Source: Spirochaetia bacterium (GTDB lineage Bacteria; Spirochaetota; Spirochaetia; SZUA-6; Bin103). From it: 64,000 nucleotides of DNA. The position numbers were made by a program, and so were the translations under genes. Where the stretch lies: the NCBI GenBank assembly GCA_965203905.1, contig CBDBDQ010000005.1:6848001-6912000 (forward strand), written 5' to 3'. This document shows, in pieces, positions 1 to 64,000 of this stretch. Position 1 is the stretch's first letter. Every line of letters begins with the position of its first letter. The notes under the pieces are model-generated. The model was not told the DNA's origin and ran no database searches. It saw only the letters and a list, made by a program, of their open reading frames with translations.

Positions 1-172
1 GGGGCTCGAAGTCGGGTGTGCCGTTCACTCGGCGGCTCCTCCGGGATCCCGCAGTCGGGCCATCACGGCCATCACCATGAGCGCGCCCTGGGACTCACGA
101 ACGCCTTGTGACACAGGGCAGTGCAGGCTAAACTGTGCCCGGATTCGACGCAACCGGAGGTGGGGCGCCACC

Positions 173-1204
173 GTGGTCTCAACGAAGCAAGCGGTCCTCC
201 GCGGGCCGCAGGATCTCCACATCGAAGACCGCGATCTGGACACCGACAATCTCGGCTCGCACGAGCTTTGGATCGATACCGAGATCTCTGCGCTCAAGAT
301 CGGTACCGACCGGGGAAACTACGAAGGCGCGGCCTACGGGCTCAACAAGGCGGCCTACCCGCGCTTCGTTGGCGACAGTACCGTTGGCATCGTGCGAGGT
401 GTGGGCAGCGAGGTCTCGCGCTTTGAGGTCGGCGACCGCGTTGCATACCGATCAGGTCACGGCTCCGGGCACATATACGATGAGCGCCGACACATCGCGA
501 AGGTCCCCGACGAGGTGGAGCCCGAGGACGCCGTGTGGGCCCACCTCTATACCCTCAGCGGCTTGTGCTATCGCAAGGCCAATTTCGCGCCGGGCGAGAA
601 CGTCGCCGTAGTCGGACTGGGAGTCCTCGGACTGGGTGCCGTGGCGTTGGGCCCGCTCTTCGGGGGTCGGGTAGTTGGCCTGGCGAACAGCCCCATCCGC
701 ATGGAGATGGCGATGAAGATGGGTGCCCACGCGGCCTATCTGTCCGACGATCCCGATCTGCAGGCCAAGTTGGACGAGTTCACCAGCGGCGTCGGCATCG
801 ACCTGGTGATCCTCACTGCGAATCCCTGGCCTGCCTACCGGACGTCCGTACAGATCGTCCGGAATGGCGGCAGGGTCTCCATAGTCAGCCTCCTCGGCCG
901 TGGCGAGCCGGAGCTCGACTTCAACCCACTGGTGCTGGACTGGTTCTACGACAAAGGTATCTCTCTGATCGCGGTCAACGGCACCGCCGGCTACCTGTTT
1001 CCAGGTGACCCGCACGAGCCCGAGCGCTTCTCATGGAACAACTCCTGCGCGCACATCCTGTCATTGATGGCCGACGGCAAGCTGGAGCCCAAGAAGCTCG
1101 TAACCCACCGTCTACACTACTCAGAGATCAAGAAGGCCTACGACATGGCCTACGATCGACAAAAGACCATGCTCGGCGTCATCTTCGACTGGCGCGGCGC
1201 CTAG
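173..1204 (+). CDS. MDR-family (zinc-binding-like) alcohol dehydrogenase, probably Zn-independent
   Basis: ORF with GroES-like N-terminus and Rossmann motif VVGLGVLG; GTG start after GGAGGTGG RBS; canonical Cys/GHE zinc ligands replaced (KIGTD, VGDS). Confidence 0.8.
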   Translation: MVSTKQAVLRGPQDLHIEDRDLDTDNLGSHELWIDTEISALKIGTDRGNYEGAAYGLNKAAYPRFVGDSTVGIVRGVGSEVSRFEVGDRVAYRSGHGSGHIYDERRHIAKVPDEVEPEDAVWAHLYTLSGLCYRKANFAPGENVAVVGLGVLGLGAVALGPLFGGRVVGLANSPIRMEMAMKMGAHAAYLSDDPDLQAKLDEFTSGVGIDLVILTANPWPAYRTSVQIVRNGGRVSIVSLLGRGEPELDFNPLVLDWFYDKGISLIAVNGTAGYLFPGDPHEPERFSWNNSCAHILSLMADGKLEPKKLVTHRLHYSEIKKAYDMAYDRQKTMLGVIFDWRGA

Positions 1205-1236
1205 CCTGACGGCAGCACTCGACAAGGAGGAGCACC

Positions 1237-2565
1237 GTGAGCAGCTACCGCTACAAAGGCGTCAAGAAGTCCCTCGAGACCTACCAGCGTGCCGGCCAGG
1301 TCATACCGGGGTACACCCAGCTCAGGAGCAGGCTCGCCAGCGGGTTCGCCGAAGGCGTCAGCCCGATCTACGCCGACCACGCCAAGGGCTCGCGCTTCGT
1401 AGACATCGACGGCAATCAGTTCATCGACTGGGTCAACGCCGTCAGCGCCATCATCCTGGGCCACCATGACGACGTTGTCGACGACGCCGTCAAGGAGCAG
1501 ATCGACCGAGGTAGCATCTACACCGTCAACAGTCCCAAGGAGGTCGAGCTGGCTGATGAGCTGATCGACACGATCCCGAGCGCCGAGATGGTCAAGTACG
1601 GTAAGGGGGGCGGCGACGCCTGCGCCATGGCAGCGAGGATCGCACGAGGCGCAACAGGCAAGGACATCATCCTCTTCTCCGGCTACCACGGGTGGCACGA
1701 CTGGTACCAGTCCGCCAACCATCTGGACTTTCCGGACCTGGTGACCGGGGTAGGGAGCAAGGGCGTACCCAAGGCCTTCGCCGGGACAGCCATTCCCTTC
1801 GGCGAGGCTGACATGGACAGGCTCCAGGACCTCTTCAAGGAGCACAAAGGTGAGGTCGCCGCGGTGATGATGGAGCCGGTCCGCTCCACCGATCCTCCCG
1901 CAGGCTACCTCGAGGCCGTCAAGAGCCTGTGCCACGAGAACGACGCCATCCTCATCTTCGATGAGGTCTCCTGTGGCTGGCGCCTCGCCATCGGAGGCGC
2001 CCAGGAGTACTACGGCGTCACTCCAGACATGACCGTCGTCGCCAAGTGCATCTCCAACGGCTACCCGATGGGCGCGGTCGTCGGCAAACGCGAGTTCATG
2101 CAGCCTGCCGAGGACATGTTCATATCCAGCTCCTCCTGGTCCGATAACATCGGTCTGACTGCCTCGATAACTACTATTCGAGAGTTGAAGCGGCGCAACT
2201 CGCCCCCCAGGTTCAAGGAGATCGGCGAGAACATCCGCGCCGCGATCAAAGAGGCGGTAGACGACGTCGGCATCTCGGGTGACGTGGTCGGCCTCTTCAA
2301 CTCGCCACGGCTGCACCTCGACCTTCCCGACGAGTCGCTCCGGCCCAAGGTGACTACGCTGTTCATCCAGGAGATGGCGAAGCGAGGTATCCACACCTCC
2401 GGCGGCTTCATGGCGACACTGGCGCACACCAACGAGGACATCAGTATCACCGCCGAGGCGGCTCGCGAGTCCCTGGAAGTCATCCGAAGCGGCCTGGAAG
2501 GCGGCCTCGACCATCTCCTCGAAGCCAGCGAACAGCGCTCCGCCATACAGCGCATCGTCCGCTAG
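1237..2565 (+). CDS. class-III PLP aminotransferase (GSA aminomutase-like)
   Basis: GYHGW, LIFDEV and VAKCISNGYPMGA motifs; RBS AAGGAGG. Confidence 0.9.
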   Translation: MSSYRYKGVKKSLETYQRAGQVIPGYTQLRSRLASGFAEGVSPIYADHAKGSRFVDIDGNQFIDWVNAVSAIILGHHDDVVDDAVKEQIDRGSIYTVNSPKEVELADELIDTIPSAEMVKYGKGGGDACAMAARIARGATGKDIILFSGYHGWHDWYQSANHLDFPDLVTGVGSKGVPKAFAGTAIPFGEADMDRLQDLFKEHKGEVAAVMMEPVRSTDPPAGYLEAVKSLCHENDAILIFDEVSCGWRLAIGGAQEYYGVTPDMTVVAKCISNGYPMGAVVGKREFMQPAEDMFISSSSWSDNIGLTASITTIRELKRRNSPPRFKEIGENIRAAIKEAVDDVGISGDVVGLFNSPRLHLDLPDESLRPKVTTLFIQEMAKRGIHTSGGFMATLAHTNEDISITAEAARESLEVIRSGLEGGLDHLLEASEQRSAIQRIVR

Positions 2566-2610
2566 GAGTCTGTCGGATTGGCGCGTCAGCGGCAGGTCCG
2601 ACAGGACTCC
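2565..2610. terminator. inverted repeat between convergent genes (terminator-like hairpin or MITE-like remnant)
   Basis: GGAGTCTGTCGGA ... TCCGACAGGACTCC directly after the stop codon. Confidence 0.4.
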
Positions 2611-2718
2611 GTACGGTAGGCGGGGCTGGGCCGAAAGCGACGCCGCAAGGCGGCGGTTTCGGGGCGCTAGCACCGCGGAAGTTCGGCGTTCGCAGGAACT
2701 CTTCGATCGGGTAGGTCC

Positions 2719-3576
2719 TCACACCTGGATTCGGTACGACACCACCTCGATGTTCTCGTGATCGGACGATCTCGCGACACGCAGTGCGTGCTCACTCACC
2801 GGCAGGTAGCGATAGGTCTCAGCGCCGCCGGCGATGAATCCCTCGGCGTAGCTGCACTTGCCACCGGAACCGAAGGCGCCGTCGCTGGTCTCGATCCGCT
2901 TGCGCGCGTAGGCGCCAGCGTAGCCCTGGCTCTGCAGACAGTCCAATGCCGCCAGCTTCTTCTCGACAACGTCGCTGATATCGATGAAGACGTCGTTGGT
3001 GTACCCGCCGCTTGCGTCCCAGAGGCCACTACGCACCGCGGCGGCGCCGGTCCCGAAGTAGAACACCCGCGCGGCGCGGTGCGGAGGGTTGGTGTCGCCG
3101 GGATCGACCCCGGCCGCGAGTGACAGCGCGTGGAGTACGACCTGCCCCGCTATCGCGTGCGGATTGGTGACGCCGTTACCTTCCTTCGGGAAGTGGGTAA
3201 GCACCACATCCGGCTTCAGCTTGCGGAACTCCGATGCCAGCCTGCGAACGAGGTCGGGCGTCACCAGCAGCACCGCGTCGTCGGCACCGAAGAAGATCAC
3301 GTTCTCGACACCGAGGATGCGGCACGCCGAAATCGTCTCCGCAGCCTTCACATCCGCGCGCTCCCCCATTGTTGCCCGTAACTCGTCCGCCTCCGGCACG
3401 CGCTCGGCGTGGAACATGGCATCGCTAATCACCCTGTCGTGCACCCGCGCGCCGTGGGTGAGGACGACGCATCCAACCCAGTCGCCGCGCTCCACATGGT
3501 GCGCCATCGTCCCGCCTGACTGATCGAAGATGTCGGCAGGATGCGCGCCGACCGACAGGATCCGCAGCTCACTCAT
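2719..3576 (-). CDS. PIG-L/LmbE family protein
   Basis: ILSVGAHPAD, LTHG, KPDVVLTH, IDISDVVEKKLAAL and YAEGF motifs. Confidence 0.85.
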   Translation of the reverse strand: MSELRILSVGAHPADIFDQSGGTMAHHVERGDWVGCVVLTHGARVHDRVISDAMFHAERVPEADELRATMGERADVKAAETISACRILGVENVIFFGADDAVLLVTPDLVRRLASEFRKLKPDVVLTHFPKEGNGVTNPHAIAGQVVLHALSLAAGVDPGDTNPPHRAARVFYFGTGAAAVRSGLWDASGGYTNDVFIDISDVVEKKLAALDCLQSQGYAGAYARKRIETSDGAFGSGGKCSYAEGFIAGGAETYRYLPVSEHALRVARSSDHENIEVVSYRIQV

Positions 3577-4021
3577 ATCGGCATTATAGCGGTGGCCGGC
3601 GTCTATATCTCGTCCATCCACACCACCCGCTCGGCGGCGGAATCGGAGCTCGGTGCGTCACTGCCCACGCCACCCCGGGTACGCGAGCGCCGATGCGCGT
3701 AGCGAGTCGCAGGAACGACGCCGCCACTTCCATCGGATTGCGGGATCGGGCCGTCCGCTGCTGGGAACCGCTCGCTCCATGCTGCTCTCCGTGGCGCAGC
3801 CCTGGCCGGGGGAGCCCCGATGACGCTGGCCGACCACGTTCTGACCCATGCCACGTTCAAACGAGGGAGGGGTAGGTTGACAACCCACGGATACGCTCTA
3901 CACTACTTTTCGGTCTGTCCAACCGACCGGGGCCACCACCGAGCAACGCGATGGTGGAAAAATATTGAGGGGTCTTCGGGATGACACACGGAAAACGGCG
4001 TCAACGTGACGCGAAGATTTC

Positions 4022-4849
4022 ATGAGAAAAGCAGATCTGCACCTACACACGCATGCGTCGTCGGACGCATCGTTCGATCCGGAGGAGGTCTTCAGTATCG
4101 CCAAGGCACGAGGACTGACCGCGTTGACCTTCAGCGACCACGACAACACCGACAGCACTGCGGAAGGCCAACGGCTTGCGCCCATATACGACGTGGCGTT
4201 TCTGCCGGGCATCGAGATCACCAGCTCCTGGCGCGGGGAAGAGGCCCACGTCTTGGGCTTTTTCCTCGATGGCCCGCTTCCTTCTCTGGCCGATTTTCTG
4301 GTTAACAAAATCTGGTCGGTGAGAAGACAGTACAATCTCGCCGTGCTCGAATACGTGCAGAGGCAAGGCACCGGAGTGACCATCGCTGAGCACGAGGCCA
4401 AGGTGGTGGGTCAGGAACGTTCCGAATCGACGGAGTTGTATCAGCTGCTGCTGAAAAAAGGCGTTGTGTCGAGTCAGAGAGCGTTTATGGCCTTGCGAAA
4501 GGAGTCCGGCGTCCTGCTTCGCAAGCCGCCGATTCCGGAGGCCATCCAGGCTTGTCACGAGGCTGGCGGCATTGCTGTGGTGGCTCATCCCGGCCATGAT
4601 ACTGGGGCGGTTTTCACCTTCGACGAAGACAATCTGGCTGCTCTGGCCGCCCAAGGACTCAACGGTGTTGAGGTGTCCCATCCCGCGCACACCGAGGCCC
4701 AAGAGGACCATTACGCACAGATTGCAGATCGCCTGGGACTGGTCAAGACCGGTGGTTCGGACATGCACGTACCCCGCCCGGAGCCTCAAAAACTGGTCGG
4801 CGGCACGTACTGCGACTGGGATGAGGTGCTCCAGTACCTGCAACGCTAG
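4022..4849 (+). CDS. PHP-domain phosphoesterase
   Basis: DLHLHTHASSD, SDHD, GIEI, AHP and GGSDMH motifs. Confidence 0.9.
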   Translation: MRKADLHLHTHASSDASFDPEEVFSIAKARGLTALTFSDHDNTDSTAEGQRLAPIYDVAFLPGIEITSSWRGEEAHVLGFFLDGPLPSLADFLVNKIWSVRRQYNLAVLEYVQRQGTGVTIAEHEAKVVGQERSESTELYQLLLKKGVVSSQRAFMALRKESGVLLRKPPIPEAIQACHEAGGIAVVAHPGHDTGAVFTFDEDNLAALAAQGLNGVEVSHPAHTEAQEDHYAQIADRLGLVKTGGSDMHVPRPEPQKLVGGTYCDWDEVLQYLQR

Positions 4850-4925
4850 TCCCTTGTGACGGTTCAGTAGCAAGTAACTCGATCCGAGTCGAATCCCTCG
4901 GTCCGTCGCGCCTGGCAGATTTCGA

Positions 4926-5963
4926 TTATTCTTGTACTCCCAGAAGATCAAGCGTATCGGCAAAATGGCAGGCTACGTAATGGGCATGTTCTTCATCAGC
5001 ACTGATATTCATAAAGGGAGGCTCTCGATCTTTACAAATCGTTTCAGCATACCTACAGCGCGGATGGAAATAACACCCTGACGGAGGATTGGCCGGATCA
5101 GCAATATCGCCTTCCAGCAGCATCTTCTCCTTCTTGTACCGTGGATCGGATTTGGGCACCGCCGATATCAGAGCTTCGGTATAAGGATGTTTGGGATTGA
5201 GAAACAACTCGTTCTTGGGGGCCAGTTCGACTATCTTGCCCACATACATGATCGCCACCCGGTCACTGACATACCTCACCGCAGCCAGACTGTGGGCAAT
5301 GAAAAGATACGTCAAATGAAGCTCGTGTTGCAGTTCTTTCAAGAGATTCAAGACCTGAGCCTGCATGGAGACGTCCAGCGCAGATACCGGCTCATCAGCG
5401 ACAATGAATTTGGGTCTCAGAGCCAGCGCCCGGGCGATGGCGACCCGCTGTCTTTGACCACCACTGAAGGCATGTGGATACCTATCCATATACTCAGGAT
5501 CAAGCCGTGCCATCTCCAGCAGGGTGGCGACTTCGTTTCTCAGATCTCGCCTGTTGGCAGTGATCTTATGAATAATCAAGGGCTCGGCCACGATATCCAT
5601 GATCGTCATGCGCGGGTTCAGCGACGAGTAGGGGTCCTGAAAGATCATCGCCATACTCTTTCGCACTTCCCTGAGCTCATCCCTATCAAGACCGGCCATA
5701 TTGATTGGTTTCTCGTCCCTGCTCATTTGAAAGGTAACCTCACCGGCGGTGGGTTCAATCGCGCGCAGGATACATCTTCCCGTGGTGGTCTTACCACAGC
5801 CACTTTCTCCAACCAAGCCCAGGGTCTCGCCCTCTTCAATGAAGAAGTTGATCCTGTCCACTGCTTTGACCACACCCACAGCTCTTTTTCTCAGGGCGCC
5901 CCTGGTACGAAGAAATTCCTTTTCTAGATCCTTTACCTTGAGCAGGATATTGCGATCGTTCAT
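4926..5963 (-). CDS. oligopeptide/dipeptide ABC transporter ATP-binding protein (OppF/DppF-like)
   Basis: [25 protein letters not shown]; C-terminal HPY and GCxFHPRC. Confidence 0.95.
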
Positions 5964-5970
5964 CAGGTCC

Positions 5971-6972
5971 CTATTCGTACAAGAAACAGGCCACCTTGTG
6001 GCCCTTCTCCACTTCCGCAAACGGCGGTTCCTGGTTGTCGCATAGCCCCTCCATGAACTGGGGACAGCGACGATGAAACATGCAACCCTTTGGTAAATCA
6101 TAGGGTGAAGGGAGCGAGCCGGTCATCGGAATGATCTTCTCATCCGGGTCAGCCGTTAGCTTGGGAATCGAATGGAGCAATCCCTTGGTATATGGGTGGA
6201 GGGGATTATGGAAGATTTCATCTACCGAGGCATGCTCCACATCTTTGCCCAAATAGAGCATGATAAGCACCTTGTCTGCTAACTCGGCAATGACTGCCAG
6301 ATCGTGTGTGATGATAATGAGGCCCATGTTCAGCTCTTGCTGCAGGTCCTTGACGAGACTCAAGACCTGGGCCTGAATCGTCACATCAACGGCCGTGGTC
6401 GGCTCATCAGCAATAAGCAGACTGGGCTGACAGGAAAGAGCCATAGCGATCATCGCTCGCTGGCGCATTCCTCCGCTCAAGTTGAAAGGATAGGCATCGA
6501 TCATCTCCGCCGGTTTGGGCATCCCGACTTTTCTTAACAGCTCAACCGCCCTACTCTTCGCGGCAGAGCGCGAGAGCTGTTGATGCAGCCTGACGACTTC
6601 CACGATTTGACTGCCAATGGTGTGAACGGGTGAGAAAGAAGTCATCGGCTCCTGAAAGATCATCGCGATCTCGGCTCCCCGGATAGCCCGCATCTCCTTG
6701 CCGTCGGGATTCAGCTGCACGAGGTCGACAAATCCTCTGTCATGCAGGTTAAAGAGGATCTTCCCGCCCACGATCTTGCCCCCCTGGGGGACAAGTCGCA
6801 GGATGGACTGGGCAGTAATACTCTTTCCGCAGCCACTATCTCCGACGATCCCGAGGGTCTCACCCCGCTTCAGCTCAAAACTGGAGTCATCCACGACTTT
6901 GAGCGTTCCTTCTTTTGAGGAGAAATGGGTCTTCAGGCCCTCAACCTTCAATAGCACATCACGGTTCTGCAC
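5971..6972 (-). CDS. oligopeptide/dipeptide ABC transporter ATP-binding protein (OppD/DppD-like)
   Basis: [27 protein letters not shown]. Confidence 0.95.
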
Positions 6973-6982
6973 CTCGCTCTCC

Positions 6983-8122
6983 CTAGATGTTAGAATACGG
7001 ATCCGCCGCGTCCCTAATGCCATCGCCCAGGAAGTTAAAGGCCAAAACAGTAACAATCACAAATATCCCCGGGATAAGCGTCCACGGCGTCTGCGCGAGT
7101 ACTCTTATTGACTGGGCGTCACTGAGCAGCACACCCCAGCTAATCGCCGGAGGCTGTAGCCCGAGACCCAGGAAGCTCAAACCAGTCTCTCCCAAAATCA
7201 TACCCGGAACAGATAGAGTTAAGGAAGCAATAATATAGCTATAAAAGGAAGGCAGCAGATGCTTGAAGATGATGCGAGAGCGACTCGCGCCGTGCAGGCT
7301 CGCTGCCATAACAAAGTCTTCCTCCTTCAGCGCCATGAACTTTCCCCTAACCACCCGAGCCAGCCCCGTCCAGCCTACCAAGGAAAGGATAATGACGATT
7401 CCGAAGTAGACGCTGACAACAGACCAATACGGCGGCAGAGCTATACTCAAAGCCATCCACAACGGTAACGTAGGAATAGACTGAATGAACTCTATCGCTC
7501 TTTGAATGATAACGTCCGCAGCTCCCCCGTAGTATCCAGAAACACCGCCAATGGTAATACCCAGGATAAAGCTGATTGCGATTCCCAACAATCCGACTGA
7601 TAGAGATAGCCGGCCGCCGTAGATCACGCGAGAGAACAGATCTCGGCCGAACTTGTCCGCGCCAAAGATCAGCACCCTCCCTTCCCTCGTCCCGAACAGA
7701 TGAATATTACTCTTGAATGCTCCCCATAGCTTATAGGAGTCCCCAATGATAAAAAGGTAGATATGATCCCGCTTCATTTCATCTTCAATATACGTCGTGG
7801 CTAGAGTCTCCATATTCAACACGCCTTCAATCCTATACACAAAGGGACGCAGATGAAAGCTACCCTCCGCATCCACGAAACGCACGCGTTGAGGAGGAGC
7901 GTTCACGTAATCGACATCAAAATCGAGAGGATCGTAGGGAGCAGTGAATTCAGCGAAGATGGCGAACAGATACAACACCAACAGCACCGCCAAAGCCCCA
8001 ATGGCCAATTTGTGTCTGAAGAACTTCCAGCGAATAAGCTGCCACTGCGAAGCTACAAACAGTCTCTCTTGTTCAGCAGCCCGTTCATTTTTCTTGCGAT
8101 TTGTTGGCGTCAAAGAAAGCAT
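6983..8122 (-). CDS. ABC transporter permease (OppC/DppC-like)
   Basis: GADKFGRDLFSR, EAA-like loop, LSFLGLG, GDGIRDAADP. Confidence 0.95.
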   Translation of the reverse strand: MLSLTPTNRKKNERAAEQERLFVASQWQLIRWKFFRHKLAIGALAVLLVLYLFAIFAEFTAPYDPLDFDVDYVNAPPQRVRFVDAEGSFHLRPFVYRIEGVLNMETLATTYIEDEMKRDHIYLFIIGDSYKLWGAFKSNIHLFGTREGRVLIFGADKFGRDLFSRVIYGGRLSLSVGLLGIAISFILGITIGGVSGYYGGAADVIIQRAIEFIQSIPTLPLWMALSIALPPYWSVVSVYFGIVIILSLVGWTGLARVVRGKFMALKEEDFVMAASLHGASRSRIIFKHLLPSFYSYIIASLTLSVPGMILGETGLSFLGLGLQPPAISWGVLLSDAQSIRVLAQTPWTLIPGIFVIVTVLAFNFLGDGIRDAADPYSNI

Positions 8123-8192
8123 CTTCAGCAGCGCCCGGAGAAGTTAATCGGCCGGTGGCTAATTCCTCCCAAAATCAGGAACATCCGAAATA

Positions 8193-9182
8193 TTAGATAG
8201 ATTCCTTTATTCTGGGATCAAGCCAGGCCAACAAAATATCCGAAATAAGCGTCCCTATCACGGTAAGCACGCTCAGAATAAAGACGATACTCCCGGCTAG
8301 CCACATGTCTTGACTCAGGAGAGATTGGAATAGAACGGGGCCAATCGTGGGGAGGCCCAACACCAGAGAAACAAACACCTCACCGCTTACCAGCGCCGGT
8401 AGCACCCAACCTATAGTACTGACAACAGGGTTGATGGCGATACGAAACGGGTACTTGTAAAGGACCCTTCTCTTGGTGAGCCCCTTTGCCCGCGCCACCA
8501 GTACGTAGGGTTTCTGGAGCTCGTCCAGAAGATTGGCTCTCATTACTCTTATCAATCCGCAAGTACCTGCGGTTCCTATGATTACTGCCGGCATCCACAG
8601 ATGCTGGAGCATATCCAGAAATTTGGCAAGGCTCCATGGAGCAAATTGAAATTGTGGGGAAAACAATCCCAAAACAACATCGCCGGTATAAACGAAGTAC
8701 ACATATAGAAGAATAAGGGCAAATAGAAAGTTCGGAATTGCAATTCCAATGAATCCGAAGAAAGTGAACACGTAGTCTCTAATTGAATATTGATGCGTGG
8801 CTGAGGTGGTTCCTATGGGAATGGCAACCGCGTATACGAACAACAGAGAAACAAGGGAAATAAGTACGCTCCAGGGTAACCTTTCAGCAAGAATTCGGCT
8901 TACTGGTTGATTCCATTGCATGGACCGGCCTAGATCGCCCCGAAGCAGCCCCCCTATCCACTTGAAGTACTGAACATACATGGGTTGCCCAAGTCCGTAA
9001 CGGACTCGCAGCGACTCCACTTCCGCATCATCAATTATCTGATCAAGAGCACGCAACTGAGCGACATAGGCGTCCAGGTAGTCACCAGGGGGAGCTTGAA
9101 TAATGATGAACGAAAGAACGGTTATGGCGATCACGGTAGGAATCATCAGCAAAAATCTACGAATAATGTATCGTATCACCAC
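8193..9182 (-). CDS. ABC transporter permease (OppB/DppB-like)
   Basis: YIIRR, PPGD, GDLGRS, ARAKGL, LDPRI. Confidence 0.95.
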   Translation of the reverse strand: MVIRYIIRRFLLMIPTVIAITVLSFIIIQAPPGDYLDAYVAQLRALDQIIDDAEVESLRVRYGLGQPMYVQYFKWIGGLLRGDLGRSMQWNQPVSRILAERLPWSVLISLVSLLFVYAVAIPIGTTSATHQYSIRDYVFTFFGFIGIAIPNFLFALILLYVYFVYTGDVVLGLFSPQFQFAPWSLAKFLDMLQHLWMPAVIIGTAGTCGLIRVMRANLLDELQKPYVLVARAKGLTKRRVLYKYPFRIAINPVVSTIGWVLPALVSGEVFVSLVLGLPTIGPVLFQSLLSQDMWLAGSIVFILSVLTVIGTLISDILLAWLDPRIKESI

Positions 9183-9348
9183 AGCCTGCCGTTGATGGCG
9201 CTTCTGGATAAGGACGGGACCTCGTTCGTTGCTTTAGGAGAGCTCCTGAAAGAAGAAACCTGTTCGCACTTCCTCTTCTCCAATAGTTCTCCCTTGCTCG
9301 GCCAACGAGCTATTTGATCTCCTACCTTATCCCGACATCATGCTCTGA

Positions 9349-10551
9349 CTACTCAGGGCGAGTAACCTGCACGGGTTTCACCTTGATAGCCTTGTGAATG
9401 TCGCCGTCGGTGTCCTCGTGGTCGAAATCCGAATATATGACAAGAAAGCGGTCAGGGCCGGTTGCCCACAGTTTGCTGTAGCCGCATGTTTTCAGTCGGG
9501 GGGACTCCTGGTCGCCCGGGTGAACCACGTATGGCTCCGTCCACTTCTCGCCATTCCCGTCATATGAGAACCTGAGTTCTACCCCCGGCCGGCCGTACGA
9601 AACAACGGTTACTCCATTTTCCAGCGTCAACAGCTCTGGTTCAACGCCGAAGGAGTTAAGTACGTTCGGGTTGCTCCAGGTGAAACCATCGTCTTTTGAG
9701 GTGCTGGTAAACAGATTACGCGGATCCTTGCCCTCATCGGAGCGCAATACACAGACCAGCGTACCATTCTTGAGACAGGTAAGCGTGGGTTCATGGAGCC
9801 CCCACGGAGCCTGATCGGGAATATACGCCACGGTGGAACGTAGCCGCCAGCTTCTGCCCTTGTTGGTGGAAGCGAGCAGGTACATCTGGGACTCGCCGGG
9901 CAGCACCTTGTTGTTTTCATCCACCCGCACAGCCCCCATTGTGTAACATAGGGTTCCGTCAGATAGCTCCACGCACTGAGTCCAGGTCAATTGCAGGACC
10001 AATGTATGAACATTGCCGGCCAGTTTGAGCCATCCCTTGGAAGTCATGGTCCGGGTCATTGCTTTAACGCAGAGTCGTGGAATCTCCAGAGGGGCAATTA
10101 CTTCCTCTTCGGTGTTGCTTCCAGGCTGACGTATGAGTACCTTGATTCCCTTCATATCTTCAGGAAGATCCTCATAGAGGTATACGTTTGACGTATTCCC
10201 CTTGGAGTACTCTCCTACCTGCTTGATGTCAATTTCCTTGGCAGGCCGCTTCGGACGCTTTACCGACCGTATTTCGGTCCCGTCACGAAGCACTCTCGCA
10301 TGTTGCAGAGCGCCTTTATCGGTGAATTTCTCCCATGTTCTGCCGCCGTCATGGGTAATCAAGTAAGGAGACGGTTGCCGCTCTCCTGCATCATCGTGGG
10401 AGTCATCTCCCACCTTGCAACTTGCGACTAATTCTCCCCGCTTGGTCTGCCAGAAATGAGGAAATTGATAGAATCCCCACCGTCGTTCTTCACTCGGGCC
10501 CATGGTAACCACTACTGGTTCACCCATTTCGACCTTCACCGCGTTGTCCAT
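9349..10551 (-). CDS. BNR/Asp-box beta-propeller, sialidase-like glycoside hydrolase, no signal peptide
   Basis: Four Asp-box-like motifs (THDGGRTW, STNKGRSW, SKDDGFTW, SYDGNGEKW) and CGYS near the C-terminus. Confidence 0.75.
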   Translation of the reverse strand: MDNAVKVEMGEPVVVTMGPSEERRWGFYQFPHFWQTKRGELVASCKVGDDSHDDAGERQPSPYLITHDGGRTWEKFTDKGALQHARVLRDGTEIRSVKRPKRPAKEIDIKQVGEYSKGNTSNVYLYEDLPEDMKGIKVLIRQPGSNTEEEVIAPLEIPRLCVKAMTRTMTSKGWLKLAGNVHTLVLQLTWTQCVELSDGTLCYTMGAVRVDENNKVLPGESQMYLLASTNKGRSWRLRSTVAYIPDQAPWGLHEPTLTCLKNGTLVCVLRSDEGKDPRNLFTSTSKDDGFTWSNPNVLNSFGVEPELLTLENGVTVVSYGRPGVELRFSYDGNGEKWTEPYVVHPGDQESPRLKTCGYSKLWATGPDRFLVIYSDFDHEDTDGDIHKAIKVKPVQVTRPE

Positions 10552-10713
10552 CTTGCCTCTTTCCCCACCCTCCACTGAAGCGTCCGTCCCATGAGTTGAT
10601 ACTACCTGCAACGTTGTGTGCCTCTGGAGCAACCCGTGATTGAAATCAGGGGCGACCCTGCATGTGACAGAGTCCCCCCTGCTGGGCCCACTTGGCAAGT
10701 TCTACGATATTCG

Positions 10714-12609
10714 CTAGTTCTTGAAAAACTGAGTGACGTAGGGACTCCTTAGCGTACCTACCTCAGCGAGACTCTCAGGTACATTTCCAAGCTGATTGGA
10801 AACCACGTAATAGGAGCCTAGAGCCGGTCGTCCAAGCATACCTATTACCCAGAAGTTCTCGGCCCATATTGCCAAGACTTCGTCCTCTAGAGCACGTCTT
10901 TGCGCAGGCTCCACTGTCGCGGGAAATATTCTGCCGATTTCTGACAATCGCTTCACTTGAGCCGGCGGTTCTTCTCCGGTTTCACCGTCAGATTTGAGCC
11001 AGTTCTCCCATGGTTTCGCCGAGAAGAACTCATCCCCCATCCCAGGAATGAAGTAACCACCTATCGGACTCGTTTTCCCCGTAGAGAAAGCATACATGAG
11101 CAGGTCGTAATCGCCGGATTTAATTTTCGCCACGGCCAACTCCACTGCGATAGGTCTAACTATCGCCTGGACACCCAGATCCTTCCAGTATCCTGGTATG
11201 AACTCTGAAATTGCCGCCGTGTTACCCCAGCCCCACTGGTTAATGGCGATCTGTATTCGTTTCCCATCCGAACGCAGACGATATCCTTCCGAGTCACGCG
11301 CGGTGAGGCCGATCCCGTCCAGGATCTCGTTTGCTCCGTCGGGATCGTACTCGGTGTAGGCTTTGGCATACTCTTCTCTATACCAGGGCGTTCCCTCAGG
11401 CATGGTTGCCTGCAAAACCTGACCAAACCCCTTATGAATTATCTGATTTATCTCATCTCTGTTTATGCCCATTGACAAGGCTATGCGGAAGTCCTTGTTG
11501 GAGAAGAGCTCTCGCTGTACAGGATCGTTATGAAGTATATTGAGGAACATGGCGCCATCGTTTGTTGCATCCGAATAACCAAATGCCACGCGGTAGTCTC
11601 CCGACGCCTGATTCTGTACTACGAGGGGATAGTTATCGACACCACCCAGCGCCTGGAAATCGGCGTCACCGGCGATACTCTTCAGTATACGTGCTTCCCC
11701 ATCACTCATGAGAATCCACTCAGACCTATCCATATAGGGAAGCTGATTTCCTTCAGTATCTACCTTCCAGAAATAGGGGTTCCGTTCCCAGATCTGCACG
11801 GGACTTCCCCAAGTCTGCTGGGGGATATAGGAATTCATGACTGGAAGATCAGAATTCCCGGCACGTTCGTCATACTTGGCCAAAAACAGATCTGACCAAG
11901 CACTGAAACCCTCTTTCTTTACCTGTTCATCTATCGTATCCCTCGGCGTATAGGCCGGATGAAATGTCTTTAGATGGTGTTCAGGGGCGAACAGTACGGG
12001 GTTCCAGGCATTTCCAACTCGGAGGGATACCCATCCAACATTGGCATTAGCGAAGCTAACAGTGAATCTATGGTCATCAATCCTGTCGAACTTCATCGTT
12101 TCATCACCGCTCTTGTAGAACCCAGGTACAAGCGGGGTGAGGGTTTCATTGGAGAATATATGCTCATACCAGAACATAACGTCATCCGTCGTAAACGGAG
12201 CGCCATCACTCCATTTCAGTCCTTCTCGCAGAGTAAAGGTGACGCTTGCGGCGTCGTCACTCCATTCCCAGCTCTCAGCTATGTTAGGCACACGAGTTTC
12301 ATATTCCCTCAGGTCGTTAGTGACTAAGGGCTCTTTGAAATATATCACCGTAAACCCAGTCTCGTTCATGGTGACTAAGTGGGTCCACGATCCTCCGTAT
12401 TGCCCAATCTCGTTTACGGGTGTCACTACCCGCGGGTTTAGCGGCAGTCTTTCTGCTACCGGGGGTAGCTCTCCTGCTGCCACCCTCTCCCTGAGCATAG
12501 GGGATTCGTTGTACTCTCCGTTCTGCCCAAAGAGCGGCATGCACAACAACAAACTGAAGAGCAAGACAATACCGAGAACCACGACGGGTCTCCTGTTTGA
12601 AGACTTCAT
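10714..12609 (-). CDS. ABC transporter substrate-binding protein, family 5
   Basis: Signal peptide; GELPPVAERLP, LKWSDGAPFTTDDV, RNPYFWKVDTEGNQLPYMD. Confidence 0.95.
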   Translation of the reverse strand: MKSSNRRPVVVLGIVLLFSLLLCMPLFGQNGEYNESPMLRERVAAGELPPVAERLPLNPRVVTPVNEIGQYGGSWTHLVTMNETGFTVIYFKEPLVTNDLREYETRVPNIAESWEWSDDAASVTFTLREGLKWSDGAPFTTDDVMFWYEHIFSNETLTPLVPGFYKSGDETMKFDRIDDHRFTVSFANANVGWVSLRVGNAWNPVLFAPEHHLKTFHPAYTPRDTIDEQVKKEGFSAWSDLFLAKYDERAGNSDLPVMNSYIPQQTWGSPVQIWERNPYFWKVDTEGNQLPYMDRSEWILMSDGEARILKSIAGDADFQALGGVDNYPLVVQNQASGDYRVAFGYSDATNDGAMFLNILHNDPVQRELFSNKDFRIALSMGINRDEINQIIHKGFGQVLQATMPEGTPWYREEYAKAYTEYDPDGANEILDGIGLTARDSEGYRLRSDGKRIQIAINQWGWGNTAAISEFIPGYWKDLGVQAIVRPIAVELAVAKIKSGDYDLLMYAFSTGKTSPIGGYFIPGMGDEFFSAKPWENWLKSDGETGEEPPAQVKRLSEIGRIFPATVEPAQRRALEDEVLAIWAENFWVIGMLGRPALGSYYVVSNQLGNVPESLAEVGTLRSPYVTQFFKN

Positions 12610-13243
12610 AGAGTCCTCCTTCATAAACGAATTCTCAATTATCCGGATCTTCCTTATTGGGGAAGCCGCCCGAACAATCTCCGACCAGAATTAACAAACC
12701 TCCTTTGCGATAATCTCTACGAGGGTGTCTGAGTCCTGAGGGAACTGCAAAGGAGTGCGAAGCGAGCTCCGTGAGCATGATGGGGAGTTGTCGGTGCGCT
12801 GTCCGCGGTGAAGGTGACACCGGACCTTGGTGATGTGCCCGGGCAGCTCATAGACCTGCCAGAACTCTTCGGCATGAGTGCGGCTACCCCGTTCGACTGA
12901 GGCGGTGAGCTTGGGACTACTAACGCTGGCTGAGTGGGCGCGCACGTTGCCGTGGCGGCAGGTGGCGAAGCTATTTGGCTGCGCGTGGGGACGGTAGCTA
13001 CCGCGGTCGCCGGAGTGGTCGCCTACGGGCTTGCCCACCGCGAATTGGGCGAGCTCACCCCTGTGGGCACGACGAACAGAATCAGAAGCTTTCTCATTAT
13101 CTATCCTCCTCAGCCTGCGATGGAATGGGAGAGGATGCAGGGCTCCTCACCATTTGTCAAGGGCGCTTGCCGGACCGCAGGACCTCGATGATCGGTATCT
13201 GCCAGGCCCCCGGCGAGTTGCGGTACGCAACTACCCTCCGCGA

Positions 13244-13487
13244 TCATCGCCCAGCGTGATCGGCACAATAGGTGAAGTGGTGGACCGTGAGCCCCGTGAC
13301 GCGGTCGAAATGGCGCGCATCCCCGGTGACGATCGCGTCAGCTCGGGACAGCGCGGTTGCGGCAATGAGCAGGTCCGATGTCTGGATCCTCTGTCCCTCC
13401 GCAGTCAGTTGCGCATCGAACTGTCCGAACACGCGCGCTGTGGCGAGGGTCACGGGGAGCACCGGAATCGCCGTCAGCAGCGCCTCG
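13244..13487 (-). pseudogene. VapC/PIN toxin, C-terminal fragment
   Basis: DLLIAATAL...IVTGDARHFDRVTGL; N-terminus missing; ~90% identical by eye to 18565-18781. Confidence 0.75.
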
Positions 13488-13560
13488 GCTACTGGCCGAC
13501 CGGGCCGGCTCGGGGGCGCTCGGGTCGCCACGGCGCGGCCCGTTGGTATATGCTTGGCAT

Positions 13561-13827
13561 ATGCCGAACCGCAAAGCCTCCACTCAGCCGCAGGGCCCGC
13601 GCCGCGCCAGGCTGTTTCGAAACGGTCGCAATCAAGCGTTGCGGATTCCACGCGAGCTGGAGTTCCCGGGTGACGAGGTCATTCTGCACAAGGAAGACGA
13701 CCGTCTGATCGTCGAGCCCGTCGCGCGGCGGCGTTCTCTTGCCGAGATCCTCCCTGAACTCAAGCCGCTCAACGAAGACGTTCCGGAAGCCGCTGACCCT
13801 CCTGCACAACCAGAGGACGTGTTCTAA
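13561..13827 (+). CDS. vapB: VapB/AbrB-type antitoxin
   Basis: ARLFRNGRNQALRIPRELEF motif; directly upstream of a PIN toxin. Confidence 0.9.
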   Translation: MPNRKASTQPQGPRRARLFRNGRNQALRIPRELEFPGDEVILHKEDDRLIVEPVARRRSLAEILPELKPLNEDVPEAADPPAQPEDVF

Positions 13828-13829
13828 GG

Positions 13830-14243
13830 ATGCCGGAGGTGCGCTACCTGCTGGACACCAACATCGTTTCCGCGGTCGTGCGAGACCCGGGCGGCACACT
13901 CGCGAAACGGCTGTCGGCGATGCCCCGGAGCGAGTTCGGGATCAGCATCATCGTCACCTGCGAGCTACGCTACGATGTGGCCCGCAAAGGCTCTGCACGC
14001 CTGTCGTCACAGCTGGAGGCGGTGCTGGAAGGAGTCGACATCCTGCCGCTCGAGGAGCACGCCGACCGGCACTACGGCGAGATACGCACAGAGTTGGAGC
14101 GCATCGGTCGTCCCATTGGCCACAACGACCTGCTGATCGCCGCTCACGCCCGGGCTCTGGAGGCGACGCTGGTCACCCACAACACCGACGAGTTCGCCCG
14201 CGTGCCGGGACTCGCCATCGAGAATTGGCTGGCGGACACGTGA
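13830..14243 (+). CDS. vapC: VapC PIN-domain toxin
   Basis: YLLDTNIVS, NDLLIAAHA, LVTHNTDEFARVPGL. Confidence 0.93.
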   Translation: MPEVRYLLDTNIVSAVVRDPGGTLAKRLSAMPRSEFGISIIVTCELRYDVARKGSARLSSQLEAVLEGVDILPLEEHADRHYGEIRTELERIGRPIGHNDLLIAAHARALEATLVTHNTDEFARVPGLAIENWLADT

Positions 14244-14311
14244 CCCAGGAGGGACTCGTAAGCGCATTCTGCGCAGTGCGGTGGCGCGACCAGCGCTGAT
14301 ACGCCCATTTT

Positions 14312-15290
14312 CTATGGCGCGGTCCGGCTGCCGTCTACCTTGCGGGTGGCGTCGGCGGGCGCCGCGTCGTGTGCCAGGTCGGCGTCGGTGGTGCCGTCGC
14401 CGGCGTGCTTGATGGTTCCTCCATTGAGAGCGAGCGCGTTGGCCGGAATGCCGACCCCCTCCTTATCGCGGTCCTTCGCCTCCACGAAGTAGTCGAAGGA
14501 CAGCACGTCCTTGTCGATAATCGTGCCACCATCAGCCGTGACCATGACGCTGAACCCGGAGTAGTCCGCGTGCCTTGTGTGGCCGCCGATGGTCAGTGCC
14601 ACCCGCGGACTGCCGGTCACGGTCACCTCCTTGTCGAACTCTACCCACACCCGAATCCTGTCGCCGCGAACGTAGGTGTCGCCGGTCGGGGGCGGAACGT
14701 GGTTGTCGAGGTAGATGGCGGTCAGCGCGGGGGAGGTGACCAGGCCGCCGCGCAACTTGAAGACCGGGGCGCCGGGCACCGCCCGATGCGTCAGATCGGC
14801 GTCAGTTGCGCCGCCAACAGACGTGATCGTTCCGCCATTGAGCGCGTTGGCCGGGATGCCGATCCCGCGCTCATCACGATTACTCTCCTGCACCGCGTAG
14901 CTGAAGTGTAGGTACCGGTCGTCCCAGGACCACGGTGAGTAGGCCGCGTATCGGGTCTAGGCACCGATGGTCAGTGCAACCCGCGGACTGCCGGTCACCG
15001 TCACCACCCGGTCGAACTCCACGAACAACTCGATCGTCTCCCCCAGTTCGTAGGTGTCACCGCGCGCGGGAGAGGAGACGAAGTGGATGTCGGTCACACC
15101 CGGTGGCGTGATCAGGCTGCCGTCCACCATGCGGCCGTGCCCGCCAGCCAGCGCGTCGTGTCTCAGGCCGCCGTCGGTGATGCCGTCGATTGCGTAACAG
15201 TCCTGCCGTTCAGCACGACGGCCTTAGCCGAGATGTCGATGCCGTCCACATCCCGGTCACCTTTCTGCACGGAGTACTCAAAAACAGACG
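14312..15290 (-). pseudogene. decayed repeat surface protein, 3' part (paralog of 40549-47407)
   Basis: ARGDTYELGE / VTGSPRVALTIG / GIPANAL repeats, with an internal stop near 14958 and a frameshift. Confidence 0.8.
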
Positions 15291-15502
15291 ATAGTACACA
15301 TGCTGACCGAGCAACTCACGCTGTGGTACGGGTTTATGCGGACTGATGAAGGCACGGTCAAACCCAATCGTTCGAGGGCTTGGACCGAGTGCACCCCCTT
15401 GTGGGTATACTGCTTTTATGCGCGGTCTTAATCTTCAACGAACTACAAGGGATACACTTGTATCATTGGTATCATTCGACACATTCGTAACACCAAGTCC
15501 GT

Positions 15503-16897
15503 ATGTCAGTTAACACTTCGGGCAACTTCTCTCTCTCTGTTTCTGATTTTGGTCCGATTCGACGTGCTGAGATTGATCTGCGTCCACTTACCGTATTCGT
15601 CGGCCCTAGCAATACGGGCAAGTCTTATCTAGCTATGTTGATTTATTCTCTTCATCAGTGTTTAGGAGAGTACCAGCGCCAATACACAACCCATTTCTTT
15701 GGACCTGTCGTGAACATGATTGATAACGTCGAGAACCTCTCCGAAACAGTGTACCCGCTACGCTTCAATAAGCGGCGCTTTAGCGAAGACAGTCCAGGTT
15801 ATCGTGAGGTTATAAAAACACTTGAGGACCTGCCCGGAGCCGCTCATTATCTTACTGATGAAATTTGTCGGGGGTTTGGTCGTCCAACGTATACTTCGTT
15901 GATTCGCTCCGGTGTCGATAGTTGTAGCGTTGGTGTTAACTTTGACTCCATAAAACACACTTTTTGCTGGGACAGTCGGGGAAACCTAAGCACAAAAGGC
16001 AAACTAAATGAGTTCCCTAGCACCTACTCGATGGTGACCAGCAGGTCTGATATACCGATTAATGAAGCTCCTATGCAGTTTCTATCCGATTTTCTGGATA
16101 GTTTGTACTATTCCCTATCCGTCCCTTTGCAGCGTAGAACTTTCTATTTGCCCGCCGATAGAGCAGGCTTCATGTTGAATCAATACCTAGTGTATGACAC
16201 TCTACTGACAAGAGAGAGTATGGCTAGGAGAAAAAGGCGTGCGGCAGAGCTATCGCCATCTATGACTGGTGTGGCCAGTGACTTCCTCAGAGATCTGCAG
16301 GTCCTTAAAGGTGATATTGGTACACTTGCTGACTCCATAGCGGGCCTTTTGCCCGGCGATTTGATAAGGAGACGGAGCCACAGAACTGAGCCGTCTCGTT
16401 TCTTTTTCAAGTTTTCAGAAAAAGAAAGGCCACTTCCTCTTATTCATGTTTCCTCTATGGTATTGGAATTAGCTCCGGTCATTATCCATTTGCGGTATCT
16501 AGTCAAGGAAGGCGACGTGATGATCGTGGAGGAGCCTGAGTCACACCTACACCCGGCTATGCAGGTACGATTCGCCCGTGAGTTAGTACATATAGTAAAT
16601 CGAGGCGTGAGAGTAATTATTACTACACACAGTCCACTGTTTCTTGACGTTATCGCGAATCAAGTCGGATTGTCTGGCATCGATAGAGAGCGGCGGCCAA
16701 AGGTGGCGGGACGCGGACAGTCAATTTCCAGAGGGAATGTCGGTGCGTGGTTGTTCGACCCCGAAGATGATGGCGGTTCAGTTGTGAGGGAAATACTGTT
16801 AGACTCGGATACCGGTACATACCCCGCTCAGTTTGACGAGGTTAGTGAACGTCTGTATGGAGATTGGGTCCGAATAGCCAGAAAACTAAACAAGTAG
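15503..16897 (+). CDS. AAA_15/AAA_21-type ABC ATPase (defence-associated type)
   Basis: Walker A GPSNTGKS, Walker B/D-loop IVEEPESHLHP, H-loop IITTHS; much lower GC than the flanks. Confidence 0.88.
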   Translation: MSVNTSGNFSLSVSDFGPIRRAEIDLRPLTVFVGPSNTGKSYLAMLIYSLHQCLGEYQRQYTTHFFGPVVNMIDNVENLSETVYPLRFNKRRFSEDSPGYREVIKTLEDLPGAAHYLTDEICRGFGRPTYTSLIRSGVDSCSVGVNFDSIKHTFCWDSRGNLSTKGKLNEFPSTYSMVTSRSDIPINEAPMQFLSDFLDSLYYSLSVPLQRRTFYLPADRAGFMLNQYLVYDTLLTRESMARRKRRAAELSPSMTGVASDFLRDLQVLKGDIGTLADSIAGLLPGDLIRRRSHRTEPSRFFFKFSEKERPLPLIHVSSMVLELAPVIIHLRYLVKEGDVMIVEEPESHLHPAMQVRFARELVHIVNRGVRVIITTHSPLFLDVIANQVGLSGIDRERRPKVAGRGQSISRGNVGAWLFDPEDDGGSVVREILLDSDTGTYPAQFDEVSERLYGDWVRIARKLNK

Positions 16898-16910
16898 GTC
16901 TTCCCAAAAT

Positions 16911-17375
16911 ATGTGTAGTGCAATTGATAGGATCCGGAGCAGAATCCCGCAGGGATGCGTGGTGGAGGTCATACATAAGGATTGCTGTTGTATCGGTTTG
17001 ACAGGTGCTCCGAATTTGATGTTGATCGTGGACATGGACAAGTGCCCATCAGAAGCGCGGTCCAAGAAGTGCGACTACGTGGTTTATGTAGAGAAAACCA
17101 AGGAGAGTGTTGATGTGCTCGTGATCGAAATGACTACGGCAGCGCTATCCAAGAACAAGGTACTTCCACAGTTGAGAGCAGGTGCAAAGTTCGCGGCATC
17201 TAAACTGAAGGGCGTTTCTATCAAAGAGTTCATACCTATAGCCGTATCTGCCAAAAGGACTCGGCGCGCAGTGAGCCAGCAGTTCAAGAACGAAACGATA
17301 GACTTGCGAGGGAAACGTCGTTTGATTCAACCTGAGCGTTGTTGTGCTCTGTTGATTGACATATTGGACGAGTAG
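16911..17375 (+). CDS. hypothetical partner of the ATPase, possibly a degenerate PD-(D/E)xK fold
   Basis: 154-aa ORF 13 bp downstream of the ATPase; KKCDYVV...VLVIEMT; Cys-rich; low GC. Confidence 0.65.
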   Translation: MCSAIDRIRSRIPQGCVVEVIHKDCCCIGLTGAPNLMLIVDMDKCPSEARSKKCDYVVYVEKTKESVDVLVIEMTTAALSKNKVLPQLRAGAKFAASKLKGVSIKEFIPIAVSAKRTRRAVSQQFKNETIDLRGKRRLIQPERCCALLIDILDE

Positions 17376-17645
17376 ATCCTGGAAAGACGACCGCCAAGTT
17401 GGACACTAATCATTGGCAGGATTCGGATTTCCCGGCTATTAAACACACCGACGGTCCACATAGTATGACGATGCTCCAACTACCCTCCTCCGCCTTCGAA
17501 TCACTCACGAATACAGACTGAACTACAAACGAATGGTCCAGGTTGACGTATACGCAAAATAAAGTGCCCTGAGACGCACCTAAGCTAAGGCTAAAAGCTA
17601 AAGCCTTCGATGTCGATATCACGTATCTTGCTCATCACTGTGCAA

Positions 17646-17812
17646 GTCCCAATCAACGCAACCTGGGGTTTGCCAGTCGCCTCAACCGCCCGGTCGAACT
17701 CGACTCCCACTTCCGTCGTCTCACCTAACTCGTAGGTGTCACCCTGCGCCGGAGCGTACGCGAACCGGATCTCGCGCACTCGCGGCGGCGTGACATCGCT
17801 GCTGCTCACCTT
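17646..17812 (-). pseudogene. decayed repeat surface protein, 5' fragment
   Basis: SDVTPPRVREIRFAYAPAQGDTYELGETTEVGVEFDRAVEATGKPQVALIGT. Confidence 0.8.
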
Positions 17813-17872
17813 GCTCGGCCGGCTGGGCTGATGCGGATCAACCGCTCCGGCGGCTCAGTTCTTGATGGGACA

Positions 17873-18500
17873 TCAGTTCTTGAAGAACCACTGTTCGCCA
17901 CCGTCGAGCACGGTGATGTTGTAGAAGTCCTTGGCGATACCGATGTTGCCGAGCCGGCGGGAGTGCACCAGGGGCGAAGGAACGTCCACCGCCACGCCGA
18001 TCACCCACAGGTGCTCGGCCTGAATCTCGAACACCTCGCGGCTGGCGGCCAGGCGCTCCTCCGCGGACGGGGTGGACTGGATGATGTCGCGCAGCTCGTA
18101 CACCCGCTTGCCCGCTTCGGTCGGCTCGACACCCTCGGCGCCGCCGGCCTGGTACCAGCGCCACCAGGTGGGCGTGGTGGTGCGACGCTGGCGCTGCCCA
18201 GGCCCCAGGTAGTGAGCACGTGCTCATTGGCCTGGAACGCCGTCCACCAGGCGCCGCCCTCCATCACCTTGGTCGGCACGTCGATGCCGATCGCCTTCCA
18301 GTACTGCGACGCCAGCTCGGAACCCGGCGTGACCGACGGAAACACCTCGTAGTAGGTCAGCGGGATGGTCAGCCGCTCGCCGTCGGGGCGCAGACGGATT
18401 CGTTGTTGGCATCCCACTCCAGGCCCATCGCATCGAGCAGGGCGTTGGCCTGGTCGGGATCGTAGGCGGCGCAGGAATCCTCCAGATCCTGGCTGAACAT
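17873..18500 (-). pseudogene. family-5 SBP C-terminal remnant, frameshifted
   Basis: Fragments YDPDQANALLDAMGL, LRPDGERL, YWKAIGID, HLWVIG and EQWFFKN in different frames. Confidence 0.8.
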
Positions 18501-18564
18501 CGGGTTGCCGCGTACCGGCGCCACCTGCGCGGGACGGCCGAAGCCCAGGCCTGCTCCCCTGTTT

Positions 18565-18860
18565 GGTGAAGTGGTGCACCGTGAGCCCGGTGACGCGGTC
18601 GAAGTGGCGCGCATCCCCGGTGACGATCGCGTCGCCTCGGGACAGCGCGGTTGCGGCAATGAGCAGGTCCGATGTCGGGATTCTCTGTCCCTCCGCAGTC
18701 AGTTGCGCATCGATCTGCCCGACCACGCGAGCCGTGGCGAGGGTGACGGGGAGCACCGGAACCGCCGCCGGCAGCGCCTCGACGAATTCTTCTCGTCTTG
18801 CTCGCCGCGACGGATGGTCGGCGCGCCAGTATCCGTGAAGCAACTCCGCTGCGCTACCCG
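18565..18860 (-). pseudogene. VapC/PIN toxin remnant
   Basis: AAELLHG...DLLIAATAL...HFDRVTGL; no LDT N-terminus; reads through into the SBP remnant. Confidence 0.75.
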
Positions 18861-19007
18861 AAGTGGCGGCCACCGTGCACTGCCCAATGCGCCGTTTTCG
18901 TGGTGTTCCGTGTCACGGATTGACCGTGGTGACTGGTCCGAAAATGGCGGCCACCGTGCGCTGCCCCATGCGCCGTTTTCATGGTCTTCCATATCACGGA
19001 GTGACCG
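18861..19007. repeat. imperfect direct repeat, two ~66-bp copies, period 81 bp
   Basis: AAGTGGCGGCCACCGTGCACTGCCCAATGCGCCGTTTTC (18861) vs AAATGGCGGCCACCGTGCGCTGCCCCATGCGCCGTTTTC (18942). Confidence 0.85.
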
Positions 19008-19209
19008 GGGAGCGATTGCGAAGATGTGCGATGCACTCCGAGGCGCGCCGTGGGGCAACCGGAGGAGGTGCCACGATGCATACGTATACGTCCTTACCCC
19101 GGCGATGGACGAGAAAACGGCCACCCTCCGACTCGATCCGGTCGAGGAGCTTCGCGAACGAGCGGCTCGCCTCGGTTGCAGATATCCGATAATCTGATTT
19201 TTCCACCAT
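18994..19209 (-). pseudogene. Phd/YefM-like antitoxin, truncated
   Basis: ISATEASRSFAKLLDRIESEGGRFLVHRRGK; upstream of the PIN remnant. Confidence 0.7.
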
Positions 19210-19523
19210 AGATCTGATTCTATCGTCATCGGAGCGATTGTACTTCCACACGGTCACCTGGTGCACCCGCCGGAGTTGGTCGAGTTGGTCGGGTCCCGTT
19301 GCCCGGTAGGCCCGCATCGCAACTCGCCGACACCATCGGCGCCCCGACGCTGCGCCGGTTCTGGACCAAGCCGGCGCCCAATCATGGCACGGTCCGTCCG
19401 ATGAACAACACTGGATTCGCTTCGAGAACTTTGGCCTTAAGCGACTGGCGTAGCCCGCGCACTGTATACGAGGAAGGTCACCTACCGGAAACGGTGGTAG
19501 CGCTGCCGCCAAGTGCGTGGTGC

Positions 19524-20327
19524 TCAGAGCTTGGCGGCCACTCCCCCGTCGATATTGATCGTCTCGCCGGTGATGAAGCGCGACTGCTCGGATGCCAGGA
19601 ACAGCGCGAGGTTGGCCACATCCTTCGGATAGCCGGGCCCCTTCACGATCTGAGCGAAGTCGAACATGGCTTCGAACACGTGGTGGCCGCCATCGGCATC
19701 GTTGATGGTGCCGCGCGTGGCACCGGGAGTCATTATCTGGCCGGGACGAATGCCGTTGACGCGGATGTTGCGCCTGCCGCCGACACCGGCCATGAAGCGG
19801 GTGAGCGCATCGACGCCCGCCTTGGCGGCGTAGTAGGAGCAGGAGGCAACTCCGAACTCATCCAGCATCCTTGGGCTGAACCCGCGCTGGGCCGCCAGCG
19901 ATGACATGTTGACCACTGCGCCGCCGCCGGCACTGATGAGGTGTGGCCAGACCGAGCGACTCATGTAGAAGGTGCCCATCAGGTTCAGGTGGACCACGCG
20001 ACTGAACTCCTCGGTCGACTCATCCGGGAACGTGCCACGGCCGCCACCGCCGGCGTTGTTGATGAGGATATTGACGGCCCCGTAGGTCTTTGCAGCCGCG
20101 GCTACGGCCGCCTCGACGGAGGCCACCGCTGACACGTCACAAGCGATGAATGTGGCGATGCCACCCTCCTCTCGTATGCGGGCCGCGACCGCACGGCCTT
20201 GCTGTTCTCCGCGCGCCATCAGGATGACCTTCGCGCCCTCGGCGGCAAACGCCCGCCCAATTCCCTCGCCGATGCCGCTGTTGCCGCCGGTGATGATCGC
20301 GACCTTGCCGCTCAGTGTGTCTGCCAT
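19524..20327 (-). CDS. SDR family oxidoreductase
   Basis: TGGNSGIG, NNAG, YYAAK, IRVNGIRPG, ITGETINIDGG. Confidence 0.93.
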   Translation of the reverse strand: MADTLSGKVAIITGGNSGIGEGIGRAFAAEGAKVILMARGEQQGRAVAARIREEGGIATFIACDVSAVASVEAAVAAAAKTYGAVNILINNAGGGGRGTFPDESTEEFSRVVHLNLMGTFYMSRSVWPHLISAGGGAVVNMSSLAAQRGFSPRMLDEFGVASCSYYAAKAGVDALTRFMAGVGGRRNIRVNGIRPGQIMTPGATRGTINDADGGHHVFEAMFDFAQIVKGPGYPKDVANLALFLASEQSRFITGETINIDGGVAAKL

Positions 20328-20492
20328 CTGCGCATGTTGCCGCGTAAGGCCGCAAGAGGAAACCTCCCCCGATGTCCCCCGATGGCGCGGCTCGCGCCTC
20401 CACGAGCCGCCGTTCGTGGTCCGTCAGCCAGAGGTGGTTGCCGTCGCCCCACCCATCCTGGAATCCCTTGCGTTCATTGCTCTCTTGAAATA

Positions 20493-21380
20493 TCAGGCGC
20501 CGCCGGGGCCGAGGCGGCCGCCGCCGCCGCGCAGGCGCGGGTCGAGCAGGTCGCGCATCGCATCGCCCAACATGTTGAAACTGTACACCACGATCGTCAG
20601 GCACAGCCCCGGCCACAGCGCCAGCCAGGGGGCCTGCTCCATGAACCGCCGGCCCTCCCGGCTGAGCATGCCGCCCCAGCTCGGGACCTTGCCCGGCAGC
20701 CCGAAGCCGAGGAAGCTCAGCGACGCTTCGGCCAGGATGACACCGCCGACGTTGATGCTGAAGACGATGATGAGGGGCGCCACGATGTTGGGCAGGACGT
20801 GGCGCACCAGGATCTGCGTGGTGGGCGCGCCGACGGCCTTGGCTGCCAGGAAGTAGTCGTTGCCCTTGGTGGCCACCACGGCGCCTCTGACCACGCGCGA
20901 GCCGCCCACGCCGCCGGCGACCCCCAGCACCACGATGAGCTGTGGCAGACCCCGACCGACAACGGACATGATCGTGAGCAACAGCAGCAGTCCCGGGAAC
21001 GCCATCCAGGCATCGACGAAGCGCTGCACCGCCAGGTCCAGCTTGCCGCCGAGGAATCCGGAGGTGCCGCCGATCACGGTCGCGACCACCACGTTCAGCG
21101 TGGTCGCCGCCAGACCGACGACCAGCGAGATGCGCGCCCCGAAAAGAATACGGCTCAACAGATCGCGGCCCAACTGATCCGTCCCGAGCAGATGGCGAGC
21201 CGATGAGCCCTGCAGTCTTTCTGCCAGGCTCAGTTGATCGAACGGATAGGGGGCCAAAACATCGGCAAAGATCGCCACCAGAATCAGGAGCACGATGACG
21301 ACCCCGCTGGCGATGCCCAGCGGTTTCTCCCGCCACAACCTGGCGAAGAAATCGGTAAACTGGCCGCGCGCCTCATTCAT
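20493..21380 (-). CDS. ABC transporter permease (DppC-like)
   Basis: LGTDQLGRDLLSR, LSFLGFG, GDAMRDLLDPR. Confidence 0.95.
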   Translation of the reverse strand: MNEARGQFTDFFARLWREKPLGIASGVVIVLLILVAIFADVLAPYPFDQLSLAERLQGSSARHLLGTDQLGRDLLSRILFGARISLVVGLAATTLNVVVATVIGGTSGFLGGKLDLAVQRFVDAWMAFPGLLLLLTIMSVVGRGLPQLIVVLGVAGGVGGSRVVRGAVVATKGNDYFLAAKAVGAPTTQILVRHVLPNIVAPLIIVFSINVGGVILAEASLSFLGFGLPGKVPSWGGMLSREGRRFMEQAPWLALWPGLCLTIVVYSFNMLGDAMRDLLDPRLRGGGGRLGPGGA

Positions 21381-22332
21381 AGCGCACCCGCGGGTCCAGC
21401 CAGGAATAGAGCAGGTCGATCAGAAGATTGAACAGCACCACCGCGGTGGCGAAGAACAGGTTGACCCCGGAGACCACCGGGTAGTCCCGGTCTTCGAGAG
21501 CAGTCAGCATGAGCCGACCCAATCCCGGCAGGCTGAAGATGTTCTCCATGATCACCGAGCCACCTACCAGGATAGGCAACTGCAGGCCGACCAGCGATAC
21601 CACCGGGATAAGGGCGTTCTTGACGGCGTGCCGCATGACGACCACCCGCTCCCGCAGACCCTTCGACCAGGCGGTGCGGACGTAGTCCTGCCGCAGCACC
21701 TCCAGCATCATGGTACGCGTCATGCGCATGGTGGCGGCCGCCAGAGCCGTGCCCAGAATCAGGCTCGGGAGGATCAGCACGCCCAGATTCCCCAGCGGGT
21801 CTTCGGAAAGAGGGACCCACTGCATCGGCGGTGCCCACCCCCACCACAGTGCCGGGTAGAGCACCACCATGGTTGCCAGCCAGAAGTTGGGCGTGGCCAG
21901 GCCGAGGATGGCGACCGAGCGCCCCGCGTAGTCGGCGGCGGTATCCTGGCGCATCGCCGAGTAGATGCCGACCGGCAGCGCCAGGGCCAGCCCGATGAGG
22001 ATTGCCAGCACCCCGAGCTCGATGGTTACCGGCAGCCGGCCGATGATCCTCGCCTCCACCGCTTCGCGGTTGCCAATCAGGGAGGGACCAAGGGTGCCCT
22101 CCAGGAGGATGCCTCCGATCCAGCGTGCATACTGCACGTGGGCCGGCACATCCAGGCCGAGCATGTGCTCGAGCGCTGCACGGTCCACCTCCGCGGCCTG
22201 GAGCTCGGTCTTGCCCAACATCGCGTCTATAGCATCGCCGGGGATGAAGCGCACCGAGAGAAAGACCAGCACACTCAGGATGAACAGGGTCGGGATGATC
22301 AGCAGTAACCGCCGGATGATGTACGCGCTCAT
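21373..22332 (-). CDS. ABC transporter permease (DppB-like)
   Basis: YIIRR, IPGD, QDYVRTAWSKGL, LDPRV. Confidence 0.95.
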   Translation of the reverse strand: MSAYIIRRLLLIIPTLFILSVLVFLSVRFIPGDAIDAMLGKTELQAAEVDRAALEHMLGLDVPAHVQYARWIGGILLEGTLGPSLIGNREAVEARIIGRLPVTIELGVLAILIGLALALPVGIYSAMRQDTAADYAGRSVAILGLATPNFWLATMVVLYPALWWGWAPPMQWVPLSEDPLGNLGVLILPSLILGTALAAATMRMTRTMMLEVLRQDYVRTAWSKGLRERVVVMRHAVKNALIPVVSLVGLQLPILVGGSVIMENIFSLPGLGRLMLTALEDRDYPVVSGVNLFFATAVVLFNLLIDLLYSWLDPRVRYE

Positions 22333-22349
22333 ATCTTGGTGCCAAATGG

Positions 22350-22474
22350 GCGCCGGGAGGCGGTGCTCGGCGCTCCCGGCGCCCTGGCAGCCCGTGGCGA
22401 AACTCCGCCTGCATTGAATGCGTGCAACGCCGGGTTCCGCCACGGGCTGCTATGTGGAGTCGCGCAGCGACTCC
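22350..22474. repeat. three consecutive GC-rich hairpins (REP-like) between SBP and permease
   Basis: GGCGCCGGGAG..CTCCCGGCGCC; GCAGCCCGTGGCG..CGCCACGGGCTGC; GGAGTCGC..GCGACTCC. Confidence 0.6.
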
Positions 22475-22503
22475 CGTTGCAATCGGCCAAGGGGCGATTG
22501 ACT

Positions 22504-24303
22504 CTAGAAGCCCATTTCTGTCTTCAGCGCACTGTCGATCCAAAGGCGGGCGAACATATCATTTCCTTTCCCCCATCCCAGGCCACCGTCGAGCTCACCG
22601 TTGTAGCCGACGATCCACGGCTGGACGTACCAGTGTATAGGGGACATGGGACCCCATATCAGCCAGTGCCGCGACATCGCATACTCGTCTGCGTCGGCAA
22701 TCAGCCTCCGCACCTCCTCGGGCGTTCGAGCGCTCAGAGCGGCGTCGACCATGGCGTCCAGCTCCGGCCACTGGGACCCGCCGCGGTTCCACTGCGCCTT
22801 CGAGTGATACCAACTTACCGCGTTCAAAGGATCGAAGTTGTTTCTCGCGATCTGGCTGTACATGCCTTTCCCGGTACGTGCGAAGAGCCTCTCGTGGTAT
22901 TCGGCGGAGGACAGCTCGTCGATCTCGACCACGACGCCGATCTCCGCCCAGTACGCGGCGGCAATGTGCGAATAGTCCAGGTCTGCCCACGCCCCGTAGT
23001 TCAGGGTGGTCGTGAACCTGGTGCCGTCGGCGCGGCGCGGATATCCGGCCTCGTCGAGCAGTTTCTCGGCCCGTTCCGGGTCGTACCGGTAATATTGCTT
23101 GACCTCTTCGTCCCACTCCTCGAAGGGGTGGTAGAAGCCCTGCACCCCTATCAGCCCTTGAGGTGTCGGGTCGGCGCCGCCCTTCCAGTACGTACGGGCG
23201 ATGGTCTCGTTGTCCAGCGCCATCTGCATCGCGCGCAGCACGTTGATGTCGTTGAAGGGTGGCTCGCGATGGTTGGGCGCAAAGGACGCCACCGACCGGA
23301 ACCAGATTTCGTGCACCGCGATCTCGGGGTTGGTCTTGCGCATGCTTTCGGCCGCGTCCAGAGAGGTATCCCACCTCTTCCAGTCGATCGTGCGTGAGCG
23401 CAGCGCTGCGTAGGTGGCTGCTTCGTCCGGAATGATCACGTACCTGATCTCGTCAACGTAGGGCAGTTGGTTCTCGGGGTACTTTTCGTCATAGCCCCAG
23501 TAGTCGGGATTCTTGGTCAAGGTTATCGAGCTCTCCTCGACCAGGTCCGTCAACATGAACGGCCCGGTGCCGACCAGGTTGCGCCAGTCCTTACCGTCGC
23601 CATGCTGCTCGATCACCTCGGGGGGCATCATGAACGCCACCCCGTTGACCACTCCCAGCACCAGCCGCAACAGGTTTGGGCGTGGCTCGGTCACCTTGAT
23701 CACCACCGTCACATCGTCGGTGGCCGTTATCGATTCCCATGGCAGGCTCTTGAGTTGGTCGGCGCCGCCAAAGGGGGTCGGTCCGGCCTCGGCGAAGTCG
23801 CCCATGCCCAGCAAGCGGTGGAAGTTGTACTCGACGTCGTGGGCGGTGAACTGCCGACCGTTCATCGGCGCCTTGTCGTGCCAGCGAACGCCCGGGCGGA
23901 TGTGGAAGGTATAGGTGAGGCCGTCCGGGGAAATCTCCCAACTCTCCGCCAACTGCCCAATCACGTGTTCGTCCGGCGTGTGCAAGGTTTTCAGGTCCCA
24001 TACGTCTCGATCTACTCCCCAGTTCATAATACCGAGACCCTCTGAGACCGCGCCGGTAAAGCTCGGCCAGCCGAAGTAGGGGTCAGTGGAAGCCTGAGTA
24101 AGACCAGGCCCTCCGTGGGCGGTTATTGTCCCGCCATATTCCGGCGCCACCACCACCTCGCCGGTGGTGGGGTCTGTCACATACCTCTTCTCGGCCGCGG
24201 CGGCGGTCGAACCCTCCTCTTCGCCGGCGGCCCACAGGCCGGTAGCGGCCAGGACCAGGACGGACAGTACCGCAAGGCACTTACCGAACAGAACGTGTCT
24301 CAT
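22504..24303 (-). CDS. ABC transporter substrate-binding protein, family 5
   Basis: Signal peptide; PEYGG, LAESWE, WHDKAPMNGR, VGTGPF. Confidence 0.95.
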   Translation of the reverse strand: MRHVLFGKCLAVLSVLVLAATGLWAAGEEEGSTAAAAEKRYVTDPTTGEVVVAPEYGGTITAHGGPGLTQASTDPYFGWPSFTGAVSEGLGIMNWGVDRDVWDLKTLHTPDEHVIGQLAESWEISPDGLTYTFHIRPGVRWHDKAPMNGRQFTAHDVEYNFHRLLGMGDFAEAGPTPFGGADQLKSLPWESITATDDVTVVIKVTEPRPNLLRLVLGVVNGVAFMMPPEVIEQHGDGKDWRNLVGTGPFMLTDLVEESSITLTKNPDYWGYDEKYPENQLPYVDEIRYVIIPDEAATYAALRSRTIDWKRWDTSLDAAESMRKTNPEIAVHEIWFRSVASFAPNHREPPFNDINVLRAMQMALDNETIARTYWKGGADPTPQGLIGVQGFYHPFEEWDEEVKQYYRYDPERAEKLLDEAGYPRRADGTRFTTTLNYGAWADLDYSHIAAAYWAEIGVVVEIDELSSAEYHERLFARTGKGMYSQIARNNFDPLNAVSWYHSKAQWNRGGSQWPELDAMVDAALSARTPEEVRRLIADADEYAMSRHWLIWGPMSPIHWYVQPWIVGYNGELDGGLGWGKGNDMFARLWIDSALKTEMGF

Positions 24304-25029
24304 GAGTCGACTCTCCTCTCGTCGTTGCGAGTCGTTTCGGGAGCGCTCGCGTCACTGCCGGCCCTTCGCCCCACTCCCGCGGCATGCCTGCGCACGCGCA
24401 GGCAACCGAAAAGCGAAGGAGGCAGACTCCGGGGTGCCCGCGGCGGACCCGGACCGCTCGGGCGTTAGTCGGGTGTCATCGATTCCCGGGCATCGATTGT
24501 CGGCGTTGTCCGTCTCACGGAAACACCTTGCCTCCTCCTTGCACGCGTGCACACGTCGACGGGATGGTGGCCGGCGTGGCAGGGAGCTGAGTGGCCGGCA
24601 ACGCCGGCAGGTGATTGTTGTGATGTGACTGGCGCGGGCGGGTGCGGGACGGCTGGGGTCGTCACTGGAAATGACCGGCGGTCGGCACGCCGGTGCGGCG
24701 GGACCGGCGCCACGCGGTTCCGAGCGTGCTGCCAGACAGGTAGCGGGCGCAGCATCGCGCGAGCGTACCCAGTGCTGACAAGGTGCGCTCGGGACATGAA
24801 CGGTGTTCAGAGCGAGCGCTTATTGCTTCAGCGTTAAGTAGTTGGGGGGGACGTACCGGTGGCGCTGCTGGAGTCAGCCGGCGACAGGGCCGGGTTGCCT
24901 GGTCACGCCAGATCCACATCCATCCGAGTCCCTACTGTCACTGTACCACACGCCCGACACCGGTCAAGCACGCGTTTGCAATGCAACGTTCGTTCGGGCC
25001 GATCGGCCGATGAATCATATCGCGCCGCT

Positions 25030-25230
25030 CAGCGGCGCCTCCAGGTCTCGATCCGCTCCAGGTCCTTGCGCAGCACCTTGCACTCCACCACGAAGCGGCG
25101 CTCACGCCCGCCCTGCGGCCATACGATCAGCAGTCGGTGCGCCCGTGCCCCAGCGCGTACTCCCGCTCGATCCCCCCACCGCCGTTCACGATGCGCGCCC
25201 CGGGAATACCTGCAGGGTGTCTTGAGTGTC
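25030..25230 (-). pseudogene. C-terminal remnant of an AAA-ATPase/PD-(D/E)xK protein
   Basis: Frameshifted RIVNGGGGIEREYALGHGR / LLIVWPQGGRERRFVVECKVL. Confidence 0.55.
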
Positions 25231-25245
25231 CCATGATCCCGCCTC

Positions 25246-26193
25246 TCACCCCCGCTCCGGGTCGATGCCCGACCGGCGCAGGAGCGCCGCCAGCCGTTCG
25301 GCCCGTCGGCGCTCCTCACTCAGCAGCTGCTCCGCGTGCTCGGCACGTTGGCGTTCCTGATCCGCGCGTTGGCGTTCCTGGTCCGCGCGCTGGCCTTCCT
25401 GGTCCGCACGCTGGCCTTCCTGGTCCGCGCGCTGGCGTTGTTCCCTGCCCGTCGGAATCAGCACGTCGTGCTCGTCCATCCAGCGCAGCCACCCGCTCCA
25501 CCACACGCCCTCGAACTCCCCCTCCCACAGCCTCAGTCCCAACCGCAGCTCCGGGAACCGGGGCCGCTCTTGGCGTTCGTAGCTCCCGTTCCGCAACCGA
25601 TACACGCGCAGATCGTCCCGCATCACCCGATGAAACGGATCGTAGATCACGTAGTACCCCACTCCCATGCGCACGTAGCTGAGCCTCTTGCTCCCTACTT
25701 CGTTGCCTTCCCGGTTCGAGACGATCTCCACCACCAGATCCGGTGGCTTGCCGAACTCCCACACGAAATAGGAGCGGTGCCTCTTGTCCCACCAGTTGTC
25801 CGCCACCTGCACGTCCAGGCTCACGAACACGTCCGGCACGATCGCGGGGTTGCGCGCCTCCCCAAACACGCCGACGTTGGCAGCCGCAAGAAACGTGCGC
25901 CCGCCGCCCGGACCGGCCCACGAGCTGTACAGCGGCTCGGTGAGCAGCCGTTGCTGCTTCTCAGAGGGCATGTTGTCCACCGGCGTTTCATCCTCGGTCA
26001 CCAGAGATTCGATGTCGACACTCACTGGCGGCGGCGCCGCCACCGCAACCCCTGCCCCCTGGACCGTGGCCGCACGCGGCACGCTCGAGGCCGGCCTCGT
26101 GAGCACCCTGTCCGGCGGGGCCGGCTCCGCTCCGGGGGCGCTGGATTGTGGATCAAGCGCGGAATGACCACGGTGGGGGTTAGTCGGCTCCAT
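25246..26193 (-). CDS. Uma2 family (DUF820) endonuclease-like protein with coiled-coil tail
   Basis: EDETPVDN..SEKQQRLL, VPDVF, PPDLVVEIVS, YYVIYDP; QRADQE repeats; start uncertain. Confidence 0.88.
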   Translation of the reverse strand: MEPTNPHRGHSALDPQSSAPGAEPAPPDRVLTRPASSVPRAATVQGAGVAVAAPPPVSVDIESLVTEDETPVDNMPSEKQQRLLTEPLYSSWAGPGGGRTFLAAANVGVFGEARNPAIVPDVFVSLDVQVADNWWDKRHRSYFVWEFGKPPDLVVEIVSNREGNEVGSKRLSYVRMGVGYYVIYDPFHRVMRDDLRVYRLRNGSYERQERPRFPELRLGLRLWEGEFEGVWWSGWLRWMDEHDVLIPTGREQRQRADQEGQRADQEGQRADQERQRADQERQRAEHAEQLLSEERRRAERLAALLRRSGIDPERG

Positions 26194-26244
26194 GCGGTCA
26201 CCAGCATACACCGAGCAAGCAGCAACAGCCACTCCGCAGCACGT

Positions 26245-27250
26245 CGTCTCGGTTGACCAGATCGATCTCTTCCTGGCGTTCGAGAAATGGACGCAGGTCG
26301 GTCACCGCGCGATCCCAATTCATCGCATCCAATCGCTCGGCCAGCGACCGCCGCCACGTGTGCGGCGTCATCTCCCGGCCGGGCCATTCGGTCTGCCTGA
26401 GCGCCGCGTTGAGGAGCGGGAAATTGGGCGGCGGCCATCCCGGGTCGCTCAGATACCAGATCAGGTCGTACCGGTCGCGTCCCTTGGTGCAGGGACGCTG
26501 CAGCACGGCATGCAGTTTGCCGGCGAGCTGGGATGCGCGGTCATGGTGAAACAACCGGAGCGTCTCGTGACGGCGTACCAGGCTGGTGTCCATCGTCGCT
26601 CCAGCGGGCGGCCGGGTGTCCACTTCGACCTTGATGGCGAGCACTTCCGCCCGGTGCGGCGACAGACCGATTTCGTACAGCAGGCCCGGGAACCGCACCA
26701 GCGCATTGTGCACGGTGCGGGATTCCCGAACGCGGACCTCGATACGGTAGTCCTCCGCCGCCAGTTCGCCGCGGATCGTTTGCAGCCAGCCGCGCAGTCG
26801 GTAACCACCGGATTCGCCTTCCAAGGCGAAACCCAGGTCTTCGGAATAGCGCGGCAGGCTGACAGGAAACGCAGTTCGTGCAGGGACGCGGGCCGCTGCG
26901 GGCCGGAACGTCGCGCCAAGACGGCGCATGCGGCCGGCCGCGCGCGCCAGCTTCGGCGTCGCACAGGTCTCGGCAAGCGCCTCCAACCGGTCAAGGCGCA
27001 ACGCATCGAAATCCAAACGCAACTCCCGGAGATATGCCGCGTCGTCGCCGCCGGGATGCAGATGGATCAGGTCGAGCAGCGCTTTCTCCGGCTCCGCCAC
27101 GAATGCGCGTTGACCGTCCCCCAGGTCCACGTGGCGATAGCCGAACAGCAAGCCGGGCTTCAGGTGGCGGAAGGAACATCTGCCAAACGCCGTATGGCGC
27201 AGCTACGGCCGCCTCGGCGTAACGCTGGTCACTTTGTAGCCATAGGAGTA
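26245..27250 (-). pseudogene. deletion-fused AbiEi/AbiEii type IV TA remnant
   Basis: AbiEi-like AEPEKALLDL joined in frame to AbiEii-like LPRYSEDL...AGKLHAVLQR...KGRDRYDL; the GGT motif is missing. Confidence 0.7.
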
Positions 27251-27372
27251 ACGAACAGCCCGCGTGAAGCGGCCTGCCAGACGAAAGGCCGCCGGTCTGC
27301 GCTGGTGATGCTGGCATACCGGCGCCGCGACCGACCGGCCGCCGGCGTTCCCGGGCTGCAGAAACGCCCGGT

Positions 27373-28422
27373 TCAGATCAAGAAGGGTTGGTCTCCAGCA
27401 TCAGGTTCGAGACGGTTGGCCCGTGACTGGATTTCCGCGCAATGCGCCATGATCACCTCGAACGGCGCCTCATCATCCAGCAGCATGCCGTCGGCGAGCA
27501 TCTTGTTGTAGTCATCTGCCAACGTCGCGCGGGCGGGTCCGTCAGGGGCCAGTTGCAGTTCGCCCGACACGGCGGTCTCGTAGTCGATCCGGTTCCCCAC
27601 CGCGTCGTTCTCGGCGAAGAACATCGCCTTGTGACGGGCGACCGCTCGTGCCAGGACACGGTCGGCCAAAGCCCGTGCCGCGATTCCGGCGTCATCCAGC
27701 CGCACCAGATCATGCCAGTGCCGTGACTGACGCTGCCCCCGGCGCCGCCGCTGCCGGCAGAACACGTGCATGGCCGTCGCCTTCTCCCAAAAGGTCCGCT
27801 CAGCCAGCATGACGGACGGACGTGCGGTCGGGAATGAGAGGTCAGGCAGGTAGGCCGCGGCGTCGCACACCACGGGGCGTTGCTCGTGCGGCTCACCGGT
27901 CGAGCGGGCGCCGAATTCGACCAGGACCTCCGGCTGTACGAAGCCGTAGCGATCGAACAGTGGTTCGTAGGCGACATGCAGACTGTCCCGCTCGGCACGT
28001 ACCCGGACATTGGGAACGGCGCGCGCGAGTTGCTCTGCGATCTCCGGCAGGGCTCGCTCCCGGACCCATGCCGTCAGCCGCTGGCGGATCGTCCGCGTCC
28101 AGCGCCGTTCCTGGCTGCGCGTGGGCGGAAGTGCATCAGCGGCCGCACCGGATACCAGGTCCGGTGCGATAGCACGGATGTCGCGGGTGATGTCGACATC
28201 CTCCGAGAACCGGCGGACCGCGGCGTACGCCTTCGCCAGCGACGTGCCACCCTTGAATACCAGTTCCCGCCCGAAGGACGCGCTGAACAGCGCATCCAGC
28301 ACCTCTACGACCCAGATGTCTTTCTCCAGCAGATGAGCAGGCCTGCCGCTCCGGGCCTGTGCCAATCTCAGGGCGTAGCGTCTGTCTTCCGCGGAAAGCG
28401 ATTGGAAGGGTGCCTCAGGCAC
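27373..28422 (-). CDS. AbiEii/AbiGii nucleotidyltransferase toxin
   Basis: LEKDIWV, FKGGTSLAKAY, RFSEDVD, RTFWEKAT, RHWHD. Confidence 0.92.
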   Translation of the reverse strand: MPEAPFQSLSAEDRRYALRLAQARSGRPAHLLEKDIWVVEVLDALFSASFGRELVFKGGTSLAKAYAAVRRFSEDVDITRDIRAIAPDLVSGAAADALPPTRSQERRWTRTIRQRLTAWVRERALPEIAEQLARAVPNVRVRAERDSLHVAYEPLFDRYGFVQPEVLVEFGARSTGEPHEQRPVVCDAAAYLPDLSFPTARPSVMLAERTFWEKATAMHVFCRQRRRRGQRQSRHWHDLVRLDDAGIAARALADRVLARAVARHKAMFFAENDAVGNRIDYETAVSGELQLAPDGPARATLADDYNKMLADGMLLDDEAPFEVIMAHCAEIQSRANRLEPDAGDQPFLI

Positions 28423-29011
28423 GTGCGATGAGTGCGCTCACCGGCTGCGCCATCCACGCCGGCATGGTCGCGCGTGCCGCCGACAGATCCGCCAGGTCTT
28501 CGGACGACAGGCGAGGTGCCGCCAAAGCGAGACCGTCCTCGACTTCGTGCGGGCCGAGCCAGGCCAGTGCTCGGACGAGATCGCCGGCACGGCGGTTCGG
28601 CGCGACCAATTGCCACCGAGGCGCATGGCGTAACCGCACGAGCAACCGGAAAAAGTACAGCCGGCGGCTGTGACCGGAGGTCAGATACACCGGCTGCACC
28701 GGAATCTGGGTCGTGAGACCGAGAACGTTGGCGGCGGCCCCACCGCTGGGGACGATGGTCTCGCCCCATAGTGCCGAGAGTGATTCGATCGCCTTCTCGA
28801 CGGAGGGGCTGCAGAGACCGAATCGGGTCTCGATGGGGCACATGTACACCCCCCGGAAGATCCGCAGGAGTTGCTCGGCGTGAACCAGCCGCGACAGCGC
28901 CTGATCAACGGCCGCGCGGCTCCCCAGGTGCAGCAGGGCACGGGGGCAAATCGGCATCGCCTCAGGTAGCGCTGAGGCGTACTCCAGAATGCGACTAGAC
29001 AGGCTCGGCAT
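28415..29011 (-). CDS. AbiEi-type antitoxin (DUF6088-like)
   Basis: SRAAVDQALSRL, GAAANVLGLTTQIP, YLTSG; overlaps the toxin start. Confidence 0.88.
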   Translation of the reverse strand: MPSLSSRILEYASALPEAMPICPRALLHLGSRAAVDQALSRLVHAEQLLRIFRGVYMCPIETRFGLCSPSVEKAIESLSALWGETIVPSGGAAANVLGLTTQIPVQPVYLTSGHSRRLYFFRLLVRLRHAPRWQLVAPNRRAGDLVRALAWLGPHEVEDGLALAAPRLSSEDLADLSAARATMPAWMAQPVSALIARA

Positions 29012-29436
29012 AGGCGTATCCCTTAGTTGTCAGAAACATAACAGTTCTACTGACGGCCGCCAAGGAGCGCCAAGGAGCCGGCGCCGTTCTTGATGACAGT
29101 TCAGCGCAGTGTGCGCCAGGCCAACTGGCTAACCGGCATTTTACACGGGGATCAGACGCTGCAGTTCAGTTCATGCTCGGGTTGTAGTGAGCCACACTAC
29201 CTGGTAGGGCGCCAGTTCGAACTCCCACGTGCTGCCGGCGGGCAGCTGTTCCGGAGGCGCGCCCGGAAAGCGGCCGACCAGGTCGACGAGCGCCGAACTG
29301 TGCATGGGCGTGAGCTGACCGTCAGGCGTCGCTCATTCTTGGCGACAAGATCGACAACATCTCCGCCGATCTCGCCACGAGCCCCCGACGGGTATCTGAG
29401 CAAGACGACACCAAGGCTCGGCTCTGCGTGTGCCGG

Positions 29437-30381
29437 CTAGTTGGCGCGATCGGCACCGAGCCGAGCGCCACCACGCGTGAGCGTGGTCGCGCCACGCAGC
29501 CTCGGGTCGAGGAGGTCCCGCATGGCGTCGCCGAACATGTTGAGACTGTAAACGGTAATGGTCAGGCATAGACCAGGCCAGAGTGCCAGCCATGGCGCCA
29601 TCTCCATGAACTGACGCCCGTCCCGGCTGAGCAGACCTCCCCAGTCAGGAGTCGTGTACGGCAGACCGAATCCGAGGAAGCTCAGAGAAGCAATACTCAG
29701 GATCACACCTCCGATGTTGATGCTGAATATGATGATCATGACCGGCATGATATTGAGCAGGACATGGCGGACCAGAGTTGTGGTGCTGCGGCTCCCAATT
29801 GCCCGCGCTGCCAGAAAGTAGTCATTCTCTTTGATGCCGATCACGGCGCCTCTGACTACTCGTGAGCCGCCAATGCCTCCTGATAACCCCAGGACCACTA
29901 TTATCTGTGGTACACCCTGCCCCACGATGGACATTATCGTCAACAATATGAGCAGCCCCGGAAAAACTATCCAGGCATCGACAAATCTCTGCATAACCAG
30001 GTCAAGTTTGCCGCCAATGAATCCTGAAGTGCCGCCTATCAGGACAGCGACCACAACATTGAGAGCCGTCGTCGCCAGACCGACAATCAACGAAATACGA
30101 GTCCCGTAGATGATGCGGCTCAAGAAGTCTCGCCCCAACTGGTCGGTACCCATGAGATACTGGGCTGATGGGCCCTGAAGCCTGTCTACGGGGTGCACTT
30201 CCCAATAGGGATACGGAGCCAGAACATCGGCAAAGACAGCCACCAGAATCAATATCAATATGACAATCCCGCAGGCAGTACCCAGTGGCTTCTCCTTCAT
30301 CAGCCTGACAAAGAAATAGGCCAGCCCGGCAGATCTCTCTGGCGCGTTTGCTGCTGGCGGCATCCCCGTGGCATTACTCAT
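29437..30381 (-). CDS. ABC transporter permease (DppC-like)
   Basis: MGTDQLGRDFLSR, GDAMRDLLDPR; paralog of 20493-21380. Confidence 0.95.
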   Translation of the reverse strand: MSNATGMPPAANAPERSAGLAYFFVRLMKEKPLGTACGIVILILILVAVFADVLAPYPYWEVHPVDRLQGPSAQYLMGTDQLGRDFLSRIIYGTRISLIVGLATTALNVVVAVLIGGTSGFIGGKLDLVMQRFVDAWIVFPGLLILLTIMSIVGQGVPQIIVVLGLSGGIGGSRVVRGAVIGIKENDYFLAARAIGSRSTTTLVRHVLLNIMPVMIIIFSINIGGVILSIASLSFLGFGLPYTTPDWGGLLSRDGRQFMEMAPWLALWPGLCLTITVYSLNMFGDAMRDLLDPRLRGATTLTRGGARLGADRAN

Positions 30382-30397
30382 TGTCGATTTCTCCCAG

Positions 30398-31363
30398 CTA
30401 ACTATAGCGGACCCTGGGGTCCAGATAAGGATAAATCACGTCGACAAGGAGAATGCTGAGCATGACTACGGCGGACAAGAACAGGTTCACTCCCTGGACC
30501 GTAGGGTAGTCTCTGAATTTGAGTGCGTCCACGAACATGCGACCTATCCCCGGCAGGGCAAATATTTCCTCCATGATGACGGAGCCGCCTACCAGGATAG
30601 GCAACTGCAGGCCGATCATGGTAGCTACCGGGATGAGGGCATTCTTGACGGCGTGTCTCACAACAACTACCCGCTCCTTGAGACCCTTGGACCAGCCCGT
30701 CCTGATATAGTCCTGACGGAGCACCTCCAGCATCATGGTGCGCGTCATCCGCATTGTGCTTGCAGCCATGGCTGTCCCCAGAATCCCGGCAGGAATGATG
30801 AACATCCCCAGGTTCCCCAGCGGGTCTTCCGTGAATGGAATCAGCTCTATCGATGGGGACCAGCCCCACCAGATTGCCGGGTACAGCATGACCATGATTG
30901 CGAGCCAGAAGTTAGGCGTTGCCAGGCCGATGATGGCGATGGAGCGCCCCACGTAGTCGGCGGCGGTATCCTGGCGAATCGCCGAGTAGATGCCGACGGG
31001 CAGCGCTATCACGAGCCCGATTACGAGTGCCAGGAAACCAAGCTCAATGGTTACCGGCAATCTGCCTAGTATCCTCTCCTCTATCCGGAAATCGTCTATC
31101 AGTGAGTGGCCGAGGGTGCCGTGCAGCAGGATACCTCCCATCCAGCGTCCGTACTGCACGTAGACAGGCACGTCCAGTCCCAGCTGACGCTCGAGGTCTT
31201 CGCGGTCCCACTCGGCACCCGCGACATTCACGTCATCCATCTGAGCCAGCATCGCGTCTATTACATCGCCCGGGATGAAGCGCACCGAGAGAAAGACGAG
31301 TATGGTCAATATGAACAGGGTGGGGAGCATCAGCAACAGCCGCCTGATGATATAGGTTCTCAT
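30398..31363 (-). CDS. ABC transporter permease (DppB-like)
   Basis: YIIRR, QDYIRTGWSKGL, LDPRV; paralog of 21373-22332. Confidence 0.95.
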   Translation of the reverse strand: MRTYIIRRLLLMLPTLFILTILVFLSVRFIPGDVIDAMLAQMDDVNVAGAEWDREDLERQLGLDVPVYVQYGRWMGGILLHGTLGHSLIDDFRIEERILGRLPVTIELGFLALVIGLVIALPVGIYSAIRQDTAADYVGRSIAIIGLATPNFWLAIMVMLYPAIWWGWSPSIELIPFTEDPLGNLGMFIIPAGILGTAMAASTMRMTRTMMLEVLRQDYIRTGWSKGLKERVVVVRHAVKNALIPVATMIGLQLPILVGGSVIMEEIFALPGIGRMFVDALKFRDYPTVQGVNLFLSAVVMLSILLVDVIYPYLDPRVRYS

Positions 31364-31391
31364 GTGACGCACCTCACTATTGCGGGGAGAG

Positions 31392-31407
31392 GGAGGCTTA
31401 AGCCTCC
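31392..31407. promoter_or_regulatory. 16-bp perfect palindrome after the SBP stop (possible mRNA stabiliser/attenuator)
   Basis: GGAGGCTTAAGCCTCC. Confidence 0.4.
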
Positions 31408-31418
31408 GCAAATTCCCC

Positions 31419-33218
31419 CTAGTGACCCATGGATTCTTTTAGCTCACCATCAATCCAGAGGCGCGAGAAGACAACGTGATATTGCCCTCCTCCAAAGGCG
31501 CCCTCGCTGTTATAACCCATCACCCATGGCTGGTGAACGGTAAACCACGGGCTCATAGGCGCCGCCCAGAGATGCCAGAAGTTCTCTAACGCGTGCCTGT
31601 CCATCTGTCCAATCAGTCTCGTCTCCTCCTCATAGGTGGTAGCGGCCAGCAGGGCATCATACATGGCGTCATACTGCGGATCGAGGACTACGGCGTTCCT
31701 AGGGTGGCCGCTCCAATACCAACTCACTGCCGTGACTGGATCAGCTTCGGTGCCGTTGTTGAGCACCGTCATGCCAAAATCTGCAGCTGCCTGCCTGGCG
31801 ACCAACTGCGCACCATCGGCGGCTACGTCAAGATCCACGTCAACGCCAATCTCCCGCCAGTATGCTGCCTGTAATTCCACCAAGTTCAAGTCATGAAAGG
31901 GCCATGCCAACATCGTGGTCTTGAATCTCATGCCGTCGCCGCCGCGCGGATATCCAGCCTCATCGAGCAACGCTTCTGCCCGCGTCGGGTCATAGCTATA
32001 GCCCTTCTTGAGCTCTTCGGGCCATTCCTCAAATAGGAACGCTCCCTTCATTCCCCTGCCTACTCGCCCCCGGGGTATCGTATCCGAGTAACCCTTGTAG
32101 TAGGTATCGTTCATTGTCTCGACGTCCAGTGCCATCTGCATTGCCTTGCGCACCCTGATGTCGTCATAGGGCGGCTCGCTAGGGTTCAAGAATGTACCGG
32201 TATCCGCTCGCAGTGCCCACTGGTGGATTACGAGCTCGGGGTTGGTGCGCTGGAGGCTCACTACCTGGTCTACGGAATTCAATAGGCCGCCGCCCTGTTC
32301 ACCTATGAAATCGATCTTGGCCGAGCGCAATGCCGCCAGCCTTGTTGCCACTTCGGGTATAACCAGGAACCTTGTCTCGTCAACATAGGGCAAACGGTTC
32401 TCCGGGTATTTTTCGTCGTAGCCCCAGTAGTCGGGATTCTTGGTCAGGCTAAAGGAGGTGCCCTCGACCACGTCAGTCAGCATGAAGGGTCCGGTGCCGA
32501 CCAGGTTCCGCCAGTCGTATTCCTCGTGTTGCTCGATTACCTCACGGGCCTGTAGACCCGTTTGATGACTCTCCAAGACATGGTTCAGGGCTCTGAGCCT
32601 TGGCTCCTTCAGCTTGAAAACAACCGTCCACTTGTCGGTGGCCGTTACCGATTCCCATGGTATACTGGTGAGTGTGGCAACACTGGCATGAGGGTTGGGT
32701 CCGGCGTCGGTGAACTTGCCGAGACCCAACAGACGGTGGAAGTTGTATTCGACATCATCGGCAGTCACCTCCCGACCGTTCACCGGCGCCTTGTCATGAA
32801 AGTGAACATTCTGACGGATGTGAAGGACGATCGTTTTGTCGTCGGGCTGTTCCCAGCTTTCAGCCAGCGCCCCCTTAAGGGCGTATAGAGGCGCCGGGTA
32901 GCCGCCAATAAAAGGATATGTGTCCCTATCTATTGCCCAGTCCACCATGCCCATCTTCTCAATAACACTACCCATGATATCGGTAGTCCAGTTGGAAAAT
33001 GGGTCTTTGTCCGGACTCATCCGTATTGCGCCCACGGTCAATGTCCCGCCATACTCTGGCGCGGAGTACACCTTGCCGGTGACGGGGTCGGTCACATACC
33101 TCTTGTCGGCCGCGGCGGCGGTCGAACCCTCCTCTTCGCCGGCGGCCCAGAGGCCGGTAGCGGCCAGGACCAGGACGGACAGTACCGCAAGGCACTTTCC
33201 GAGCAGAACGTGTCTCAT
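31419..33218 (-). CDS. ABC transporter substrate-binding protein, family 5
   Basis: Signal peptide nearly identical to 22504-24303; PEYGG, LAESWE, VGTGPF. Confidence 0.95.
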   Translation of the reverse strand: MRHVLLGKCLAVLSVLVLAATGLWAAGEEEGSTAAAADKRYVTDPVTGKVYSAPEYGGTLTVGAIRMSPDKDPFSNWTTDIMGSVIEKMGMVDWAIDRDTYPFIGGYPAPLYALKGALAESWEQPDDKTIVLHIRQNVHFHDKAPVNGREVTADDVEYNFHRLLGLGKFTDAGPNPHASVATLTSIPWESVTATDKWTVVFKLKEPRLRALNHVLESHQTGLQAREVIEQHEEYDWRNLVGTGPFMLTDVVEGTSFSLTKNPDYWGYDEKYPENRLPYVDETRFLVIPEVATRLAALRSAKIDFIGEQGGGLLNSVDQVVSLQRTNPELVIHQWALRADTGTFLNPSEPPYDDIRVRKAMQMALDVETMNDTYYKGYSDTIPRGRVGRGMKGAFLFEEWPEELKKGYSYDPTRAEALLDEAGYPRGGDGMRFKTTMLAWPFHDLNLVELQAAYWREIGVDVDLDVAADGAQLVARQAAADFGMTVLNNGTEADPVTAVSWYWSGHPRNAVVLDPQYDAMYDALLAATTYEEETRLIGQMDRHALENFWHLWAAPMSPWFTVHQPWVMGYNSEGAFGGGQYHVVFSRLWIDGELKESMGH

Positions 33219-33969
33219 GAGTCGACTCTCCTCTCGTCGTTGCGAGTCGTTTCCGGGAGCGCTCGCCTCACTGCCGGCCCTTCGCCCACTCCCGCGGCAT
33301 GCCTGCGCACGCGCAGGTAACCGAAAAGCGAAGGAGGCAGACTCCGGCGTGCCCGCGGCGAACGCGGGCCGCTCGGGCGTTAGTCGGGTGTCATCGATTC
33401 CCGGGCATCGATTGTCGGCGTTGTCCGTCTCACGGAAACACCTTGCCTCCTCCTTGCACGCGTGCACACGTCGACGGGATGGTGGCCGGCGTGGCAGGGA
33501 GCTGAGTGGCCGGCAACGCCGGCGGGTGGTTGTTGTGATGTGACTGGCGCGGGCGGGTGCGGGACGGCTGGGGTCGTCGCTGGAAATGACCGGCGGTCGG
33601 CACGCCGGTGCGGCCGGCGACGGAGCCGGCGCCACCCGGACCCGAGCGCGCTGCCAGGCAGGTGTTGGCCGCAGCGAATTCAGGAGCGTGCCCTGCGCAC
33701 GGGAAGGTGCGCTCGGGACACGAGCGGTGCTCAGAAGGAGCGCTTATTTCTTTACGAGCGAGAAGAAGTAGTTTCCCCCGGGGGGGGGGGATGTACCGGC
33801 GGCGCTGCTGGAGTCAGCCGGCGACAGGGCCGGGTTGCCTGGTCACGCCAAATCCACATCCATCCGAGTCCCAACCGCCACTGTACCACACGCCCGCCAC
33901 CGGTCAAGCACGCGTTTGCAATGCAACGTTCGTTCGGGCCGATCGGCCGATGAATCATATCGCGCCGCT

Positions 33970-34170
33970 CAAGCGGCGCCTCCAGGTCTCGATCCGCTCC
34001 AACTCCTTGCGCAGCACCTTGTACTCCACCACGAAGCGGCGCTCACGCCCGCCCTGCGGCCATACGATCAGCAGTCGGTGCGCCCGTGCCCCAGCGCGTA
34101 CTCCCGCTCGATCCCCCCACCGCCGTTCACGATGCGCGCCCCGGGAATACCTGCAGGGTGTCTTGAGTGT
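33970..34170 (-). pseudogene. second copy of the AAA-ATPase/PD-(D/E)xK remnant
   Basis: Same fragment as 25030-25230. Confidence 0.55.
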
Positions 34171-34186
34171 CCCATGATACCGCCTC

Positions 34187-35092
34187 TCACCCCCGCTCCG
34201 GGTCGATGCCCGACCGGCGCAGGAGCGCCGCCAGCCGTTCGGCCCGTCGGCGCTCCTCACTCAGTAGGTGCTCCGCGTGCTCGGCACGTTGGCGTTCCTG
34301 ATCCGCGCGTTGGCCTTCCTGATCCGCGCGCTGGCGTTGTTCCCTGCCCGTCGGAATCAGCACGTCCTGCTCGTCCATCCAGCGCAGCCACCCGCTCCAC
34401 CACACGCCCTCGAACTCCCCCTCCCACAGCCTCAGTCCCAACCGCAGCTCCGGGAACCGGGGCCGCTCTTGGCGTTCGTAGCTCCCGTTCCGCAACCGAT
34501 ACACGCGCAGATCGTCCCGCATCACCCGATGAAACGGATCGTAGATCACGTAGTACCCCACTCCCATGCGCGCGTAGCTGAGCCTCTTGCTCCCTACCTC
34601 GTTGCCTTCCCGGTTCGAGACGATCTCCACCACCAGATCCGGTGGCTTGCCGAACTCCCACACGAAATAGGAGCGGTGCCTCTTGTCCCACCAGTTGTCC
34701 GCCACCTGCACGTCCAGGCTCACGAACACGTCCGGCACGATCGCGGGGTTGCGCGCCTCCCCAAACACGCCGACGTTGGCAGCCGCAAGAAACGTGCGCC
34801 CGCCGCCCGGACCGGCCCACGAGCTGTACAGCGGCTCGGTGAGCAGCCGTTGCTGCTTCTCAGAGGGCATGTTGTCCACCGGCGTTTCATCCTCGGTCAC
34901 CAGAGATTCGATGTCGACACTCACTGCCGGCGGCGCCGCCACCGCAACCCCTGCCCCCTGGACCGTGGCCGCACGCGGCACGCTCGAGGCCGGCCTCGTG
35001 AGCACCCTGTCCGGCGGGGCCGGCTCCGCTCCGGGGGCGCTGGATTGTGGATCAAGCGCGGAATGACCACGGTGGGGGTTAGTCGGCTCCAT
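34187..35092 (-). CDS. Uma2 family (DUF820) endonuclease-like protein, copy 2
   Basis: Almost identical to copy 1 but with two fewer heptad repeats. Confidence 0.88.
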   Translation of the reverse strand: MEPTNPHRGHSALDPQSSAPGAEPAPPDRVLTRPASSVPRAATVQGAGVAVAAPPAVSVDIESLVTEDETPVDNMPSEKQQRLLTEPLYSSWAGPGGGRTFLAAANVGVFGEARNPAIVPDVFVSLDVQVADNWWDKRHRSYFVWEFGKPPDLVVEIVSNREGNEVGSKRLSYARMGVGYYVIYDPFHRVMRDDLRVYRLRNGSYERQERPRFPELRLGLRLWEGEFEGVWWSGWLRWMDEQDVLIPTGREQRQRADQEGQRADQERQRAEHAEHLLSEERRRAERLAALLRRSGIDPERG

Positions 35093-35399
35093 GCGGTCAC
35101 CAGCATACACCGAGCAAGCAGCAACAGCCACTCCGCAGCACGTTGCCTTCAGAGACCTGCTGGACCCGAGGATGAGTGGCAGTGGGGGCGTCTCGATACC
35201 GCTGGCGCCGGATTTCCGCGCGCATCCCGATTTGAGGGTTGCTATTGCGCCAGCCTCGGGTCGTAACGGAAGCGGGAGATGGGTCCCGTCCGGATTGCAC
35301 CGAAGTCGGGGTGCTCGGGATTGACGATGTAGTTGGTTTCGTCGCGGACTACGGCGCTCAGCACCTGCAGCACTGCAGACCGCGCGTGATCGATCCAGC

Positions 35400-35476
35400 C
35401 GTCACCGATTTCCTGAGTGACGGGGTAAAGGCTCGGTGGCGAACTCCGGCGCGGCCAGACGCCAGCCGGTGATCAA
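35400..35476 (-). pseudogene. N-terminal stub of a RES-domain toxin
   Basis: ITGWRLAAPEFA overlapping the antitoxin stop; the rest is missing. Confidence 0.45.
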
Positions 35477-35950
35477 CTGAATACGCCATGCCGTAGTCGG
35501 CCGATGAGGTGCTCGACGTCGCGGGCTCCCGTTTCCGTTGACGCACGCTGGAGGGGCGTCTCCCGGTCCAGGAGATCATGTGGCGTGCGCAGCCACCGCC
35601 CGGCGCCACTCGCGTCGCCCCGCATCATGGCCACGGCCATCGCCTCCAGGCGAGCGACACGTACCAGCCGGTCCGACTCCGCCGGCGTCAATATGCCGCT
35701 CCGCTTCCGCGGGCGAGGGTAGTTGCCGGGATGCCGACGGTCGCCGCCAGTTCCCCCTGCTATCCGCCGATGGCCATTGCCAGTTCATCGAACATGGAAA
35801 AGGCAGACCGCTGCGCACCATCTTGAGCACGCCGCGCCCATGCAGCAGGGCGAACAGGCCGCCGTTCGGCGCGTGGCCCGTGGCGTACTGCGTGGCTGGC
35901 TCCGCGACGCCCCGTTCGGGCGACTCGGAAACCTGTTGCCGGGTGGGCAT
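35473..35950 (-). pseudogene. Xre/MbcA/ParS (DUF2384) antitoxin with frameshifts and an internal stop
   Basis: VRSGLPF / GIPATTL / LTPAESDRLVRVAR...WLRTPH...LIGRLRHGVFS across frames. Confidence 0.8.
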
Positions 35951-36188
35951 GACGCCGGAACGCGGCTTCGGGACTCCGCTATCGCCTGATTGCTCCATAT
36001 GGTATTCCCGACATCGTCAAGCATGCGTTGCGGATGTTGCGGATTTGCGGATGGGGTGCGTTGATGCGGCCCGCTCCCGAGGGATGGCGGTAGTCGCTAC
36101 CGGACCTGTGGTGTTGAACGTACGCACGGCCGCCGTTGTCGAAGGACGTGGTGCGGTTGTCATCCTCGCGTGCTGCGGCTGCTGCGGC

Positions 36189-37325
36189 TTAGTGCGGTGC
36201 GTAGGGGTCGGCGGCGTCGCGCAGGCCGTCGCCGACGAAGTTGAAGGCCAGCACGGTAACGATGATGAACAGCCCCGGTATCAGCAGCCACGGCGCCAGA
36301 CCGAGGGTGTGGATGTTCTGCGCCTCGCTGAGCAGCACGCCCCAACTGACCACCGGCGGGCGCAGACCCAGGCCGAGGAAGCTCAGCGAGGTCTCGGCCA
36401 GGATCATCGACGGCACGCTGAGGGTCAGGGCCACGATGACGTAGCTCAGGAACGACGGGATCAGATGCCTGGTGATGATCGCCGGATCGGTGGTGCCGGC
36501 GATCCTCCCCGCCATCACGAAGTCCTCTTCGCGCAGGCTCAGCAGCTTGCCGCGCACCACCCGTGCCAGGTCGGTCCAGCCGATGAGGGAAACGATGATG
36601 GTGATGCCGAAGTAGATCCTGATGGCCGACCAGTGCACCGGCAGCGCGGCCGCCAGGGCCATCCACAGCGGCAGCACCGGAATGGAGCGGATGAACTCGA
36701 TGAGGCGCTGCACCACGACGTCGGTGGCGCCGCCGAAATACCCGGACGCGCCGCCGATGCCGATCCCCAGCACAAAGCTCAGTACCACTCCGATCAGCCC
36801 GATCGACAGCGAGACCCGGGCCCCGAACACCATGCGGCTGAACATGTCGCGGCCCAGGCCGTCGGTCCCGAACAGGTGGGCGGTGCCTCCCTCCACGCCG
36901 AACAGGTGCAGGTCGCTCTCGAACAGGCCCCACAGCTTGTAGTCCGCGCCGCGCACGAACAGGCGCAGCGGGTAGCGCTGCGACCGCTCCTCGGTGTAGA
37001 TGCGGCGCCAGGTGCGATCGTCGACCCGCGACGTGTACGCGTACACGAAGGGGCGCAGGTGCAGGCCGTCGTCACTGACGAAACGCAGCCGCTGCGGCGG
37101 GGCCAGCAGCACGTCGGTGATCTCCTCCATGTCGTAGGGGGCGATGAACCCGCTGAACCCGGCCGCGAGATACATCACCAGCAGAATGACACCGCCGACC
37201 AGGGCCAGCCGGTGCTTCTTGAAGCGCCACCACATCAACTGGTAGTGGGATGCCAGGTAGAACCGTTCGCGACTGGCCTGGGCGTTGCCCCGAGCGGTAC
37301 CGGTGCCGCTCCGCTCCCCCGCCAC
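36189..37325 (-). CDS. ABC transporter permease (OppC-like)
   Basis: FGTDGLGRDMFSR, GDGLRDAADPY. Confidence 0.95.
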   Translation of the reverse strand: MAGERSGTGTARGNAQASRERFYLASHYQLMWWRFKKHRLALVGGVILLVMYLAAGFSGFIAPYDMEEITDVLLAPPQRLRFVSDDGLHLRPFVYAYTSRVDDRTWRRIYTEERSQRYPLRLFVRGADYKLWGLFESDLHLFGVEGGTAHLFGTDGLGRDMFSRMVFGARVSLSIGLIGVVLSFVLGIGIGGASGYFGGATDVVVQRLIEFIRSIPVLPLWMALAAALPVHWSAIRIYFGITIIVSLIGWTDLARVVRGKLLSLREEDFVMAGRIAGTTDPAIITRHLIPSFLSYVIVALTLSVPSMILAETSLSFLGLGLRPPVVSWGVLLSEAQNIHTLGLAPWLLIPGLFIIVTVLAFNFVGDGLRDAADPYAPH

Positions 37326-38314
37326 TACTGCTCCATCCTGATGCGCGGGTCCATGGCGGCGAGCAGGACGTCCGAGATGAAGGTCCCCACCACGGTGAGG
37401 ATGGAGAGAATCAGGATGAACGCGCCGGCCAGGAACATGTCCTGGCTCAGCAGCGAGTTCAGCAGCAGCGGTCCGGTGGTGGGCAGGCTGAGCACCACCG
37501 CCACGATGGGCGCCCCCGAGACGATGGTGGTGAGCTGCCAGCCGATCGTGCTGACCAGGGGATTGAGCGCGATCCGCACCGGGTACTTGTAGACCAGCGT
37601 GCTCTCCTTGAGCCCCTTGGAGCGGGCCGTGATCACGTACTGCTTCTGCAGCTCGTCCAGCAGCATGCCGCGCATCACCCGGATCAGCCCGGCGGTGCCC
37701 GCGGTGCCCAGGACGATCACCGGGATCCACAGGTGCGAGAGCATGTCCAGCACCTTGCCGACGCTCCAGCCCGCCTCCAGGTACTGCGGCGAGAACAACC
37801 CGCCGACGCTGGCCCCGAGGTACTGGAAGCCGACGTACATGAGGATCAGCGCCAGCAGGAAGTTGGGCGTCGCCAGCCCGGTGTAGCCGATGACGGTGAA
37901 GAAGAAGTCACCCGGGGAGTACTTGTTGAGGGCCGAGTAGATGCCGATCGGGATGGACACGACGTAGGTGAACACCAGCGTCGCCATGGCCATGATGGCG
38001 GTCATGGCCAGCCGTTCCCAGATCAGGTCCCGGGCCGGCCGGTCATAGGCGAACGAGCGGCCGAAGTCGCCGCGGGTGACGATCCGCCAGACCCACTGTG
38101 CGTACTGGGCGTAGAGCGGCCGGTCCAGCCCGTAGTGCAGCCGCAGCGCCAGGAGCTCCTCTTCCGACGCGCGCGAACCTTCCTCTTCCAACTGGGCGAT
38201 GTAGGTGGTCAGGTAATCGCCGGGAGGGAGCTGGATGAGGCCGAACGCGACGACCGACACGGCCAGCACCGTCAACAGCATGTAGAGGAAACGGCGCACC
38301 ACGTAGTCGATCAT
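37325..38314 (-). CDS. ABC transporter permease (OppB-like)
   Basis: PPGDY, GDFGRS, ARSKGL, DPRI. Confidence 0.95.
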   Translation of the reverse strand: MIDYVVRRFLYMLLTVLAVSVVAFGLIQLPPGDYLTTYIAQLEEEGSRASEEELLALRLHYGLDRPLYAQYAQWVWRIVTRGDFGRSFAYDRPARDLIWERLAMTAIMAMATLVFTYVVSIPIGIYSALNKYSPGDFFFTVIGYTGLATPNFLLALILMYVGFQYLGASVGGLFSPQYLEAGWSVGKVLDMLSHLWIPVIVLGTAGTAGLIRVMRGMLLDELQKQYVITARSKGLKESTLVYKYPVRIALNPLVSTIGWQLTTIVSGAPIVAVVLSLPTTGPLLLNSLLSQDMFLAGAFILILSILTVVGTFISDVLLAAMDPRIRMEQ

Positions 38315-38390
38315 CGGATATGGCTCCGGGTAGCAGCGGGCCCCGCCCCCAGGGGGGAGCGGAGCCCGACAACGCGCTGACGCCTACCCT

Positions 38391-40424
38391 CTAAAACGAG
38401 AACTGCTCTACCAGGTAGGGTGAGAAGAAGTCGAAGTCAGCCGCGTACACGCCCTCTCGCGGCGCGTTCACCAGCGAGTTGTGGAAGATCGCCGGCTGGA
38501 AGGTAATGCCGACCGTACCGATGCTGTAGAGCCCGCGCACGTTGCTGCCGGCGATATCGCGGCCCAGCTCCAGCCAGCGCTCGGTGCCCGATGGGGTCTT
38601 GGCCAGCTCCTCGGCCACCTCGTAGATGTGCTTCACGTCGTCCGGCGGCTCCTCGCCGCGGGCGCCGCCGGTGGCGTACCACTCGGCCCACGGCCGCCCG
38701 GAACCGAACCATGGCGGCGCGAACCAGCCGGGGAACTCGGTGAACATGCCGTGACCGGTGTTGCGACCGTAGTGGTGCGACGACATCTGCATCTGGTTGG
38801 CCCGCATCCGGGTCAGCACCAACTCGTCGGAGCCTTCCTTCACGACCACGTTGACCCCGATCGCCTTCCAGTGGCTGGACGCGAGCTGGTTGATGGTGGC
38901 CTTCGGCCCCTCGGTGGGCCGGTACTCCAGGATGATGTCGAGGCGTTTTCCGTCGGGGCGCAGGCGGAACTCGCCGTCGGCGTCCCACTGCAGCCCGATC
39001 TCATCGAGGATGGCATTGGCACGATCGGGGGCGTAGTCGGTGAAGTACTCGCCCATCCAGTCTTCGTAGAACGGGTTGCTCGGATCCACCGACCAAGCCC
39101 GTGGAATGGCTCGGCCCAACAGCGCCACCTCGTTGATCTGGTCACGGTTGAGCGCCAATGACATCGCCTGCCGGAAGCGAATGTCGTTGAACAACTCGCG
39201 CAGCACCGGGTCCTCGTTGTAGGTCAGGTTCAACTGGTAGGCCTGGATCGACGAGCGCGGATTCACCAGCAACACGGTGCGGTAGTCGCCCTTGGCCTCA
39301 CTCTCCCGGTAGAGCGGGTAGTTCTCGAGGGTGAGGTAGAACGACGAGTAGTGGACCTCGCCCGCCATCGAACGCAGGTTGGCCACCTCCTGGTTTTCGA
39401 TTACCACCCGCACTTGGCGATCCATGTAGGGAAGCTGGTTGCCGGCGGTATCGATCTTCCAGAAGTAGGGGTTGCGGGCGAAGTAGTGGTTACCCACCGA
39501 GTCGACGCTGTCGATTATCCACGTCGTGAGCCGCGGAAAATCCATGTCGTCCTGCACGTTGCGCACGTCGTGGGCGCGAAACAGCTCGACCCAGGTGTCG
39601 TGGCCCTGTTCCTTGGCGAGATCGCCGGCCTTCGCGTTGTACTTGATGTGAAACTGCGAAAGGTAGTGCTTGGGATCCACCGGGAACGACCGTGAGTCGG
39701 ATCGCTTCATGCTCAGGAAATGGAGAATCAACGGATGCGGCACCGCAAAGCGGAAACGAACTGTGAGGTCGTCCACCGCCTCGACCTTGACCAGCTCGCC
39801 ACCGGGCCGCCAGATTCCCCGATTGGCGGGCGTGAGCTCCTCGTTGCTGGCTACGTCTTCGTACCAGAACAGGAAGTCCGCCGAGGTAAGGGGCTCGCCG
39901 TCACTCCAACGCATGCCGTTGCGCAGGTGAAGGGTAAGCGCACTGGCGTCATCGTTGAACTCGTATGCCAGCGGGATGTTGGGAAGGATCTCCTTCAGGT
40001 CGTATTGGACCAACATCTGCAGGCGGGGACGTCTGGTGTCCACGTCGACGGCGCGCGCTCCGGTGGCCAGGGCCCTGAGGTCGCCGCCGTAGGTGCCGAT
40101 CCGCTCCAGCGGTTCGATGACCTGGGGCTCGTCGGGAAGGCGGTCCTCCACCGGCGGCAGCTCGCCGGCAGCCACCAGCGCCGCCAGCGCGGGCGCCTCG
40201 TTGAAGCTGGTTATCCGGTTGCCCGTCTCGCGCTCGTATTGCGAGAGCGTCACGTAGATTTTCGGCGTCAGGGTCGAGTACTCTCCCGGCGCCAACTCCG
40301 CCGCCCCTGACGCGGCGGCCTCCACCGGCGCCTCGCTTGCGGGTGCGGCGAAAGCCGGCGCGACCGCCAGCGCCAACAGCAGAACTCCCACGAAACCGAA
40401 ACGAACCACGCTTGTGTTCGACAT
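38391..40424 (-). CDS. ABC transporter substrate-binding protein, family 5
   Basis: Signal peptide; GELPPVEDRLP, RWSDGEPLT, RNPYFWKIDTAGNQLPYMD. Confidence 0.95.
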   Translation of the reverse strand: MSNTSVVRFGFVGVLLLALAVAPAFAAPASEAPVEAAASGAAELAPGEYSTLTPKIYVTLSQYERETGNRITSFNEAPALAALVAAGELPPVEDRLPDEPQVIEPLERIGTYGGDLRALATGARAVDVDTRRPRLQMLVQYDLKEILPNIPLAYEFNDDASALTLHLRNGMRWSDGEPLTSADFLFWYEDVASNEELTPANRGIWRPGGELVKVEAVDDLTVRFRFAVPHPLILHFLSMKRSDSRSFPVDPKHYLSQFHIKYNAKAGDLAKEQGHDTWVELFRAHDVRNVQDDMDFPRLTTWIIDSVDSVGNHYFARNPYFWKIDTAGNQLPYMDRQVRVVIENQEVANLRSMAGEVHYSSFYLTLENYPLYRESEAKGDYRTVLLVNPRSSIQAYQLNLTYNEDPVLRELFNDIRFRQAMSLALNRDQINEVALLGRAIPRAWSVDPSNPFYEDWMGEYFTDYAPDRANAILDEIGLQWDADGEFRLRPDGKRLDIILEYRPTEGPKATINQLASSHWKAIGVNVVVKEGSDELVLTRMRANQMQMSSHHYGRNTGHGMFTEFPGWFAPPWFGSGRPWAEWYATGGARGEEPPDDVKHIYEVAEELAKTPSGTERWLELGRDIAGSNVRGLYSIGTVGITFQPAIFHNSLVNAPREGVYAADFDFFSPYLVEQFSF

Positions 40425-40548
40425 GGCGTCCTCCTCGAAGGTTAATCGGTCGAGCCTACCACCCGTCCGGGGCGGCGTCAAAACCGACAGGCCGCGCCGC
40501 CCGCCATCAAGCGAACTTGCTGGTCACCACGCCGTCAACGACGAATAC

Positions 40549-42952
40549 CTATTGCGCGACCTTGCTGCCGTCCACCTTGCGGCGTGGGTCCGCGGTCACC
40601 GCGACGTGCGCAAGTTCGGCATCGGTCGTGGGGTCGCCGGCGAGCGTGATGGTTCCGCCGTTGAGGGCCAGCGCGTCGGCCCGAATGCTAATCCCGTCCT
40701 CATCACGATCCGCCTTCTGCACCGTGTAGCTGAAGAACGCATGCCGGTCGGCCCAAGACCTGGAGTAGACCGCCTGTCGCGTCTGCGTCCCGATGGTCAG
40801 CGCCACCTGCGGACTGCCGGTCACCGTCATCGCTCGGTCGAACTCGACCAGCACCTCGATGGTCTCCCCGAGTTCGTAGGTGTCATCACGCGCTGAAGAG
40901 GAGACGAAGTAAATGCCCCTCACACCCGGTGGCGTGACCAGGCTGCCATCCACCTTGCTGCCGCGCTGGGCCGCTACCGCATCGTGCCTCAGATCTGCGG
41001 CGGTGGTGCCGTCGGCGGCCGTGATCGTGCCGCCATCGAGGGACAGCGCGTCGGCCGCGATGCTGATTCCGTCCTCATCGCGATCCCCCTCTTGCACGGT
41101 GTATTCGAAGTACAGAGTCTGATTGCCCCAGCCGCGGAGAGCCGCATACCGCGTCTCCGTCCCGATGTTCAGCGCTACCTGGGGCTCGCCGGTTGTCTCC
41201 ACCGCTCCGTCGAACTCGACGACCACCTCGACCGTCTCGCCCAGCGCGTAGGTGTCACCCCGCGCTGGCGTGGAGTCGAAGGAGAGCGCCTGTACCCGCG
41301 GTGGCGTGATAACGTCGCTGCCGTCCACCTTCCCGTTACGCACGGAGGCTACCGCCGCGTGTGTCAGGACAGCGTCGGTTGTGCCGTCGGTGGCCGTGAT
41401 GGTTCCGCCGTCGAGGAGCAACGCGTTGGCCGCGATGCTGATTCCGTCCTCATCGCGGTCATCCTCCTGCACCGCATAGCTGAAGTATGCATATCGATCG
41501 TCCCCCCACGACATGGAATAGGCCGCGAGCCGCGTCTGCGCCCCGACGGTCAGCGCCACCTGGGGGGTACCGGTCACCGTCACCGTCCGGTCGAACTCGA
41601 CCTCCACCTCAACCGTCTCGCCCAGTTGGTAGGTGTCACCCCGCGCTGGAGATGAGAGGAAGAAGATGCCCCTCACCCGGGGCGGCGCGACCAAGCCGCC
41701 GTCGACCCTGTCGCCGCCCTCGGAGGCTACCGCCTCATGCGTCAGATCTGCGTGCGTCGTGCCGTCCGCGGCCGTGATGGTTCCGCCGCTGAGGGCCAAC
41801 GCGTTGGCCGGGATGCTGATCCCATCCTCGTCCCGATCACCCTCCTGCACGGTGTACTGGAAGTACAAGGAGTCACTGCTCCATCCGGAAGACATCGCGT
41901 AACGCGTCTGTGTCCCGATGGTCAGCGCCACCTCGGCATCGCCGGTTGCCTTCACCGCTCCGTCGAACTCGACCAACACCTCAACCGTCTCTCCGAGCTC
42001 GTAGGTGCCACCGCGCAACGGTGACGAGACGAAGGAAATGTCCCTCACCCGGGGTGGCGCGACATCGCGGCCGCCGTCCACCTTCCAGTCCCGCTCCGCG
42101 GCTGCCGCCACGTGCGTCAGGTCCGCGTCGGTGGTGCCGTCGACGGCGGTGATGGTGCCGCCGTTGAGGGTCAGCGCGTTCGCCGGGATGCTGATCCCAT
42201 CCTCATCCCGGTCATCGGCCTGCACCACGTAGCTGAAGGACAAGTCTCGGCCGTCTCCCCACGGGGAGTAAGCCGCCTGCCGTGTCTGCGTCCCGATGAT
42301 CAGCGTCACCTGCGGACTGCCGGTCACCGTCACGGCTTTGTCGAACTGGACATCCACCCGAATGGTCTCCCCCAGTTCGTAGGTGTCGCCCCTCGCCGGG
42401 AAGGAAACGAAGTAGACTTGCCGCACCACCGGTGGCGTGATCACGCTGCCGTTCACCTTGCGGCCGCCCTCGGCAGCTACCGGCCCGTGCGTCAGATCTG
42501 CGTCGGTCGTACCGTCCCCGGCGGTGATGGTGCCGCCGTTGAGGGTCAGCGCGTTGGCCGGGATGCTGATCCCGTCCGCGTCACGGTCCCCCGCCTGCAC
42601 GGTGTAGTCGAAGTACAGGGTCTGGCTGCCCCATCCAGAGAATGTCGCGTGCCGCGTCTCGTTCCCGATGGCCAGCGCCACCTCGGGATTGCCGGTCGCC
42701 TCCACGGCGCGGTCGAACTCCACTTCCACCTCGACCGTCTCGCCCAGTTCGTAGGTGTCGCCCCGCGCTGGGGAGTAGGCGAAGCGGACAGCACTCACCC
42801 GCGGTGGCGTAACATCGCTGCCGTTCACCTTGCTGAAGCCGGCGGCGGCCACCGCCTCGTGCGTCAAGACAGCGTCGGTCCTGCCATCGGAGGCCGTGAT
42901 GGTTCCGCCGTCGAGGCTCAGCGCGTTGGCCGGGATGCTGATCCCATCCTCG
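40549..42952 (-). pseudogene. repeat surface protein, 3' half (end of repeat 5 and repeats 6-11), IS-interrupted
   Basis: ~125-aa repeats: PP.V..F.SSPARGDTYELGE..V.VEFD..V..TG.PQVALTIG..F.YTVQ.GDRDEDGISI.ANAL.L.GGTI. Confidence 0.9.
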
Positions 42953-43080
42953 TCACGGTCGTAAACATTCGGTCTACCGGTGTGGGACCGCTGGACACAT
43001 CCGGACCGGTGTGCTACGAATGAGGTGTGGGAGGGTTCTGGCGGAAAACGAGTGGCTGCACGGCGGCGTGCCAGAGCCAG

Positions 43081-44652
43081 ATGGACGAGTTGCGGTGCGA
43101 GGTAGTAGAGCTGCGACGACAGGCGCGCTATTACCGCAGGATGCACGGCAAGGCGGTAGCGCGCGAGCAACGGCTGAAACAGAAACTGCAAGCGGCACGG
43201 GCCAAGCTCAAGGAACTGCGCCAGCGCCTGCGGGAACGCTGGGCACGGCGCCGCGGCAGCGAGAAGCGAACCAGGAGTGGCGGCGCTCCTGAGGCAACCG
43301 CCGCGCCACCGCGGCGCCGCGGTCAGCAACCCGGGGCGCCAAGCCATGGTCGGCGCCGGCACGCACACCTGCCGGTACAGGTTGAAGCACACGACGTTGC
43401 CCCGGACCGGCGCCGCTGCGCGGCCTGCGGCGCTGAGTATCATTCGCACGGCAGCGAGGATTCCGAGCAGTTGGAAGTCGAGGTGCGCGCCTACCGGCGG
43501 GTGATCAAGCGGCGGCGCTACCGCCGCAGCTGCCAGTGCACGGCGGCCGCGGCGGTGCTCACGGCGCCAGCGCCGCCACGGCTGATCCCGAACGGCATCC
43601 TGGGGATCTCGATCTGGGTGACGGTGCTGCTCGACAAGTATCTGCTGTACCGGCCCACGCATCGGTTGCTCGCGGATCTACGCACGCATGGGCTGGATCT
43701 TGCCCAAGGCACCGTCACCGACGGTCTGCGGCGTCTGGCGCCGTTGTTCGCGCCACTGCGCGAGGCGCTGATCGAACGCAGCCGCACGAGCGAGCACTGG
43801 CATGCTGACGAGACCAGCTGGCAGGTGTTCGAGGCGGCCAGCGAGGACACCTGCCAGCGCTGGTGTCTGTGGCTGTTCTGGAGTGCCGAGGTGGTGGTAT
43901 TCACGCTCGATCCAACCCGTTCGGCGCGGGTGCCGAAGCAGCATTTTGCGACCGTGACGGGGGGCGTGGTGAGCGTCGACCGCTTCTCCTCGTACAAGCG
44001 GCTGGCCAAGGATACCGAGCTGGAGTTGTCGTTCTGCTGGGTGCACATGCGCCGCGACTTCATCACGGTAGCCCATGAGCGGGACGATCAGCAGGAGTGG
44101 GCCGAGCAGTGGCTGGCTGACATCGCTACGCTGTATCGCCTGAACGACGAGCGTCTTGAGGTGCGTGGTGAGCCCGCGCAGTACGCGGCGGCCGATGCGG
44201 CGTTGCGGGCGGTGGTGCAGGCGATGGAAGAGCGACGAGAGCGCGAACTGGCGCAGCAGCCGAAGCTGGCGGCAGCGTGTGCGAAGGTGCTGCGCAGCAT
44301 GCGCAACCACTGGCAGGGGCTGACGCGGTTCGTCGAGGATCCCGACTTGCCGCTGGACAATAATCAAGCCGAGCGTGCGCTGCGCGGCCCGGTGGTGGGG
44401 CGCAAGAACTACTACGGCTCGGGGGCGCAGTGGAGCGGTGAGTTGAGCGCGGCGCTGTTCAGCCTGTTCCACACCCTCGAACGATGGCAGATCAACCCGC
44501 GTACTTGGCTGACCGAGTACCTGAGCGCCTGTGCGGTCGCCGGCGCTCGCGTGCCTGAAGACTACGAGCGGTTCCTGCCCTGGCACCGTCCCGAGGCGCG
44601 CTTGCTGCCCCGCGGCTCACCCGCCAAGCTGGTCGACGACCGTGCCGCCTGA
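43081..44652 (+). CDS. tnpC: IS66 family DDE transposase
   Basis: Coiled-coil N-terminus, CxxC zinc finger, HADET, VDRFSSY, CWVHMRRDF, DNNQAERALR. Confidence 0.93.
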   Translation: MDELRCEVVELRRQARYYRRMHGKAVAREQRLKQKLQAARAKLKELRQRLRERWARRRGSEKRTRSGGAPEATAAPPRRRGQQPGAPSHGRRRHAHLPVQVEAHDVAPDRRRCAACGAEYHSHGSEDSEQLEVEVRAYRRVIKRRRYRRSCQCTAAAAVLTAPAPPRLIPNGILGISIWVTVLLDKYLLYRPTHRLLADLRTHGLDLAQGTVTDGLRRLAPLFAPLREALIERSRTSEHWHADETSWQVFEAASEDTCQRWCLWLFWSAEVVVFTLDPTRSARVPKQHFATVTGGVVSVDRFSSYKRLAKDTELELSFCWVHMRRDFITVAHERDDQQEWAEQWLADIATLYRLNDERLEVRGEPAQYAAADAALRAVVQAMEERRERELAQQPKLAAACAKVLRSMRNHWQGLTRFVEDPDLPLDNNQAERALRGPVVGRKNYYGSGAQWSGELSAALFSLFHTLERWQINPRTWLTEYLSACAVAGARVPEDYERFLPWHRPEARLLPRGSPAKLVDDRAA

Positions 44653-45538
44653 GGCGGTGCGCTACTGCGGCCGGCCCTTCAGCGAGCAGGAGCTGCAGTT
44701 GATCCGCGCGCTCATCGCTGAGGACCCTACCCGCCATCGGTTCGCCCTCTCGAAGGTGGTGTGCGAACGGCTGCACTGGCGGCGTGCCAACGGACAACTG
44801 AAGGACATGAGCTGTCGCGTCGCGATGCTGCGCATGCACCGCGACGGGCTCATCCGGCTGCCGGCGCCGCGGCGGCGTCACTACAACGGCACGCTGCGCC
44901 GCCGTCGTACCGCGCAGGCGGAACCGGAGCTGCCGATCAGCGCCCGCGTCGATGAGCTGCCCGCGCTGCAGGTACGACCGCTGGCCGATCAGCGCGAAGC
45001 GCTCCTATGGCGCGAGTACGTGGACCGCTACCACTACCTTGGCTATACGCCGCTACCGGGTGCGCAGCAGCGCTACTTGGTCACCTGCCAGCGGCAGGTG
45101 CTGGCGGTGGTCGGCTTTGGCGCCAGCGCCTGGAAGGCGGCTCCTCGCGACCGCTTCATCGGCTGGAGCGTTGCCCAGCGCGAAGCGCGGCTGCACCTGG
45201 TGGTGAACAACGCCCGCTTCTTGATCCTGCCTTGGGTGCAGGTGTGCAATCTCGCTTCCACCGTGCTGGCGCGCATCAGCCGCCGGCTGCCCGCCGACTG
45301 GCAGGCGCGTTATGGGTACCGACCGCTGCTGCTGGAGACCTTCGTGCAGTCCGACCGCTTCGCCGGTACCAGCTACCGCGCCGCCAACTGGACCCACGTC
45401 GGACAAACCCAAGGACGCGGCAAACTCGACGTACGTCGAATGCACACGCTGCCCACCAAAGACATCTGGCTCTACCCGCTCAGGCGCGACTTCCGCCGTC
45501 GACTGTGCGCTCCTCTTGATCCGCCCCCCAACCTGTAG
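44642..45538 (+). CDS. DUF4338 (DruA-like) protein
   Basis: RYCGRPF, YHYLGY, RDRFIGWS, VVNNARFLILPWV..NLAS, LETFV..RFAGTSYRAANW..VG.T.GRG; start 44642 or 44657. Confidence 0.85.
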   Translation: MPPEAVRYCGRPFSEQELQLIRALIAEDPTRHRFALSKVVCERLHWRRANGQLKDMSCRVAMLRMHRDGLIRLPAPRRRHYNGTLRRRRTAQAEPELPISARVDELPALQVRPLADQREALLWREYVDRYHYLGYTPLPGAQQRYLVTCQRQVLAVVGFGASAWKAAPRDRFIGWSVAQREARLHLVVNNARFLILPWVQVCNLASTVLARISRRLPADWQARYGYRPLLLETFVQSDRFAGTSYRAANWTHVGQTQGRGKLDVRRMHTLPTKDIWLYPLRRDFRRRLCAPLDPPPNL

Positions 45539-45551
45539 ACCGAATACTTAC

Positions 45552-47407
45552 TCACGGTCCCCCGTCTGCACGGTGTAGTCGAAGTACAGAGTATGGCTGC
45601 TCCATCCTGAAAGTGCCGCGTGGCGCGTCCGCGTCCCGATGGTCAGCGTCAACCGGGGCTCCCCGGTTGCCTGCACCGTGGCGTCGAACTCGACGACCAC
45701 CTCGATTGTCTCACCCAGTTCGTAGGTATCACCGCGCGCCGGGGAGGAAATGAAGGAGATGCCCCTTACTCGCGGCGGCGTGACATCGCGGGTGCCGTCC
45801 ACCTTGACGGCATGCTCCGGTGCTACCTCCCCGTGCGTCAGTTCGGCGTCGGTGGTACCGTCCCCGGCCTTGATGGTGCCGCCGTTGAGGGACAGCGCGT
45901 TGGCCGGGATACTGATCCCGTCCTCGTCACGGTCACCCTCCTGCACCGTGTAGCTGAAGGGCACGTGCCGGTCGTCCCCCCACGACCTGAAGTAGGCCGC
46001 GTACCGCGTCTCGGCCCCGATGGTCAGCGCCACCTGGGGACTGCCGGTCACGGTAACCGTCTTGTCGAACTCGACGACCACTTGAACGGTTTCCCCAAGC
46101 TCGTAGATGTCGTCCCCAGCCAGCGGGGAACCGAAGTAGACACGTTTCACCGCCGGCGGCGAGTCCAGGCTGCCGTCCACTTTCCGGCCGCGGTCAGGAG
46201 CTACCGCCGCGTGCGCCAGGTCGGCATCGGTGGTGCCGTCGAGTCCCTTGATGGTTCCGCCGTCAAGGGCCAGAGCGTCGGCCGGGATGCTGACCCCGTC
46301 CTGGTCCCGGTCCGCCTCCCGCACGGTGTAAGCGAAGAACAGAGCGCGAGAACTGCCCCATCCCGAAGCGGTTGCCTGGCGCGTCTCCGTTCCGATGGTC
46401 AGCGCCAACCGTGCCTTGCCGTTTGCCGCCACTGTTCTGTCGAACCGGACCAGCACCTCGATCGTCTCTCCACGTTCGTAGGTGTCGCCCTTCGCCGTGG
46501 AGTTTACAAACGAGATGTTCTTCACCGCCGGCCGCGAGACCAGGCTGCCGTCCACCTTGTGGCCGCCCTCGGCGGCTACCGCCGGGTGAGTCAGATCGGC
46601 GTCGGTGGCACCGTCCGGTCCCTTTATGGCTCCACCGTTGAGGACCAGCGCGTTCGCAACAGTGCTGATTCCATCCTCGTCACGGTCCGCCCCCTGCACG
46701 GTGTATTGGAAGGACAGAGAGGGGTGGCTGCCCCAACCCCAGGAGGCCGCCTGCCGCGTCTCCTTCCCAATGGTCAGCGCCAACTGCGGACGGCCAGTCG
46801 GCGTCACTACTCTGTCGAACTCGACTACCACCTCAACCGACTCGCCGAGTTCGTAGGTATCTCCCTTCGCGGGGGAGGAGGTGATGGAGAGCCGCTTCAC
46901 CGCCGGTGCCGAGATCAGGCTGCCGTCTACCTTGTAGCCGGGCGCGGCCGCTACGGCCCCGTGTGTCAGATCCGCCTCGACCGTGTCGTCGGCGGCCTTG
47001 ATGGTTCCGCCGTTGAGGGTCAACGAATTGGCCGCGATGCCGATCCCGTCTTCATCACGGTCCGTCTCCTGCACGGTGTAGTCGAAGTACAGTGACGGGC
47101 CGTCCCGCGAAGCAAACCTCGCGTGCCGGGGCTGCGTCCCGATGGTAAGCGCCACCTGGGGACGGCCGGTTGCCTTCACCGCCCGGTCGAACCGTACCTC
47201 CACCTGAACTCTCTCACCGCGTTCGTAGGTGTCACCCCGGGCCGGCGAATCGTGGAACGTGATGGCAGAGACCGCGGGCACGGCGCTCTGGGCGTGAGCG
47301 ACGGTTGCTGCCGCCGCGAACACGAGCACGCAGCAGAAGCCGATCAGCCCTCGAACCGTCGTCCTGTCGGCGCACAGCGGCGCCCATCGGGTAAGGCAAG
47401 GAGTCAT
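45552..47407 (-). pseudogene. repeat surface protein, 5' half (signal peptide and repeats 1-5), IS-interrupted
   Basis: Signal-like LVFAAAATVAHA-QS followed by the same repeats; joins in frame with the 3' half once the IS and one TSD are removed; start uncertain. Confidence 0.9.
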
Positions 47408-47577
47408 GACAGACCACACTACCGCGATCCATTGCCAGTAGTCATGCTCGTAGGCGATACGATGGCGCACTCTTGCGGCTGACCGGCAGAAATCCTCTGG
47501 ACCGCCGACGTACCAGGCATGGCGAGGCCTGGCGTGGCGCCCTTCGCATTGACAACGCAGATTACGTATAGTTGAGC

Positions 47578-47898
47578 ATGCTGTTCATCGAGACCTCGGA
47601 GTTCACCAAACAGCTCCCGGCCCATCTCGATGACAACGGCTACGCGGCCCTGCAGACGTTCCTCAGCGCGCGCCCTGATGCCGGGGAAATCATTCGTGGT
47701 TCGGGCGGCATCAGGAAGATCCGCTGGGGGACAAAGGGCCGCGGTAAACGGGGTGGGAGCAGGATCATCTACTACTGGCTTGTCGCCGAAGACGAGATCT
47801 ACCTGCTCACCGTGTATCGCAAGGGAGTGAAAGACGACCTTTCGCCTGCGGAACGGGCCTTGTGGCGTAAGGTCGTGGAGGAAATAAAGCGTGGCTGA
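47578..47898 (+). CDS. RelE/HigB-family toxin
   Basis: FIETSEF, GSGGIRKIRW, GKRGGSRIIYY, LLTVY.K. Confidence 0.9.
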   Translation: MLFIETSEFTKQLPAHLDDNGYAALQTFLSARPDAGEIIRGSGGIRKIRWGTKGRGKRGGSRIIYYWLVAEDEIYLLTVYRKGVKDDLSPAERALWRKVVEEIKRG

Positions 47899-48205
47899 AC
47901 GCGACATCGCCGCGGAGGTGCTTCAGGGACTCCGTGAAGTGCAGGAGTACCGGGCCGGAAAGCGAACGCTTCGGTCGACCCGGGTCGAGGCGAAGCCCCT
48001 GCCGGGACTCACCCCTGAACTCATCAAGATGATTCGCCAGGAGATCGACGTATCCAGAGCCGTGTTCGCCGGTCTGCTGCGCGTCCCGGTACGCACCGTG
48101 GAGAGCTGGGAGCAGGGGAGATCGAGCCCATCCCCGGCCGCCGCGGCGCTCATTCTGATGGCCCGGAAATACCCGGACACCTTCGATCGGCTGGCTTCAC
48201 TCTGA
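47891..48205 (+). CDS. HigA-like HTH antitoxin
   Basis: SRAVFAGLLRVPVRTVESWEQGR; overlaps the toxin stop. Confidence 0.9.
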   Translation: MAERDIAAEVLQGLREVQEYRAGKRTLRSTRVEAKPLPGLTPELIKMIRQEIDVSRAVFAGLLRVPVRTVESWEQGRSSPSPAAAALILMARKYPDTFDRLASL

Positions 48206-48274
48206 ACCACGGCGCGCTGTCGGCGCCCACAGACGCCCACCGCACCTCTGCCCACTGAGCGTATACTGCCCGAC

Positions 48275-49831
48275 ATGCAGTTCGAGGCGGCGCTGCCGGT
48301 ACCTCTGGACGACGACCTGTGGCTGTTCCGGGACACCTGCAACGTCTACGTGGTGCGCGACGGGCCGGCCGCGATCGCGGTCGACTTCGGCAGCGGGCGT
48401 TGGCTCGAGGCGCTGCCGGCGCTGGGCATCTCGCGCCTGGAGCACGTCTTCCTGACCCATCACCACGCCGACCAGTGCCACGGCCTGCAGGCACGTCCCA
48501 CCTGGCCGTTCAGCGTGCACGCGCCCCCCGGCGAGGAAGGGTTCCTGAGTCCGATGGGGGCCGGGGAGCAAACGGCGCCCGGATTCAAGTTCGGCAAGGG
48601 CTGTCCGCCGAGTTACGACGTGCTGCCCGGCGGCGTCGCCGGGGTCGATTACGCCGCCATGGGGAGTTACCAGCAGATGTTCTGGGGCCGCCGGCGGCTG
48701 CGCTTTCTGCTCACGCCGGGCCACGGCCCGCACGCCAGCTCGGTGCTGCTCGACCACGGCGGCAGGCAGGTGGTGTTCTGCGGCGACGCGGTGCACGCGG
48801 GCGGCACGCTGTGGCAGCCGTATCACCTGGAGTGGGACCACTGGCTCGGCACGGGGGCATTGGCCGCCTGGGAGGGTATCGGCCGCCTGCGGGCGCTGCC
48901 GATCGGCCTCCTCTGTCCTGCGCACGGCCCGGTGATCGGCCAGGAGATCGCCGCCACCCTGGATACGCTGGCCGGGCGCCTGATGGCGTTCTACGAAGCC
49001 AAGGGCAACCCGTCGCCCGGAGAGCCGGACCTGTTCCTGGAGCCGAAGCACCGTGCCAGCGGCGCACGGCAGGTGCTGGACGGCCTCTACCAGTTCGGCC
49101 TGAACGGCTACCTGCTGGTGGCGGCCAACGGCGAGGCGCTGGTGATCGACCCGACGCTGCGCGACATCCCGGAGCTGGAGCGCCTCACCGCCGAGCTGGC
49201 CGCTTCCGAGGGACGAGCCGTTGCGCTCACCGCGGCAGTCGCCACCCACTACCACAGCGACCACACCGACGCGCTGCCCCTGCTGCGGGAGCGCTACGGC
49301 ACGACCGTATGGCTGCACCCGGAGGTCGCTGCGCCGTTGCGCGACGTGGAGCGGCTGGACGCGCCCTGGCTTCCCGCCGCCTCCATCGAGCCGGACCGTC
49401 TGCTCCCCGCCGACGGTGACTGGGAGTGGAACGGGTACCGCTTCCGCGTCGCGCACTGGCCCAGCCAGACCTGGTGGCACTGCCTGCTGATGACCACCGT
49501 GGCCGGCCGCCGCGTCGCCTTCAGCGGCGACTTCTTCAATCCCACCTCGCGCTACAACGGCACCGGCGGGTTCTGCGCCCACAACCGCTGCCGCTTCCGC
49601 GAGGGTTACCTCACCAGCGCGCAGACGCTGATCGACTGGGCTCCGGAAGTGATCGCCGCCGGCCACGGCCAGTACTTCGCCTACCGCGAGAGCAAGCTGC
49701 GCAAGATCATCGCCTGGGCGCGGCGCGCGGAGGACGCGGTGACCGCCCTCTGCCCCTCGGGCGAGCTGCGGGACTACTACCGCTGGAGCACCGCCGTCTC
49801 CGCGCACCGATCACGAGCCCGTCAGCGTTGA
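48275..49831 (+). CDS. tandem MBL-fold metallo-hydrolase
   Basis: THHHADQ and THYHSDH motifs; TPGH, GD, AHG/GHG. Confidence 0.87.
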   Translation: MQFEAALPVPLDDDLWLFRDTCNVYVVRDGPAAIAVDFGSGRWLEALPALGISRLEHVFLTHHHADQCHGLQARPTWPFSVHAPPGEEGFLSPMGAGEQTAPGFKFGKGCPPSYDVLPGGVAGVDYAAMGSYQQMFWGRRRLRFLLTPGHGPHASSVLLDHGGRQVVFCGDAVHAGGTLWQPYHLEWDHWLGTGALAAWEGIGRLRALPIGLLCPAHGPVIGQEIAATLDTLAGRLMAFYEAKGNPSPGEPDLFLEPKHRASGARQVLDGLYQFGLNGYLLVAANGEALVIDPTLRDIPELERLTAELAASEGRAVALTAAVATHYHSDHTDALPLLRERYGTTVWLHPEVAAPLRDVERLDAPWLPAASIEPDRLLPADGDWEWNGYRFRVAHWPSQTWWHCLLMTTVAGRRVAFSGDFFNPTSRYNGTGGFCAHNRCRFREGYLTSAQTLIDWAPEVIAAGHGQYFAYRESKLRKIIAWARRAEDAVTALCPSGELRDYYRWSTAVSAHRSRARQR

Positions 49832-49862
49832 CGCGCGCTCCACATCGGGCCAGCATGGAAGC

Positions 49863-50067
49863 ATGGAGGCCTCGATTGATACTCCAGAGTCGATGCTGAA
49901 AGAAGCATTGGAGATCACGGGAGCCAGGACGAAGCGGGAGGCTGTCGTTACTGCGGTTGCAGACTTCAACCGTCGCGCCCGGGATGGCGGCTCTGGTGCG
50001 CCATCTCGGTACCTGTGACAACCTCATCTCTGCGGCGGAGCTTGATGAGCTGCGCGGGACGCCGTGA
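49863..50067 (+). pseudogene. VapB (DUF2191-like) antitoxin, frameshifted
   Basis: IDTPESMLKEALEITGARTKREAVVTAVADFNRR, then in a shifted frame MAALVRHLG..ELDELR; followed by a GTG-ACG-CTG-GTC-GA toxin-like stub. Confidence 0.6.
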
Positions 50068-50118
50068 CGCTGGTCGAGCTTGCGCCGGAGCCAGCCTGAC
50101 CTGACGGGCGGCCAGCTC

Positions 50119-50688
50119 ATGACGCCGCAGGATCGGAAGCGGTTCCCGGCCTTCCAGGCGGTGCTTGCAAACGGTGTCCGGGCGCTGATCCGGCCGCTGC
50201 ATACCGGTGACGCCCAGATTCTGGGCGACTTCTACCTTTCGGTGCCAGCGCAGGATTACCGCTTCTACCGCAACCGACCGCTGACCCGCGAGCAGGCCGC
50301 AACCATGGCCGCCAGCGCCGACCATCCGCATCGCGTGGTGCTGGTGCTCGTGCCCACGCCCCGCCGCGGGAGCCGGCAGACTGACGACTCGATCGGCGGC
50401 TACGCCTGGTACCGGTGGGAGGATGGCACCGAGCCCAGTGTCCTCGGCATCTGCATCGGGCCCAGGTTCCAGAACCTCGGTGCCGGCACCGCGCTCATGA
50501 AGCGCCTGTTGGAGATCGCCCGCACGGTAGGCCCCCCGGTGATCAGCCTCACGGTGCAGAAGGCGAATCCGCGCGCGGTGTGGCTGTACCGGAAGATGGG
50601 ATTCCGCATCGTCCGCGAGCAGACGCGCCCGGCCAGCCACTGGTTCCCCGCCGAACCGGAGTACTACATGGAACGCCCCTTGCGGTAG
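50119..50688 (+). CDS. GNAT family N-acetyltransferase
   Basis: FQNLGAGTALM, NPRAVWLYRKMGF. Confidence 0.88.
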   Translation: MTPQDRKRFPAFQAVLANGVRALIRPLHTGDAQILGDFYLSVPAQDYRFYRNRPLTREQAATMAASADHPHRVVLVLVPTPRRGSRQTDDSIGGYAWYRWEDGTEPSVLGICIGPRFQNLGAGTALMKRLLEIARTVGPPVISLTVQKANPRAVWLYRKMGFRIVREQTRPASHWFPAEPEYYMERPLR

Positions 50689-50786
50689 CCTCGCGCCGGT
50701 GTTTCTCCCGTGGCTTGTGCGCTTCGTCACTCATACGCTACAAGTGTCAGAATTATCGTCCGCCACCTGTTGAGAGGACTCGAGCA

Positions 50787-51092
50787 GTGAGTGTACGCAG
50801 CATACGGATTACCGAGGACATCGAGGCAGCTATCCGGTATGTGGCCGAGAGGGAACACGCCGAGCAAGCTCAGTCACTGCGCAAGCTGGCCCGGCTGGGC
50901 TTTGAAGCCTACGTCGCCGGGCAGTACCGGGCAGGGGAAGTGAGCCTGCGGGAAGCCGCTGACCTCCTCGGCGTGACCTTGTGGGACGCCCTCGACCGGA
51001 TTGCCGCGTTGGGTGCGGCCGGCAACGCGACCGCCGAGGCGGTGTTGGCCGGGGTGGATACCTTGGAGGCAACGAGAAACTCGCGAAAGTGA
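50787..51092 (+). CDS. UPF0175-like antitoxin, orphan
   Basis: YRAGEVSLREAADLLGV; no intact toxin downstream. Confidence 0.7.
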   Translation: MSVRSIRITEDIEAAIRYVAEREHAEQAQSLRKLARLGFEAYVAGQYRAGEVSLREAADLLGVTLWDALDRIAALGAAGNATAEAVLAGVDTLEATRNSRK

Positions 51093-51124
51093 GACGTTGA
51101 CACTTCCTTCGGCCAGAGATCGCC

Positions 51125-52306
51125 TCAGTGGGAGGCGTAGGGGTCGGCGGCGTCGCGCAGGCCGTCGCCGACGAAGTTGAAGGCGAGCACGGTGATGATC
51201 ACGAACAGGCCGGGGATCATCAGCCACGGGGCCAGGGCGATGGAGTGCACGTTCTGGGCCGCCTTGAGCAGCACGCCCCAGCTCATCGCCGGCGGCTGCA
51301 TGCCCAGGCCCAGGAAGCTGAGCGCGGTCTCGGCCAGGATCATGGACGGGATCGCCAGGGTCAGCGCGGCGATGATGTGGCTCAGGAACGACGGCACCAT
51401 GTGCAGGAAGATGGTGGGCACGTCGCGCCGCCCGGCCAGCTTGGCGGCGACCACGAAGTCCTCCACGCGCAGGGCGAGGAAGCGGCCGCGCACCACCCGC
51501 GCCAGGCTGGTCCAGCCGATCAGCGACACGATCACGGTGATCGCGAAGTAGGTCTGGAGCACCGACCAGTTGCCGGGCAGCGCCGCGCTCAGCCCCATCC
51601 ACAGCGGCAGGGCGGGAATGCCGATGATGATCTCGATCATGCGCTGGATCACCTCGTCCACGGTGCCGCCGACGAAGCCGGCGAGACCGCCGATCATGAT
51701 GCCCAGAAAGAAGCTGATCGCTACCCCGACCAGCCCCACCGACAGCGAGATCTGCGCACCGTACAGGGTACGCGAAAACACGTCGCGGCCGAGCGCGTCG
51801 GTGCCGAACAGGTGCACCGGCACCCCCTCGACGCCGGTGCCGAACAGGTGCAGGTCGGAGGAGAACAGCCCGAACAGCTCGTACTCGAAGCCGCGCACCA
51901 ACAGCTTCACCGGGTAGCGCTGCGCGCGATCCTCCTGGTAGACGTTCTCGTAGGTCTCACGGTCCAGCTCGCTCACCAGCGGGTAGACGAACGGCCCGAG
52001 CAGGCGCCCCTCCGCGAACCAGTGCACCACCATGGGCGGCGCCTCCTTGTAGGCAAGGCTGCGCTGCCGCGGATCGTGCGGACTCAGGAACGGGGCGAAC
52101 AGCGCCGACAGGTACAGAATCGCGAGCACCACGGACGCTCCCACCGCCACCTTGTGGCGGAAGAAGCGGCGCCGCATGAGCTGCCATTGCGAGGCGTAGA
52201 AGGCGCGGTCATCGCGGTCGTCGGCGGACGCCGCCTCCGGCGTGCGCGGCACCACCAGCTCGCGCGTCTCGACCGGGACGCCGTGCTCGCGATCCGCCTC
52301 CGCCAC
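51125..52306 (-). CDS. ABC transporter permease (OppC-like)
   Basis: FGTDALGRDVFSR, GDGLRDAADPY. Confidence 0.95.
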   Translation of the reverse strand: MAEADREHGVPVETRELVVPRTPEAASADDRDDRAFYASQWQLMRRRFFRHKVAVGASVVLAILYLSALFAPFLSPHDPRQRSLAYKEAPPMVVHWFAEGRLLGPFVYPLVSELDRETYENVYQEDRAQRYPVKLLVRGFEYELFGLFSSDLHLFGTGVEGVPVHLFGTDALGRDVFSRTLYGAQISLSVGLVGVAISFFLGIMIGGLAGFVGGTVDEVIQRMIEIIIGIPALPLWMGLSAALPGNWSVLQTYFAITVIVSLIGWTSLARVVRGRFLALRVEDFVVAAKLAGRRDVPTIFLHMVPSFLSHIIAALTLAIPSMILAETALSFLGLGMQPPAMSWGVLLKAAQNVHSIALAPWLMIPGLFVIITVLAFNFVGDGLRDAADPYASH

Positions 52307-52319
52307 CGCTCGATCCCGC

Positions 52320-53315
52320 CTAGCCTGCTTTCTTCTCGAACCGGATGCGCGGGTCGGCCACGACCAGCAGCAGGTCCGAGATCAGCGTCCCGATCACGGT
52401 GAGGATGCTCAGCAGCATGATGAAGCTGCCGGCCAGGAACATGTCCTGCGCCAGCAGCGCGTCGATCAGGAGCGGTCCGGTGGTCGGCAGGTTGAGCACC
52501 ACCGCGGTGATGGTGGCGCCCGAGATCAGGGTGGGCAGGGTCCATCCGACCGTGCTGATGAACGGGTTGAGCGCCACCCGCACCGGGTACTTCATGATGA
52601 TGCGGTTCTCGGTCAGCCCCTTGGCGCGGGCCGTGATCACGTACAGCTTGCGCAGCTCGTCGAGCAGGTTGGCGCGCATGATGCGCACCAGTTCGGCGGT
52701 CCCGGCCGAGCCCAGCACGATGGTGGGAATCCACAGATGGCCGAGCAGGTCGGCCACCTTGCCGAACGACCACGGCGCGTCCTGGTACTCCAGCGAGAAC
52801 AGGCCGCCCACGTCGATCCGGAAGTAGCGGAAGCTGACGTACATCAGGACCAGCGCCAGCATGAAGTTGGGGACCGCCAGCCCGACGAAGCTGAAGAAGG
52901 TGGCCACGTAGTCGCCCGGCGAATACTGGCGCACCGCCACGTAGATTCCCACCGGGAACGCCACGATCCAGACGAACAGCAAAGACGAAAGGGAAATGAG
53001 GAGGGTCAGCCCGATCCGCTCCCACACCAGTTCGTTGACCGGGGTCTGGTAGCGGAACGACTGCCCCATGTCGCCCTGCACGAAGTTGGTGATCCACGAC
53101 CAGTACTGCCCCAGGAACGACTTGTCGAGCCCGTACTGCAGGGTCAGGCTCGCCACCATCTCCTCGCTCACCGCCTCTCCCTGGGCCTTCAGGCGGGTGA
53201 TGTAGCTGGTCAGGTAGTCCCCCGGCGGCAACTGGATGATCACGAACGACAGGAACGAGATCACCAGCAGCGCCAGCAGCATGTTGAAGAAGCGGCGGAT
53301 CAGATAGTCGACCAT
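52320..53315 (-). CDS. ABC transporter permease (OppB-like)
   Basis: PPGDY, ARAKGL, DPRI. Confidence 0.95.
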   Translation of the reverse strand: MVDYLIRRFFNMLLALLVISFLSFVIIQLPPGDYLTSYITRLKAQGEAVSEEMVASLTLQYGLDKSFLGQYWSWITNFVQGDMGQSFRYQTPVNELVWERIGLTLLISLSSLLFVWIVAFPVGIYVAVRQYSPGDYVATFFSFVGLAVPNFMLALVLMYVSFRYFRIDVGGLFSLEYQDAPWSFGKVADLLGHLWIPTIVLGSAGTAELVRIMRANLLDELRKLYVITARAKGLTENRIIMKYPVRVALNPFISTVGWTLPTLISGATITAVVLNLPTTGPLLIDALLAQDMFLAGSFIMLLSILTVIGTLISDLLLVVADPRIRFEKKAG

Positions 53316-53328
53316 CGCGGCCCTCTAC

Positions 53329-53359
53329 CGGCCGCACCCCCACGCGGGGAGGTGCGGCC
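53329..53359. terminator. hairpin between SBP and permease
   Basis: GGCCGCACCCCC...GGGGAGGTGCGGCC. Confidence 0.45.
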
Positions 53360-53382
53360 TGAATTACGTCAGCGCGCCGGCG

Positions 53383-55452
53383 CTATTCGTCGATGAACCA
53401 CTGGGCCGGCAACGTCTGCACCCAGAGGAAGCTCTCGAACGAGAACGGCAGCACGTCGGGCACGTTGTTGATGCGGTTGTTGATGATGATCGGCCGCACC
53501 GCCTTGGCCACCGTGCCGATGACCGGCAGGTTCTCGGCCTGGAACGCCCACACCCTGGTGCCGAAGCGGTTGAACTCCTCGGCGTTGGGAGCGTCGACCC
53601 AGGCGTGCCAGTCGTCGATCCACTGCTTCCACTCGGGCGGCGGCTCGGTGCCCATCGCCGGCTCCTCGCCCTGGCGGCCACCGTCCACCCAGCGCTGGTG
53701 CAGGTACCACTTGCGCCACTCCGTGGAGTAGATGATCACGTCGAGGCCGAACGGTGGCGGCGACGACAGCCGGCTGGGCATGTACGCCTCGGAGACCCAG
53801 ACCAGGATGTCCAGCTCGTTGGCCTGCAGGAGCTCCCACTGCAACTCCTGGGCAATCTGCTTGAAGTTGATCCGGATGCCGATCTCCTCCCAGTAGTCGC
53901 GCGCCAGCTCGGCGATGTTGTCGCCCATGGTGCCGAGCACCGAGCTGGTGTGCGGTCGCATGTCGAGGATGAACTCCTCGCCGTTCGGCGTCTCGCGCCA
54001 GCCGTCGCCGTCGCGGTCGGTCATGCCCATTTCGTCGAGGATCGCCTTGGCGCCCTCCGGGTCGTAATCGGCGTACGACCGGGTCCACGCCTCGTCGAAG
54101 AAGGCGGCGCCCGGGTCGACCGAGTACTGCGCCGGCGTGGCCAGACCCAGGAACACGAACTCGTTGATCTCGGGGCGGTTGAGCGCCAGCGACAGCGCCT
54201 GCCGGAACCGCTTGTCGGTGATGACCGGGCCCTTCACCGGATCGGGGTGGTTCATGTTGGCCATGAAGATGACGCGGCTGGTCTTGGTGTCCTGCCACTC
54301 GCGCACGTTGTAGCCGCCCACCTCTTCGTTCTGCTTGTACAGGGCGAAGCTGCTGGGATCCATCAGGCGTCCGCCGATGTCCACCTTGCCCTGCATCATG
54401 TTCAGAATCGCCACCTGCTTGTCGGCGAAGTAGACCGCCCGCAAGGTGTCGATGTAGGGAAGCTGGTTGCCCGCCGAGTCGACCGCGAAGAAGTAGGGGT
54501 TGCGCACGCTGTACTTGCCGGTCGAGTCGCGGCTCTCCATCACCCAGGCGGCCAGCTTCGGCTGCGGATACGGCTCCGTGGGCGCGGTCGACATGCGCGC
54601 GCTCAGGTGCGCGATCCAGGTCTCGAATCCCTCCTCCTTGGCCATCTCCTCGGCCTTGTCGTTGAAGTCGGCGTGGAACTGCTCGATGTAGTGCGCGGGC
54701 GTGTAGATGTTGCCCTGCCGGGTGCGGTGGAAGTTCAACAGCGGGATCAGGTAGGTCGGCGTCAACGGCGCCGGGTAGGTCATGCGCAGCGTGTAGTCGT
54801 CGACCGCATCCCACTGGGACAGCTCACCGCCCAGGGACCAGCGGATGGCCTGGCTCGGAATGTCCGGGTTCTTGAACAAGTTGTCGTACACCCACATGAA
54901 GTCGGCGGTGGTGAACGGCATGCCGTCCGACCACTTCATCCCCTCGCGCAGGTGGAAGGTGAGCACGGTGCGGTCGTCGGACAGCTCGTACGCCTTGGCG
55001 CCGTGCGGGATGATCTCGTTCAAGGTCGGGTCGGCGCGGAACAGGAAGGTCTTGGCGCCGCGGTGCATGTCGCCGTAGTCCCCGGGACCGGTACGCGCCA
55101 CGCGCAGCTCGCCGCCGTACTTGCCCACCTCGGAAAAGGGCTCCATCACCATCGGGTCCTCGGGCAGCCGGTCCTCCACCGGCGGCAACTCGCCGGCCTG
55201 CACCATGGCGGCCAGCATCGGCGCCTCCTGGAAGCTGGTGATGCCGACCTGCGACGCCGTCGGCGGGGTGAGCCAGCTCTCACGGACGGTGTAACGGCCG
55301 ACGACCTTGACGATGTCGCTGCCTTCGGCGGCCATGGCGGCCGCGTCGTCGCCGGCGGCGGCTCCTTCCTCGGTGCCGCTGGCGTACACCGGCGTGGCCG
55401 CGAGCGCGATTGCCAGCGCCCAGCCGGCGAGCGAAAGTAGTCGGTTCCTCAT
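53383..55452 (-). CDS. ABC transporter substrate-binding protein, family 5
   Basis: Signal peptide; GELPPVEDRLP, KWSDGMPFT, GNQLPYID. Confidence 0.95.
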   Translation of the reverse strand: MRNRLLSLAGWALAIALAATPVYASGTEEGAAAGDDAAAMAAEGSDIVKVVGRYTVRESWLTPPTASQVGITSFQEAPMLAAMVQAGELPPVEDRLPEDPMVMEPFSEVGKYGGELRVARTGPGDYGDMHRGAKTFLFRADPTLNEIIPHGAKAYELSDDRTVLTFHLREGMKWSDGMPFTTADFMWVYDNLFKNPDIPSQAIRWSLGGELSQWDAVDDYTLRMTYPAPLTPTYLIPLLNFHRTRQGNIYTPAHYIEQFHADFNDKAEEMAKEEGFETWIAHLSARMSTAPTEPYPQPKLAAWVMESRDSTGKYSVRNPYFFAVDSAGNQLPYIDTLRAVYFADKQVAILNMMQGKVDIGGRLMDPSSFALYKQNEEVGGYNVREWQDTKTSRVIFMANMNHPDPVKGPVITDKRFRQALSLALNRPEINEFVFLGLATPAQYSVDPGAAFFDEAWTRSYADYDPEGAKAILDEMGMTDRDGDGWRETPNGEEFILDMRPHTSSVLGTMGDNIAELARDYWEEIGIRINFKQIAQELQWELLQANELDILVWVSEAYMPSRLSSPPPFGLDVIIYSTEWRKWYLHQRWVDGGRQGEEPAMGTEPPPEWKQWIDDWHAWVDAPNAEEFNRFGTRVWAFQAENLPVIGTVAKAVRPIIINNRINNVPDVLPFSFESFLWVQTLPAQWFIDE

Positions 55453-55627
55453 TTGGATACCCCCTGAAAAATTCAGATACGCCTCGGGGCCGCGAACGCG
55501 GCCGTGGCAGGCTGCCGCGGCGGCGAAACCACCCTGGCCTCGGAGGCGAGCAGAGGCTACCGCAGACCGCCGGAAAGGACAACGCTTCGCTTTGCAACAT
55601 GCGGGCGCCGGTGATAGCGTCGCCGCC

Positions 55628-56713
55628 ATGGGTACGTTGAGCTTCGCTCACGAGACGCCGCGGCGGTTGCGTACCGCCTTCCTGGGCACCTCCGGACACG
55701 CGTTCCGCAACTACCTGCCCTCGCTGCCGTACGCTCCGGTGGAGCTGGTCGCCGTGTGGGATTCCGACGCCGGGCGGGCGGAGGCGTTCGCGCGCCAGTT
55801 CGGCGCACCGCGCTGGTACACCGAGGTCGACCGGCTGCTGGACGAGGCGGAACCGGAAGCGGTGCTGATCGCCACCGACGGCAGGGACGGCGACGAGCCG
55901 CGCAACTTCGGCCTGATGGCGCGCTGCCTCGAACGCGGCTGCCATGCCTGGTGCGACAAGCCCGTCTCCGCCAGCGCAGCCGGCGTCGCCCGGCTGATCG
56001 ACATCCGGGACCGCGTGGGCAAGGTCGCCGGGGTCGGCATCAAGACCATGTTCTACCCCGCTCATCAGCGGGTGCGCGAGATCGTGCGCGACCCGGCGTT
56101 CGGGCGCCCGGTCACCATGACCGTCCGCTACCCGCTGCACATCCCCTGGCGTGCCGGACTGCCGGCTACCGACCGCGCCGTGGGCAGTTGTCTGGGGCAC
56201 GTCTGGCATCCGTTCGGCGCGGCGCTGCTGATACTCGGCCCCATCGACCAGCTCTACGTTGAGCCCGCTCCCGCGGGCGGCGGCGGGGTAGCGATCGCGC
56301 GCTTCGCGCAGGGCGCCGTGGGCGCGTTCCACTTCAGCGCCGGGCGCGCCGGCACCAGCCCGCTCGAGTTCCTGGAGGTGGTGGGCGAGGGCGCCAACGT
56401 CACCGTCGAGAACGCGGCGCGGCTGACCTACTACCGCCCCGGCTCACCGGGCCCCTACGGTCGTACTCCCGGCTTCCTCACCGATGACGATCAGGCGCCG
56501 CTGGTGTGGCAGCCGGAACTGTCGCTGGGCCAGCTCTACAACAACAACAACTTCATCCAGGGCTACGCGCAAAGCGTCATCGCCTTCGCGGAGGCCGCCC
56601 TGGGCGGCGCCCCGCTCGCCTGCGGGACCCTGGAGGACGCGCGCGAGGTGCTCAAGGTGTTCGATGCCCTGCGCGCGGGTCCGGGCCGGCAGATTACTCT
56701 GCCCGACGGGTGA
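55628..56713 (+). CDS. Gfo/Idh/MocA oxidoreductase
   Basis: Rossmann N-terminus, WCDKPVS. Confidence 0.85.
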   Translation: MGTLSFAHETPRRLRTAFLGTSGHAFRNYLPSLPYAPVELVAVWDSDAGRAEAFARQFGAPRWYTEVDRLLDEAEPEAVLIATDGRDGDEPRNFGLMARCLERGCHAWCDKPVSASAAGVARLIDIRDRVGKVAGVGIKTMFYPAHQRVREIVRDPAFGRPVTMTVRYPLHIPWRAGLPATDRAVGSCLGHVWHPFGAALLILGPIDQLYVEPAPAGGGGVAIARFAQGAVGAFHFSAGRAGTSPLEFLEVVGEGANVTVENAARLTYYRPGSPGPYGRTPGFLTDDDQAPLVWQPELSLGQLYNNNNFIQGYAQSVIAFAEAALGGAPLACGTLEDAREVLKVFDALRAGPGRQITLPDG

Positions 56714-57153
56714 CGGCGGTGCTCCAGGCGAGCGCCCTGGCGGCCACCTGGCGCCTGATGACGTGGGAAGACGTTGCCGCGGGCGGCGTGAGCCATCCCA
56801 TGGGAGCGGACGCCGTGGGCTACCTCTCGTATGACGGCGGCGGCCGGATGTCGGTGCAGGTCATGCGCCGCGGACGGAGCGGTCTGGCGGCCGACGATGT
56901 CGCGGAGGCGAGCGCCGACCTGCTGCGCGAGGTGCTCGGCGGTTACCTCGCTTACGCCGGCAGCTACGTGGTGGACGCGGCGGCGGGCACGGTGACCCAC
57001 CGCATCGACTGCGCCCTCCTGCCCGCGCAGGTCGGCACCGAGTTGACCCGCTGGTGCGAGATACACGGCACCCGGCTCACCTTGTTCCTGTCGCCGCGGG
57101 CGACCGACGGTCCACGCACCGGCGGCCGCGTGGTCTGGGAGCGCCTCGACTGA
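56710..57153 (+). CDS. lipocalin-like domain protein
   Basis: ATWRL, G.LSYDGGGRMSVQ, YLAYAGSY, VWER. Confidence 0.8.
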   Translation: MTAVLQASALAATWRLMTWEDVAAGGVSHPMGADAVGYLSYDGGGRMSVQVMRRGRSGLAADDVAEASADLLREVLGGYLAYAGSYVVDAAAGTVTHRIDCALLPAQVGTELTRWCEIHGTRLTLFLSPRATDGPRTGGRVVWERLD

Positions 57154-57188
57154 CTCGGCTTACCCCGCCTCGGGTTCCGCAGCCGCGG

Positions 57189-57991
57189 TTACTTCAGGGC
57201 GTGCTTGTACTGCCGGGTACGGCGCTTGATCAGTTCGCCCAGCTCCCGGGGTGAGTCGGGGGCGCCGAGGTACCCCACCGACGGGCTGCGCTCGGCCACC
57301 CACTGCGCGTCCGCCGCCGTGCGCACGTGACCGCCATGGATCAGCACCAGGATCTGCGGGTTGACCGCATGCGCCGCGGCGGCGACGTCGGCGACGATCC
57401 GCGGCGTCTGCTCCAGGGACGGCATCTCCCCGCCGACGCCGAGGTGAACAACGATCCCGTCCACCCCCGCCGCGGCCATGGCGCGCGCCTCGTCGGGCGT
57501 GAACAGGTAGGCCAGGGTAAAGAAACCCTGCTCGTGCGCCTGCCGCATGAACTCCACCTCGCGGTCGAAGCCCATGCCGCCGTCCTCCAGCACGGTGCGG
57601 AAGTTGCCGTCCACCATGCTCACGCTGGCCCAGTTGTTGATGCCGGAGAAGCCGGCCTGATCGATCTGCTGCAGAAACACGTCGACGCGCCGCGTCGGAT
57701 CGGTGCACGCCAGCCCCAGCAGCACCGGCGTATCCCTGACGAGCGGCAGGATCTCGCGCGTGCCCACCTCGTACGCCAGCGCGTTGCCATCGCCGAACGG
57801 TGCCAGTCCGACCCCCGCCAGGTAGCCGGCCTGGTTCCAACGCGCCAGCGCGTAGGTGACGATCAGGTCCGCGCCCCCTCCTCCGCGTACCGCGCCGCGC
57901 TGCCCGAGGCGCAGCGCGCACAGAAGATGGCCCGCCCGGCGTCCACCTCCGCACGCAGCCTGTCGACGATCTCCGAACGCGGATACAACAC
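57189..57991 (-). pseudogene. PEP-hydrolase-like / Tm-1-type TIM-barrel protein with one frameshift (possibly a sequencing error)
   Basis: MLYPRSEIVDRLR..AEEG | GADLIVTY..EILP..GFSGINN..GFDREVE; one base is missing in a G run at ~57874-57878. Confidence 0.7.
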
Positions 57992-58078
57992 TGTCTCGCT
58001 CCTCCGAGCCGACAGCGTAGAGCGCGTCAGCCGCCGCCGCAACGACCGGAAGGCGCAGGGCGGGTGCCTCCCGTGCGC

Positions 58079-59767
58079 TCACGGAGCCCCGGCGCTCACC
58101 TCACAGGCCGGCGGTTCCCCCCCTCTGGGTTCCCACAACACGTCGAGCGCCGCCGTCACGTCCAGCGGCTCGCCATACCAATCGGGGGTCGCGGTGTGCG
58201 GTCCAATGCTGACGCCGGCCGCCGCCAACCGCGCCACGGTCGGCGCCAACGGCTCCCCGGCTCCCGCCCAGCGCGGCGCCGGCGCCACCGCCGGCAGCGG
58301 CTCGCCATCCGGGCGCAGGAACTGGAACCCCCCTGCGCCATCGGCGGCCACTTGAAAGCCCTCCTCGTGCAGCGCGCGGTGGTGGAAACGACACACTTGG
58401 ACCAGGTTACTGAGCTTCGTCTCCCCGCCGTCCGCCCAGTGCACGACGTGATGGGCGTCGCAGTGGCGAGACGTGCAGCCGGGGAACTGGCACTGGTTGT
58501 GATCCCTGCTCTCGAGGGCGCGGCGCAACGCGGTCGGGATGGTGCGAGTGCGCCGGCCCACGTCGAGCACTCCACCGTCGGTGCCATGGCTCAGCACCAC
58601 GAGGCCCGCATCGCAGGCGACACGGCGCGCCGCCCGCGCACCGACGTGGAGCCCACCGGCCTGCTCGATCACCGCCTGGGCGGGCGCGGGATCGGACACC
58701 GGGGCGGCCCGGTCGCACCCGCACGTCGCCTCGGCACGGTGGAGACCGCCGGCGGGCTCGATCAGCGCCTGGAGGGCATCGAGGTCGGCCGCCGAGGCCT
58801 CGTGGTCGCGACCGTGCGTCGTCGGGACGCCGAGGGGATCGCCGGCGCGCTCGATCGGTGCCTGGTCCGCGGCGTCCGCCGCCGGCTCCTCCGGTTCGGA
58901 GGCCGCCTCGTCACCGGGGGCAGTTTCCGCGGAAACGTGTCGCGCGTCAGCGGCCGCCTCTGGGGAGGCAAGTCCGGCCGCGTCCACGTGCACCGTCACC
59001 TGGAAGCGGTCGCCGGCAGTGCCCGGATCGAGGCCGCCGGCCAGCGCACTCTCGGCCACCAGCCCCAGCGCGTCCGCGCGCCGCTGCCCGATGCCGGTGT
59101 CCTGGTCATCCTCTCCCGCGGCCGGCACCTGCTCCAGCGCCGCCTCCAGGGCCCGCAACACCACCGCGCCAACCTCCGGCGTCAGCCGCGCGCGCAGCAC
59201 CAGCATGCCATCGTCGTTCACCCGCGTGCTCAGCATGCGCCGCGCCAGGCGCAGCTTCTCGGCATCGGGCTGCGCCGCCCGGTCGGCCTCGCGCCATGCC
59301 CGCACCAGCCGCTCAACCTGCGCCGCGGTGGCACCGCAGGCGACCGCGATCAGGCGTGCCTCGGTGGCCGGGGTCGCCACTCTCGTGAGGGCGCGTACGA
59401 TCGAGTAGGAAAGGCGGCCGCAGGCCATGGCGGCGCTGAGATGGTTCAGGTCCGCGAGCGCCGCCGCCACGCGCAGCTTCTCGCGGGCGGCGCCGAGGTC
59501 GAGGCCGATGCGCCAGTTGAGCCAGTGGGCGCAGGAGCGAAAGCCCTCCCAGCCGTGGCGGCGATCGAACTCACGCAGGTCGCACAGCAGCTCGTAGGTG
59601 GCGGCCTGGATGCGGGCGGAGCGCTCGGCGATGCGGTTGCCGAGCAGGTCCAGGTCGGGCGCCGCCAGCGCCCCGGCCAGCGGCGGAGCGGGGAGCTGGA
59701 CGACCGGCGGTTCGGGGCACGCTGCCTGGGTCGGCTGGCGTGGCACGGTGCTCGTGTTGGGTGCCAT
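58079..59767 (-). CDS. DUF222/HNH endonuclease protein
   Basis: SCAHWLNWRIG, QRRADAL, ACDA, RDHNQCQFPGC..HHVVHWADGGET..NL..C.FHH. Confidence 0.88.
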   Translation of the reverse strand: MAPNTSTVPRQPTQAACPEPPVVQLPAPPLAGALAAPDLDLLGNRIAERSARIQAATYELLCDLREFDRRHGWEGFRSCAHWLNWRIGLDLGAAREKLRVAAALADLNHLSAAMACGRLSYSIVRALTRVATPATEARLIAVACGATAAQVERLVRAWREADRAAQPDAEKLRLARRMLSTRVNDDGMLVLRARLTPEVGAVVLRALEAALEQVPAAGEDDQDTGIGQRRADALGLVAESALAGGLDPGTAGDRFQVTVHVDAAGLASPEAAADARHVSAETAPGDEAASEPEEPAADAADQAPIERAGDPLGVPTTHGRDHEASAADLDALQALIEPAGGLHRAEATCGCDRAAPVSDPAPAQAVIEQAGGLHVGARAARRVACDAGLVVLSHGTDGGVLDVGRRTRTIPTALRRALESRDHNQCQFPGCTSRHCDAHHVVHWADGGETKLSNLVQVCRFHHRALHEEGFQVAADGAGGFQFLRPDGEPLPAVAPAPRWAGAGEPLAPTVARLAAAGVSIGPHTATPDWYGEPLDVTAALDVLWEPRGGEPPACEVSAGAP

Positions 59768-60209
59768 GAGGCCGATGGTACACCCGGTTTTCGGAGGCCC
59801 CCTCCTGGCCGCTGGGCTGGCCGTTGGGGCCGGTTTGGCGTTTCTGATGCAATTCGGTCGCAGCGGGCCCGGGAGCGGGCACTGAGGGCGGAAACGCGGC
59901 CGGTTCAGGCGGGATCGGCCATTTGACGCAATCTGCTAGCCAGAACCGTGTCAACCCCCAAGGAACAAAAAAACAACGAAATACGCTGAACTTCCGAGCT
60001 CGCGCCATACCGTACCGTCGTTCCCCTTGTGCGCCACTCCTACGTGGGTGGGGCCAATCGGCGCGCGCAGGAGGCAGACGGCAAGACCTGGGCTGCCGGT
60101 CGCAGGCGCTCAGCGCCCAAGGGAACGCGCGGGACGTATCGCAACGCGTCTGTGCAGCCGCACAGGGTACTCGCGCGCGCGGGACGATCTCTCGTACACT
60201 CGCCGCACG

Positions 60210-60512
60210 ATGTGTCGCAACATTCGTCCTCTGCACAACTTTGCGCCGCCAGCCACGGACGAGGAGGTGCGGGCCGCCGCGCTGCAGTACGTGCGCAAGG
60301 TGGCCGGCGCGGGCAAGCCGTCACGCGCCAACGAAGCCGTGTTTCTGCGCGCGGTGGACGAGGTGGCCGGCGCCACCCAGCGCTTGCTGGAGGCACTGGT
60401 CACCAGCGCGCCGCCGCGCAACCGCGAGGTGGAGGCGGCCAAGGCGCGAGCGCGCTCCGCGCAGCGGTTCGGCCGTGCCTCGGCGGCGCAGGCCGCCCCG
60501 GCCCGAGGCTGA
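60210..60512 (+). CDS. DUF2277 family protein
   Basis: MCRNIRPLHNFAPPATDEEVRAAALQYVRKV. Confidence 0.85.
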   Translation: MCRNIRPLHNFAPPATDEEVRAAALQYVRKVAGAGKPSRANEAVFLRAVDEVAGATQRLLEALVTSAPPRNREVEAAKARARSAQRFGRASAAQAAPARG

Positions 60513-60515
60513 GCG

Positions 60516-61655
60516 GTGACCGAGCCGCGCACGGGGAACCCGCCGCTCAGGGTCGCCATCATCGGTACGGGGCGCCGTAGCGGCTACCTGTACGGGCCGC
60601 TCCTGCAGGCACTCGACGACACCGAGCTGGTGGCGGTGTGGGGCCGCAGCGCGGACTCCGCCGCGGGGCTGGGCGCCCGACTCGGCGTGCCCGCCTACAC
60701 CGACCTGGAGCGGTTGCTGCGGGAGACCGCCGCGGAGGTGGGAGTGGTGTCGGTCAACTACGCCGCCAACGGCCAGGTCGGGCGGCAGGCCGTGGAGCAC
60801 GGCCTGCACGTGCTGCTGGAGACCCCGATCGCGCACCAGCTCAGTGAGGCCGACGCCATCATCGAGACGGCGCGGCAACGGGGATTGAAGGTCGAGGTGG
60901 CCGAGCAGTTTCATCGCCGGCCGCTGGAGCAGGCCAAGCTGGCCCTGATCGGATCCGGGCTGATGGGCCGGGTGCACACGTCGTTCAACGACTTCTGCGG
61001 CCACGGCTACCACGGCGTGAGCGTGATGCGCAGCTACCTGGGCTTCGACTGCCGGCCGCTGCAGGTCACCGGCGCGGTGCGCCGCTATGCACTGCAGACC
61101 GGCGGCAACGGCGAGACCCAGGAACACGGCATCGTGGAGTTCGAGGGCGGCGGGCTCGGCATCTTCCACTGGAGCAACGTGGCCTATGGCAGTCCCCTGC
61201 GCTGGTGGCGCAGCAGCCGCTTCCTGGCGCAGCGCGGCATGGGCATCAGCGTCGGCGTGGGGCTGGATATCGAGGAGCGGCTGTCGCTGCTGGCGCCCGG
61301 TGACGGCGCCCCGCAGTTCCTGACCGTCGAGCGGCGCTGGGAGCGGGTGGACGGCGGCGCGCTGACCGCGATCGAGATCCACACCGGGCGGCCGGAGCAG
61401 CCGCTGATCCGCTGGCGCAACCCGTTCGCCCCCCGGCTGCAGGGCGACGGGCGCCAGTGGCATGACGACGAGATCGGCGTGGCCGGCTGCATCGCCAGCC
61501 TGGTGCGGGCGGTGCGGGAGGACGCGGAGCCGAGCTACGGCGCGCAGCAGGGCCGCCTGGACCAGGAGCTGATCTGCGCGCTGCGCAAGTCTTCGGCTGA
61601 AGGCGGGGTGCCGGTGCGGCTGCCGCTGGACCCGGACGAGGTGATTCCCGCGTAG
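60516..61655 (+). CDS. Gfo/Idh/MocA oxidoreductase
   Basis: VAIIGTG, HVLLETPIA. Confidence 0.85.
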   Translation: MTEPRTGNPPLRVAIIGTGRRSGYLYGPLLQALDDTELVAVWGRSADSAAGLGARLGVPAYTDLERLLRETAAEVGVVSVNYAANGQVGRQAVEHGLHVLLETPIAHQLSEADAIIETARQRGLKVEVAEQFHRRPLEQAKLALIGSGLMGRVHTSFNDFCGHGYHGVSVMRSYLGFDCRPLQVTGAVRRYALQTGGNGETQEHGIVEFEGGGLGIFHWSNVAYGSPLRWWRSSRFLAQRGMGISVGVGLDIEERLSLLAPGDGAPQFLTVERRWERVDGGALTAIEIHTGRPEQPLIRWRNPFAPRLQGDGRQWHDDEIGVAGCIASLVRAVREDAEPSYGAQQGRLDQELICALRKSSAEGGVPVRLPLDPDEVIPA

Positions 61656-61685
61656 CGGCCTGCCCCGCGCGCCTGGGAGTCCCCG

Positions 61686-62648
61686 TCACTCCTCCCAGGG
61701 CAGGTAGCACACCTTGACGGCGCGCTTGCGGCGCAACAGCTCGACTCCTTCCGCATAGCGCCGCAGCGGCAGGCGGGTGGTGACCAGCGGCTGCAGGCGC
61801 AGGGCGCCGCTCTTCACGTGGGCCAGGGCGCGTTCGGCGGCGGTCTTGAAGTGGCCGGGATATCCCAGCAGCGCCAGCTTGCGGTGGCGTGCCCGGTACA
61901 CCACCTCCTCGCGCAGCACCCCGAAGATCGCCACCGCCGCCGTGGTGCGGTCCATCAGCGCCTCGATGGAGACCTTCAGGCCGGTGCAGTCGATGGCCAG
62001 ATCGAAGGCCGCCGAAGGTGTTTCCTCCGGTGCCAGGGTGCACGCCGCGCCGAGGCCGGCCGCCAGCTCCCGCCGCTCCGCGATCGGATCGACACCTATC
62101 ACCTCGCCTGCTCCGTGGGCGCGCGCGAGCTGCACCGCGATCAGTCCGGCGGGCCCGAGACCGCCGACCGCCACCCGCCGGCCGGCCACGCCGTAACCGC
62201 GCTGCAACTGGTCGATGGTCACCTGCACGCACATCGCCAACTCCAGGGGAGCGAGCGCCGTGGCCGGCAGTCCTTCCGGCACCGGCAGCAGGTGGTCCGC
62301 ATCGAACACGTTGTAGCGGGCGTAGCAGCCCGGCCGCTCATGCCCCGGATCGCGCCAGGCCGCCACCCGCATCCCCGGGGCCAGGCCGTCGACGCCCTCC
62401 CCGACCGCCTCCACCCGGCCCACCGCCTCGTGGCCGGGCTGGCCCGGCGGATAGGGATATGGCAGCGGGCGGCCGGGAAACATCGGCTCGCCGCTGGCCA
62501 GGTGCAGGTCCCAGTGCGGGCAGGTGGTGATCGCCTCGATCCTGACCAGCGCCTCGCCGGGGCCGGCGCCGGGGATCGGGCCGTCACGCAACTCGCTCAC
62601 ACCGGGCGTGACGATCTGCAGGTAACGGTTGCCCTGCTCCTCCATCAT
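61686..62648 (-). CDS. zinc-binding dehydrogenase
   Basis: TCPHWD, PGHEAVG, GLGPAG. Confidence 0.88.
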   Translation of the reverse strand: MMEEQGNRYLQIVTPGVSELRDGPIPGAGPGEALVRIEAITTCPHWDLHLASGEPMFPGRPLPYPYPPGQPGHEAVGRVEAVGEGVDGLAPGMRVAAWRDPGHERPGCYARYNVFDADHLLPVPEGLPATALAPLELAMCVQVTIDQLQRGYGVAGRRVAVGGLGPAGLIAVQLARAHGAGEVIGVDPIAERRELAAGLGAACTLAPEETPSAAFDLAIDCTGLKVSIEALMDRTTAAVAIFGVLREEVVYRARHRKLALLGYPGHFKTAAERALAHVKSGALRLQPLVTTRLPLRRYAEGVELLRRKRAVKVCYLPWEE

Positions 62649-64000
62649 TCTTTCCGCGGAGGAATCGGCTGCGGGAAGTTCCAGCGCACCCAGTTCCACT
62701 GCAACTGGTCGCCGGTGGCGTCGTTCCACCCCAGCAGACGCCCCTTCATCTCCGCCAGCACCTCGCGCGCCGCGGGGCTGGAGATCCGGTTGTTCATCTC
62801 GAAGGGGTCGTTGCGCAGGTCGTAGAGCTCATCGACGTCGTGGGCATTGTAGACGTATTTCCAGTCGCGGGTCCGCACCATGCGCTGGGTCTGGTAGCCC
62901 CACACCTCGCCGTGATTTTCGCAGTACACACTGTCCGGCCAGCCGGCGGGTTCTTCGCCGCGCAGCAGCGGCAGCAGGCTGATCGCGTCGATGTCCGGCG
63001 GCGCCTCGATGCCGGCGAGCTCCAGGATGGTCGGCATCAGGTCCATGAGCCGGACGAAGCGCTCGATCCGTTGCGCCGGTCGGCGCGGCCGCCTGATGAT
63101 CAGGGGTATCCGGAACACCTCTTCGTACATGGTGCCGGCCTTCTCGAAGTGCTTGTGGCTGCCCATGGAGTCGCCGTGGTCGGTGGTGAAGATGATGATG
63201 GTGTCGTCGGCGATACCCGCGTCCTCCACGGCAGCGACGACTCGACCCAGGCACGTATCCAGCAGCGTGACGTCGCCGTAGTACCTGGCCACCGCCTGCT
63301 GCCACCAGGCCCAGTCCTTGTCCTCCAGGTGCCACTCCCGGTGCTTGCGCAGGTGCGACGCGGGCTTGCCGGCGAACGACTCGTCGAAGTTGGGCCAGGG
63401 CGGGATCGCGGCCGGGTCGTACTGCGAGGCGAACGGCTCCGGCACGATGTTGGCGAAGTGGGGCGCCCCGAGGTCGATGCGCAGAAAGAACGGGTGGCGA
63501 CCGGCGGCCCGCTCGCGGATGAAGCGGATGCCCTGATCAGCGCAGCGCCAGGAGGCGGACTGCTCCTTGGGCGCATCCAGCACCCCGCCCACGCTCTGCC
63601 TCCCGCCCGGGAAGTCGATGTACTGCATGGTCTCGGGCTTCCCCTCGCGCACCGCGGCCGGCGTCACGTGGCGGTGGAAGCCCCACTCCTCGGGCCCGCG
63701 CTCCTGGTGGACGTGCCACTTCCCCACGTAGTCCAGGGCGTAGCCGCCTTCTCGCAGCAGCCGGGAGAAGGTGGGGATCTCCGGCGCCAGGCCGCGGCAC
63801 CACGCCGGCGCAATGTGGGTGTTGATCATCACGCCGTGGTTGTGCGGATACAGCCCGGTCAGGAGAGACGCCCGCGCCGGCGAGCACACCGGAGATGTCG
63901 TGTAGGCGAAGTCGAACGCCGTACCTTCCCGTGCCAGGCGGTCCAGGTTGGGGGTCTCGCAGATCCGGTTTCCATAGCAGCCCAGCGCGTCCTGCCGGAG
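62645..64000 (-). CDS. Cys-type sulfatase, 5' end outside the window
   Basis: TPNLDRLA, CSPARASLLTG, GKWH, TDHG, ELYDL..DP.E. Confidence 0.92.
   Translation of the reverse strand, partial: LRQDALGCYGNRICETPNLDRLAREGTAFDFAYTTSPVCSPARASLLTGLYPHNHGVMINTHIAPAWCRGLAPEIPTFSRLLREGGYALDYVGKWHVHQERGPEEWGFHRHVTPAAVREGKPETMQYIDFPGGRQSVGGVLDAPKEQSASWRCADQGIRFIRERAAGRHPFFLRIDLGAPHFANIVPEPFASQYDPAAIPPWPNFDESFAGKPASHLRKHREWHLEDKDWAWWQQAVARYYGDVTLLDTCLGRVVAAVEDAGIADDTIIIFTTDHGDSMGSHKHFEKAGTMYEEVFRIPLIIRRPRRPAQRIERFVRLMDLMPTILELAGIEAPPDIDAISLLPLLRGEEPAGWPDSVYCENHGEVWGYQTQRMVRTRDWKYVYNAHDVDELYDLRNDPFEMNNRISSPAAREVLAEMKGRLLGWNDATGDQLQWNWVRWNFPQPIPPRKE

Follow-up and report, generated by a model that had tools for sequence, protein, structure and literature searches.

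Related Systems

Canonical IS66 elements carry the three genes tnpA-tnpB-tnpC, and the rules of the family include an 8-bp target site duplication (TSD) and GTAA as the usual terminus. The roles of accessory proteins in insertion sequences are few and mostly understood, being those of ATPase helpers, regulators, and TnpB/IscB nucleases. IS66 TnpB, IS21 IstB, and the passengers of IS91 and ISKra4 elements share with the gene described below a position as second gene inside the terminal inverted repeats (TIRs) and co-evolution with the transposase. To our knowledge, none of them is a GNAT/Mom-like enzyme, and none has been found common to six transposase families.

The present element shares the transposase family, the end sequences, and the duplication length with canonical members such as IS66 and IS679, but it lacks tnpA and tnpB; a single fragment of tnpB (PF05717) was found in this genome, outside the element. 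Closer to it is the ISBst12-type group (ISBst12, ISDge4), with which it has in common an IS66 DDE transposase, an 8-bp TSD, imperfect GTAA TIRs, and the absence of tnpA and tnpB. In PMC12898284, this group is described as having a single ORF, and ISDge4 as having 8-bp repeats, GTGA/GTAA ends, and one ORF. In contrast, the element reported here harbors a second, conserved, and coupled gene that is Mom-like. For ISKra4 elements, Guerillot et al. (PMC3942029) note four with genes of unknown function.

Mom of phage Mu is an anti-restriction enzyme. It has been known since 2026 to be tRNA-dependent, transferring glycine from Gly-tRNA to the N6 of adenine in dsDNA, and H58, Y59, R111, S124, D149, R151, and Y159 have been proposed as its active-site residues (PMC13219725). 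Mom and the DUF4338 protein encoded by the element share the GNAT fold and the motifs H-Y, N-x-x-S, F-[AV]-D..R, and G..Y.A.N[WF]..[VI]G. However, Mom has an essential HTH-like insertion, whereas the DUF4338 protein is devoid of it and has an unrelated N-terminal domain. Mom is a phage gene under Com control, while the DUF4338 gene is an insertion sequence gene coupled to a transposase.

Structure and Boundaries of the Element

The window, which is the whole 64,000-nucleotide stretch of Spirochaetia DNA that was analysed, harbors an insertion sequence of 2591 bp on the + strand, with TIRs and a TSD that were read from the sequence. Its features are as follows.

42953..42960, no strand: TSD, left copy, 8 bp, TCACGGTC
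42961..42981, + strand: left inverted repeat (IRL), starting with GTAA, 18 of 21 positions identical to the right end, same boundary in six copies
42961..45551, + strand: complete insertion sequence, 2591 bp, six copies identical over positions 1-2591
43027..44652, + strand: tnpC, IS66-family DDE transposase, 541 aa (Pfam PF03050, NCBIfam NF033517)
44642..45538, + strand: DUF4338 ("DruA" Pfam family) gene, 298 aa (Pfam PF14236, 164 bits)
45531..45551, - strand: right inverted repeat (IRR), enclosing the DUF4338 stop codon TAG at 45536-45538
45552..45559, no strand: TSD, right copy, TCACGGTC
40549..42960, - strand: downstream part of the interrupted host gene, a large protein with repeats of ~100 aa and weak matches to bacterial Ig-like domains (Big_10, 1.8e-6)
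45552..47470, - strand: upstream part of the interrupted host gene (Big_10, 1.7e-6)

The left end reads GTAAACATTCGGTCTACCGGTG from 42961 and the right end, up to 45551, reads GTAAGTATTCGGTCTACAGGTT as its reverse complement, such that both ends open with GTAA. The sense strand encodes two genes, tnpC and the DUF4338 gene, and the remaining ORFs are antisense or overlapping frames in DNA of 64% G+C. From the IRL to the start of tnpC there are only 66 bp, with no tnpA or tnpB upstream. The host ORF at 40549..43662 continues from host DNA into the element, and the one at 45548..47470 terminates just within it; deletion of the element in silico restores a single ORF of at least 997 aa across the insertion site.

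The genome harbors six copies of the element with 100% identity across the whole 2591 bp. Their TSDs are all 8 bp long and all different (TGCCTTCC, AACGACGA, TCACGGTC, TCTCGGAG, AACGCAGC, and GATCCGCA). The element is far beyond chance, because six identical copies are each flanked by a distinct 8-bp direct repeat. No TSD consensus was found across the six copies. Two of the insertions are in the middle of ORFs (~1000 aa), three are no more than ~50 codons from where a stop-to-stop ORF begins, and the sixth is at the end of an ORF. The element is an intact, recently mobile IS66-family insertion sequence without tnpA or tnpB. An earlier sequence-only reading had described the TIRs, the 8-bp TSD, two genes, and a stop codon in the right TIR, all of which are confirmed from the sequence.

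Two contigs from public metagenomes bear on mobility. In one (run X7), position 42952 is joined to 45552 in what is an empty site; the join skips 2599 positions (2591 + 8), eight letters at the joint fit both sides, and the short side is only 28 nt. The other, of 601 nt (run X5), contains a head-to-tail junction leading from 45551 through seven letters to 42961, with a short side of 140 nt. The junction and the empty site come from one assembled contig each, at low depth (9.8 and 3.6). The junction suggests copy-out-paste-in transposition by way of an intermediate that is either circular or tandem. A search of the literature on IS66 with circle or copy-out terms found no IS66 circles.

The TnpC Transposase

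TnpC scores 296 bits (cut-off 180) with the NCBIfam model of the IS66 transposase (NF033517), covering model positions 1-386 of 387, and matches Pfam PF03050 (DDE_Tnp_IS66) at 9.9e-60. A coiled-coil-like stretch is found at its N-terminus. Among 26 aligned TnpCs that are paired with DUF4338, the invariant residues are D261, D318, and E449 as well as four cysteines, C131, C134, C169, and C171. In related genomes, such paired TnpCs score ~290-316 bits against the family model, compared with ~420-444 for other IS66 transposases. Complex prediction for TnpC (26-row alignment) and the DUF4338 protein (63-row alignment) gave 0.00 in both runs and is uninformative on binding either way.

The DUF4338 Gene and Its Place in the Element

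The DUF4338 gene is in frame +1 and starts either at GTG 44642, overlapping the end of tnpC by 11 nt, or at GTG 44657, which is 4 nt past the tnpC stop and yields a product of 293 aa. The frame is open from 44531, and no slippery-site evidence was found for a programmed frameshift to a TnpC-DUF4338 fusion. The stop codon is located 14-16 nt from the end of the element. The protein matches Pfam PF14236 with 4.5e-48 and 164.4 bits (cut-off 27), residues 66-264 aligning with model positions 3-225 of 297.

Among the 80 loci that best match this particular DUF4338 protein, a sample biased to its IS66-linked clade and spread over many phyla, 58 have an IS66 tnpC directly 5′ on the same strand. The spacing in these 58 loci ranges from -7 to 159 bp, and their TnpCs are 33-85% identical. 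A tnpB is present nearby in one of the 58 and absent from the other 57, in accordance with the distinct two-gene IS66-type organization lacking tnpA and tnpB that had been proposed. The further wording of that proposal, that DUF4338 stands in place of TnpA and TnpB, is too narrow; four related loci are arranged as tnpA-tnpB-DUF4338-tnpC, and the gene accompanies other transposase families. In these four loci DUF4338 stands between tnpB and tnpC, so it has entered IS66 elements in at least two configurations. A DUF4338 gene is absent from many IS66 and ISKra4 elements of related genomes, so it is dispensable for the transposition of these families in general.

The two genes diverge together. 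Over 25 non-redundant pairs, the co-phylogeny check gave a Mantel r of 0.78, a value reached in none of 2000 permutations, and 10 of 22 tree splits are shared (random mean 0.15, maximum 2). Relative to the 88.7%-identical L018 element, dN/dS is 0.19 for the DUF4338 gene and 0.25 for tnpC; the former is thus under purifying selection no weaker than that acting on the latter. In three genomes of the same genus, 12 of 12 close TnpC homologues carry the DUF4338 gene, contrary to the concern that such homologues might mostly lack it. The tnpC-DUF4338 pair is both widespread and old. The DUF4338 gene belongs to the element, as had been claimed: it lies inside the TIRs, its stop codon is in the IRR, it co-diverges with tnpC, and it is under purifying selection. 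The DUF4338 gene is covered by contigs of one metatranscriptome (run X17), including a 151-nt contig identical to it, and tnpC by hardly any; these are contigs, to which relatives also contribute, and the library may contain DNA.

The Mom-like GNAT Domain

The DUF4338 protein consists of a small N-terminal helical domain (~1-67), a linker, and a Mom-like GNAT domain (~99-290), and its AlphaFold2 model has a pLDDT of 93.6. When the model is compared with the PDB by Foldseek, the best match is Mom (8bv8_B, E 8.5e-6), at modest TM-scores of 0.41/0.58. There are 170 matches at E<=0.001, and all of the top matches listed are GNATs; the ordinary GNATs SpeG and RimI rank behind Mom with nearly equal E-values. 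The Pfam Mom family (PF25680) is matched by 29 of 63 DUF4338-family members at E<=1, with a best value of 1.7e-6, whereas canonical GNAT/acetyltransferase Pfam families are matched by none of the 63 at the same threshold. The protein of this element has no PF25680 match at E<=1, and a sequence-profile search of the 63-row alignment against all PDB chains gave no match at E<=1.

Sequence identity between DUF4338 and Mom is 16-19%. The hhalign alignment of the two is colinear over 154 columns, at a probability of only 6.9%. In that alignment, six of the seven proposed Mom active-site residues are aligned with residues conserved in the DUF4338 family. Mom H58, Y59, and S124 correspond to H131 (63/63), Y132 (52/63), and S206 (61/63), R151 and Y159 correspond to R239 (51/63) and Y245 (61/63), and D149 corresponds to position 236, which is D or E in 54/63 and Q in the protein of this element; R111, a residue that Mom cannot do without, falls in an alignment gap. 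The loop past strand 4 reads N-L-A-S, and its conserved serine is the residue aligned with catalytic S124 of Mom. R192, E232, and W250 are invariant among the 63 members. The HTH-like insertion of Mom (~175-209) is opposite a gap when the profiles are aligned, and only a short inter-strand loop is present there in the model. The sequence-only reading had pointed to a resemblance to Mom and GNAT proteins on the basis of the motif ETFV..RF.GT.YRAANW..VG.T; this motif does align with Mom QSFADERCGR.GVVYQA.NF..IG, and the fold and Pfam searches bear the resemblance out. No solved structure or Pfam family is closer to the predicted GNAT domain of the DUF4338 protein than phage Mu Mom. We regard the anatomy of the element and the Mom kinship of its protein, taken together, as nearly certain.

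The N-terminal domain is conserved and, folded alone, has a pLDDT of 82.5. It has no PDB match at E<=0.001 (best E 1.3), and its weak top matches are winged-helix regulators; its identity as a wHTH is a guess.

DUF4338 with Other Transposase Families

A second insertion sequence of this genome, from the ISKra4 family, is present in five copies with 9-bp duplications and has its own DUF4338 gene. The ends of the two elements are unrelated, reading GTAAACATTCGG... in the IS66 element and GGGTGCGGCTC... in the ISKra4 element. All 11 DUF4338 copies of the genome sit in these two insertion sequences, with different flanks, and none is near Druantia genes.

In 40 related genomes, the DUF4338 family has 53 matches, and its distribution is patchy and multi-copy; two genomes of the same genus, G007 and G009, gave none. 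Seventeen of these matches adjoin IS66 transposases, 12 adjoin ISKra4 transposases (plus three weak or fragmentary cases), 12 are frames of fusion length, and only one is in a Druantia locus. DUF4338 is also found fused in a single ORF to transposases of the IS66, IS4, IS630, and ISAs1 types, the ISAs1-type fusions retaining the GNAT part of the protein only. Among the 80 best-matching loci, one has an IS701 and one an ISKra4 transposase as neighbor. Either as a neighboring gene or as a fusion, DUF4338 accompanies transposases from at least six DDE families. In the literature on DUF4338, PF14236, and IS66/ISBst12, and in the accessible part of that on ISKra4, no account of a link between DUF4338 or Mom-like proteins and transposition was found. 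As far as this literature goes, a role of DUF4338 in transposition is undescribed.

Relation to DruA

DruA of type I Druantia shares with the DUF4338 protein the Pfam family PF14236 and a central block, G.(Q/R)LRY ... RD..IGW ... R..L. The type I Druantia locus of a same-genus genome (G005) is complete (DruD 434 bits, DruE 2017 bits), and its DruA scores 651.2 bits over 391 residues against the PADLOC DruA model (PDLC00002); the DUF4338 protein scores 16.3 bits (E 0.001) over 48 residues. The G005 DruA has 417 aa compared with 298 aa for the DUF4338 protein, and the similarity between them is limited to residues 138-231. At the positions of H131, Y132, R192, and S206, this DruA, the one true DruA compared, has S, L, Y, and G, respectively. 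The DUF4338 protein was considered as an orthologue of Druantia DruA and rejected on the basis of these scores and of the absence of a druB-druC-druD-druE neighborhood around any of its 11 copies.

Possible Functions

We lean toward the DUF4338 protein being an enzyme that serves transposition rather than cargo. It is hypothesized that the protein would be an active Mom-like transferase that cooperates with the transposase on DNA. The transferase would place an acyl or aminoacyl group on a base, with a charged tRNA or acyl-CoA as the donor, and the modified base would be located in the element ends, in the transposition intermediate, or in the target. The resulting mark may license, time, or protect transposition, a form of control that can be likened to Dam methylation, which gates IS10 and IS50. 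Taken as a whole with its mechanism, this explanation is tentative, and that the protein acts on DNA bases is slightly more doubtful still.

The DUF4338 protein could instead be an anti-restriction passenger, which would modify DNA genome-wide and thereby shield the replicon in new cells without taking part in the chemistry of transposition. Both the nearest structure and the nearest Pfam family are those of Mom, an enzyme with that very role (PMC13219725), and the patchy, multi-copy distribution among relatives and the RNA-library contigs over the DUF4338 gene, a mere hint of expression, are compatible with such a passenger. However, a free-standing genome-wide modifier ill fits the recurrent single-ORF fusions to four transposase families, and it ill fits a gene that strictly adjoins tnpC, is translationally coupled to it, diverges along with it, and ends within the IRR. 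Insertion sequences also cannot change cells by themselves. Among 50,697 phage records, no DUF4338-family match was found at E<=10 beyond five short ones at chance level (E 0.9-9), and 2 of 72,556 plasmid records have matches, with no named insertion sequence in either. We consider this explanation unlikely.

Less likely again is a protein acetyltransferase, an acetyl-CoA-dependent GNAT that would control transposition by acetylating a protein substrate, be it the transposase or a DNA-bending or replication protein of the host. The loop that is a glycine-rich CoA loop motif in canonical GNATs is replaced in the DUF4338 protein by N-L-A-S with its serine at the position of Mom S124, and the 63 family members show matches to Mom and none to the canonical acetyltransferase families. 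The fold itself accommodates such an activity, as polyamine and protein N-acetyltransferases rank just after Mom among the 170 PDB matches, and DUF4338 is labelled a GNAT domain in a published comparative study (PMC10853773).

The protein may also be a non-catalytic regulator, with the GNAT fold as a scaffold only, that serves as inhibitor, specificity factor, or assembly factor by binding to the transposase or to the ends of the element. A stop codon within the IRR is typical for genes with products that act at the ends of insertion sequences, and the conserved N-terminal helical domain, with its winged-helix regulators as weak top fold matches, would suit this role. Yet the residues aligned with the Mom active site are conserved in 51-63 of the 63 members, and three further residues, R192, E232, and W250, never vary; catalysis is favored because these residues are conserved in diverse members. 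Furthermore, DUF4338 proteins serve elements with unrelated ends, and the ISAs1-type fusions have dispensed with all but the GNAT part. A purely regulatory role is therefore improbable.

Mobile phage-defence cargo, in which DruA would act in or seed a Druantia-type system, had been among the earlier suggestions and is very improbable; the Pfam family is named for DruA and a complete type I locus exists in a same-genus genome, but the PADLOC score, the confinement of similarity to one central block, the residence of 11/11 copies in two insertion sequences with differing flanks, and the occurrence of a Druantia locus with 1/53 matches in relatives all speak against it.

The reading of the DUF4338 protein as an enzyme of transposition has a broadest form, which we put forward as speculative and unlikely in its entirety. 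In elements from six or more transposase families, a Mom-like enzyme would use a charged tRNA or acyl donor to write a base mark on the element's own ends, the excised intermediate, or the target, tying transposition to an epigenetic mark that the element itself encodes and perhaps also to the translational state of the cell, and DruA would be a diverged relative recruited to defence.

Significance

The repeated association of a Mom-type enzyme with six unrelated transposase families, often as a fusion, would point to an undescribed general step in bacterial transposition. The chemistry of Mom supplies a concrete, bench-testable hypothesis for the DUF4338 family, which comprises 9,615 clusters at 50% identity. 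The finding is relevant as well to DruA, which is the first gene of type I Druantia and is uncharacterised. No functional study was found in the literature naming DruA, and papers on DruA or Druantia mostly deal with type III systems, which are without DruA. If the broadest form were true, type I Druantia would have in DruA its long-missing "self-marking or sensing" component. Among proteins of 285-300 aa, thousands that are labelled "DruA / Druantia" are probably products of insertion sequence genes rather than of defence genes, and counts of defence systems that rest on PF14236 alone would be inflated.

Element anatomy and mobility

The element at 42961-45551 is a live IS66-type insertion sequence that carries tnpC and a DUF4338 gene. 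Direct reading of the sequence bears out what the sequence-only reading had described, namely its boundaries, end repeats, target duplication, and two sense-strand genes.

Features of the element (window coordinates)
42961-45551: whole element, 2591 bp
starts 42961: left end, reads GTAAACATTCGGTCTACCGGTG
ends 45551: right end, reverse complement reads GTAAGTATTCGGTCTACAGGTT
42953-42960 and 45552-45559: direct repeat TCACGGTC, one copy per side of the element
43027-44652, + strand: tnpC, 541 aa
start GTG 44642 or GTG 44657, stop TAG 45536-45538, sense strand, +1 frame: DUF4338 gene

The left end and the reverse-complemented right end match at 18 of their first 21 positions, and the DUF4338 stop codon lies within the right repeat, as had been claimed. 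The tnpC product matches Pfam DDE_Tnp_IS66 (9.9e-60) and the NCBIfam IS66 transposase model (296 bits, cut-off 180), and the DUF4338 product matches Pfam PF14236, currently named DruA (164 bits, cut-off 27). The first GTG overlaps the tnpC stop by 11 nt and the second is located 4 nt past it; the later start fits because the N-terminus of many homologues is M-R-Y-C-G-R. The DUF4338 frame is also open for 37 codons 5′ of the first start codon (44531-44652, overlapping the tnpC end in the +1 frame), and public gene calls of ~90% identity include 413-502-aa “PF03050+PF14236” proteins. An occasional TnpC-DUF4338 frameshift fusion is conceivable; true single-ORF fusions are known elsewhere.

In the 7.99-Mb genome (five contigs), the full 2591 bp is present six times at 100% identity, each copy being bracketed by an 8-bp direct repeat of different sequence. 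The copy in the window interrupts a very large minus-strand gene (40549-47470) whose product consists of ~100-aa repeats with a recurring DRDEDGISIPANAL.LNGGTI and has weak bacterial Ig-like (Big_10) hits as its only Pfam matches; with this composition, the product is probably a repeat protein of the cell surface. In-script removal of the element yields a single ORF of at least 997 aa across the insertion site. A second copy (L002) likewise sits midway along an ORF of ~975 aa.

Evidence from sequencing runs for the empty site and the junction consists of assembled contigs throughout. In run X7, a 310-nt contig connects 42952 with 45552, omitting 2599 bases, with eight letters compatible with both sides. 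The omitted length is that of the element and a single duplication copy, which, together with the eight shared letters, is the signature of an uninterrupted site, albeit with thin support (depth 3.6, short side of only 28 nt). In run X5, a 601-nt contig (depth 9.8, 140 nt on the short side) leads from the right end, 45551, through seven other letters to the left end, 42961. The contig joins the two ends head to tail, the arrangement of IS circles and tandem dimers, and derives from a variant of the element, since its right part has 24 differences from the window. A literature search found no paper on IS66-family circles; “copy-and-paste” behavior has been described for ISDge4, a single-ORF IS66 member (PMC12898284).

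Elsewhere in the genome (L007, G000:C5:5847930-5851584, at ~1500-2140), a related element survives as a decayed remnant that is 69% identical across the 3′ end of tnpC and the opening 123 codons of DUF4338; it records an earlier invasion, by a different lineage. Among the runs that hold the stretch or parts of it, several (X5, X8, X11, X13, X17, and X20) carry a coral, coral-reef, or sponge metagenome label (of these, contigs were compared for X5 and X17 only).

The tnpC-DUF4338 pair across phyla

Nine aligned family members served as the query in a scan of a single genome from each species, and the best 80 loci out of 485 relatives were retained. These loci are the best matches to the DUF4338 protein of the window, such that its own clade is over-represented. 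Their hosts are Acidobacteriota, several Pseudomonadota classes, Bacillota, Chloroflexota, Nitrospirota, Planctomycetota, Spirochaetota, Actinomycetota, Verrucomicrobiota, Bacteroidales, and one ANME-2 archaeon, and many of the loci lie on 1.3-3.5 kb contigs, as with collapsed repeats. IS66 tnpC is immediately upstream on the same strand in 58 of these best 80 loci, with an intergenic gap of -7 to 159 bp and a TnpC 33-85% identical to that of the window; tnpB is near one of the 58.

Contexts of the other 22 of the 80 loci
IS66 transposase downstream: 9
divergent IS66 transposase upstream: 3
weak IS4/IS1182/IS701-like ORFs upstream: 3
ISKra4 transposase downstream: 1
IS701 transposase downstream: 1
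IS4 transposase, opposite strand: 1
no context assigned: 4

Four of the loci with a downstream IS66 transposase have the order tnpA-tnpB-DUF4338-tnpC.

The second gene is integral to the element and constrained, and its pairing with tnpC is old. Among 35 distinct TnpC/DUF4338 pairs, 20 of 32 splits are common to both trees (random mean 0.19; Mantel r 0.82). For 25 non-redundant pairs, the figure is 10 of 22 (random mean 0.15, maximum 2), and the Mantel r of 0.78 is reached by 0 of 2000 permutations. This comparison left out 41 of the 80 loci, in which one gene is truncated, broken, or rearranged, as well as four exact duplicates. A shared history is expected for adjacent genes of one mobile unit; the trees confirm it and show that the DUF4338 partner is seldom exchanged. 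In Acidobacteriota, loci L035, L037, and L038 are distant from L029, L032, and L045 in the TnpC tree (branches 0.27 and 0.46) and near them in the DUF4338 tree (~0.1), a discrepancy that may reflect partner exchange or recombination among related elements. With the L018 element (88.7% identical) as the reference, DUF4338 has a dN/dS of 0.19 and TnpC one of 0.25. The mean patristic distance is lower for DUF4338 (1.27) than for TnpC (1.75), making DUF4338 the more constrained of the pair.

Other transposase partners

Linkage and fusion of DUF4338 to six families of DDE transposase are recurrent. All 11 PF14236 matches in the genome of the window lie within insertion sequences, six in the IS66-type element and five in a second one of ~2.9 kb (ends GGGTGCGGCTCTTTT..., 9-bp duplications), which carries a 301-aa DUF4338 gene followed by a 537-aa ISKra4-family transposase (NF033572, 2.9e-86). 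The five copies of this second element (L009-L017; G000:C5 near 1284319, 5006073, 5379660, 5620375, and 7646932, all outside the window) are 98.9-99.5% identical, and one is truncated.

The family is present in 15 of 40 genomes from the order of the window. Outside the genome of the window, 53 matches were tallied (those listed at ≥54 bits minus the 74-bit G029:C85, plus the match in a 1305-aa frame, counted once). An IS66 transposase adjoins 17 of them (14 tnpC→DUF4338, 3 in reverse order), and an ISKra4 transposase adjoins 12, plus three weak or fragmentary cases. Frames of 604-654 aa hold another 12; the one examined is a GNAT part fused to DDE_Tnp_1_assoc and DDE_Tnp_1, an ISAs1-type architecture. 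This fusion (L102, G001:C1:1403500-1409000, at 1146-2957, minus strand) is a 603-aa ORF without the DUF4338 N-terminal domain, and 11 frames similar to it occur in G001, G004, G010, G019, and G020. A 519-aa tyrosine integrase gene lies directly upstream of it on the same strand. One match is a true Druantia DruA. The 1305-aa frame (G012:C1:1151949-1153307, in a genome of the same family) has neither IS nor Druantia architecture and may be a DndF-type fusion of the kind named in PMC10853773. The remainder are fragments or have no assigned context. In the same-genus genomes G001, G004, and G005, all 12 IS66 transposases scoring 292-316 bits, a range that includes the TnpC of the window (297 bits), have a DUF4338 partner; the many IS66 transposases at ~420-444 bits are without one.

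An exhaustive profile-free search gave 9,615 clusters (50% identity) at E≤0.001. The ten longest among the matches listed are all single-ORF fusions: seven of DUF4338 then an IS4-type transposase, five of these with DUF4338 directly ahead of the IS4/Tn5 N-terminal DNA-binding domain; two of an IS66 transposase then DUF4338; and one of DUF4338 then an IS630 transposase. On a Thiodictyon plasmid, an annotated “ISAs1 family transposase” has the DUF4338 enzyme domain as its N-terminus.

Fold and kinship with Mom

DUF4338 is a Mom-like GNAT whose pocket is conserved. It was previously labelled a GNAT domain in a comparative study that also noted the DndF fusion (PMC10853773). The AlphaFold2 model (63 sequences; pLDDT 93.6, pTM 0.87) has an N-terminal domain (~1-67) of two short strands and three helices, a low-confidence linker, and an alpha/beta domain (~99-290). 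Folded alone, the N-terminal domain has no significant relative among solved structures. The top solved-structure match of the model is phage Mu Mom (8bv8_B; E 8.5e-6, TM 0.41 by query and 0.58 by target length, 16% identity), with polyamine and protein N-acetyltransferases close behind (170 structure matches at E≤0.001). A protein acetyltransferase is thus among the rival readings; the fold by itself is insufficient, and it is the sequence evidence that singles out Mom. Scanned singly, 29 of the 63 members match Pfam Mom PF25680 at E≤1 (best 1.7e-6; the protein of the window is outside the 29), and none of the 63 matches a canonical acetyltransferase Pfam family at that threshold. A profile-profile alignment with 27 Mom-family proteins is colinear over 154 columns, starting at the H-Y motif and ending at the C-terminal Y-P-L...R..L, at an hhalign probability of only 6.9% (pairwise E 0.005).

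According to Silva et al. (Nat Commun 2026, PMC13219725), the glycine that Mom attaches to adenine N6 in dsDNA comes from Gly-tRNA(Gly). The proposed active site of Mom comprises H58, Y59, R111, S124, D149, R151, and Y159, of which R111, S124, and R151 are essential (PMC13219725; residue numbers there are 10 higher than in the 231-aa record).

DUF4338 positions (conservation among 63 members) and aligned Mom residues, from the low-probability profile alignment
H131 (63/63): H58
Y132 (52/63): Y59
S206 (61/63): S124
236 (D/E in 54/63; Q in the protein of the window): D149
R239 (51/63): R151
Y245 (61/63): Y159

Mom R111 is opposite a gap; that strand has an invariant arginine, R192 (63/63), seven positions N-terminal to it. 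In contrast to Mom, in which it is essential, the HTH-like insertion is missing from DUF4338.

Defence cargo is a further rival. As a Druantia DruA, the protein was rejected, the PADLOC DruA model giving only 16.3 bits. A complete type I Druantia locus is present in G005 (L101, G005:C3:36000-55000, at 1505-12364, minus strand).

Genes of the Druantia locus L101
gene 1: DruA, 417 aa, 651 bits
gene 2: protein without match, at the place expected for DruB/DruC, 989 aa
gene 3: DruD, 361 aa, 434 bits
gene 4: DruE, 1904 aa, 2017 bits

The likeness of this DruA to DUF4338 is confined to residues 138-231 (hhalign probability 95%; BLASTP 24% identity over 132 residues), and it carries S, L, Y, and G where DUF4338 has H131, Y132, R192, and S206. 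This one pairwise alignment with one DruA suggests an active site that resembles that of Mom more closely in the IS-borne branch than in the defence branch.

Proposed role in transposition

No paper that connects DUF4338/PF14236 with transposons came up in a literature search; Guerillot et al. (PMC3942029) note that four ISKra4 elements carry genes whose function is unknown. Besides the protein acetyltransferase and defence cargo, an anti-restriction passenger and a non-catalytic regulator compete with the reading preferred here, in which the DUF4338 protein would be an active transferase working with the transposase. The strongest argument that it acts in the transposition complex, and not at large, is the repeated fusion, notably N-terminal to the transposase's own DNA-binding domain. 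By analogy with Mom, the substrate of such a transferase would be a DNA base and the donor a charged tRNA or acyl-CoA, and its purpose would be the marking or protection of the ends, of the intermediate that bears the junction, or of the target.
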